Source of the DNA: Telmatobacter bradus | Lineage (GTDB): Bacteria > Acidobacteriota > Terriglobia > Terriglobales > Acidobacteriaceae | Assembly (NCBI RefSeq): GCF_048629425.1 | Contig: NZ_CP184532.1 | Span: 413,398-445,397 of the forward strand | DNA: 32,000 bases | Direction of reading: 5' to 3' | Shown: positions 1 through 32,000 of the stretch, piece after piece | How the letters are laid out: the number at the start of each line of letters is the position of its first letter | Position numbering within the stretch: the stretch's first letter is position 1 | The notes under the pieces: generated by a model | Database searches by the model: none | What the model saw: the letters and a program-made list of their open reading frames with translations, nothing else | Told to the model about the DNA's origin: nothing | Made by a program: the position numbers and the translations under genes

Positions 1-62
1 ATCCTGGGAACGCGAGTTGGTCTACAACAATCGAAGAATAGATCGCTTGATAAACAAATTAG

Positions 63-1259
63 GGAACCTCTGAACAACCCCCTCCAAAACAACCCACAAC
101 AACGGATGCCCAGAAATAAATACGATCAGGCGTATCCAGCGTTGAAAAGTTGCTAAAAGTCGGTTGTCGTGCGGTGTCTATCGCGTGTCCTGAGGCCATT
201 TTCGGCCTCCAGACACACTACGCCCCCAGCGGGGCCTGATTCGGAATTAGCCGCTTGCGGTGTTGGTAGAGATTCACCAGCGCGAAGGCCGTCAGCAGCC
301 ACTCGTGATTCTTCTTGATGCCACGGTAGCGCACCTTGGTGTAATGAAATACGCGCTTCAAGATACGGAAAGGCCACTCCACCCGAGCGCGAACCTTGGA
401 CTTGGTGCGGTTCTTGCGCTTCTCTTCTTCGTCTACTTTGCCCTTGCTCTTCTTCACCCGCCGGTTGGTCATGTCCTGCGCCTGAGGAGCGGCCTCGTGG
501 ATCGCCTCGGTTTGCCCCTGATAACCGGCATCGCCCCAAACCTTTTTCTCATTGCCGTGTAGCAAGTCGGGCAGCATGTGTTTGTCGTGCACTGAGGCAG
601 CCGACGTGCACACCGAATGCACCACATTTTCCTTGCTATCAACGCCGATATGCGCCTTGGCCCCGAAGTAATACTGACCGCCCTTCTTGGTCTGGTGCAT
701 CTCCGGGTCGCGCTCCTTCTTCTCGTTCTTGGTCGAAGAAGGTGCAGAGATGATCGTGGCATCGACGATGGTGCCAGTCGAAATACGGATGCCCTGGCTG
801 GCCAGATACAGGTTCACCGTATCCAGAATCTTGCCGTTCAACTCGTGCTTTTCCAGTAGGTGGCGGAAGTTGAGGATGGTGGTTTCGTCTGGCGCGGCCG
901 CGCGACCGAGGTCGATTCCGGCAAAGCCGCGCAGCACCGGAGACTCGTAAAGAGCATCCTCTGCGCCAGGGTCCGACAAGTTGAACCAATCCTGGAGAAA
1001 GTAGATTCGCAGCATGATTCCGAGGCCAACGGGCTGACGTCCCTTGCCTGCCTTTGGGTAGAAAGGAGCAATCAATGCTTCAAGTTCTGACCAAGGAACG
1101 ATGGACTCCATCGAGGTGAGAAACGCCTCGCGGCGGCTCGTTCGTCCATACTTCTCAAAACTCGGCTGGCTGGCAAATGTTATCTGGCGCATCGCGTTCG
1201 CTATCCCTCTTCCATTTTATGAAAGAAGGGTGCGGATTTGCGACTTGTTCAGAGGTTCC
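63..1259 (-). mobile_element. IS5-family insertion sequence, complete (about 1197 bp)
   Basis: Perfect 15-bp terminal inverted repeats GGAACCTCTGAACAA (63-77) and TTGTTCAGAGGTTCC (1245-1259), flanked by TTAG (59-62 and 1260-1263), matching the 4-bp YTAR target duplication of IS5 elements; contains one DDE transposase ORF. Confidence 0.92.
218..1192 (-). CDS. IS5-family DDE transposase
   Basis: 324-aa ORF with TIVDATIISAPSSTKN, YYFGAKAHIGVD, VWGDAGYQG and NRTKSKVRARVEWPFRILKRVF motifs of IS5/IS1182-type transposases. Confidence 0.93.
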   Translation of the reverse strand: MRQITFASQPSFEKYGRTSRREAFLTSMESIVPWSELEALIAPFYPKAGKGRQPVGLGIMLRIYFLQDWFNLSDPGAEDALYESPVLRGFAGIDLGRAAAPDETTILNFRHLLEKHELNGKILDTVNLYLASQGIRISTGTIVDATIISAPSSTKNEKKERDPEMHQTKKGGQYYFGAKAHIGVDSKENVVHSVCTSAASVHDKHMLPDLLHGNEKKVWGDAGYQGQTEAIHEAAPQAQDMTNRRVKKSKGKVDEEEKRKNRTKSKVRARVEWPFRILKRVFHYTKVRYRGIKKNHEWLLTAFALVNLYQHRKRLIPNQAPLGA

Positions 1260-1428
1260 TTAGGTTGACGCTTGACTACTTGGTAGGTTCCGATCCTGGC
1301 ACTACCCAAGGACCGAAAATGTCGGCTTGCCTCTCTCGATGAACTACACTGATCAGATAAGGATTTGAGCCCAAGATTCACGGACATATCACGATTGGGT
1401 GGGCTCTTCTGATCTAACGGGAGCCGTC

Positions 1429-3162
1429 ATGTCGTTGATGCCAACCGATGAGTTCTTGAGGCTGTTCCCAATTCGATCTTCATCTCTGGCTTGGTTTCTT
1501 GGTGCTGGGGCCTCAGCGTCGGCGCGGCTTCCTACGGCCGGGGACCTGGTTTGGCGATTCAAACGTGCCCTCTATTGCACGAGCAAGAAGGTAGACCCGA
1601 AAACGTGTCAAGACCTCGGCAATGAGGTGGTACGGGAACGCTTGCAACACTTTTTTGACTCTGCTGGAAGATATCCAGCCATCAATTCGCCGGAAGAGTA
1701 CGCCACCTATTTTGAGCTGACTTATCCCGACCCCGCCGACAGACGACGTTTCCTCGAAAACATGTTGCATGGAGCCACGCCAGCCTACGGTCATCAAATT
1801 TTAGCGGCGCTGATGAAAACCGGCAATGTGCGGTTGGTATGGACGACAAACTTTGATCGGCTAGTCGAGGATGCTGCAGCGGCAGCCTTCGGATCAACGT
1901 CGGCGCTCACAGTATCCACGATTGACTCCAGCAGCATCGCGTTGCGCGCCCTGAACGAAGGACGCTGGCCTGTACTCGGGAAGTTACATGGTGACTTCCA
2001 ATCGGTAGCGCTCAAGAACACAACGGAAGAGCTGAAGACACAAGAGAGCGATCTGCGCGCGACTCTCGTTGAATCATGCAAGCGTTTTGGCTTAATTGTC
2101 GCAGGATACAGTGGGCGTGATGAAAGTGTAATGAACGCTCTGGAAGAGGCGGTTTTGCAGCCAAACGCTTTTCCCGCCGGACTGTTTTGGGCCACCAAAA
2201 CAGGATGGTCTGTGTATCACAGAGTAGAGACGTTGCTCGCCCGCGCAGTGAGCGCAGGTATACAGGCGTCTCTAATCGAGGTTGAGACGTTTGACGAGTT
2301 AATGGGAGATCTCGCGCAGCAAATTGAGAGTCTGCCTGTAGATCTACTGGGAACGCTCAACAAGATGCGGTCCAAAATATCGAACGTGCCGCTACCAGGG
2401 CCTGGCTCGAACTGGCCGGTCGTTCGCATGAACGCAATTCCGGTGCTCAGCTGGCCCAAGGAGTGCCGCAAATTCGACGCTAAGATCGGCGGCGCGCGGG
2501 ACGTAAGGCTGCTTCTGGAAACCACTACAGCTAATTTGGTTGCCGTTCGCTCGCAGCACGGCATTCTGGCATTTGGTGCCGATAGTGAAATCCAACGTGT
2601 CTTCGCCGACCACAATCCAGAGAAGTTGAACGTACACTCTATAGAGGTTAGGCGTTTGTGGAAAGAAACTAACGAACTGAACCTACTCCGCAGCGCACTG
2701 GTCAATGGCTTGGTGGAAGGCGCACCGTTTGTGGTGTGGTCTGGGCGAGGCGTGCATGAAATTCGCCCGGATGATTCTGCCACCATGGCACCGCGCCTCG
2801 CGCCTCTCCGAGAAAAGCTGAAAACCATTGCCGGGGTGATTCCTGGAACCAACGTGAGGTGGTCCGAGGCGGTCGCAATCCGGTTGGAGTATCGCTTGGG
2901 ACGACTTTGGATGCTGCTCGAACCGACAGTATGGTTTGGCAATGCCGCGTCGGACGAGGAGAGGTATGAGTGTGGCGAATTCGTCCGCGAGCGACAGGCG
3001 CGGCGGTATAACCGACTGGCCGATACCATTCTGAACGCCTGGCTCCAAGTACTCCTTCCGGGAACCGGCGATGCGGAAGTCCGTGCATTTACGGATGAAC
3101 CAGGAATGGAAGCCCGATTCACGTTTTCTCGACGTACAGCGTTTGCGAGGCGGAGTTCATGA
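1429..3162 (+). CDS. SIR2-APAZ protein (putative NAD(P)ase effector of a short pAgo system)
   Basis: SIR2-like motifs FLGAGASASARLPTAGDLV, VWTTNFDRLVEDA, VLGKLHGD, LIVAGYSGRDESV; C-terminal half without SIR2 similarity fits APAZ; located directly upstream of and overlapping a short PIWI gene. Track ORF starts at GTG 1399; ATG 1429 has upstream GGGAG. Confidence 0.88.
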   Translation: MSLMPTDEFLRLFPIRSSSLAWFLGAGASASARLPTAGDLVWRFKRALYCTSKKVDPKTCQDLGNEVVRERLQHFFDSAGRYPAINSPEEYATYFELTYPDPADRRRFLENMLHGATPAYGHQILAALMKTGNVRLVWTTNFDRLVEDAAAAAFGSTSALTVSTIDSSSIALRALNEGRWPVLGKLHGDFQSVALKNTTEELKTQESDLRATLVESCKRFGLIVAGYSGRDESVMNALEEAVLQPNAFPAGLFWATKTGWSVYHRVETLLARAVSAGIQASLIEVETFDELMGDLAQQIESLPVDLLGTLNKMRSKISNVPLPGPGSNWPVVRMNAIPVLSWPKECRKFDAKIGGARDVRLLLETTTANLVAVRSQHGILAFGADSEIQRVFADHNPEKLNVHSIEVRRLWKETNELNLLRSALVNGLVEGAPFVVWSGRGVHEIRPDDSATMAPRLAPLREKLKTIAGVIPGTNVRWSEAVAIRLEYRLGRLWMLLEPTVWFGNAASDEERYECGEFVRERQARRYNRLADTILNAWLQVLLPGTGDAEVRAFTDEPGMEARFTFSRRTAFARRSS

Positions 3163-4580
3163 AACCAGATATTGCAGCCATCTCCGGATACGGCAAGTCC
3201 AGTGAACCGCCCCTGCTATTCAGTCCTGAACGACAGGCCGACCGCGACATTCATCCTCTTCGGGGTTTAATGCAGTATGGACCCTACAGCAAGAACTTTA
3301 TCAACAAAGTCTTCGACCCCATCCGGGTTGCTACGATCTTTCCGGCTGGAATGAATACGCGGGTTCGCTCACTTTTCGATGAGTTCGAGCGCTCTCATAC
3401 TCCGCAGGAGCGCAAGGATTACCTGATTCCGTTTCCCGGCTTCCGGGCCGTATTCGGGGTGAGCCTCAAGCCAGCAGCAGGAGGATTGCACGCTGTCATC
3501 CCAGAAGATGCGGACGAAACCATCCACAACAGTCCGCATCCGCATATTGCACTCGCCCAACTCCTCACCGATGCCATGACCCGGCTAGATACCCGGAGGG
3601 GAGAATACGATGTGCTGCTCATCATGCTCCCTGATCGTTGGGAGTATGCCTTCGAAGGAGAAGACGATGGTTTTGACCTGCACGACTATATCAAGGCAAT
3701 CAATGCATCGCGCGGAACCCCGACACAATTTATCAACGAGAGCGGAGCACTAGACTACCGATGCCGTGCGAGCGTTATGTGGCGTCTAAGCATTGCTCTT
3801 TACTGCAAAGCAGGAGGTGTGCCGTGGAAGTTAGCGGACACCGATCCGACAGCAGCATTCATTGGCGTCAGCTATGCTATGAAGGTCGATGCCGTCGGCA
3901 AGGCTACGTTTGTGACCTGCTGCAGTCAGGTCTTCGATTCGGATGGGGCCGGGCTGGAGTTTGTAGCGCATGAAACCCGCGATGTGCACCAAGACGGAGA
4001 GAATCCATTTTTAAGCCGAAGCGAGATGCGGAGGATAATGGCGCGGAGCCTCAGCCTCTATCAGAGGAGACATGGCGGCCAGTCTCCGCAGAAGATCAGC
4101 GTTCATAAAACTACCGAGTTCAAAAAAGACGAGGTTGAAGGCTGCTTCGACGCCTTCGATTCCATTTCTGGCGTCGATCTCTATCAGATTAAACAGAAGG
4201 TTCCGTGGCATGGCTTTCTCTATGAGAATTCGTCATCCGCTGCGGCCTATCCTTGTGAACGCGGGATTTTCATTCCCATCGACGAACGGGAGGTTCTGGT
4301 TTGGACGCAGGGCGATGTACCCCAAGCGTCCACCAGTAAGCATTTCTACAAAGAAGGAAAAGGCATTCCTCACCCAATCGCGCTACGGCGATTTGCAGGT
4401 CACGGGAGCTGGGATGCGCCGGTGCAATCAATCCTGGGACTGACCAAGATGAATTGGAATAACGATCAACTGTACGACCGTTTACCAATCACTCTGCAAT
4501 ATGCAAGTAAGCTCGCTGGAACAATGAAGTCCATGCCGATCATATCGTCGCGACCGTATGAATTTCGATTGTTTATTTGA
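3159..4580 (+). CDS. Short prokaryotic Argonaute (MID-PIWI, catalytically inactive type)
   Basis: 473 aa; PIWI-like layout with ADTDPTAAFIGVSYAM, FVTCCSQVFDSDGAGLEFV, RRHGGQSPQKISVHKTTEFKKDEVEG, YPCERGIFIPIDEREVLVWTQGD, HPIALRRFAGHGSWDAPVQSILGLTKMNWNNDQLYDRLPITLQYASKLA. Expected catalytic Asp replaced (IGVSYA). Overlaps the SIR2-APAZ stop by ATGA. Confidence 0.87.
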   Translation: MKPDIAAISGYGKSSEPPLLFSPERQADRDIHPLRGLMQYGPYSKNFINKVFDPIRVATIFPAGMNTRVRSLFDEFERSHTPQERKDYLIPFPGFRAVFGVSLKPAAGGLHAVIPEDADETIHNSPHPHIALAQLLTDAMTRLDTRRGEYDVLLIMLPDRWEYAFEGEDDGFDLHDYIKAINASRGTPTQFINESGALDYRCRASVMWRLSIALYCKAGGVPWKLADTDPTAAFIGVSYAMKVDAVGKATFVTCCSQVFDSDGAGLEFVAHETRDVHQDGENPFLSRSEMRRIMARSLSLYQRRHGGQSPQKISVHKTTEFKKDEVEGCFDAFDSISGVDLYQIKQKVPWHGFLYENSSSAAAYPCERGIFIPIDEREVLVWTQGDVPQASTSKHFYKEGKGIPHPIALRRFAGHGSWDAPVQSILGLTKMNWNNDQLYDRLPITLQYASKLAGTMKSMPIISSRPYEFRLFI

Positions 4581-4722
4581 GCCTAATCCTTCGCACCTTG
4601 ATTAGAAACGAAAAACGCCGATGTAGCTGGAATGGATATTGGGCTTACGCACAATCGTAATGTCACCCGTTGGGAACTCCATCCGGTTTTGAGGGACGGC
4701 GTTTTCCGGAGATTCAACCACC

Positions 4723-5937
4723 TCATACTTTTTGTCGATTCCCGATAGATTCGATGACATATTTTAGTTGGTTGTCCTTGTCTGCTCGTGCTTTTTGCCA
4801 TTCGAAACCAACCTGTTCGTCCGGCTCGATAGGCGTGCCTTCAAGTACCGTGCCATTCCATGTGTAGTAGGCGCCAGTAGGCAATGCCAGCCGAAATCCC
4901 TGGCCTACCTTCACCGATGTTGCGGACAGGAGCTTGCCAGCGGTCTTTTCACCGACGATCCTGGCCAGATTGTTCTCCCGCGCGAACGCTACAATCATCT
5001 CGGCTGCGCTTGCAGTATGGCGGTTCACGAGGATGGTCACCCTTCCGTGGAACTCCTTGCGGCCCAGCCCTTCAGTCTCAAGGACGATGGGCGTCTTGGC
5101 CAGCATTGCCGGCGCAAATTTCAAAGCAAGCGGCCAGAGGGACTTCTTGGAAGTGGGAATAGCATTAAACCGCCGAAATCGCGGCTTCTCCGAATCCAGA
5201 TTGGGCTTGACACGCTTTTTATCGAGGGCGAACCCTACGGGAATCCTGTCGGGCGTGAGCAGGCTCATGATACGAAGGGCTCCGATCCCTCCTCCGGTAT
5301 TCCCGCGGAGGTCGATGATGAGGCTGTCGATCTTTCCCAACCCCTCAACGGCACACGAGATTTCGTTGGCCACTTCGACGCCGACCTGCCCAGGGAACAT
5401 CGCGACCTTCAGGTAGCCAAGGCCGTCTTCGAGATGGCGCGCCTCAACCAGCGTCGGCTCGACAAAGTGGAGTTTCTTTCCCTTGGGCCGCGCCACATCG
5501 ACCGCTACAACGCGCCGCTGATCGTCGCTGCCAACAATCTCCAGACTGGTCTGCTTGCCCATCGCAAAGACAGGATGCTCCGGCGGGGTAATCTCGCGAC
5601 CATCCACACTGAGAAGAATATCCCCTGACTTGATTCCGGCATTTGATGCTGCGCCGCCTGAGTGAACATCCTGAAATATCCAACGCTTGCCGAAAGGCGT
5701 CTCGTCGGCAAGGTAGGTTGCGCTCAGAGCGGCGCGGCTGGAAGCCCTGCGGGCGCTGCCGTGAAAGAAGCCCAGATGCGAGGTATGCAACTCTGCCAAC
5801 AAATCAGTCATGGCCTGCTCAAAGCCATCTGGCGTGCTGGCCGCTTCAATCAATGGCCGGTGGTGATCGACAGCGGCGCGCCAATCGCCATTCAACTTTT
5901 CAGGTTTATAGAAACGCTTGTCCAGGGCAGCCAGCAC
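4723..5937 (-). CDS. S41-family C-terminal processing peptidase with PDZ domain (5' end probably altered)
   Basis: PDZ-like NAGIKSGDILLSVDGREI; LIIDLRGNTGGGIGALRIMSLL; TILVNRHTASAAEMIVAFARENNLARIVGEKTAGKLL carries the S41 Ser motif. Confidence 0.8.
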   Translation of the reverse strand: MLAALDKRFYKPEKLNGDWRAAVDHHRPLIEAASTPDGFEQAMTDLLAELHTSHLGFFHGSARRASSRAALSATYLADETPFGKRWIFQDVHSGGAASNAGIKSGDILLSVDGREITPPEHPVFAMGKQTSLEIVGSDDQRRVVAVDVARPKGKKLHFVEPTLVEARHLEDGLGYLKVAMFPGQVGVEVANEISCAVEGLGKIDSLIIDLRGNTGGGIGALRIMSLLTPDRIPVGFALDKKRVKPNLDSEKPRFRRFNAIPTSKKSLWPLALKFAPAMLAKTPIVLETEGLGRKEFHGRVTILVNRHTASAAEMIVAFARENNLARIVGEKTAGKLLSATSVKVGQGFRLALPTGAYYTWNGTVLEGTPIEPDEQVGFEWQKARADKDNQLKYVIESIGNRQKV

Positions 5938-7571
5938 ATTGTCGAGAATGGCGCGGCGGTCGCGTTGGGAAATGCAAGCGCGTAGGAGTGAGGGTTGTCC
6001 AGAACATACACCACCAAAAGCTCAGAGGGGCGGAGTTCGCGCTGGAGTTGGCCAAGATCAACCGGCTCTGGCGCTTTGCCTCCTGCGGTCGAATCTGTAT
6101 CGATCTGTAGTTCCGTATCATAGATGGAGTCAAGGATGTGCCTTCTGGCTGTCGAATCGTCGGTATTGAGCAAGTCGATGTTCAACTTCGTCAATCGCTG
6201 CTCGGCGGGAGTCAGTTCGTGTGGCGTCACCACCTCATGGTGCGCCAAGGACTGCGCCTCGACTCGCCCGCGGGCACGCTCGATCACGCGAAACGCGTCC
6301 GCTGTCCTGCCCTGATCGCATAGGAACTCGAAATATCCTGAGTAAACCTTACTGAGATCGGCAAGCAGTTGGCGTTCGACGGTTGGCGTCGGCACTCTAC
6401 TGAGCAGTGCGTCGAGCATGTCGGCGCTCTTCTCATACAGAATGATTGAGGACTTGCTGTCCCCAAGGCGAACCATGATTTCTGCCTTGATTGCAAGATC
6501 ACGTGGGACAAAGTACAGCTCATCGGGGATTTGTTCGTTGGATGCAATGGCCTCGTTGATTGCAATCAATGCCGGTTGCAACGCTCCTTGATGCAGGTAT
6601 GCCGCTGCAAGTGAGCCGTCAACCTGCGTCAAGCCGCGCCAGTACGAAAGTTGTTTGGCGTACTGAACGGCCTGACCGTAATCGGTCACTGCTTGATCCC
6701 ATTGGCCCATTCTCTCGTAGACGCCAGCTCTGGTCTGGTAAAGCTCATAGAGATGCCCGGCAAGGTGGTAGCCGCTCACTCGCCGCATCTCTTCACTGGC
6801 CAGCGCCAGAGCTTCCTTGTTCTCCCCAAGGCCACTGAGGGCCTCGACCTTGGCCGTAATGGCAATCGTCGGATACGCCACGCCGCGGGTCTTCTTGGCA
6901 ACCTTGATGGCTTCATCGAGCGGTCCAAGCGCCTCCTTGTACTTGCGCATTTCCACCAGGCCAGCGCCGTACATACTGGCGTATCGAATGTGAGCTCCTG
7001 GGTCGGCGGTCTTCGCAACGAACCATGCCTTAACCACTTTCTTCTTCGCTGTAGCAATGTCGCCGAGCAAGAATGCGGCAATTCCTTGCTCGCCCATTGC
7101 CCTGGACGCCAGCAGGTAATGGTGTCGGCGGATTGCCAGTGCCTCCACATCAGCCCATGTCTTCCGTGCCATCCCGGCGTCATAATTCACTTCGAGCATT
7201 CCGAGGACGGTCAGAACGCGAAGCCTGGTCTCTGGCTCCTGCGCCTCTGGCAGCGCCAGATCATGCGTCAACAACGCGATCTGCGCGGGGACGCTCGTTG
7301 ACGACTCGCTGTGTGCCGGCATTTCGCTGACCCGCGCGTAGAGCGCCTGCGAGAGCTGGCGTCTCTGGGTGAAGTGACTTTCCGCTTGTCGGTAAAGAGG
7401 TTCGGCCTCAATCCAGCTATTGAGCCACGACATCTCGTCGGCTCGCGCAACGATCGCCTCGGGAGAGACAAGATTCCTCCAGTGGAGGACTTCGCATCCG
7501 ACCACACCCAACAGGGCGACCAGCAGCAAACCGGCAGCAATGCGAAAGGAGGGGAGGAAAGCGATTCGCAT
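5892..7571 (-). CDS. TPR-repeat protein with truncated CHAT-domain start, lipoprotein-like N-terminus
   Basis: Repeated TPR units; VIERARGRVEAQSLAHHE linker typical upstream of CHAT; ...LQRELRPSELLVVYVLDNPHSYALAF then ends abruptly. N-terminus MRIAFLPSFRIAAGLLLVALLGVVGCE. Confidence 0.7.
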   Translation of the reverse strand: MRIAFLPSFRIAAGLLLVALLGVVGCEVLHWRNLVSPEAIVARADEMSWLNSWIEAEPLYRQAESHFTQRRQLSQALYARVSEMPAHSESSTSVPAQIALLTHDLALPEAQEPETRLRVLTVLGMLEVNYDAGMARKTWADVEALAIRRHHYLLASRAMGEQGIAAFLLGDIATAKKKVVKAWFVAKTADPGAHIRYASMYGAGLVEMRKYKEALGPLDEAIKVAKKTRGVAYPTIAITAKVEALSGLGENKEALALASEEMRRVSGYHLAGHLYELYQTRAGVYERMGQWDQAVTDYGQAVQYAKQLSYWRGLTQVDGSLAAAYLHQGALQPALIAINEAIASNEQIPDELYFVPRDLAIKAEIMVRLGDSKSSIILYEKSADMLDALLSRVPTPTVERQLLADLSKVYSGYFEFLCDQGRTADAFRVIERARGRVEAQSLAHHEVVTPHELTPAEQRLTKLNIDLLNTDDSTARRHILDSIYDTELQIDTDSTAGGKAPEPVDLGQLQRELRPSELLVVYVLDNPHSYALAFPNATAAPFSTMCWLPWTSVSINLKS

Positions 7572-7784
7572 AACGCCTCGTTCACTTTGGACGTTCAGTT
7601 TGCCAGAAAGTGAGAGGCAGGACAAGACTGACTGACACACCCTTGTTGCGCGTGACAATCAGACGGCCGCGTTAAAATCCGTAGGTGTTGAGGATCGTGT
7701 TGGAAAAAGTTTGGCGGAAATGAGAATGATGGCTGAGTCTGAATTGAGCACCACACAGTTGGGCAAGGTATGGTTGGGGAAACT

Positions 7785-8366
7785 TTAGAGACCGTTCTGC
7801 TCTGTTGCCGCGGGGGCCATGCCGCGGTCCTCGCGGATCGCATCAACCCACAACTGCATGGTCAGATCCTCCCTCTTGGGAACACCGAGTTGCCAGCGTA
7901 ACTCAGTTGTGTAACGCTCACGAAGAATGTCGAGGTCAAAGGGAATGCTTCGCGCCAGGAAGCGAACGTCGTCGCGGTCTTTCTGGCTGTTTCTTTCGAG
8001 TTTCGATAGGGCCAGGTCGTAGGGGTCGAGCGCCATCAGATGGAGGTTGCGGTAGGCACCGGGGAACATCTCGGCAAGACGATCCTCGTAGCTCTCCGGG
8101 ATGGCGGCGACCGCCACGCGGTCAAGATAGATGTGGTACCTCTGATGCAGCGGCCCGCCGCGAATGCCAAGTTCCATTATGGTCTCTGCGGCGCTGCGTG
8201 GCGCAAGCTCGATGACATCGACATCCGCTGTCGGCCGCTCCAGTCCATAGAGCAATGTGACGACGAAACCGCCAATGCAGTCGAGACGCACGGTCGTATC
8301 GACTGCCTCATCCAACTCCCTGAAGAAGGAGTTCCACGGTTCCGGCGGCCGGTTAGAGGACGACAT
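7785..8366 (-). CDS. DUF6036-type (AbiEii-like) nucleotidyltransferase-fold protein, putative toxin partner
   Basis: 193 aa; LDCIGGFVVTLLYGLERPTADVDVIEL and DPYDLALSKLERNSQKDRDDVRFLA motifs. Confidence 0.7.
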   Translation of the reverse strand: MSSSNRPPEPWNSFFRELDEAVDTTVRLDCIGGFVVTLLYGLERPTADVDVIELAPRSAAETIMELGIRGGPLHQRYHIYLDRVAVAAIPESYEDRLAEMFPGAYRNLHLMALDPYDLALSKLERNSQKDRDDVRFLARSIPFDLDILRERYTTELRWQLGVPKREDLTMQLWVDAIREDRGMAPAATEQNGL

Positions 8367-9039
8367 GATCGAGTTGCTCTACGGTAAGGTCTGTCAGCAG
8401 ATTCCAGTGTCCGGCCGACTTCGGTCGATGCTCGCGCAACCAAGCCCGCTCGGCGCGTGTCATAGATTCTCTGCATAGAGTATCTTCTTTCACCAGGCGG
8501 GAGGGCTCCAGCTTAGCGACGTGGTTGGCCAGTTCCTCTTCCAACTGGGAGCTTCCACTTCTCGCGGCGGCCTGCCGCGCCAGCTCGACTACAAACCCCA
8601 GCCGGTTCTGGCGATCCCGCAGCTTTGCATTCGCGGTCAGCCAATCCCAGTTCAGATTCGGATAGGCCATAGGCAGCCATGCCAGCGCCTCTGTGACTCG
8701 CGAATCCAGATCGTCCGAGTCTAGAGCCTCCATCAGAACTTCCACCGGATTCAATCGGGCTGAACCGCGCAGATAGGCAAAGCCCGGATAGCCCAGACTT
8801 CCCAGTATCGACTGGAAGAAGCCGGCGTCGCGCGCGCGTTTCTGGTATTCCGTGAGCGGGAGCGCCGTGGCCGGAACCTCGAAGACTTCTACGAATTTTG
8901 AGGCAAGTTCTGAGGAGACAGCCCGCTCACCCCGCTCGACCATCGACAGATAGGCCTGGGTCACGCCGAGCCGAGCGGCGGCTTGGGCTTGCGTCCAGGC
9001 GGACGCCTTACGGGCGTTTTTGAGTTCGTCGCCTGTCAT
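8353..9039 (-). CDS. XRE-family HTH regulator, putative antitoxin
   Basis: MTGDELKNARKASAWTQAQAAARLGVTQAYLSMVERGER is a canonical Xre/Cro HTH; 3' end overlaps the downstream nucleotidyltransferase gene by 14 nt. Confidence 0.85.
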   Translation of the reverse strand: MTGDELKNARKASAWTQAQAAARLGVTQAYLSMVERGERAVSSELASKFVEVFEVPATALPLTEYQKRARDAGFFQSILGSLGYPGFAYLRGSARLNPVEVLMEALDSDDLDSRVTEALAWLPMAYPNLNWDWLTANAKLRDRQNRLGFVVELARQAAARSGSSQLEEELANHVAKLEPSRLVKEDTLCRESMTRAERAWLREHRPKSAGHWNLLTDLTVEQLDHVVL

Positions 9040-9044
9040 GTATT

Positions 9045-9069
9045 GAATATAACATATACTGTTATATTC
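9045..9069. promoter_or_regulatory. Palindromic operator-like site upstream of the XRE gene
   Basis: Perfect 9-bp inverted repeat GAATATAAC (9045-9053) - 7 nt - GTTATATTC (9061-9069), AT-rich, 5 nt upstream of the putative ATG. Confidence 0.7.
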
Positions 9070-9135
9070 GTGCGATAATTCTGAACTCATGGCAAGGTCA
9101 CTGTTTGCATCTGTTTGTAAATACAGTAGATATAG

Positions 9136-10660
9136 ATGAATGGTGCACCAGCTGAAGATCATACTCTGTTCGATCCCTTTTCCTCGGGCGGCATTGTCTT
9201 TACTACGATTCAGAAATTCATCCCTGCCGACGATGATCGTGATCCCAAACTGACGGATCGGCGTAACGTCATTGTGATTGCTGACGAAGCCCACCGCAGT
9301 CAGTATGACTTTATTGATGGTTTTGCGCGGCATATGCGCGATGCGATTCCCGGCGCAACGTTCATCGGGTTTACAGGTACACCGATTGAGAAGACGGATG
9401 CCAGTACAACGGCAGTTTTTGGCGATACCATCTCGGTCTATGACATTCAGCGAGCCGTAGAGGATGGGGCCACTGTCCCGATCTATTACGAGAATCGCCT
9501 CGTAAAGCTCAACCTTGACGAAGCCCTGAAGCCGCAACTTGATTCCAGCTTTGAAGAAGCAACTGAGGATGAGGAAGTAGGCAAGCGGGAGCGGCTGAAA
9601 TCGCGCTGGGCAGCGGTTGAGGCCATTGTCGGAACCGAAACGCGCATCAAGGCTGTTGCCAAGGACATAGTAGACCACTTTGAGGCTCGACAGCAGGGCA
9701 TGGTGGGCAAGGGCATGATCGTCTGCATGAGCCGCCGCATCTGCGTTGAGCTTTACAAGGAACTGACGGCGCTGCGCCCCAAGTGGCACTCGGACGATGA
9801 CAAGGAAGGCGCAATCAAGATTGTAATGACCGGCAATGCGACCGATCCCGTTGATTGGCAATCGCATATTCGCAACAAACCCCGCCGTGAGGCCATAGCG
9901 GAGCGATTCAAGAATCCCAATGACCCGTTGGAACTGGTCATTGTGCGGGATATGTGGCTGACGGGCTTCGATGTGCCTTGCCTGCATACGATGTACGTTG
10001 ACAAGTATATGCACGCGCATGGGCTGATGCAGGCGCGGGTGAATCGCGTCTTCCGGGACAAGCGCGGCGGGTTAGTGGTGGATTATCTGGGGATCGCGCA
10101 GGAGCTAAAGAAGGCGCTCTCAACCTACACGGAAGGCGGCGGAGAAGGTGATCTCACGCGGCCTCAGCACGAAGCCGTGGAGCTGATGCTCCGACGGCAT
10201 CAGGAGTGCTGCGCTTTGTTCAAGGGCTTCGATTGGTCAGGATGGGCCGATGCCAAGCCAAGCGACAAGTTGGGGATGCTGCCCTGGGCACAAGAACTCA
10301 TTCTGGCGCAGCCGCAAGGAAAAGAAAATCTCACCCGATCAGTTGCAGAACTTACTCACGCTTTTGCGCTCGCGGTGCCGCACGATGAGGCTTTGCGGAT
10401 TCGGGACGATGTAGGTTTCTTTCAGGCGGTGCGGGCGGTGCTGGCAAAGTCGCCGACGCAGCAGGTTGGCCGTGTCGATTCTGAATTGGCCATTCGACAG
10501 ATTGTATCGAATGCCATCGTGACCGAGGATGTGGTCGATATTTTCGCTGCTGCTGGTTTGAAGAAGCCTGACATCTCGATTCTGTCAGACGAATTTCTGG
10601 CGGAGATTCAGGCCATGCCTCAGAGAAATCTGGCAGTTGAACTTCTGCAAAAGCTGCTTA
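9136..10660 (+). pseudogene. hsdR: hsdR (type I restriction endonuclease, R subunit), middle part; 5'-truncated and interrupted
   Basis: [80 protein letters not shown]; no Walker A/nuclease portion upstream. Confidence 0.9.
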
Positions 10661-10678
10661 TGATTTCGCTACTCTGAA

Positions 10679-10710
10679 TTGGCCCCATTTGATGCTCTGA
10701 GTTGGCCCCA
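10679..10710. repeat. IS21 left-end multiple terminal repeats
   Basis: TTGGCCCCA at 10679-10687 and 10702-10710, spacing 23 nt. Confidence 0.85.
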
Positions 10711-10789
10711 CCTGGGGCAGAGCCCGTTATCTTGTTTCGGGGTAATATTCCCCGGAAACGAGGACGGCTTGGCCACAAGGAGGAGCAAG

Positions 10790-12370
10790 GTGGAGCTATA
10801 CGAGCAGATCCGGCGGGAGTACGAGCATGGCGCCGGGACGATCCGCGCGGTAGCGCGGAAGTTGGGAGTACATCGACGGGAGGTGCGCCAAGCCTTGGCC
10901 AGCGCGCTGCCTCCAGAGCGGAAGAAGCCGCAGCGGGAGCGGCCCAAGCTGGGACCGGCAGTTCCGTTCATCGACGCGATTCTCGAAGCGGACCGCAAGG
11001 CGCCGCGCAAGCAGCGGCATACCGCGCATCGCATTTGGATGCGGCTGCGGAAAGAGATGCCGGAGATTGTCGTCGGCGAGTCCACGGTGCGCGAGTATGT
11101 GTGCGAGCGCAGGCAGGCGATGGGGCTTCTGAAGCATCAGGTCTTCATCGCGCAGTCCTATCACTTTGGCGACGAAGCGCAGGTGGATTGGTACGAGATC
11201 CAGGCCGAGTTCGATGGCCAGCCGCGCAAGGTCTACATCTTCTGCATGCGCTCGATGGCCTCGGGAGCGGCCTTTCACCGGGCCTATCCGCACGCCACGC
11301 AACAGGCATTTCTAGAAGCCCACGAGTTGGCGTTTCACTGGTTTGGTGGGGTCTTTCATACTCTCAGGTTCGACAACCTGACCTCGGCGGTGAAGAAGAT
11401 TCTGCGCGGCTATCAGCGGGAAGAGACCACGCGCTTCATCGCTTTCCGCTCGCACTGGGGCTTTCAGGCAGAGTTCTGCACGCCGGGCGAGGGCCACGAA
11501 AAGGGTGGCGTCGAAAACGAAAACGGGCAGTACCGGCGCAACTACATGGTCCCCGTGCCGAAGGTGCGCAACCTGGAAGAGTTGAACCAGCTACTGGCCA
11601 CGGGAGCCGTAGAGGAGCAGGCGCGTCTGATCACTGGTCGCAGCCTGTCGATCGGCGCATTGATGCTGGCCGAGCGCGAGCATCTGCTTCCGCTGGCCAC
11701 CGAAGGCTTCGATCTGGCCGCGCTGCACTTTCCTCATGTGAACCAGAGCGGCTGCGTCAAGGTGTTGACCAACTTCTATTCGACGCCGTTGCCGGTGGGA
11801 ACCAGGGCGGCCGCCAAGGTCTACTCGGCTTACGTGGAGATCTGGCACGATGGGCATTGCGTGGCGCGGCATGAACGCTGCTACGAGCGCCATCAACAGG
11901 TGCTGGAACTGGACCATTATCTGGATGTGTTCGAGAGGAAGCCGGGGGCGCTGGCCGGATCCACGGCTCTGGAGCAGTGCCGGACACAGGGTCGCTGGCC
12001 TGCCAGTTATGATCGCTTCTGGTCCATCGTCAGCGAACGGGAAGACCGTCAGGCCGGAACGCGGACGATGATCGAGGTTCTGTTGCTCAGCCGCACCTGT
12101 GGCGCTGGCCGCGTTCGCCAGGCGGTGGAAGAAGCGCTGGCGATGGGCGCTTCCAGCCTGAGCGCGATCCGCTATCTGCTCAGCGTGGACTGCCGGCCAG
12201 CAACGGCAGAAGCGCTGGCTGTGGAGGTCGGCGAATTGCACCGCTATGACCGTCCGCAACCCAGCATGGAAGCCTATGAACAACTGCGGCCGAACTGGAC
12301 TGAGCCTCCACAGACAGACTCAAGTTCCCGGATTGCAGACTGGCCGGTGGCGACGGAGGTGGTCCAGTGA
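10790..12370 (+). CDS. istA: IS21-family transposase IstA
   Basis: N-terminal HTH ([21 protein letters not shown]), [54 protein letters not shown] 10790 preceded by AGGAGG. Confidence 0.93.
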
Positions 12371-13137
12371 GCACACCCCAGCCGATTGAACAGGCCGCCA
12401 TTCAGCAGTATGCCCGTCAACTCTATCTGACCACCGTGGCCGACCAGTTTGCCCGTCTGGCCGAAGACGCCGTCCGCAAAAAGCAATCGCATTTGAGTTA
12501 TCTGGAGGCGCTGCTCGGCGCCGAGGTCGAGGAACGTGAGCGCCGAGCCGTGCTCCGGCGCATCAAGGAGGCCCACTTCCCGGCCGTCAAGACGCTTGAG
12601 GAGTTCGATTTTCAAGCGGCACCGCACATCTCCGCGGCGCTGATAAAAAAGCTCAGCGAGGGCGAGTATCTCGAACGCAAGGAACCAGTGATTTTGTTAG
12701 GGGAAACGGGCACGGGTAAAAGTCACTTGGCCGTCGCTCTGGCCGTCGCCGCTTGCCGCCAACGCAAGCGGGTGCGCTTCACCACAGCGGCGGAGCTGGT
12801 GACGGAGATGATCGAAGCCCAGAGCCAACTGCAACTGACGCGGATGCGCAACCGCTGGATGCGCTACGACCTTGTCGTCCTTGACGAACTTGGCTACGTC
12901 GTCATGCCGGACGCCGCGGCGGAGTTGCTCTTCCAGGTGATCGCCGGCCGCGCCGAGCAGGCGGCTCTGATCGTAACAACGAACTTGCCATTTTCCGAGT
13001 GGCCCACCAAGATCCCCAACGCACGGCTGTGCAAGGCGATGCTCGATCGCCTGACGGATCGCGCTCACATCATCGAGACCGGAACAGAGAGCTACCGGTT
13101 CCGCAGAACCATGGCTAGAAAAGCAGGTAGGGCATGA
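12367..13137 (+). CDS. istB: IS21-family helper ATPase IstB
   Basis: [89 protein letters not shown]; ATGA-type overlap with istA. Confidence 0.95.
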
Positions 13138-13475
13138 CAGGCAAACAGTGGTACTACGCGCAACTGCGCTGGGCAGTGATGGTGGAAGGCAAGGAAGGGC
13201 TGCGAGCGTGGAAAGAGGCCGTTCACATCTTCCTCAGCGAAGATGAGCAGACAGCCTTTCAGCAAGCACTGGAGATCGGAAGCCTGGGCGAGGATATTCA
13301 CACCGAAGGTCGGCGGGAGGTGGAGACCAGACTGGCAGAGGTGGTAAGACTCGATTGCCTGGGTAACAACCCAACCCAGTTCGAAGTTCGGCTCGGTTCA
13401 AGCAAGGCCCGAGAGCGCCTTCCCTTCGAGCACATTTTCAAACCGGAGGACCATATGCCAGAACCGACCTTCTAA
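13134..13475 (+). CDS. Hypothetical 113-aa protein inside the IS21 element (accessory ORF)
   Basis: Start codon overlaps the istB stop (ATGA at 13134-13137); lies before the right IS terminus. Confidence 0.55.
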
Positions 13476-13504
13476 AACCGCTTGACCACGGGAGCGGCGC
13501 CGCC

Positions 13505-13561
13505 CCGTGTTGGCCTTGGCTCCAGTCGCCCTACGGGCTCCTTCCGCCAAGGCCAACACGG
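13505..13561. repeat. Perfect 16-bp inverted repeat / stem-loop near the IS21 right end
   Basis: CCGTGTTGGCCTTGGC (13505-13520) and GCCAAGGCCAACACGG (13546-13561), 25-nt loop that itself contains GCCCTACGGGC. Confidence 0.85.
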
Positions 13562-13585
13562 AATGACAGAACACATGCCTTCAGG

Positions 13586-13617
13586 TGGGGCCAAATGAGA
13601 CCGTCAAATGGGGCCAA
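13586..13617. repeat. IS21 right-end multiple terminal repeats (inverted)
   Basis: TGGGGCCAA at 13586-13594 and 13609-13617, same 23-nt spacing as the left end. Confidence 0.85.
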
Positions 13618-13640
13618 GTCAAGTTGACGAAATCAGCTTA

Positions 13641-14113
13641 AGGGCGAGATCAAAACTCGCTCCCGGCGGAATGTGGTTCAGGCGCGCAAATTCTCCGATC
13701 TGATCGAGGCTTCTTTACGGCGCTATCAGAACCAGGCAATTGAAACTGCACAAGTGATTGAGGAATTGATCGGCCTGGCAAGGAAACTGAATGAGGCTTT
13801 ACGGCGCGGTGAACAGCTTGGGCTGAATGAAGATGAACTAGCCTTCTACGATGCCTTGGAGGTCAACGACAGCGCCGTACAGGTGTTGGGGGATACATCC
13901 CTACGGGCTATTGCCAAAGAACTCGTCGAAAATGTTCGAAAGAACACGACCATCGACTGGACACAGAGGGAGAACGTCCAAGCCAAACTCCGGGTAATCG
14001 TCAAGCGCATTCTGAAAAAGTACGGCTATCCACCAGACAAGCAGGAGAAGGCAACCCAGACCGTATTGGAGCAGGCCGAAGTACTGTCCGAAGGATGGGC
14101 AGTATCGCTCTAA
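13641..14113 (+). pseudogene. hsdR: hsdR C-terminal part, displaced by IS21
   Basis: [72 protein letters not shown]..., typical HsdR C-terminal helical region; in frame with 9136-10660 once IS21 plus one TSD copy are removed. Confidence 0.9.
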
Positions 14114-14189
14114 ACCCAATTCAGTTTGAATAGCATGATGGGTAGACCAAATGTGAACTATGTTATTGGGTCTGCGCAAAATGATCGTA

Positions 14190-15227
14190 AGTGGGGTAGC
14201 TGCCTTAGTACAGTAGCCCCTACAGGTTGTGTTTTGCGGCTATTTGGCTGGCTCTTGAAGGGCGAAACCTCGTGGGCTGTGTTACGGCGGCATTTTCCAG
14301 CAAGCGATAGAAGAGCATTCCCCGTCGGCGCGATTTCCTGCGGTTGAAGCGAAAGGCAAACTCGTCCAGGTATGCATCCAGATGCGTGGCGGTAACCGAA
14401 CCTTGATGTGTTCCCAGCAGCCAGCGTTTCAGCCGCGATGCAATCTTATGGACACCCGGCATGACCACATGCGCCGGATCGCCGCTACTGGAGATACTGA
14501 CGGCATGGTGCTTGTGGCCTTCTTTTGCCAACCCCGCATAGCCCTTCCAGCCATCGGTGCACACCTGTGATCCCGGCTCAATCGCGAACTGCACAAAGGG
14601 AATCAGACTACGCGAGGAGGCATCCGCAACCCGCTTCAGCCGTACCCGCCCGAAGCCTATCGGGGAAAGCACTTCGATCGCGATGGCCACGATAAACTTA
14701 CGCTCCGCGCCGCGTCCGCGTGTGCCCTGCTCGATTCCCCCCACGTAGGTTTCGTCCACCTCGACTGTGCCTTGGAGTCGCTCGCGGCCAGGACGCACCA
14801 TGGCTGTCCGCAACTTGCGCAGCATTGTCCAGGCCGTCTGATAGCTGCCCAGGCCGAGAAGTCGCTGTAGACCCAACGCGCTGACTCCATATTTTTGGTT
14901 GGTCATGAACCAGATAGCGGTAAACCAGTCGGCCAGCGGTACGCGGCTGCGGTCGAAGATCGTTCCTGCCGTTACAGACACTTTGCGAGCACAGCCAGCA
15001 CAGGTCCAGCGCCCATCGGACAAGCGCCAGCCCTTCTCACTGGAGCATTTTGGACAATGAAAACCGTTTGGCCAACGGAGCCGCTCCAGGTAGCCAATGC
15101 AGGCTTGTTCATCGGGGAACCAAGCGCGAAACTGTTGCCATGTGCCCGGATAATCAAGCCCCAAATCGGGTTTTGCCTCGGATACCACTACATATAGATC
15201 CTACTGTACTCAGGCAGCTACCCCACT
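14190..15227 (-). mobile_element. IS1595-family insertion sequence (1038 bp)
   Basis: Near-perfect ~27-bp terminal IRs AGTGGGGTAGCTGCCTtAGTACAGTAG / CTACTGTACTcAGGCAGCTACCCCACT; 8-bp TSD TGATCGTA at 14182-14189 and 15228-15235. Confidence 0.93.
14220..15188 (-). CDS. IS1595-family (ISXO2-like) transposase
   Basis: N-terminal zinc-binding CPKCSSEKGW...CAGC; GTVEVDETYVGG; VCTDGWKGYAGL; TATHLDAYLDEFAFRFNRRKSR. Confidence 0.93.
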   Translation of the reverse strand: MVSEAKPDLGLDYPGTWQQFRAWFPDEQACIGYLERLRWPNGFHCPKCSSEKGWRLSDGRWTCAGCARKVSVTAGTIFDRSRVPLADWFTAIWFMTNQKYGVSALGLQRLLGLGSYQTAWTMLRKLRTAMVRPGRERLQGTVEVDETYVGGIEQGTRGRGAERKFIVAIAIEVLSPIGFGRVRLKRVADASSRSLIPFVQFAIEPGSQVCTDGWKGYAGLAKEGHKHHAVSISSSGDPAHVVMPGVHKIASRLKRWLLGTHQGSVTATHLDAYLDEFAFRFNRRKSRRRGMLFYRLLENAAVTQPTRFRPSRASQIAAKHNL

Positions 15228-15245
15228 TGATCGTATACATGTCAA

Positions 15246-15842
15246 TCAGGCTACCCGCAGATGGACGCCTCGTTTTACCTGTGTACCTGGGACTTCCTCA
15301 AAGCGGCTCACCGCTTCCTTGATCGCATCGCTGTTCGGTCTGTCGTCGCGGATGCAGCTTGCCAATGCTTTAGAGGTGTCTTCTGAAAGGGATGCAACGA
15401 CCAACTGCCAGAGGCGTCCTGGAATGCGAAGTTCCAACTCACGGAAAGTCGTCGGAACCTGAGTCGCGTCCGTTATCTCGACTGAATCCTGACTGTTCTT
15501 CTGTAGCCGCAGCGTGAACTCCTTTCCTTCGATCTTCCTGAGCCCGCGTGCCGCCAAGAAGTAGAGCACCATATTCCGAGTACTGACGCCCTTTGCTTCG
15601 GCGGTGCGCGCGCGTTTCTGGAAGTGTTCTGCCTGCTGGCGGCAGTATTTCAGCCGGTTGTCCATCAGGGTAAGGAACCGCCCGATCCTGTCGACCTTTT
15701 GGCTTTCTGCCTCGCAGAACTGCCGAAATCGTTCGAGCAACTCGGAAGAGGCCGTACCGTTCTCCTCCACCTCTTCCTCGATCTGATCGAGCATCGAGTC
15801 GAGTTCGCGGTCGATCTCAAAGAGTGTGCTGCCATCGGTCAT
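15246..15842 (-). CDS. Siphovirus Gp157-like protein
   Basis: TLFEIDRELDSMLDQIEEEVEENG...DNRLKYCRQQAEHFQKRARTAEAKGVSTRNMVLYFLAARGLRKIEGKEFTLRLQKN layout of the Gp157 family. Confidence 0.7.
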   Translation of the reverse strand: MTDGSTLFEIDRELDSMLDQIEEEVEENGTASSELLERFRQFCEAESQKVDRIGRFLTLMDNRLKYCRQQAEHFQKRARTAEAKGVSTRNMVLYFLAARGLRKIEGKEFTLRLQKNSQDSVEITDATQVPTTFRELELRIPGRLWQLVVASLSEDTSKALASCIRDDRPNSDAIKEAVSRFEEVPGTQVKRGVHLRVA

Positions 15843-15886
15843 TGAAGTCCTCCATAGAGTTTGTATCTGGCAGGGTGATAGCGTGG

Positions 15887-16345
15887 CTACGCAGCCATGG
15901 GCAAACTGTTTGCTTGAGTGCGCGCTGCGCGGTAGGCTAGTGCGTCGGCGCGTGATTGGATCGGATGGCCGCCGTGCCCTCTGATCCATCGCCAGCGAAT
16001 TGTTCGCAGTTCGTTAAGTCGGAGCAACTCGCGCCACAGATCCTGGTGCTGCAATTCAAAGCCACGGCTGTTGCGCCAGCCAAACTGCTGCCAACGAAAA
16101 ACCAGGAACCGCATTCCGTCGATCAGCAACTCCGAGTCAGAGCGCAGTTCGATTCGCGCGCCGGTCGGTGTTAGGCGCAGGGCCTCAACCGCAGCGCGTA
16201 GTTCCATTTCGGAGACGGTTGACCGCGGAACCGATCCGGCGATCTCCTGCCGCTTTGTCCCGTGGATCACGATAGCTGCCCAGCCGGCTGGACCGGGGTT
16301 GCCGATGGCCGAGCCATCGGTGAAAATGAAAAACTGCTTGTTCAT
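15887..16345 (-). CDS. rnhA: Ribonuclease HI-like
   Basis: FIFTDGSAIGNPGPAGWAAI, SEMELRAAVEAL, LRSDSELLIDGM, GHGGHPIQSRADALA retain the RNase H acidic residues. Confidence 0.85.
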   Translation of the reverse strand: MNKQFFIFTDGSAIGNPGPAGWAAIVIHGTKRQEIAGSVPRSTVSEMELRAAVEALRLTPTGARIELRSDSELLIDGMRFLVFRWQQFGWRNSRGFELQHQDLWRELLRLNELRTIRWRWIRGHGGHPIQSRADALAYRAARTQANSLPMAA

Positions 16346-16424
16346 GGGGTGCTCCGGGCGGGTCGCTTCTCCGCAACGGATGAATGGGACGCTGGTTCCT
16401 CTTGTCACTGAGCGATAATATTTC

Positions 16425-17216
16425 ATGCAGATTTCTCCACATTGTTATGCCGTGACCGGGCTCGGATACTTCTCTCCGTGGTGCGTCAATGCCGGCTTTG
16501 TGGCAGGCGATACCACCACGCTCATCATCGACACCGGCACAAACTGGATGGCGGCGCAGACGATTCACGGCTACGCTTGCGCGGTTCGTCCCGGCAATCG
16601 AATCCTGGCTGTGAACACCGAGAAGCACTTCGATCATGTCGGCGGCAATGGCTTCTTTCGCGACCTCGGAATAGACATCTACGGACACGCCGAGAATCAG
16701 CGAACCGCCGAGGAGTTTGCGGCCGAGATTGCCGTGTTCAACGATTCCACTCTCGACCGCCAGCGCCGCGAGCGCCAGGAAGCCCATGCCTTCTTCCATC
16801 GCACGGAGTTGACCGCGCCGAACAAGAAGCTCGGCGAAGGAACCGTCTTCGATCTGGGCGGCGTAACTGCGGAGGTGCTCTTCACGCCGGGACACACGCG
16901 CACCAACCTCTCCATCTGGATTCCTCAGGAGCGCGTACTTTATACGGGCGATTGCGTGGTGAGCCTGTACCGGCCGAATCTAGAGGCGGGGAGCAGCGAA
17001 GACTGGCGTCTTTGGCTTGCCTCGCTCGACCGGATCGAAGGCCTGCGCCCGGCGTTTGTGCTCGGCGGGCACGGCAATCTACTGAGCGCGGCCGAGCTGA
17101 CCACGGCCATCGAGATCATCCGCGGCGATCTCCGCGAAGCCATTGCGCAGGGTCTGTCGCCCCATCAGCAATTTTGCAAACAGAATCCAGATGGAACAAA
17201 GGCCGACTACTTGTAG
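16425..17216 (+). CDS. MBL-fold metallo-hydrolase with atypical first metal motif
   Basis: LIIDTGTN, NTEKHFDHVGGNG, VLFTPGHTRTNLSIWIPQERVLYTGDCVV, VLGGHGNLL. Confidence 0.85.
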   Translation: MQISPHCYAVTGLGYFSPWCVNAGFVAGDTTTLIIDTGTNWMAAQTIHGYACAVRPGNRILAVNTEKHFDHVGGNGFFRDLGIDIYGHAENQRTAEEFAAEIAVFNDSTLDRQRRERQEAHAFFHRTELTAPNKKLGEGTVFDLGGVTAEVLFTPGHTRTNLSIWIPQERVLYTGDCVVSLYRPNLEAGSSEDWRLWLASLDRIEGLRPAFVLGGHGNLLSAAELTTAIEIIRGDLREAIAQGLSPHQQFCKQNPDGTKADYL

Positions 17217-17236
17217 AACGCCTCTCCGCGCGATGT

Positions 17237-18445
17237 CTACGCCGCTTGCATGGGAACAACGCTGCCGAAGGGCGCATGACGGCCGCCGGTTGAGGCCCAG
17301 AGCACGGGATAGTATGGAGCTTCGTCGGGAAATGTCCCGTAGAGGTCGGTCAGAAAGACCAGCGTCTGCGGTTGAATTCCATGCTCCCTCAGCCAGTCGA
17401 AGCACGGACCGAAGTCAGTTCCTCCGCCGCCAACGGGATTGAGATGAACGGTCTCCCCGGCTTGATAGGTCTCCACTTTGTGTACCTCAGTGTCGAAGTA
17501 CAGGACGTGAACGCACTGTGGCCGTTGGCCTTCGAGGATCGAGCAAACCTCAGCTTCAAAGAGACGCAACAACCGACCATTCACCGAGCCTGAGCAATCG
17601 ACAGCGATGGCAATCTCTCCGACGCCCTCGCGCACGACTCCAGGCAGATAGAGTCCGTTCCAGATGTGACGGCGGTTGGGCCGCATCCAACTCGAATCGG
17701 CAGGGATAGTATCGGACCAGAGCCGGCGCAACAGTTCACGCCAGTCTACTGTTGCCTCTGCGGCTCCTTCGAGAGTGCGGGCCAGACCCGCAGGAGCCTT
17801 GCCGGCTTGCTTCGAGAGCGTGACTGCTTGGTTGACGGCAACGCTCCACTCTCGCGCCTGCTCTTCAACACTGGGTGTTTCGTCGTTCGGCAGAGGTGCA
17901 TCAAGAACCTGGCCGATGCCGCCCTCCGTCACTGGCGCAGTCGGCTCATCGGTGCTGCCTTGCTTTTCTGGCGTTTCGCCCGCGCCAGTTCCGGCACCGT
18001 TATTTGAGCTGTTCTGGCCGCCAGACTGCGGCTGTGCTTCTGCATCGCGCAGGTTGTAAATCTGTTCAGCACTCATGCCACGGAAGCGGTGATCGACAAG
18101 AACGCCATCCGGCAGACTGAGGCCAGCGTCGAGCAGCAGTGGATTGATGGCGTAATCGCACGCCTCATTCCACCTCTTTGAATCGCGCCCGGAACGCCGC
18201 ACATGATGCTGGAGCGCGGGGTGCATGACCTCGTGGGCCAACACCCCGGCCAGCGTTGCCGAGTTCAGTGTATCGACGAACTCAGGGTTGTAGTAGAGCG
18301 ACACGCCATCCGTCGCCATGGTTGGAATCGACCGCTGTTCGCGCCCCTTCAAGCGAAACAAGAGCGAGCCAAAGAATGGATGATCCAACAGAAGCGTAGT
18401 CCGCGCCTTCTGAATACGAATGGATGCCGGTGTCTCATGTCTCAT
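17237..18445 (-). CDS. DUF2201-type putative metallopeptidase with VWA-like domain
   Basis: LAGVLAHEVMHPALQHH (HExxH) N-terminally; IAIAVDCSGSVNGRLLRLF (MIDAS-like DxSxS) and GGGGTDFGPCFDWL C-terminally. Confidence 0.82.
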   Translation of the reverse strand: MRHETPASIRIQKARTTLLLDHPFFGSLLFRLKGREQRSIPTMATDGVSLYYNPEFVDTLNSATLAGVLAHEVMHPALQHHVRRSGRDSKRWNEACDYAINPLLLDAGLSLPDGVLVDHRFRGMSAEQIYNLRDAEAQPQSGGQNSSNNGAGTGAGETPEKQGSTDEPTAPVTEGGIGQVLDAPLPNDETPSVEEQAREWSVAVNQAVTLSKQAGKAPAGLARTLEGAAEATVDWRELLRRLWSDTIPADSSWMRPNRRHIWNGLYLPGVVREGVGEIAIAVDCSGSVNGRLLRLFEAEVCSILEGQRPQCVHVLYFDTEVHKVETYQAGETVHLNPVGGGGTDFGPCFDWLREHGIQPQTLVFLTDLYGTFPDEAPYYPVLWASTGGRHAPFGSVVPMQAA

Positions 18446-19386
18446 GCCGCCGCGGGTGCCTCCATGTACGCAGACATACGGGAGAGGATGTCATCGACCG
18501 TTGGAGCGTCTGGCGCCTCCTCCGGCACGCTGGCTTCGCGATCACGCAGAACGCTATCGATCTCAGCGACAATCTCCGCGGCATCGTTTGCCGTTGCCAC
18601 GCGCAGCAGGTCGTGCTTCTTGAGGTCCTGCGCCGTAAAGCCGCACAGCCGCTGCCTGATCTGATCGGCGAACCGGTTCAGATCTGCGTCACCATTCACG
18701 TTCAGGCGCGGCAGCAACTCCACCAGATCGAAGACATTTGTGACCATCGTCGCGTGGAAGCGGGACTCCGGCTCATTCAAGCGGTCCACCATGTGCGAAA
18801 CCACATCCCTGAGCCGCTTCCACAAATCTTCGGTGCCGCGCGTCAGAGATTCCCGAACATTGGCGTCGATCTCGCGGGCGACACGCGCCTGCTCTTCGGC
18901 CGACATCTGTACGCGAAAGTCGTTGCCAGTCGGGATAGGCAAGATCTCCAGCTTCACGCCGAACTTCTTGCCCAGTTTGTCGGCGGCGGGATAGTCTTCC
19001 TCACGAAACAGGCCGTTCAGCTCCGGACGCACCTGCTCGATGTACTGCGGATAGACCTGAAGGAAGCTCTCCACGCCTTGCTCAAAGCTGGCCTCGAACT
19101 CGCGCATCCTAGCAGTCAAATCGAAATAGAGATTCGACGGTAACAGGCGAAAGCCCTCATCGGACCACGGCAACGTGATCTTGTAGAAGTACTGGCGCAC
19201 CTGCCCAGCCAGCGTGCGCAGTTCATCGAGTTTGTCGGCGCCACGCAGCAACTGCTTGTTGTAGCGGCCCGCGCCCTGGTGCGCTCCGTGTTGGTCGGCA
19301 ACGTCGCGGCTGATCTTGCGGTCGTGTTTGATGGCCGTCCAAATGCTGATATGGACGGCGGCGAGCATTGCGCGTTCAGTAATCAT
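18442..19386 (-). CDS. DUF3150-like protein
   Basis: 314 aa, helical, between MoxR ATPase and VWA gene with 4-nt overlaps on both sides; family call from gene context and general sequence character. Confidence 0.5.
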   Translation of the reverse strand: MITERAMLAAVHISIWTAIKHDRKISRDVADQHGAHQGAGRYNKQLLRGADKLDELRTLAGQVRQYFYKITLPWSDEGFRLLPSNLYFDLTARMREFEASFEQGVESFLQVYPQYIEQVRPELNGLFREEDYPAADKLGKKFGVKLEILPIPTGNDFRVQMSAEEQARVAREIDANVRESLTRGTEDLWKRLRDVVSHMVDRLNEPESRFHATMVTNVFDLVELLPRLNVNGDADLNRFADQIRQRLCGFTAQDLKKHDLLRVATANDAAEIVAEIDSVLRDREASVPEEAPDAPTVDDILSRMSAYMEAPAAA

Positions 19387-20393
19387 CGAACTACCTCCCT
19401 ATGTTCCACTCCGAAGCGAACGAAATCCGGCGTGTGGGTGATGGCGGTGTCCCGCGCCGCAGCATCGCGCATCGCCATGACGCGCATTTCGGTCGGCATA
19501 CGGTTCAGATACTTGAGTCCTCTGGCCACCGAGTTGTCAGTCATGGCCCGGCCAAGTGCCGTCGCAATTGCGATCTGCGCCGAGGTCTCCGCCGGGAGGG
19601 GAGCCGTCTCCGGGTTGAGCAGAATTTCGTCGATTGACGGCAACTGCCGAAAGAGCCGCAAGAATGCAATCAACTCCGCCGCCGCCGCAGGCCCTACCGT
19701 TCCGTCGAGCAACTGCGCCTCGAACTCGCTCGCGCCAGAAAGGAAGGTAGTCTTCTGCCGGTTCGCAATGCCGCGTAGAACATTGGAGGCCATCTCCCAG
19801 GATCGGGGAGTGGGCCAGGCATTGGCGTCCGAGGTCGCATCGGCGGTATGCAGCAGGTCAGGCTTGAAGCGGAGAAACGCGATAATCTCCGGCCGCACGC
19901 CCGCGCCCACGGCCCATTTGCACCAGTCGTTGAGGTCTGCTTCGAGGTCAAGATGAACAAACCGATTCCGCAACGGACGCGGCATCGAGAAATGCACACC
20001 CCGCTCCGAGGCCGGATTGCCGGCGGCAATAACTACCCAGCCGTCAGGCAAAACGTACTCTCCGAGTTTGCGGTCGAGCACCAGCTGGTAGCAGCCGGCC
20101 TGCGTCATCTGCGGAGCCGAGGTCAGCTCGTCGAGAAACAGAATGCCTTTCCCGGCGGTGGGAAGAAACTTGGGTGGCACCCACTCGGTCTGGTCCTCTT
20201 TGATGCGCGGCAGCCCGCGCAGATCGACCGGATCGAGTTGCACGGCGCGAACGTCAAGAAAATCAAAGTCGAGATCGTCCGCAACTTGTGCGACAATCTG
20301 CGACTTGCCAACGCCGCACGCGCCCCAGATATGCAGAGGCACACGTTCGCCGATCAGCGCATGAAGCGCCTCGTAAAGCTTGGATGGTTTCAT
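19383..20393 (-). CDS. MoxR-family AAA+ ATPase
   Basis: LHIWGACGVGKSQIVAQVA (Walker A), KGILFLDELTSAPQMTQAGCYQLVLDRKLGEYVLPDGWVVIAAGNPASERGVHFSMPRPLRNRF. Confidence 0.9.
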   Translation of the reverse strand: MKPSKLYEALHALIGERVPLHIWGACGVGKSQIVAQVADDLDFDFLDVRAVQLDPVDLRGLPRIKEDQTEWVPPKFLPTAGKGILFLDELTSAPQMTQAGCYQLVLDRKLGEYVLPDGWVVIAAGNPASERGVHFSMPRPLRNRFVHLDLEADLNDWCKWAVGAGVRPEIIAFLRFKPDLLHTADATSDANAWPTPRSWEMASNVLRGIANRQKTTFLSGASEFEAQLLDGTVGPAAAAELIAFLRLFRQLPSIDEILLNPETAPLPAETSAQIAIATALGRAMTDNSVARGLKYLNRMPTEMRVMAMRDAAARDTAITHTPDFVRFGVEHREVVR

Positions 20394-20526
20394 TTTGATA
20401 TACCTCTGGCGGAATACTGGTTGGGTGTGAAGAATGGCTGGTCGGCCCTCGATTTGGGGATGCGTTCGATTGCCGTGTTGGCCGCTTTGGGGCGGAGCAG
20501 CGACGACGATATAAACTGATTCCTGA

Positions 20527-20796
20527 ATGAATTCATCAAGGGATCAGCAAGTCGAGGCGCTTCAGGCCGCGCTCAAGACGGCCCGTGAGAACGAGAACAG
20601 GTGGATGGAAATCTCCGCCGACTTCTCCACTGACCCTGAACGAATGGAGCAGTGGTCCAGCACCGCGAAACTCAGGCGGCTCGAAGTCGAGCGGATCGAG
20701 GCGCTCATTGTCGGTGCGTCGGAGCCTACTGGCTTGGCGCAACCGGTGCGCAGTGAGACGATTGAAGCGAAAAATAGATTGGGAGAGACAGCATGA
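20527..20796 (+). CDS. Hypothetical 89-aa protein
   Basis: Small ORF divergent from the MoxR operon and coupled (ATGA) to the next ORF. Confidence 0.5.
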   Translation: MNSSRDQQVEALQAALKTARENENRWMEISADFSTDPERMEQWSSTAKLRRLEVERIEALIVGASEPTGLAQPVRSETIEAKNRLGETA

Positions 20797-21035
20797 ACGA
20801 AGCGGAAATGAAAGCGGAGTTGGAGCGCCTGCGGGCAGAAAACGAAAAGCTCAAGAGCAAGGATTCAGCAGGGTTGAGTCTCAAGGTCAGCGAAAAAGGC
20901 GCCGTATCCCTCTACGGAATGGGGCGTTTCCCCGTCACTCTTTACAAGGAACAGTGGCTTCGCATACTTGCCAGCGCTCCTGTGATCGAAGCGTTTATCC
21001 GCGAAAACGACAGCAAGCTCAAGACCAAGGAGTAG
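20793..21035 (+). CDS. Hypothetical 80-aa protein, SLKVSEKGAVSLYGMGRFPVTLYKEQWLRIL family
   Basis: Conserved-looking core plus N-terminal coiled-coil AEMKAELERLRAENEKLK; 4-nt overlap with upstream ORF. Confidence 0.65.
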   Translation: MNEAEMKAELERLRAENEKLKSKDSAGLSLKVSEKGAVSLYGMGRFPVTLYKEQWLRILASAPVIEAFIRENDSKLKTKE

Positions 21036-21295
21036 CGACGTCCACATCATTCTTTTGAGCCGCATCCCGAGTGGTAAGGCGATTTTGCATCATTCCAGTA
21101 CTTCTTCAGGCCACGTGGGCGTTTGCGTGCATTTGCCTATGCGACGCCACAAACGAAGTAACAGGCTTCACTTCATTCCGCGAGCAATGGCCGGCGCTTG
21201 ATGCGACCGGTCGCATTTGACCTTCATTTCCATCTTCTCTTGATGTGTGTTACCGATGAGCGCGGCGTGCTATTAAATAACAGCGGGCCTGACTC

Positions 21296-22276
21296 CTAAA
21301 CCGTGACCAGCTCGTATTCGTCTCTGCCCATCTTCATCTCTTTCATGTAGGAGAGCTGCCGAAGGCCGTGACGAGATTCAATGCGTTCCTTGAGGTCATG
21401 AAGTTCAGCTTCAGGCAGCTTGTACACCATGTCGATGGAAGCTTGGTCCACCGCCAGGATGTCGGTGGAAGCCAGAATGCCGAGGTTGTGTGCCTTCGTC
21501 GGCGCTGCGCTGACGCCTAAGCAGTCGCAGTCCACGGACATATTGCGCAGCACATTGATGTAGACGATTCTGTTGCCGAAATGATTGATCGTGGCTTTTG
21601 CCGACTCCACCATGTTTTCCATGAACGGCTCACCCGTCAACCACTTCGAAATGTCTTCATCATCCGGTGCGGCATGCACCATTTTCTTGCCGATTGCCCC
21701 GTCTGCGCAGCCGATGGCGATGTTCTTCAGCGAACCACCGAACCCGCCCATCGGATGCCCCTTGAAGTGAGTGAGCACCACCATTGAGTCGTAGTTCAAC
21801 ATATGTTTGCCGACCGACATCTCTTTGAAATGCTTTCCGCCTTCAACGGGAATCATCACCGCTCCGTCCTCGTCCATAATGTCGACCGGACAGAAATCCC
21901 AGCCATTGATCTTGAGCGTCTCGCGGTGTTCGGCCGTCGTGTTGCGCTGGCCCTTGTAAAACGTGTTGGTTTCGACCAGACAGCTATTGGGAATGTGCTG
22001 CTGCAAGGCTCTTACCATTTCGCGAGGGACAATATTGGGGCCGTGCGGTTCGCCGGTATGCAGCTTGATCGCGACCTTGCCGCCGATTGTTGCATTGATC
22101 TTCAAATAGACTCTAAGCAGCCCATCGCCACTGAGGTCCCGAGTAAAGTAAACGTGCGATTTGTTTCCTTGCGTGGCGGCAAGAGCGGTTGTGGTGCCGA
22201 GATGGCCTGCGGTCGCGTGGCCCGCCGCAAGGGCGCTTCCCTTCGGAAATGTTCGGACTTCAATTTTGTCTGTCAT
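21296..22276 (-). CDS. DUF362-family protein
   Basis: VVLTHFKGHPMGGFGGSLKNIAIGCADGAIGKKMVHA, NSCLVETNTFYKGQRNTTAEHRE, YINVLRNMSVDCDCLGVSAAPTKAHNLGILASTDILAVDQASIDMVY. Confidence 0.85.
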   Translation of the reverse strand: MTDKIEVRTFPKGSALAAGHATAGHLGTTTALAATQGNKSHVYFTRDLSGDGLLRVYLKINATIGGKVAIKLHTGEPHGPNIVPREMVRALQQHIPNSCLVETNTFYKGQRNTTAEHRETLKINGWDFCPVDIMDEDGAVMIPVEGGKHFKEMSVGKHMLNYDSMVVLTHFKGHPMGGFGGSLKNIAIGCADGAIGKKMVHAAPDDEDISKWLTGEPFMENMVESAKATINHFGNRIVYINVLRNMSVDCDCLGVSAAPTKAHNLGILASTDILAVDQASIDMVYKLPEAELHDLKERIESRHGLRQLSYMKEMKMGRDEYELVTV

Positions 22277-22466
22277 GCTTGCCCCATCGTCAACCGCCAA
22301 TAATACGGACCATTGACACAGTCGTATCCGGCAGTTCCTGAATCAGGCTAGACCTTCGGCAAACAGCATACTGTGCAGATGGGGACACTCTACGAGCGCA
22401 ATCCGCCAAACCCAACGAAATCAAGGAATCCGTTTATCTTTGGGCGACGATGAGGCTTGCTTTCCT

Positions 22467-22758
22467 CTATTTGAGAGCAAGGTCGCCGAACCAATAGACT
22501 GCCGTCACGCCACCATCCAAAAGGATGTCGCTGCCGGTGATGAAGGCGCCGTCAGGACCCATGAGGAGTGCCCCAACAGACCCAACCTCATCTGGAGTGC
22601 CTGCGCGTCCAGCCGCAGATACCTCAAGCATGCGCCGATAGCTTGGGCCGAGCGGCCCCTTCAACTCATCGTTCGCGAGCGGAGTGATGATGATGCCGGG
22701 GCTAATCGTGTTGACCCGGGTGTCCGCGCTTTCCCCAACGGACTGCCTCGGTCACCCA
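22467..22758 (-). pseudogene. SDR-family oxidoreductase, C-terminal remnant
   Basis: ADTRVNTISPGIIITPLANDELKGPLGPSYRRMLEVSAAGRAGTPDEVGSVGALLMGPDGAFITGSDILLDGGV; frame broken upstream, no Rossmann N-terminus found. Confidence 0.75.
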
Positions 22759-23130
22759 TGCGCGACATCAAGGCGCGCCATCTGGTCGAAGTCGAACAAA
22801 ACCGAAACTAGATCAACGGTTAACAGCCCATTGCGCGCAATGAGAACTCTATCGGTCGTCCGCACCGGTCTCGGTTCGGTGGCGGTTCAGCAACGATCCA
22901 CAATTGGAAGAGCGCACGGTGGTGCGTCCCTTTAGGGCGTGCCCTCCAGTTCTTCAGTTCCTTCCATTGGCTGGCCTCGTTGATCTCTGCAGATCCGAGG
23001 TCTTCTTCTGGCTCGGTCGGTACGGCATTGAGTGCGACAGTTGGTAGTAGCCACACATGCATGCCCCTATTCCCACTCAGATTCGTCAAGGCTTAGCTTC
23101 GCTCGGGCCGTTGTGTGGTTTGGTTCTTGC

Positions 23131-23970
23131 TTAGTGACTCGCTGTCTGGCGCACCACCTCTTCCATCTTGCCCATCAGCGAACTCATCTGATGCGACAGC
23201 GACTGAATCTCAGCCTCTGCGCGCCGGTTCACCTGGAAATCCAACTCACTCCGCACGCGGTCCTTCACGTCCTGGCGGTTCTGGCTCATCATAATCACCG
23301 GAGCCTGAATTGCAGCCAGCATCGACAGAAACAGGTTCAGCAGAATAAATGGATATGGGTCCCACGCCCGGTTGTGAAGCACCACATTCATCGACGAATA
23401 CACCACGAGAATAACCGCAAAAAGGATGATGAACGACCAAGAGCCACCAAAGCGCGCCACAGAGTCCGCTAGACGCTCACCAAAGGTGGACTCTTCCTCG
23501 ATGACTTCGTTGGGGTTGCGGCAGATCCGGCTCCGCACCAGATTTTGCGAGGCATGGAGCTGCCGCGCCTGCATGGTCAGCATGTCCATGCCTGCCATCG
23601 GCATATGCATCACCAACTCGATAATGTCATCGCGCCCAACCTCCAGGCAGACCGTCTCTTCTATCGCCATCGCCGTCGACTGGTGCTCGGACTGCTGAAG
23701 CATCGATGCAAAGCCGAAGAACTCCCCGTGCACCGGCTCCTCAACCACTACTTCCTGCTGGTCTTCGTCCGTCATGGCCACTTGCGCTTTGCCCGACATC
23801 ACCACGTAACCATGATCCGCGGGGTCCCCGGCCTGGAAGATGCGCTCGCGTGGCGCAAATCGTTTGATCTCCACCTGCGCCGCCAGAACTTCAACTTCAT
23901 CGTCGTCCAGAAGTTCGAAAAGAGGAACGTGTCGCAACTCGTCGGGATTGCATGGCATGGCTTGCCTCAT
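23131..23970 (-). CDS. Cyclic nucleotide-binding domain + DUF1003 membrane protein
   Basis: CNMP-like FELLDDDEVEVLAAQVEIKRFAPRERIFQAGDPADHGYVVMSGKAQV; DUF1003 GSWSFIILFAVILVVYSSMNVVL...WDPYPFILLNLFLSMLAAIQAPVIMMSQNRQ. Confidence 0.87.
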   Translation of the reverse strand: MRQAMPCNPDELRHVPLFELLDDDEVEVLAAQVEIKRFAPRERIFQAGDPADHGYVVMSGKAQVAMTDEDQQEVVVEEPVHGEFFGFASMLQQSEHQSTAMAIEETVCLEVGRDDIIELVMHMPMAGMDMLTMQARQLHASQNLVRSRICRNPNEVIEEESTFGERLADSVARFGGSWSFIILFAVILVVYSSMNVVLHNRAWDPYPFILLNLFLSMLAAIQAPVIMMSQNRQDVKDRVRSELDFQVNRRAEAEIQSLSHQMSSLMGKMEEVVRQTASH

Positions 23971-24096
23971 TCATGACCTGGATTAGGTCGGCTGCGTCTG
24001 GTCGTGGGTGACAATATTAGACCTGACAATCAACCGTTACCTCAATCATCATGATATGCGCTTGACGATTCTGTGAAGAATTGGGAAATGGATATC

Positions 24097-24390
24097 TCAG
24101 GCCACGTCATCCAGTTCTTCGGTCTCTTCGATTGGCTCATCGTCGTCAACCTCCGCAAACCCGGGTTCTTCGTCCGATTCTGCAGGCGCGACGGTGGTTG
24201 TGGCAGCCGGTGCTGGCATATCGAATAGGCTTGCGGGCTTCTGGGGTGCGGACTTCGATGGCTCAGTGGACTTGGCTGTCGGAGAATACTGAGTGACTTC
24301 TGTATTCGGCTGCGTTGTCTTGGTCGGCGTCTTCGACTTTGTGCGCGCCTCGGCCTGGGCATCCTTGGAAGCCGCATCCATCTCGGCCAT
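24097..24390 (-). pseudogene. Partial duplicate of the PRTRC system protein E gene (3' part)
   Basis: MDAASKDAQAEARTKSKTPTKTTQPNTEVTQYSPTAKSTEPSKSAPQKPASLFDMPAPAA...EEPGFAEVDDDEPIEETEELDDVA closely matches the C-terminus of 26379-26915. Confidence 0.85.
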
Positions 24391-24437
24391 GGCCTCCTCC
24401 AGAATGTCCTCATCTGCAGATGGCAGTCAACGAGACT

Positions 24438-24530
24438 GACCGCTTTTGGGAGCAACAACGACAACAATATAAATTAATTTCTGAATAGATTCGTCAAGAG
24501 ATCAGCAAATCAGGGCGTTTCAGGTCTCGG
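24438..24530. repeat. Diverged copy of 20479-20571 (MoxR / 89-aa ORF intergenic region)
   Basis: CCGCTTT...AGCA.CGAC.AC.ATATAAA.T.ATT.CTGAAT..ATTC.TCAAG.GATCAGCAA.TC..GGCG.TTCAGG shared in both places. Confidence 0.75.
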
Positions 24531-24887
24531 GACGGTGAAGAGCTCCACTCTTGGATTTCATAAAGAAATCTTGATGGAGCGGTCACTATTGACCAGACAG
24601 CCTCAATCCGCGGAGGAGATGATTTGAGGAAACAAGTGTGCATCTCTTGCACTCGGAGATGCACTTCTTGGCCCACGTACCACAGCGTCTGCGACTGGCT
24701 CAACAACTATTGCAAGCATCCACCACTACTCTCCATTCTCGCTTGCACCACAGCAGGAATGTCCGTTGTGGCTCTCACCCTTGCAATGTTTTCAGCGGCA
24801 GCAGAGTCCGGCGTTTGCGCGGCTCTGATCGTCACTTCTATTGGGTAGAAGTCTCAAGGGCGGGAAATAAAGGAGGATGCCAGCAAT

Positions 24888-25373
24888 ATGCTTGACCAAG
24901 TTAACTTTGTTCGCCACATTGCCCTGCTGGCTCCAATTCCAAAAGAGCACATTGATTTAGCACCCGTGAAATTTCACAAGGTGAATAGGGTGTCTTTCGG
25001 AAGCAGAAACAGTGATGTCTTTTTCAAACTAGACCAAGAACGTGATGGCAAACCTGTCGATGTCTATATCTATGAGTCCGACGAGAGCGGTCAATACGAT
25101 TTCAGGGTCTCATGGCACGCTCGTTTTCTACAAAGCGTAGCCGCGATTAACGGCGCACATCCCGACAAGATGGTGTATCGCCCGGACTCAACTGCCAAGT
25201 CCCCCGAAGACATCGAGGGTGAAGACTGGTTGCTCTTTTGGGAACTGGATTCGCTTGAAGAAATTGCTGAAGAAGACCGCGTTCACGTTGGCGCGTTCAC
25301 GCCCTTCGGAAAGAATGAGCCGTACGGTAATTCCTTCGTGCCGGTAGGGCCGATGCTGATTCAACATCCATGA
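24888..25373 (+). CDS. Hypothetical 161-aa protein
   Basis: Long ORF, balanced composition, preceded by GC-poor intergenic DNA; family not recognised. Confidence 0.6.
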   Translation: MLDQVNFVRHIALLAPIPKEHIDLAPVKFHKVNRVSFGSRNSDVFFKLDQERDGKPVDVYIYESDESGQYDFRVSWHARFLQSVAAINGAHPDKMVYRPDSTAKSPEDIEGEDWLLFWELDSLEEIAEEDRVHVGAFTPFGKNEPYGNSFVPVGPMLIQHP

Positions 25374-25501
25374 GTAGCATCATCCACATTCAGAGTTCAT
25401 TGCCTCCAAGCCAAACCGAATTGCTGCCTCCCAAAGTTTTAGCCACCCTTGACAGATGACCACCTTTTCGCCTCGTGTAGACTTGTAGCGGAGGATTTTG
25501 A

Positions 25502-25810
25502 ATGAGCACGAAACAACTACTGGCTGAAATCGAGCGCGGCATCAAAGCCTTACAGAAGGCACAGGCTTTGGTGTTGAAGGCTGAGGCTGTTGCACCGAAG
25601 GCTAAGGCGACCACGGCCAAGACAGCCCGCGCGAAGGCGGCCAAGGCAACTAAGGTACCAGCAAAGAAGGCCACAAAGGGCGGAATGAGCGATGAGGGTC
25701 GAGCCAAGATTGCCGCAGCTCAGCAGAAGCGTTGGGCGAAGGTCAAGCGGGAAAAGAACAAGGCCGCTAAGGCCGCAAAAGCCGCTCTGGCCGTCCCCGC
25801 AGTACTGTAG
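25502..25810 (+). CDS. Lys/Ala-rich, histone H1-like basic protein
   Basis: 102 aa with AK-rich repeats and SDEGRAKIAAAQQKRWAKVKREK segment. Confidence 0.65.
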   Translation: MSTKQLLAEIERGIKALQKAQALVLKAEAVAPKAKATTAKTARAKAAKATKVPAKKATKGGMSDEGRAKIAAAQQKRWAKVKREKNKAAKAAKAALAVPAVL

Positions 25811-26026
25811 CCCGCTCTCAACCAAAGACATAAAGGCTACAAGGCTATAGCTCTCAGAGCCTTTATGTTTATTGTGGAGGACTCGCTTGTTCGCTTTGGA
25901 CGCACATGGCCACGATGGTCAATCCAGCTCAGACCTCCGCACACCACGGAACTACAAACGTGATAGCACACAAAGCCTCAATCCAAGTTTTGATGTGTCA
26001 ACGTGCATGAAGCAGAGGACGATGAT

Positions 26027-26341
26027 ATGCCACAGTTCGGGTCACCTTTTTCGGAATTGGCGAACGGTAGAAAACTCACGGACGAAGAACTGATCAGAGC
26101 GATTCGGTTTATGGTCGCCTCCGAGTATGAAGCAACTCAGATGTATATGCAGCTTGCAGAGTCAACTGAAAACAAACTCGCCGTGGCGGTGCTCAAGGAC
26201 ATAGCGGACGAGGAGCGTGTACACGCAGGAGAGTTCTTGAAGCTGCTGTACACCCTTGCTCCTGATGAAGAGGCACTCTATGCCAAGGGTGCTGGAGAAG
26301 TAGCTGAAATCGCAAAATCGCAACTTCAGCATACAAAGTAG
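26027..26341 (+). CDS. Ferritin-like/rubrerythrin-type small protein (encapsulated-ferritin-like)
   Basis: ELIRAIRFMVASEYEATQMYMQLAESTENKLAVAVLKDIADEERVHAGEFLKLLYTLAPDEEALYAKGA retains E...ExxH ferritin-like signature. Confidence 0.75.
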   Translation: MPQFGSPFSELANGRKLTDEELIRAIRFMVASEYEATQMYMQLAESTENKLAVAVLKDIADEERVHAGEFLKLLYTLAPDEEALYAKGAGEVAEIAKSQLQHTK

Positions 26342-26378
26342 GTAGGTGAGTTCCTCTTCAAGAGAAGTATGGTGGTCG

Positions 26379-26915
26379 TTAGGCCGCGTCATCCAGTTCT
26401 TCGCTCTCATCGATTGGCTCATCGTCGTCAACCTCTGCAAATCCAAGTTCTTCTTCCGACTCGTTTTGCAAAGTTGTGTCTGTGGCCACTGGTGACGGCA
26501 TATCGAAGAGGCTTGCAGGCTTCTGTTGTGCGGGCTTCGCTGGCTCGGCGGGCTTGGCGGTCGGAACGTATTGAGTGACTTCCGTATTCGGCGGCGCTGT
26601 CTTGGTCGGCGTCTTGGACTTAGCGCGCGCCTCGGCCTGGGCAGCCTTGGAAGCAGCATCCATCTCGGCCTTGACCTTCTCCAGGGTGTTCTTCATCTGA
26701 AGATGGGAGCCGACAAAGCTGATGATGGTCGTGGACAACTCGGCGTCCAGATCTTCGGCAGTGCCGGTCACGCTGAGCGGGGTGGTGAGAGCATCATTGT
26801 CGCCGTCTTTGAGCTTCTTCGGCACAATGTTCACCCGAATCTGATCTGCATCAACCAGCGTGACCGTGAGCAAAACCGCGCGGTCACGTAGAACTGGAAC
26901 AAGTTCTTTGAACAT
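26379..26915 (-). CDS. PRTRC system protein E
   Basis: MFKELVPVLRDRAVLLTVTLVDADQIRVNIVPKKLKDGDNDALTTPLSVTGTAEDLDAEL... in PRTRC gene context. Confidence 0.8.
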   Translation of the reverse strand: MFKELVPVLRDRAVLLTVTLVDADQIRVNIVPKKLKDGDNDALTTPLSVTGTAEDLDAELSTTIISFVGSHLQMKNTLEKVKAEMDAASKAAQAEARAKSKTPTKTAPPNTEVTQYVPTAKPAEPAKPAQQKPASLFDMPSPVATDTTLQNESEEELGFAEVDDDEPIDESEELDDAA

Positions 26916-26929
26916 GATTACTTCTCCTC

Positions 26930-27265
26930 TCATGGGTTCCGATATGTGGTTGGTAGTCGCTTTCTCGTGGGCTTCTTGAGTTCCGGTTCATCCCACAGCA
27001 TGGTGTACTGCTGCCCCAAGGCTATGTTTTCGACAAAAGCCGCCGCGTCGTTTTTGCGCTGCCACAAAAGCCGATAGAGCGTATTGACGGCCGATTTCAT
27101 CATGGCCTTCATCTCCTCGTCGGAGATGTGGGATACAGCAGGATTTCCACTGCAAACCGTGCACGGTTTCCCTGCGTGCAAAGCTTCAATGGGGCCGTTG
27201 CGAAAGGCCAGTGCAACCATCGCTTTTGCTTCGATCGCAAGAGCATGGTCGAGAGTCACTTCCAT
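26930..27265 (-). CDS. Hypothetical 111-aa protein within PRTRC cassette
   Basis: MEVTLDHALAIEAKAMVALAFRNGPIEALHAGKPCTVCSG...SHISDEEMKAMMKSAVNTLYRLL; start preceded by GGAGG on the minus strand. Confidence 0.7.
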   Translation of the reverse strand: MEVTLDHALAIEAKAMVALAFRNGPIEALHAGKPCTVCSGNPAVSHISDEEMKAMMKSAVNTLYRLLWQRKNDAAAFVENIALGQQYTMLWDEPELKKPTRKRLPTTYRNP

Positions 27266-27314
27266 GGAGAGCCTCCGATACTCTCCAACATACATCCTCC
27301 ACGGGAATGACGCA

Positions 27315-28136
27315 TCAATGCCTTTTGAATGATTTTTCCTCATGCCGGTAACGGCGCATCGTCTTCGACCAAAGCTTCGGATCAACGGGCAACGGACTTA
27401 TGAGTCCAGACTGCGCATTAAAGAAGCCGCCGTGGTGCGTTAGTTTTCCATAGCGAAAGAGACGCGCCAGCATGGCCAGTGCACTCGACGCCAAAGTCTG
27501 GTTGATAAATGGCTCTTGACGGTCCAGTGCCTCAACGGCAGAACAACTGGGCAGCGGATCTTCGCCAGCCTCAGCGTCGATGATCTCTGGATACAGTTCA
27601 CTGACTGTGCGCAACCGTGCGGCCTTCCTACGATTGCGCGCATTCAATGGCTGGCCGAGAACGAATTGGCCACTGGCCGCGTTGTTGCCGAGATCGAACC
27701 AATACGCAGTGCGGTTCCTGGCTTTGGTCAGTGCGCGCGCAATAATGCTTCGCGCCGCTCTGGTGTCCACGCATCCAATCAGTAGATCGATGGACCTGTC
27801 ATTGATCCGGTCGAAGGTGTGCTCGCCGAAGTAAGTCGGTTCGGCCCGCCACCGTGTTCCCCAAAATAGGTTGATGCGATTGACGAGGACAGTAGCTTTG
27901 TTCTGCCCGATGTCGGAGACCGAGAATGGTTGGCGCACACAGTTCGTCTCAGAGACGGTATCGGCATCCATCATGACCACTTCCAGCCCCGATGACCGGC
28001 CCCAGACCCGCATCGCCTGGTCGAGATAGGGCAGGCCCATCACGATGGCGCTGCCGGTCCCGCCCGCGCCGACAACCAGTACGCGCACCGGCTTTTGGCC
28101 CAACAGATCGCTTGGAATCGTGTGCTCGATGCGCAT
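27315..28136 (-). CDS. PRTRC system ThiF family (E1-like) protein
   Basis: VLVVGAGGTGSAIVMGL (ATP-binding), MMDADTVSETNCVRQPFSVSDIGQNKA (E1 motif), IGCVDTRAAR, and a later PLPSCS cysteine. Confidence 0.92.
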   Translation of the reverse strand: MRIEHTIPSDLLGQKPVRVLVVGAGGTGSAIVMGLPYLDQAMRVWGRSSGLEVVMMDADTVSETNCVRQPFSVSDIGQNKATVLVNRINLFWGTRWRAEPTYFGEHTFDRINDRSIDLLIGCVDTRAARSIIARALTKARNRTAYWFDLGNNAASGQFVLGQPLNARNRRKAARLRTVSELYPEIIDAEAGEDPLPSCSAVEALDRQEPFINQTLASSALAMLARLFRYGKLTHHGGFFNAQSGLISPLPVDPKLWSKTMRRYRHEEKSFKRH

Positions 28137-28137
28137 A

Positions 28138-28845
28138 TCATCCTCTCTCTCCACGCACGAACTGCGTGAGCGTCTGCGGAAGGACAATGAGCGTTTCGAG
28201 TGGGAACTTCTGGTGCTTGCCAGTCAGACCATTCCATAGCCCATCAAATCCGCCCTCATGGCGTGTCAGGCGGCCTACATTGGCGTGTGTGAAGGCGCTC
28301 TCGTAGAAGCCGCGCTCCCAGGCTGGAATAGCGGCTACCGAGGCCGAGTCCGGGCGCCGCATCGTGCCTGTGCAGACGCGCCCGTCGTCCGAGAGATTCC
28401 AGAAGGGCGGGACGGCGAGTCTTGTTGAGCAATCTGGCCGCTTATTCTCAGTAAGCGCCCGAATGATGAGTTCTCCATTCGATACCTTCCACACTAGAGG
28501 AGGCTGCGAAAAGATGCGCCCGTTCAGCTCCGCCGCTTTGCCTTCGGAGTTCTCATAGAACATCTGGCGGCGCCGCGCAGGAACCCACCAGGCGATCATG
28601 CGGTCCGCCTTGGCAAGTACGTTGGCCGGCAGCACCTCGGCCTGCACGCTGCCGCTAAGGGATCGCGTCAGAGACTCGATGAATGCTACAGTGAGCGGTT
28701 GCGCCGGACCGAGCGTGGGCGGCGCATCCTTGCGTGCGGTCACGTCGTGGCGGGTGATGAAACTGCTTTGGCGGTCGCGATAAATCAGCAGCGCCTCATG
28801 CAGCTCGAAGCGATGGTTCTCCCCGATCGATAGATGTACCTGCAT
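28138..28845 (-). CDS. PRTRC system protein B (E2-like)
   Basis: VPPFWNLSDDGRVCTGTMRRP and YESAFTHANV; 1-nt gap to ThiF gene. Confidence 0.87.
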   Translation of the reverse strand: MQVHLSIGENHRFELHEALLIYRDRQSSFITRHDVTARKDAPPTLGPAQPLTVAFIESLTRSLSGSVQAEVLPANVLAKADRMIAWWVPARRRQMFYENSEGKAAELNGRIFSQPPLVWKVSNGELIIRALTENKRPDCSTRLAVPPFWNLSDDGRVCTGTMRRPDSASVAAIPAWERGFYESAFTHANVGRLTRHEGGFDGLWNGLTGKHQKFPLETLIVLPQTLTQFVRGERG

Positions 28846-29800
28846 CGCGCTTCTCCCATTCCAGGATTTCCTCGACCAATTCAAAGAGCGCGCAGTTAAG
28901 CGCAATAAAGCGATCCACGATCCGAATAGCATGACGAACCTGCTCCGGTTGGCGCGGCGAAAAGACAACGCACACGGTCGGCTCGGCGGTGCCTTCCATC
29001 ATGGACTGGCCCTCTTCGTCGAAGCAGGCGGTAATGGCATCATGCTCTTTGAAAGCGACAAGCAGCGCCGGCAACGGTGGATCGTCGTAGTAGCCGAGTT
29101 CGAGGTACTCCCGCGATTGCTTAAGTGAAAGCCGCGACAGGCACTGAATGCCCCGCAACCGCTCAAACCAAGAACTGAATTTGCCATTGCGAAACCTGCG
29201 CAAGAGATCGCGGTCCTGTGCTTTCCAATCCGGAGATTCGCGTTTCTGCGTTTTTCGGATGTACTCCGGCAGCGCCTTCTCCACTTCTGGAAATTCATAC
29301 TGCCCTTGGTTCTCTGCGTCGTCTTCGGCGGCATAGTCGCGCATCCGCTCTTCGTACATCAGCGCATTGTCGTGGTTGTAGATCCACATCACGCGATAAA
29401 GTGCGAAGGTCAGTGCCCAATAGAACGCCGCGCCCAGCCCCTCGGCCTCAGCTTCCAGCGCATCAAGCGCCGGACCAATCCTGAAGTACCCCGATCCGCC
29501 ACACTCGACGGTGACAACCAGTTGCCCGCTTTCGAGTTCCGCATCGCTTCCCGCGCGGCCTAGTTGATCGCTTACTTCAAGGTGATACTCGACATTGCGT
29601 TGCAGCAGATCGCGACGCTCAGGGCCAATCGCGCTCATCATGGCGTGCTGCGCAAATAGAAGCACGTTTCCGCCAGATTTCTTCCAGGTCTCCGTAGTTC
29701 CCAATCCCTCGCACACCAGCGCCGCGCATAGTTCATAGACCAGTTCAGCATTGACCTCATGGTTATACTCGGCGCGAACATCGGCGAGCAATGGCAATGC
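28796..29800 (-). CDS. PRTRC system protein F (5' end uncertain)
   Basis: AEYNHEVNAELVYELCAALVCEGLGTTETWKKSGG...FYWALTFALYRVMWIYNHDNALMYEERMRDYAA... in PRTRC context. Track ORF extends to 30052 but its first ~80 codons read like an incorrect frame. Confidence 0.75.
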   Translation of the reverse strand, partial: ALPLLADVRAEYNHEVNAELVYELCAALVCEGLGTTETWKKSGGNVLLFAQHAMMSAIGPERRDLLQRNVEYHLEVSDQLGRAGSDAELESGQLVVTVECGGSGYFRIGPALDALEAEAEGLGAAFYWALTFALYRVMWIYNHDNALMYEERMRDYAAEDDAENQGQYEFPEVEKALPEYIRKTQKRESPDWKAQDRDLLRRFRNGKFSSWFERLRGIQCLSRLSLKQSREYLELGYYDDPPLPALLVAFKEHDAITACFDEEGQSMMEGTAEPTVCVVFSPRQPEQVRHAIRIVDRFIALNCALFELVEEILEWEKRDAGTSIDRGEPSLRAA

Positions 29801-29826
29801 CTGTCCGAAGGCTGGTGCAAGCGTTG

Positions 29827-30042
29827 CTACCCCAGTGGCGGAAGCAGTTCCGGCGGTGTCGGGAGCCGATAACTTCCCGATGCCACATATTTCCTGATCG
29901 CTTCTGATACGGCTTGCGCGAGATCGCAGGATTCTTTGCATTGAAGATGCCTCGCCAGTATGAGGTTTGCCTCTGGCGGCGGTTCTGCGGCCTTCTTGAG
30001 GAACGCCGCCACCAATTCTTCTTGCGACAATGCGGGCGTGGG
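29827..30042 (-). CDS. Hypothetical ~71-aa protein in alternate frame between PRTRC-C and PRTRC-F
   Basis: PTPALSQEELVAAFLKKAAEPPPEANLILARHLQCKESCDLAQAVSEAIRKYVASGSYRLPTPPELLPPLG; candidate GTG start with upstream GAAGGGG; much more protein-like than the overlapping frame. Confidence 0.5.
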   Translation of the reverse strand, partial: PTPALSQEELVAAFLKKAAEPPPEANLILARHLQCKESCDLAQAVSEAIRKYVASGSYRLPTPPELLPPLG

Positions 30043-30048
30043 CACGGT

Positions 30049-30261
30049 TCACCCCTTCGAGCCAATCGCTCGACTGAAGGTGTAACGCAGCGTGGTCCCG
30101 GTATCTTCCGGACCGGTGAGGGTTGCAGTCGCAATTTCAGGAAATTGTGGAGTGAGGAGGTCGCGAACCTGCTCGACGCTCATCTGCGGCGCCGGATCGG
30201 GAATGCGAATGCCGTTGTAGTGAAACTCACGCAACAGGACTTCTGCTTTGAGAGTAGCCAT
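30049..30261 (-). CDS. PRTRC system protein C (ubiquitin-like beta-grasp candidate)
   Basis: LLREFHYNGIRIPDPAPQMSVEQVRDLLTPQFPEIATATLTGPEDTGTTLRYTFSRAIGSKG, 70 aa ending in glycine. Confidence 0.87.
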   Translation of the reverse strand: MATLKAEVLLREFHYNGIRIPDPAPQMSVEQVRDLLTPQFPEIATATLTGPEDTGTTLRYTFSRAIGSKG

Positions 30262-30309
30262 CGTGATTCTTCTCCTTGTTTGCAGGTTCAGGTTGAACCA
30301 AAGTTGTGA

Positions 30310-30837
30310 TCAAAAGAGACTGCCCTGTAGTGGCGTCCTCGTGATTGCGATTTCCTGCGTGGATGCTGGTGAAACCTGTCGTGCCAAGTCCTCATCTGGT
30401 GTTACGTGAACAACCGCTCGATACTTCGCTTCAAGCATCCTGAGCGTCTCGATTTCGCCGGAACGCACAGCCTCGGCAGCGCGGAGTTCATAGCGAGCAA
30501 GATAGTTGCGTTTGCGAATCTCCTGCTGAATCGCGCGCTCAACGTCGCAAAACATGTATTCTGGATCGCCCCAGCACGGCCATTGAAGCGAGTGACGAAG
30601 AAATTCAAGCCGGTCAGTATCGGATGCAAACCAAGTGTCATAGAACGTTGCCAAGTTGTAGTGCGCACTATTGCCAAAGCACATTGAAAGGCGGTTATAG
30701 AAGCTCTTGGAAAATGCTGTGCGCGCCCACTCTGATTCGATGAAGTGCAAGAAGGCGTTGCCAAAATCAGCTTTGTCCTGAGCCGATGAAAACTTCGTGG
30801 GCACAAACTCAGAGGGATGAAACGGTCCTTTCGGCAT
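30310..30837 (-). CDS. Hypothetical 175-aa protein between the helicase and the PRTRC cassette
   Basis: Co-directional ORF with plausible composition (…FLHFIESEWARTAFSKSFYNRLSMCFGNSAHYNLATFYDTWF…). Confidence 0.7.
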   Translation of the reverse strand: MPKGPFHPSEFVPTKFSSAQDKADFGNAFLHFIESEWARTAFSKSFYNRLSMCFGNSAHYNLATFYDTWFASDTDRLEFLRHSLQWPCWGDPEYMFCDVERAIQQEIRKRNYLARYELRAAEAVRSGEIETLRMLEAKYRAVVHVTPDEDLARQVSPASTQEIAITRTPLQGSLF

Positions 30838-30998
30838 GGAGAGTCTCCATGCAACAGAGAGGGCCAGCTTTCGCCGGCCCTCTCTGTTGCCTTTGATTGC
30901 GCACCGGCTGACGCCGGTATCGCTGGAACGATTCTCCCATTGGATACGCTACCACCGTTCGCAGCCATTGGGAAGTCTTTTGATCCAGGGAGACAACC

Positions 30999-32000
30999 TC
31001 AGCCGAAGAGGCTGAGCTGCACGGCCTGCCCTGTGTCCGTGGACCAAGGCGAGGGCTTCTTGCGCACCTTCACGCCCGCTTGAGATTCAACAAGATGAAT
31101 GCCAGCGCGTTCGGATGCTGGACCTACCGGTTCGGTGACTGGCAAATCCAAGACAGGATTGTCGTCTTCCACTGCCTTCAACGCAGGCGGCTGTGGCAGC
31201 ACCCGCTCCCGTTCTCTTTCTAACTCGCGCCATGCGGCGTCTGCTGTTTCCCCAACTCCGGCCTTCTCGACCAACTCGCGCGCCATGGCGCTCATCAGGT
31301 CTTCGTCAGTGTCGAGTGATTGCAGACCTTCACCAGAGAACTTGCCCTCCATCATCAGCGCGACGAGCATTTTCTTGCCCATCAATCGGAGGCAGGTCTC
31401 TTGCATCGTGCCCGTATAAGTGACGAACTTCACGCGCACCGCGTGCCGCTGGCCAATGCGCCAGGAGCGGCGGCTCGCCTGACGCAACGTATGCAGCGAG
31501 TAGCCGGTCTCGTAGAAATAGAGTGTCGAAAAGGCTAACAGGTCGAGGCCAGTCTCCACCAGTTTCGGGTGGCAGATCACGACTTCAACTCCGCCTTTCA
31601 GTTGCCGCTCGTACCAATCTTCGCGCTTGTCTGTGGAAACCGAAGAGCGCAACACGGCAACCCGGAATCCTGCCTGCCTGAGCACAGACTCCAGCCGCAG
31701 CGTAACATCCTTCTCACCCGTGTAAGTCGCATAGACCTGGCAGCGCCGCCCCTGCCTGAGTTCCTCACGCACGTCGGCGATGAGCGCGCGTTCTTTCGCG
31801 TAGAGGCAGTCCTCCTTCAAGTTCTGAGGCGTCGTCACCAGGAACTTCACATACTCTTTGGTCTCCGGGTCAAAGGCCCGCGCCCAAATGTCTTCAAAGC
31901 CGTAAGGATGGTCGGGATAGAGCAGCAACGTATTGAGCAGTATGCTCATCAGGCTCTTGTTGCCGCGATGCGCTCGGATCGCAGCCCGGATGTCCTCTTC
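30999..32000 (-). CDS. SF2/SNF2-type helicase, C-terminal part (runs off window)
   Basis: RRCQVYATYTGEKDVTLRLESVL, VEVVICHPKLVETGLDLLAFSTLYFYETGYSLHTLRQASRRSWRIGQRHAVRVKFVTYTGTMQETCLRLMGKK (motifs V/VI); frame stays open to 32000. Confidence 0.85.
   Translation of the reverse strand, partial: EEDIRAAIRAHRGNKSLMSILLNTLLLYPDHPYGFEDIWARAFDPETKEYVKFLVTTPQNLKEDCLYAKERALIADVREELRQGRRCQVYATYTGEKDVTLRLESVLRQAGFRVAVLRSSVSTDKREDWYERQLKGGVEVVICHPKLVETGLDLLAFSTLYFYETGYSLHTLRQASRRSWRIGQRHAVRVKFVTYTGTMQETCLRLMGKKMLVALMMEGKFSGEGLQSLDTDEDLMSAMARELVEKAGVGETADAAWRELERERERVLPQPPALKAVEDDNPVLDLPVTEPVGPASERAGIHLVESQAGVKVRKKPSPWSTDTGQAVQLSLFG

Follow-up and report, generated by a model that had tools for sequence, protein, structure and literature searches.

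A SIR2-APAZ and short Argonaute operon, probably of the SPARSA-B class, in Telmatobacter bradus

Results

Organization of the locus

The window, a stretch of 32,000 nucleotides from Telmatobacter bradus (Acidobacteriota), contains two adjacent genes on the same strand, here called A and B, which were identified from the list of open reading frames and by direct reading. The main features of the pair are:

1419-1423, plus strand: Shine-Dalgarno-like GGGAG, spaced 5 nt from the ATG at 1429 (direct reading)
1429-3162, plus strand: gene A, SIR2-APAZ, 577 aa (RefSeq WP_420238356.1, "SIR2 family protein", exact sequence present)
3159-3162, plus strand: 4-nt ATGA overlap, containing the stop of SIR2-APAZ and the start of pAgo (direct reading)
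3159-4580, plus strand: gene B, short pAgo (MID-PIWI), 473 aa (RefSeq WP_420238357.1, "argonaute/piwi family protein")

The ATGA overlap is, from its layout, a predicted case of translational coupling of the SIR2-APAZ and pAgo genes. An alternative in-frame GTG start at 1399 would extend the product of gene A to 587 aa; we prefer the ATG at 1429, since it is preceded by GGGAG at a distance of 5 nt and since the RefSeq product has exactly 577 aa. Neither gene contains a frameshift or an internal stop, and the alignments to the Geobacter sulfurreducens (Gs) chains span residues 3-573 of 577 and 5-472 of 473, for which reasons we consider both genes intact. An earlier note on this DNA had described an intact operon of two coupled genes overlapping at 3159-3162; the reading frames and the nearly end-to-end alignments agree with it, and each of the motifs that it quoted (GAGAS, TTNFD, LHGD, GYSGRDES and IGVSYA) lies where it had placed them.

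The SIR2-APAZ protein

The product of gene A matches the PADLOC class I model Aga_SIR2-PNTD1-PNTD2 at 9.7e-183 over residues 15-576 and GsSir2 (8jkz_A/8in8_B) at 1.3e-91 over residues 3-573, with 33.9% identity. An NCBIfam search with the same protein yielded no useful family, only sub-threshold sirtuin matches. The domains and motifs are:

1429-2358, plus strand: SIR2 (putative NADase) domain, about aa 1-310 (Pfam SIR2_2 at 8e-13; limits transferred from GsSir2)
1501-1515, plus strand: GAGAS, aa 25 (direct reading)
1843-1857, plus strand: TTNFD, aa 139 (direct reading)
1984-1995, plus strand: LHGD, aa 186 (direct reading)
2104-2127, plus strand: GYSGRDES, aa 226 (direct reading)
2422-3159, plus strand: APAZ domain, about aa 332-577, "PNTD1-PNTD2" in PADLOC (full-length PADLOC match and alignment to the APAZ of GsSir2)

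In GsSir2 the SIR2 domain comprises residues 1-309 and APAZ residues 331-587 (PMC10781750). For the SIR2 domain, we mapped by alignment the residues that have been tested in the Gs system (PMC11452484, PMC10781750, bioRxiv 10.1101/2021.12.14.472599). The equivalents of the catalytic and NAD+-binding residues are kept as N141, H187, S228, R230 and D231, along with A26 and A37, and the cofactor loop GAGASASARLPTA (aa 25-37) is present. These five residues and the loop are invariant in 41 homologues and kept in 68-69 of the 69 homologues from genome loci.

The AlphaFold model of this protein (pTM 0.57) has 8jkz_A as its best structure match (E 1e-48), and its comparison with the APAZ-only chains 8in8_B, 8k87_B and 8y7z_A gave a TM score of 0.80 and an rmsd of 3.3-3.6 Å. 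Over the full length of 8jkz_A the TM score is only 0.49 and the rmsd 24 Å; we rejected a different fold as the explanation, the low global score reflecting the free orientation of two domains in a single-chain model. Pfam, PADLOC, the GsSir2 alignment and the predicted structure thus bear out the earlier description of a SIR2 protein with an APAZ half.

The short Argonaute protein

The product of gene B matches PADLOC pAgo_I at 1.1e-181 over residues 8-473 (profile positions 5-457 of 457) and GsAgo (8in8_C) at 9e-115 over residues 5-472, with 43.8% identity. With 473 aa, and with residues 5-472 aligned to the likewise 473-aa GsAgo, the protein consists of MID and PIWI only, with no N or PAZ domain. 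The AlphaFold model (pLDDT 81, pTM 0.82) has SPARSA pAgo chains as its best matches, with TM scores of 0.86-0.87. Pfam Piwi gave 27.6 bits, just below the gathering cut-off of 28.9, and NCBIfam gave nothing for this protein; with Pfam as the sole source the pAgo would be under-called, and its identity is settled by the PADLOC, PDB and fold searches. The matches of the two proteins lie far beyond chance as judged by E values of about 1e-180 for the profiles and of 1e-91 and 9e-115 for the solved structures. As proposed in the earlier note, which had taken the roughly 473-aa protein for a MID-PIWI short pAgo, both models were compared with GsSir2/Ago, and both match SPARSA chains first. The functional sites in gene B are:

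3651-3758, plus strand: MID 5'-end pocket, F165, D173, H175, K179, Q190 and Y200 (mapped from GsAgo)
3861-3878, plus strand: IGVSYA strand, aa 235 of B, the site of the first catalytic Asp in active Argonautes (direct reading)
4458-4460, plus strand: N434, which with the C-terminal carboxylate at I473 completes the pocket (mapped from GsAgo)

The pocket of GsAgo is formed by residues including F158, D164, H166, Q181 and N434 (PMC11452484, PMC10781750). In the window protein F165, H175, K179, Q190, Y200 and N434 are invariant in 41 of 41 homologues and D173 is found in 38 of 41, while the C-terminus ends unextended at I473, a position held by Met or Ile across the family. A "K70" that is listed as a 5'-phosphate ligand (PMC10781750) was set aside, residue 70 of Gs being counted as Glu in the alignment; the canonical Lys of Gs, counted from the GsAgo alignment, is K170, equal to K179 here. 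At the tip of the sensor loop N282 and F284 are kept; N282 is invariant or nearly so in the family, and at position 284 the majority residue is Phe, which 68 of 79 relatives have, the other 11 having Tyr.

To read the PIWI catalytic tetrad, we used an hhalign profile alignment to TtAgo (sequence verified as 3dlb_A; hhalign probability 70%). TtAgo G476 aligns to the conserved G236 of the pAgo, which puts S238 at the position of the first Asp (D478); this residue is Ser in 40 of 41 homologues and in 79 of 79 relatives. D546 corresponds to T318 (Ser or Thr in 40 of 41) and D660 to S450, and E512 is unaligned, with no counterpart. Judged from these alignments the DEDX tetrad is absent, at least two of its four positions being certainly non-acidic. 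The replacement of the expected Asp in IGVSYA had been proposed before, and the loss goes beyond that one position to T318 and S450.

The hhalign placement itself sets D244 opposite D478. We rejected this as a gap artefact, since D244 is reached only through an arbitrary 6-residue gap, lies in a stretch that has no majority residue in the family consensus and has no Asp counterpart in GsAgo, and since the flanking Gly anchors S238. This placement and the family names Argonaute and sirtuin are all that speaks for a reading in which invader nucleic acid is cut by a nuclease activity of the Argonaute and Sir2 acts as an accessory deacetylase. We regard that as extremely improbable, given the non-acidic residues at the tetrad positions and given that GsSir2 has a blocked peptide-substrate channel and hydrolyses NAD+ to ADPR (PMC11452484; bioRxiv 10.1101/2021.12.14.472599).

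Conservation and distribution of the operon

With the PADLOC models the two genes reach scores of about 600 bits, and they have thousands of homologues, with relatives at 47-60% identity in at least 569 species. Of 80 related genome loci, 76 have the SIR2-APAZ gene directly upstream of pAgo, and in three of the other four less than 340 nt of contig remain on the upstream side of pAgo. In the loci L001 to L007 the gene order is the same, with a 4-nt overlap in their gene calls, and in L007 the junction is identical. Relative to the 82%-identical copy in L007, dN/dS was 0.058 and 0.026 for the two genes, values that clearly indicate purifying selection on both. The same operon occurs in unrelated flanks and on conjugative plasmids, a pattern that a mobile defence module would be expected to show. 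In two close relatives, L009 and L010, the SIR2 half has been lost; L009 to L011 did not align to the window by default megablast and were compared at the protein level.

The earlier note had called the system a divergent member of its type. This is overstated: at several positions it is GsAgo that is the outlier and not the pAgo of the window, and on the scores and species counts given above the operon belongs to the mainstream of its subclade. As judged by its homologues, it is typical of SPARSA systems and in no way an unusual member.

The upstream insertion sequence

The surroundings of the operon are rich in insertion sequences, in line with the mobile-element-rich island that had been noted. 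An IS5-type element that is not part of the system ends 169 nt short of the ATG with which the operon begins, on its upstream side:

59-62 and 1260-1263: TTAG target duplication, flanking the IS5-type element
63-1259, minus strand: IS5-family insertion sequence (Pfam DDE_Tnp_1 and DUF772)
63-77 and 1245-1259: IS5-type terminal inverted repeats
218-1192, minus strand: IS5-type transposase (Pfam DDE_Tnp_1 and DUF772)

Deleting the element and one copy of TTAG rebuilds the empty site of L008 with 80 of 84 identical positions and no gap, and L001 also lacks the element. The window contains no tRNA genes and no Rfam families, so that no tRNA-linked island boundary can be defined. A scan for sigma-70 promoters and terminators around the operon, which covered consensus signals of the E. 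coli type only, found nothing meaningful, the counts being at or below the shuffle expectation.

With its coding sequences intact, the operon could be silenced or mis-regulated in this strain, dormant and on the way to decay, the IS5-type element having split the native upstream region. The element is a simple insertion of recent date that the 94-98.5% identical contigs L008 and L001 do not have, no sigma-70-like promoter was seen between it and the ATG, and there is decay both among the neighbours, where a CHAT domain has been deleted and an HsdR gene truncated, and in the kin that lack the SIR2 half. However, both reading frames are full length and free of lesions, 165 nt of native upstream DNA are left, two TTGAC-type hexamers lie directly after the insertion point, and the scan would have recovered E. 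coli-type signals only. The low dN/dS values are uninformative about so recent an event, in either direction. IS5-family elements are able to activate adjoining genes. On balance we consider silencing rather improbable, and the operon may be expressed in the T. bradus strain.

Residues that differ from the Geobacter system

The residues at several sites do not follow the Gs proteins. R190 of GsAgo, which reads guide base U2, is Tyr in the window (Y200) and in 79 of 79 relatives, and the 2'-OH contacts Y240 and H310 of Gs are F251 and E320. Residues relevant to tetramerisation in Gs are also changed (Sir2 H158 to A159, Y168 to S169, N244 to P245 and R296 to Q297; Ago H104 to G109), and these interface positions are conserved neither in the window nor in the family. 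Since the interface residues and the U2 reader differ, guide preference and assembly details need not match those of Gs. A SPARSA subclade in which guide selection or activation geometry is unlike that of Geobacter, through another 5'-dinucleotide preference or other oligomer interfaces, is nonetheless an unlikely prospect, as interface residues usually drift without a change of assembly mode and as the sensor loop, the 5'-phosphate pocket and the catalytic site are all kept.

Discussion

We conclude that the locus is very probably a SPARSA-B system (clade S1B), a coupled two-gene operon for which an NAD+-depleting mechanism is suggested by homology to G. sulfurreducens. The name SPARSA-B stands for clade S1B of the short pAgo proteins, in which SIR2-APAZ and the pAgo are encoded in an operon (PMC9097488). 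The placement follows from the split architecture: among the PADLOC models the split ones (PDLC02419 and PDLC02377) fit best, and the fused ones (PDLC02420 and PDLC02384) score about half. The full-length PADLOC matches and the Gs structure matches also uphold the earlier assignment to a SPARSA-type system, a kind that has already been described.

In the mechanism that we propose, the SIR2-APAZ protein and the pAgo would form a heterodimer in which APAZ stands in for the missing N/PAZ lobe of Argonaute, and the nuclease-inactive MID-PIWI protein would take up a small guide RNA that carries a 5'-phosphate. Base pairing between this guide and complementary invader ssDNA would shift the sensor loop of PIWI and lead to oligomerisation, which would position the Asn/His dyad of Sir2 (N141/H187) for the hydrolysis of NAD+. 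The loss of NAD+ would then cause cell death or growth arrest, by which the spread of phages or plasmids may be blocked.

To our knowledge, the G. sulfurreducens GsSir2/Ago (8in8, 8jkz, 8jl0, 8k87, 8y7z and 8y80) is the only SPARSA of which the structure has been solved. It has the same operon order, proteins of 587 and 473 aa compared with 577 and 473 aa in the window, and is the best structural match of both predicted models. The two systems share the Sir2 dyad, the NAD+-binding residues, the cofactor loop, the MID 5'-phosphate pocket, the sensor-loop tip and an inactive PIWI, whereas identity is moderate (34% and 44%), Y200 takes the place of R190, the tetramer-interface and 2'-OH-contact residues differ and the host is an acidobacterium. 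Of the other SPARSA systems that have been tested, CcSir2/Ago and XavSIR2-APAZ (clade S1B) have the same domain set, while PgSir2-Ago and JomSIR2-APAZ-Ago (clade S1A) have the same domains fused into a single chain; both comparisons are by architecture.

More distant systems share one half of the design. SPARTA (TIR-APAZ and short pAgo) and SPARDA (DREN-APAZ and short pAgo) have the same pAgo and APAZ sensor logic, with an effector that target recognition sets free; the pAgo model of the window matches them with a TM score of about 0.8 and the APAZ half matches too, but identity is 20-23% and the effector is a TIR domain or a nuclease instead of Sir2. In ThsA (Thoeris) and DSR2 it is the Sir2 NADase fold and its Asn/His pair that recur; weak PADLOC matches to ThsA were obtained, and DSR2 chains are among the structural matches of the SIR2-APAZ model. 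They differ in having neither APAZ nor an Argonaute partner, and their trigger is not guide-target pairing but a signal molecule or the tail tube protein of a phage.

Publications already cover this type of system, its structure and its mechanism. Both genes are picked up by standard defence-finder models with E values of about 1e-180, and the two proteins already carry family-level names in RefSeq. A literature search for Telmatobacter together with Argonaute found nothing. What the locus adds is one intact SPARSA-B operon in a cultured acidobacterium, and it opens no new question. The system sits in a very large, phylum-spanning SPARSA subclade with an invariant Tyr at the site of Gs R190, and we suggest only tentatively, holding the opposite to be more probable, that it may choose another 5' guide signature or other oligomer contacts. 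In comparisons with the system of Geobacter, the operon could stand for this large Tyr200 subclade.

Identity of the operon

The operon in the window belongs to SPARSA-B (clade S1B in the scheme of PMC9097488), a system type already published, of which it is an ordinary and readily recognised example. A SPARSA-type operon had been proposed in an earlier note, and it proved both real and correctly interpreted: the ORF listing and direct reading returned two long same-strand genes at the exact positions proposed, joined by an ATGA that is at once the stop of the first and the start of the second.

Features of the operon and of the element upstream of it
59-62 and 1260-1263, perfect 4-bp TTAG target duplication flanking the IS5-family element
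63-1259, IS5-family element with 15-nt terminal inverted repeats
218-1192, minus strand, IS5-family transposase
1419-1423, plus strand, GGGAG, 5 nt ahead of the ATG of gene A
1429-3162, plus strand, gene A (SIR2-APAZ), 577 aa from ATG
3159-3162, plus strand, ATGA overlap
3159-4580, plus strand, gene B (short pAgo), 473 aa

An alternative in-frame GTG at 1399 would make the product of gene A 10 residues longer, but we prefer the ATG at 1429 because of the spacing of the GGGAG and because the 577-aa product is found verbatim in RefSeq. The exact matches are WP_420238356.1 ('SIR2 family protein') for A and WP_420238357.1 ('argonaute/piwi family protein') for B, both from Telmatobacter bradus (Acidobacteriaceae) and encoded on a 5.0-Mb contig. 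A literature search for Telmatobacter together with Argonaute found no paper. All motifs quoted earlier were recovered: GAGAS (aa 25), TTNFD (aa 139), LHGD (aa 186) and GYSGRDES (aa 226) in A, and IGVSYA (aa 235) in B.

Both proteins matched PADLOC profiles almost end to end, A the class I profile Aga_SIR2-PNTD1-PNTD2 (9.7e-183, profile positions 3-557/558) and B the profile pAgo_I (1.1e-181, positions 5-457/457). Models of the fused single-chain version reached about half the score, so the window encodes the split form. Pfam identified SIR2_2 in A, while the Piwi model fell slightly short of its threshold in B (27.6 versus 28.9 bits). In the PDB, residues 3-573 of A aligned to the Sir2-APAZ protein of Geobacter sulfurreducens (8jkz_A, 8in8_B; E 1.3e-91, 33.9% identity) and residues 5-472 of B to its pAgo partner GsAgo (8in8_C; E 9e-115, 43.8% identity). 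The AlphaFold model of B (pLDDT 81, pTM 0.82) was closest to SPARSA pAgo chains (TM 0.86-0.87), and pAgos of SPARTA and SPARDA, which pair with TIR-APAZ and DREN-APAZ, ranked next (TM about 0.8). For the model of A (pLDDT 85) the top match was 8jkz_A (E 1e-48), and its APAZ half superposed on APAZ-only chains (TM 0.80); the global TM was low (0.49) because the two domains are free to take any mutual orientation when a single chain is modelled. The structure search that the earlier note had set as its own test thus returned a PIWI-type short pAgo fold for B and a Sir2-APAZ fold for A, with SPARSA chains on top for both, and the end-to-end profile match, the 8jkz_A alignment and the APAZ superposition agree on a SIR2 plus APAZ composition of A.

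Functional residues

Residues known from mutagenesis and structures of the Geobacter complex GsSir2/Ago (PMC11452484, PMC10781750, bioRxiv 10.1101/2021.12.14.472599) were mapped onto A and B via HMMER alignments. The Sir2 catalytic dyad (Gs N142 and H186, here N141 and H187) and the NAD+-binding residues (Gs S227, R229 and D230, here S228, R230 and D231) are kept, as are A26 and A37 of the cofactor loop GAGASASARLPTA. In B, the 5'-end pocket (F165, D173, H175, Q190, N434), the sensor-loop tip (N282, F284), Y364 and K398 are retained. Across 41-sequence family alignments and 69-79 genome-derived homologues, the mapped Sir2 residues and F165, D173, H175, Q190, N434 and N282 of the pAgo are invariant or nearly so. 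Less conserved among the genome-derived homologues are positions 284 and 364 (Phe/Tyr) and 398 (Lys/Gln).

Other positions differ from the Geobacter proteins. The 2'-OH contacts Y240 and H310 of GsAgo are replaced by F251 and E320, and the tetramer-interface residues H158, Y168, N244 and R296 of the Sir2 protein and H104 of GsAgo are not matched. R190 of GsAgo, the reader of guide U2, corresponds to Y200 in B (codon 3756-3758); since Tyr is also present in 79/79 related genomes, GsAgo is the outlier at this position.

The family profile of B was also aligned by hhalign (probability 70%) to TtAgo, with a sequence 100% identical to PDB 3dlb_A. D546 of TtAgo fell on T318 (Ser/Thr in 40/41 homologues), D660 on S450 and E512 opposite a gap. 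G476 fell on G236, which puts S238, a Ser in 79/79 relatives, in the D478 position; the reading that the catalytic Asp is replaced at IGVSYA therefore holds. The placement by hhalign of D478 on D244 was discounted, as it depended on an arbitrary six-residue gap at a site with no family consensus and with no Asp in GsAgo. With these substitutions, B is predicted to be incapable of acting as an RNase-H-type slicer.

Conservation and spread of the operon

The exact pAgo was found on nine metagenome contigs; on every one of them the 577-aa SIR2 gene precedes it and the two genes again overlap by 4 nt. One further locus, L007, carries a 94%-identical copy between completely different neighbours (ArdC-N and ParB_N at one end, a ResIII helicase and an N6_N4 methylase at the other), and its nucleotide homology to the window spans 1427 to 4561, almost exactly both ORFs. 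Between the window and this copy, dN/dS was 0.058 in A and 0.026 in B.

A scan with one genome per species identified relatives in at least 569 species from many phyla. SIR2-APAZ lies directly upstream of pAgo in 76 of the 80 best loci, and in three of the four exceptions the contig ends <340 nt upstream of pAgo. Four relatives are plasmid-borne, three of them on conjugative plasmids. Among the scored candidates, 2685 pAgo and 1985 SIR2-APAZ homologues were obtained at E <= 1e-10, many of them 45-60% identical. The system is hence a mainstream family member and not the divergent one it had been taken for.

Incomplete relatives were also observed. In L009 and L010 (Sulfotelmatobacter and Terracidiphilus MAGs; 3850-6422), close relatives with an 89%-identical pAgo, the SIR2-APAZ gene does not begin until the GYSGRDES region; in place of the 226 N-terminal residues with the catalytic part there is an unrelated opposite-strand helicase gene, indicating either a decayed copy or MAG mis-assembly. 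At locus L017 (4956-6392), the short pAgo is 55% identical to B; the 5 kb upstream of it yielded no SIR2-APAZ homologue and the 1.7 kb directly before it no ORF >200 aa, and this pAgo may be an orphan or part of a decayed system.

Mobile elements and flanking genes

The IS5-family element upstream of gene A inserted recently and in a simple manner, as near-identical contigs from metagenomes and MAGs do not carry it. Its removal in silico together with one TTAG restored the uninterrupted site of L008, a Terracidiphilus MAG (80/84 identity, gap-free), and it is also missing from the 98.5%-identical contig L001. Since it ends 169 nt before the start of SIR2-APAZ and a promoter scan of the interval detected no sigma-70-type promoter, it may affect expression of the operon in this strain.

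The description of the region as a mobile-element-rich island was accurate, given the IS5, IS21 and IS1595 elements, phage-type genes, PRTRC cassette and decayed genes.

Features downstream of the operon
4723-7658, minus strand, TPR-only ORF (588 aa) and S41/PDZ peptidase (404 aa), convergent to pAgo
7785-8366, minus strand, DUF6036 nucleotidyltransferase, overlapping the end of the next ORF
8353-10020, minus strand, HTH_3/XRE-type regulator ORF, HTH at aa 328-393 (pair noted as 7785-9400)
9136-13137, type I restriction R-subunit (HsdR) remnant and IS21; REase_I profile positions 367-873/1029, both ends missing
10679-12370 and 12367-13137, IstA and IstB of the adjoining IS21
14220-15188, minus strand, IS1595-type transposase
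15246-15989, phage-type gene Sipho_Gp157
15887-16426, phage-type gene RNase H
16425-17216, plus strand, phage-type gene for a metallo-beta-lactamase-fold protein
17237-20393, minus strand, DUF2201 metallopeptidase/VWA-like protein, unknown 314-aa protein and AAA_5 (MoxR-like) ATPase
26379-28968, minus strand, PRTRC cassette (PRTRC_E, ThiF-family E1-like protein, Prok-E2_D)

An intact counterpart of the first pair is present in L008 (6571-10547, minus strand), where a TPR-CHAT gene (896 aa) and an S41 peptidase gene (429 aa) are translationally coupled; relative to it, about 1.08 kb is gone from the window, and with it the CHAT domain and the N-terminus of the peptidase. The pair is found alongside the SPARSA operon in L001-L003 and L008 and has no PADLOC match; it may be an uncharacterised protease-based module. 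The HTH of the XRE-type regulator gave weak PADLOC matches to HTH_VI and RmrA, and together with the nucleotidyltransferase it may form a toxin-antitoxin-like pair. IS21 appears to have cut the 3' end of the HsdR fragment. No PADLOC match was obtained for any of the three genes at 17237-20393. PRTRC cassettes typically occur on plasmids and integrative conjugative elements, and the one here suggests that an integrated mobile element includes the whole window or lies close to it.

Proposed mechanism and implications

The data above show the anatomy of the system and its conservation directly. It most likely works like GsSir2/Ago, from which we infer the assembly of the complex, the type of guide, the geometry of the oligomer, the activity and the phenotype. 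By homology, A and B would form a heterodimer in which the pAgo loads a 5'-phosphorylated small RNA; pairing of this guide with invader ssDNA would be sensed by the PIWI sensor loop and lead to oligomerisation, which would align H187 and N141 for NAD+ hydrolysis and cause abortive infection. The Tyr200 subclade may depart from the Geobacter guide preference and tetramer geometry. With Tyr in place of R190, most SPARSA-B systems may not follow the 5'-AU rule that was worked out on the Geobacter protein.

Follow-up and report, generated by a model that had tools for sequence, protein, structure and literature searches.

The window analysed here, a stretch of 32,000 nt of DNA from Telmatobacter bradus, contains at positions 26379 to 30261 a set of genes which, in our assessment, rather likely constitutes a reduced acidobacterial PRTRC cassette of the operon type 6d (Iyer et al. 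2006), located in an integrated mobile or defence island and using a relay from ThiF to protein B to attach the ubiquitin-like protein C. The PRTRC-type tagging system itself is no new discovery, since it was predicted in 2006 as bacterial ubiquitin-like tagging. New is the variant, which is devoid of the JAB peptidase (protein A) and of ParB, has an altered gene order and encodes a protein C that stops exactly at glycine.

[quoted passage not shown] R. metallidurans is among the listed species (PMC1779556), and a canonical PRTRC cassette is present on its plasmid pMOL28. Further, Pfam already contains the families of both C (PF14454 Prok_Ub, "Prokaryotic Ubiquitin") and B (PF14460 Prok-E2_D, "Prokaryotic E2 family D"). 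Thus, an earlier note on this DNA was mistaken in presenting the pathway as undescribed. Its statement that PRTRC function is experimentally unknown apparently still holds, as our literature search found no experimental paper on PRTRC or 6d proteins. Since the 2006 prediction was apparently never put to test, the cassette is a good target for experiments.

Composition of the cassette

All genes, motifs and coordinates named in the earlier note were found on the minus strand (Table 1). The genes point in the same direction and are close-packed, including those for E, F and a 111-aa protein: F and B overlap by approximately 50 nt, B and ThiF are separated by 1 nt, and the 111-aa gene and E by 14 nt.

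Table 1. Features of the cassette and its flanks (positions in the window)
Feature	Position	Strand	Basis
PRTRC protein E, 178 aa	26379..26915	-	TIGR03741, PF19556
Accessory 111-aa gene between ThiF and E	26930..27265	-	31/71 loci
PRTRC ThiF-family E1-like adenylating enzyme, 273 aa	27315..28136	-	TIGR03736, PF00899
PRTRC protein B, 235 aa, E2-like (Prok-E2_D)	28138..28845	-	PF14460, TIGR03737
F-position protein, 381 aa, mainly helical, fast-evolving	28796..29941	-	position, size, weak profile match
Conserved small gene, 72 aa (GTG 30045) or 67 aa (TTG 30030)	29827..30045	-	between C and F, conservation
PRTRC protein C, 70 aa, ubiquitin-like	30049..30261	-	PF14454 Prok_Ub, TIGR03738
Accessory 175-aa gene between SNF2 helicase and C	30310..30837	-	26/36 loci
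SNF2-like helicase gene, 3' part, cut by window end	30999..32000	-	Helicase_C

NCBIfam scores exceed the curated cut-off of the respective PRTRC model for C (85.8 bits; cut-off 45.95), B (174; 131.45), ThiF (265; 144.75) and E (62.6; 37.95), which shows their family membership and is far beyond chance expectation. The cassette is intact in 80 Acidobacteriaceae genome loci, which keep gene set and order at a ThiF identity of 70-97%.

The earlier note suggested a search beyond the end of the window for PRTRC-A (JAB) and ParB. The window contains neither gene, and in 82 syntenic loci neither was found up to 10 kb away from the cassette. Cassettes without JAB also occur repeatedly in Bacteroidales, Shewanella, Pseudomonas and Aeromonas.

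The ubiquitin-like protein C

As proposed, the 70-aa protein C ends in GSKG: its terminus RAIGSKG is followed directly by a stop codon, the Gly70 codon being GGG at 30052-30054. It matches Prok_Ub with E=3.6e-20, and a beta-grasp fold is predicted from this Pfam membership and from published threading. Profile comparisons of C with ubiquitin, ThiS, MoaD and PDB sequences found nothing. Gly70 is invariant in 13/13 sequences from several phyla, and RAIG[ST]KG plus stop ends 54 of the 55 acidobacterial C copies, the remaining one being frameshifted.

The C-terminus varies together with the presence of the JAB peptidase. In lineages without A, the acidobacterial copies included, C stops exactly at glycine (10/10), while in cassettes containing A tails follow the KG in 4/6 cases and one C is a poly-Ubl precursor of four repeats. 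Such tails and the precursor were seen only in the presence of A. This covariation points to the glycine as the end of C that gets activated. Since the peptidase is absent, C is encoded ready-made, ending at glycine, and the cassette itself is probably unable to remove the tag. A target, an E3 or a deconjugase of the cassette was not identified.

[quoted passage not shown]

ThiF consists of one adenylation domain only; its gene starts with ATG preceded by GAGAGG. The GxGGxG motif (VVGAGGTGS) and the DxDxVxxxNxxRQ motif (MDADTVSETNCVRQ) are present, as are cysteines at 66, 122 and 198. In 20/20 diverse PRTRC ThiFs the residues G23, G25, G26, G28, D57, N65, R68, Q69, K80, D124 and C198 are invariant, a set covering the ATP-binding, Mg and Arg-finger residues together with Cys198 (27543-27545), the candidate catalytic residue. 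The best sequence relative of ThiF in the PDB is the E1 domain of CBASS Cap2 (E=0.004), and weak matches to E1-E2 models of PADLOC were obtained.

Protein B matches PF14460 with E=1.4e-37 and contains FWNLSDDGRVCTG, with the codon of Cys158 (TGC) exactly at 28372-28374, where it had been placed before. Conservation of this cysteine across PRTRC-B homologues was one of three points on which the earlier note considered its proposal refutable. In line with the proposal, C158, N150, G160, P165 and P137 are invariant in 114/114 diverged homologues, down to approximately 33% identity; H187 is kept in 93%. The candidate active site is thus composed of Asn150 (28396-28398), Cys158 and His187 (28285-28287). 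Asn150 precedes Cys158 by 8 residues, which is the spacing between the HPN asparagine and the catalytic cysteine of E2 enzymes, and hhalign of B against human E2s (P=0.0012; controls 0.23-0.62) placed N150/C158 on N77/C85 of UBE2D2. The AF2 model of B is confident (pLDDT 91) and shows from residue 103 a helix, four strands, the Cys loop and helices, an order compatible with a UBC-like topology. A Foldseek search with this model against the PDB, bacterial E2-like proteins included, gave no significant match, the best E2 in the list being Ubc12 at rank 31 (E=3.3, TM 0.21), and an HMM built from B found nothing in the PDB.

Together, the invariance of Cys158 in B and of Gly70 in C and the Prok_Ub membership support the proposal that C is the ubiquitin-like protein, ThiF the E1 and B an E2-like protein with Cys158 as its putative active site. 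Considering the missing partners and the description of 2006, the interpretation in the earlier note is partly supported.

A small gene overlapping the F-position gene

The gene called F in the earlier note exists, but its assignment to the family can be kept in part only. Its product did not match TIGR03742 PRTRC_F, or anything else in Pfam and NCBIfam, at E-values up to 10, and the AF2 model is poor (pLDDT 50). It aligned by hhalign with canonical PRTRC F over 238 colinear columns (P=0.0044; controls 0.12-0.82). We therefore use the name F-position protein for what appears to be F by position, size and weak profile match only.

Between C and F we observed a small gene that the earlier note did not contain. 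Its product, which has 72 aa in the majority of acidobacterial loci, contains EELVAAFLKKAAEPPPEANLILARHLQCKES and, further on, LPTPPELLPPLG. The small gene and F overlap, in different frames, by the initial 113 nt of F. The entropies at the three codon positions are 0.82/0.81/1.35 ahead of the overlap and 0.89/0.69/1.36 inside it, which indicates that coding selection in the overlap acts on the frame of the small gene only. The Shine-Dalgarno sequence (GAGG) and the ATG of F fall within the small gene; frozen synonymous sites set this start, with GAGG located 8 nt upstream and ATG present in 42/45 loci. Counterparts in equal position and relative frame exist in pMOL28, Paraburkholderia and Parabacteroides, and ORFs resembling the small gene in Shewanella and Sphingobium. 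The relatives form 106 database clusters labelled "hypothetical protein", and the family has no Pfam domain.

Protein E, accessory genes and surroundings

In protein E, a conserved N-terminal domain of approximately 100 aa precedes a stretch rich in Lys and Pro, after which the protein ends with an acidic tail. It is encoded last in the acidobacterial cassette and ahead of C in canonical ones. A second E gene fragment lies 2.3 kb away. The product of the 111-aa gene, which is present in 31 of the 71 acidobacterial loci having ThiF and E, carries the conserved motif AFRNGPIE..HAG.PC..C.G.....HI, while the 175-aa gene occurs in 26 of the 36 loci having SNF2 and C. For both genes no family match was obtained in searches that included NCBIfam, Pfam and PADLOC. 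The SNF2-like helicase is encoded upstream of the cassette, as a conserved neighbour, in the majority of the long acidobacterial loci. It comprises 766 aa in relatives, and the part in the window aligns with residues 434-766 of the helicase of the syntenic locus L001 up to base 32000. On plasmids of Paraburkholderia and Xanthomonas an SNF2 gene adjoins PRTRC, too.

The window is rich in IS elements. It harbours SIR2 and short pAgo genes at 1399-4580, and further defence genes in the window and the syntenic loci are a type I restriction fragment and, in L001, McrBC and GmrSD.

Proposed mechanism and alternative explanations

In the proposed mechanism, ThiF would use ATP to adenylate the free C-terminal Gly70 of C, which would then form a thioester with the invariant Cys198 of ThiF and be passed to the invariant Cys158 of B, with Asn150 and His187 assisting. 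B would finally transfer C onto an amino group of one or more targets. These enzymes have conserved partners in E, the 72-aa protein and the F-position protein, which may select targets, be substrates themselves or have a regulatory function. To judge from its genomic context, the cassette may serve a mobile element or act in inter-genome conflict.

With the same chemistry, the role could also be host-protective anti-phage defence, C being put on a phage protein at infection as in Bil. We regard this as possible, though rather doubtful. The sister families CBASS type II and Bil were reported to be anti-phage, Bub was suggested to be so by its genomic context, and the weak PADLOC matches of ThiF and the defence genes near the cassette point in the same direction. 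However, no PADLOC model matches C, B, F or E, and the system is without a DUB for reset. Moreover, canonical PRTRC is found on conjugative or mobilizable plasmids by ParB, SSB, the DNA polymerase III beta subunit, methylases and SNF2 helicases, surroundings which resemble a plasmid establishment region more than a defence island. It is unlikely that B is not an E2 but a Cys/His enzyme of another fold (e.g. an isopeptidase or transferase), with ThiF alone activating and attaching C, comparable to the archaeal SAMP/UbaA system, which needs no E2. The confident B model and the HMM find no E2 in the PDB, the invariant Cys158 and Asn150 with the near-invariant His187 also fit a cysteine-hydrolase triad, and without JAB deconjugation might fall to another protein. 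Yet B is equally present in JAB-containing cassettes, its Asn-x7-Cys spacing and profile alignment agree with an E2 active site, its secondary-structure order is compatible with UBC, Pfam puts its family among prokaryotic E2s, and the Type II Bil E2 too has a conserved histidine beside the catalytic cysteine.

A sulfur-carrier pair of the ThiS-ThiF or MoaD-MoeB type, in which C would be thiocarboxylated for small-molecule synthesis, is very improbable. It would account for the small size and terminal glycine of C, the ThiF-family adenylation domain and the weak NCBIfam matches to ThiF and MoeB models, but these equivalog scores are 20-34 bits against cut-offs of 150-650. The conserved neighbourhood lacks a sulfurtransferase, rhodanese, ThiG, MoaE or biosynthetic gene, C ends with KG rather than GG, such pathways have no place for a conserved Cys-bearing E2-like partner, and the cassette resides on mobile elements. 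That we are dealing with a decaying, non-working remnant of canonical PRTRC after loss of ParB and JAB is hardly credible. Although 2/7 family-defining components are missing, the F-position protein fails its family model, and the second E fragment and the many IS elements would fit decay, gene set and order are intact in the 80 loci, the variation at third codon positions indicates purifying selection and all catalytic residues are kept. Further, C stops right at the glycine, as a JAB-less system requires, and cassettes without JAB recur in the four groups named above.

Comparison with known systems

The preferred reading, a PRTRC cassette of type 6d with a ThiF-to-B relay, can be compared with several systems. 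Canonical PRTRC (TIGR03734-03742), with pMOL28 of Cupriavidus metallidurans CH34 as an example, has homologues of the acidobacterial C, B, ThiF and E (33-45% identity for the pMOL28 proteins) and an identical C-F-B core order. There, too, F is overlapped at its 5' end by a small ORF, and the cassette is located on mobile DNA, with an SNF2 helicase as neighbour in some plasmid cassettes. In contrast to it, the acidobacterial cassette is chromosomal instead of residing on proteobacterial plasmids, has neither ParB nor protein A, carries ThiF directly after B and E shifted from the front to the end, and encodes a tail-less C and an F-position protein which TIGR03742 does not recognize. With 6d (PMC1779556) it shares the Gly-ended ubiquitin-like protein, the E1-like protein, the E2-like protein without HPN histidine and the diverging alpha-helical protein; the conserved cysteine and downstream histidine of 6d correspond to C158 and H187 of B. 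However, the acidobacterial cassette lacks the JAB protein with JAB-N domain that belongs to the 6d definition. The 6d species list contains no Acidobacteria, and the small overlapping gene and protein E are not named there as components (PMC1779556).

The proposed logic, terminal glycine adenylation and transfer from an E1 cysteine to an E2 cysteine, is that of the eukaryotic ubiquitin cascade, and B shows the Asn-x7-Cys spacing of eukaryotic E2s and a YP/RP motif before it. Unlike its eukaryotic counterparts, the E1 has no UFD and no separate catalytic Cys domain, B carries approximately 100 aa as an additional N-terminal domain and has no HPN histidine and no three-dimensional similarity to UBC detected by Foldseek, the ubiquitin-like protein ends with KG instead of GG, and there is no E3.

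Among bacterial systems, Type I/II Bil (BilABCD; Type II corresponds to 6C) also has separate genes for Ubl, E2 and E1. The Bil Ubl has a conserved glycine, which must be exposed for adenylation, and the Bil E2 a catalytic cysteine with a conserved histidine nearby; hhalign of B against E. aridi BilB detected no similarity (P=0.35). The Bil E1 is multidomain (an inactive and an active adenylation domain and a CYS domain), whereas the cassette has a single 273-aa domain, and Bil always has a JAB DUB, which is absent here. Bil is an anti-phage system; for the PRTRC cassette such a function would be by analogy. In type II CBASS (Cap2/Cap3, 6B), an E1-type site likewise activates a protein C-terminus, and a thioester relay is proposed for the cassette as well. 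Cap2, in which E2 and E1 are fused, conjugates a cGAS-like enzyme instead of a Ubl and has the JAB protein Cap3 as its partner, while the cassette has separate E1 and E2 proteins, a small true Ubl as substrate and no JAB. Protein conjugation was reported for all these sister types, in 6B (CBASS Cap2) and 6C (Type II Bil) via cysteine thioesters and in 6E (Bub) via oxyester intermediates. Bub, too, is a bacterial E1/E2/Ubl operon performing protein conjugation, but it relies on oxyester (Ser) intermediates and a serine-protease deconjugase, whereas both the E1 and the E2 of the cassette keep invariant cysteines.

A reduced PRTRC cassette

The genes at 26379-30261 (table below) are co-directional and tightly spaced on the minus strand, in the order C-(72-aa gene)-F-B-ThiF-(111-aa gene)-E. 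As the earlier note had proposed, C, B, ThiF and E are PRTRC proteins, and their scores exceeded the curated NCBI cut-offs by wide margins: ThiF reached 265 bits with TIGR03736 (cut-off 144.75; model matched over its full length), B 174 bits with TIGR03737 (PRTRC protein B; 131.45), C 85.8 bits with TIGR03738 (PRTRC protein C; 45.95) and E 62.6 bits with TIGR03741 (PRTRC protein E; 37.95). In Pfam, C corresponds to PF14454 'Prokaryotic Ubiquitin' (Prok_Ub; E=3.6e-20) and B to PF14460 'Prokaryotic E2 family D' (Prok-E2_D; E=1.4e-37). The gene that had been named F matched no family model at any threshold. Searches of PHROGs gave zero matches for every cassette protein, the accessory and 72-aa proteins included; near-identical DNA was not found among plasmids, and a promoter and terminator scan yielded matches no more numerous than in shuffled sequence. 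The cassette is genuine and well conserved, and its family is a known one, predicted computationally to carry out ubiquitin-like (Ubl) conjugation. We consider it almost certain that the cassette belongs to the lineage of PRTRC, operon type 6d of Iyer et al. 2006.

Features of the cassette, its surroundings and the compared loci
Feature	Locus	Position	Strand	Remarks
SIR2-domain gene, then short Piwi-domain gene	window	1399-4580	+	587 aa and 473 aa
IS21-type pair and adjoining fragment	window	10679-14113
Mu-like transposase	window	10679-12370		IS21-type pair
IstB	window	12367-13137		IS21-type pair
Type I restriction R subunit fragment	window	13673-14113		C-terminal, isolated
IS1595 transposase	window	14220-15188
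MoxR/314-aa/DUF2201 block	window	17237-20393	-
MoxR/314-aa/DUF2201 block	L001 (acidobacterial)	14026-17179
ORF of second E copy	window	24097-24390		97 aa
Second copy of E 3' half	window	24099-24410
Rubrerythrin/EncFtn-like ORF	window	26003-26341	+
E	window	26379-26915	-
Duplicated 3' half within E	window	26381-26692
111-aa gene	window	26930-27265	-
ThiF	window	27315-28136	-	273 aa; VVGAGGTGS and MDADTVSETNCVRQ
B	window	28138-28845	-	235 aa; includes FWNLSDDGRVCTG
Gene at F position	window	28796-29941	-	381 aa
72-aa gene	window	29827-30045	-
C	window	30049-30261	-	70 aa; end RAIGSKG, then stop
SNF2 helicase gene	window	30999-32000
SNF2 helicase gene	L005	1618-4737
SNF2 helicase gene	L087	1-83
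Small-ORF counterpart	L004	7754-7951
Small-ORF counterpart	L005	7735-7950
Small-ORF counterpart	L088 (Parabacteroides)	1784-1963
Small-ORF counterpart	L090	5715-5939
Poly-Ubl precursor	L100 (IMGVR_UViG_2936514734_000001)	4480-5130		239-kb contig

Using tblastn and purpose-built HMMs, protein A (TIGR03735, the JAB peptidase) was found neither in the window nor in 82 syntenic loci, and the same holds for ParB (TIGR03734), for which the loci were taken with 10-kb flanks. The earlier note had suggested looking for both beyond base 32000; within 10 kb of the cassette, these loci have neither. Every positive control was found with the two HMMs, and the one for A also picks up distant JABs in IMG/VR contigs (E=1e-16 to 1e-21). 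The possibility that the 111-aa, 175-aa or F protein is a diverged JAB was rejected (hhalign P=0.44-0.82). Lacking JAB and ParB, the cassette is a reduced form of its family.

The C-terminus of protein C and the presence of JAB

The C proteins of Proteobacteria, Bacteroidota and Acidobacteriota share an invariant Gly70 and a nearly invariant Lys69. Acidobacterial C proteins stop right after RAIG[ST]KG in 54 of 55 cases, the remaining one being frameshifted, and those of A-less cassettes elsewhere (Parabacteroides, Shewanella, P. fluorescens, Aeromonas and five IMG/VR loci) also end at Gly. Where A is present, KG is followed by AYAQI in pMOL28, by SYA in Paraburkholderia and by about 60 residues in Xanthomonas, while Sphingobium and the locus L096 have A and no tail. 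The viral-collection locus L100, also with A, encodes four tandem Prok_Ub repeats, each with AGTKG followed by A, except that the last AGTKG is followed by N and the stop. Approximately 3.4 kb downstream of this poly-Ubl precursor lie genes for a PRTRC-A-like JAB protein and a ThiF. Counted by lineage, tails occur in 4/6 with A vs 0/10 without A (Fisher exact p about 0.008, for a small sample and with no phylogenetic correction). The restriction of tails to A-containing cassettes fits a peptidase cutting after KG, and it marks the Gly of C as the end that gets activated. The system in the window has dispensed with the maturation of C and presumably also with the removal of the tag.

Based on Pfam membership and published threading, C is a predicted beta-grasp protein. 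Its profile gave no match to PDB sequences, and hhalign detected no similarity to ubiquitin/NEDD8, ThiS or MoaD.

[quoted passage not shown]

Comparison of 20 diverse PRTRC ThiFs revealed an intact adenylation site, in which the glycines of GxGGxG, Asp57, Asn65/Arg68/Gln69, Lys80 and the Mg-binding Asp124 are invariant (20/20). Cys198, in the context [PS]SC[SA], is also invariant (20/20) and, as judged from the sequences, is a candidate for the catalytic Cys that thioester-forming E1 enzymes have in or near the crossover loop. The closest solved sequence relative of ThiF is the E1 domain of Cap2. With PADLOC, ThiF gave weak E1-E2 matches only (E about 1e-5), and C, B, F, E and the accessory and 72-aa proteins gave none. 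The ThiF/MoeB equivalog models reached 20-34 bits vs cut-offs of 150-650. These low scores, the KG instead of GG end and the lack of sulfurtransferase or synthase partner genes in the conserved neighbourhood make a ThiS/MoaD sulfur-carrier pathway improbable.

When 1.8 billion cluster representatives were searched with B, 1904 relatives were identified, and conservation was counted in 114 full-length sequences with 33-52% identity. Cys158, the codon of which (TGC, 28372-28374) lies exactly where the earlier note had placed it, is invariant together with Asn150, Gly160, Pro165 and Pro137 (114/114), and His187 is conserved in 93% of the same sequences. The motif is [YF][WFY]N instead of HPN, without the HPN His. 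Asn150 and Cys158 are 8 residues apart, which equals the spacing between the HPN Asn and the catalytic Cys of E2 enzymes. Aligned by hhalign with four human E2s, the B profile gave P=0.0012, compared with 0.23-0.62 for the controls; this alignment pairs RP with YP, N150 with N77 of UBE2D2 and C158 with C85 of UBE2D2. Set against these likenesses is a real rival explanation, in which B is not an E2 and belongs to a different sort of Cys/His enzyme. The AlphaFold model of B (pLDDT 91, pTM 0.80) retrieved nothing significant from 350,000 PDB chains by Foldseek, the first E2 among the matches being Ubc12 (2nvu_C) at rank 31 (E=3.3, TM 0.21). At the sequence level, neither the single sequence nor the profile of B matched PDB sequences, and hhalign found no similarity to BilB of E. 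aridi.

Taken together, an E1-to-E2 thioester relay of C onto targets is somewhat favoured. We do not rate it higher because the model of B is without an E2 match, the fold of C is predicted only and the model of F is unusable. The earlier note, which had proposed such a Ubl-E1-E2 module, read the chemistry correctly and overstated the novelty.

The F position and an overlapping small gene

The 381-aa protein did not match TIGR03742 (PRTRC_F) at E up to 10, while F of pMOL28 scores 286 bits with this model. Support for calling it F is limited to its position, a comparable size and an hhalign alignment that is colinear but weak (P=0.0044). It is 48-97% identical among loci in which ThiF is at 70-97%, and its model is mostly helical with low confidence (pLDDT 50) and gave only noise in Foldseek.

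C and F are separated by a 'spacer' of 107 nt that is constant in length, shows coding periodicity and is part of an ORF of 72 aa in most acidobacterial loci, a conserved gene overlooked in the earlier note. In 45 distinct loci, the codon-position entropy is 0.82/0.81/1.35 upstream of the F start and 0.89/0.69/1.36 inside the 113-nt overlap with F. Selection in the overlap acts on the small frame only, and periodicity in the F frame begins directly past the stop of the small ORF. Synonymous sites are frozen at codons 31, 32 and 35-38 of the small ORF, where they spell GAGG, 8 nt upstream of the ATG, and then this ATG and the codons that open F. Of the 45 loci, 42 keep the ATG, in every case as NNA TGC. 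Because of these frozen GAGG and ATG sites, we place the start of F at 29941, with its own ribosome-binding site within the small gene. A start of F coupled to the stop of C (GTGA, 418-aa form) is feasible in 10/53 loci only and was rejected in favour of this ATG. A -1 frameshift fusing the 72-aa ORF to F is unlikely, since no slippery site is conserved at the stop and a conserved SD and ATG belong to F itself.

Counterparts of the small ORF, in the same relative frame and ending where the PRTRC_F model begins, are present in pMOL28, Paraburkholderia and Parabacteroides, and similar small ORFs in Shewanella and Sphingobium. The gene is not among the PRTRC family definitions, and some gene callers list it as 'hypothetical protein' without a domain.

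Distribution and neighbourhood

All 80 genome loci retrieved with a ThiF alignment are from Acidobacteriaceae, with the isolates Tunturiibacter psychrotolerans and Silvibacterium bohemicum among them, and have the same order as the window. On proteobacterial plasmids the order is ParB-E-C-F-B-A-ThiF. PRTRC (6d) is common on conjugative plasmids, NDM-carrying ones among them, and tblastn with B yielded 210 plasmid records, 138 of them conjugative or mobilizable. A Parabacteroides plasmid (L088) carries a Bacteroidales-type cassette, E-C-F-like-B-ThiF, without A and ParB, and related A-less cassettes were detected in five IMG/VR viral-collection contigs (L092, L094, L095, L097, L099). Therefore, the JAB-less form is not restricted to Acidobacteria.

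The conserved upstream neighbours are a DUF6094 methyltransferase-like gene and a gene for an SNF2-like helicase of 766 aa, which the end of the window at base 32000 truncates; in two JGI loci with called genes, an extra methyltransferase gene lies between them. The SNF2 helicase just upstream of PRTRC recurs across phyla, in Paraburkholderia and Xanthomonas plasmids and in acidobacterial loci. Between it and C, a 175-aa gene is present in 26/36 acidobacterial loci with SNF2 and C. The ThiF-E junction is an insertion hotspot in the acidobacterial loci L006-L085, where the gap varies between 10 nt and 6.4 kb and holds the 111-aa gene in 31/71 of the loci with ThiF and E. Downstream, conserved genes encode a MoxR-type AAA ATPase, a 314-aa protein and a DUF2201 protein (VWA, putative metallopeptidase); by tblastn, this block lies downstream of the cassette in many longer acidobacterial loci, followed by RNase H and the Mu Gam-like Gp157.

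In the window, the 3' half of E is duplicated 2.28 kb downstream with 84-89% DNA identity, and the DNA between the copies contains three plus-strand ORFs. The arrangement appears to be left over from recombination with a second cassette, or to reflect an insertion into E. Some acidobacterial genomes harbour two or three cassette copies (for example L037 and L072 on one contig), and frameshifts or split matches in the C, F, B, SNF2 or MoxR genes were seen in L037, L030, L054, L066, L069 and others; thus, some copies are decaying and others are intact. The SIR2/Piwi pair, flanked by IS transposases, is reminiscent of short prokaryotic Argonaute defence systems, and a type I restriction gene appears to be disrupted. 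Based on the neighbours, the IS elements and the SIR2/short-pAgo pair, the region resembles an integrated island of the mobile or conflict type.

Possible role and significance

One could speculate that the JAB-less cassette is a one-way Ubl tagging device, carried by mobile elements for their own benefit, but we regard this as rather improbable. In such a case a host protein, for example a defence or DNA-processing factor, may be irreversibly tagged on entry or residence of the element; alternatively, the tag may go to a partner that the element encodes, for example the SNF2 helicase or protein E. The target may be chosen by F together with the 72-aa protein.

The acidobacterial cassette, being minimal, lends itself well to first experiments on the 6d family, with a Ubl that needs no processing, no competing deconjugase and small, separate E1 and E2. 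The putative catalytic residues are fixed by conservation: Gly70 of C, Cys198 of ThiF, and Asn150, Cys158 and His187 of B. New beyond the family definitions are the link between C tails and JAB and the small gene overlapping the 5' end of F.

Comparison with type 6d and its sister systems

Five types of bacterial E1/E2/Ubl operon were distinguished by Iyer, Burroughs and Aravind (Genome Biol 2006, PMC1779556), who listed this one as type 6d. The claim of an undescribed pathway, made in the earlier note, does not stand, since the system was predicted twenty years ago and C and B bear the corresponding Pfam names. The published 6d operon comprises a small Ubl with a conserved C-terminal Gly and a predicted beta-grasp structure, an E1-like protein, an E2-like protein without the HPN histidine and with a conserved Cys and a downstream His, a JAB peptidase and a rapidly diverging alpha-helical protein (PMC1779556). 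Its species list includes R. metallidurans, the plasmid pMOL28 of which carries a canonical cassette. The window matches this description in C, a small Ub-like protein with a C-terminal Gly, and in B, with conserved Cys158, no HPN His and His187 C-terminal to the Cys. The diverging helical protein may be compared with the F-position protein, given its range of identity and its low-confidence helical model. In contrast to 6d, the window cassette is without the JAB peptidase with its JAB-N domain.

Since 2006, the sister types have been linked to named systems: 6A to the anti-phage 6A-MBL system, now with NCBIfam models, 6B to CBASS type II Cap2/Cap3, 6C to Type II Bil and 6E to Bub, with protein conjugation reported for 6B, 6C and 6E. 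For 6d, our literature search found no experimental work under PRTRC, 6d, Prok-E2_D or ThiF+ParB+ubiquitin, and calling PRTRC experimentally unknown appears right. Bil, CBASS and Bub have a paired DUB or peptidase, whereas the window cassette has no peptidase and, save for the weak ThiF matches, leaves the PADLOC models unmatched. If true, one-way tagging would put Ubl chemistry to use in counter-defence or establishment, the opposite of defence by Bil, CBASS and Bub.
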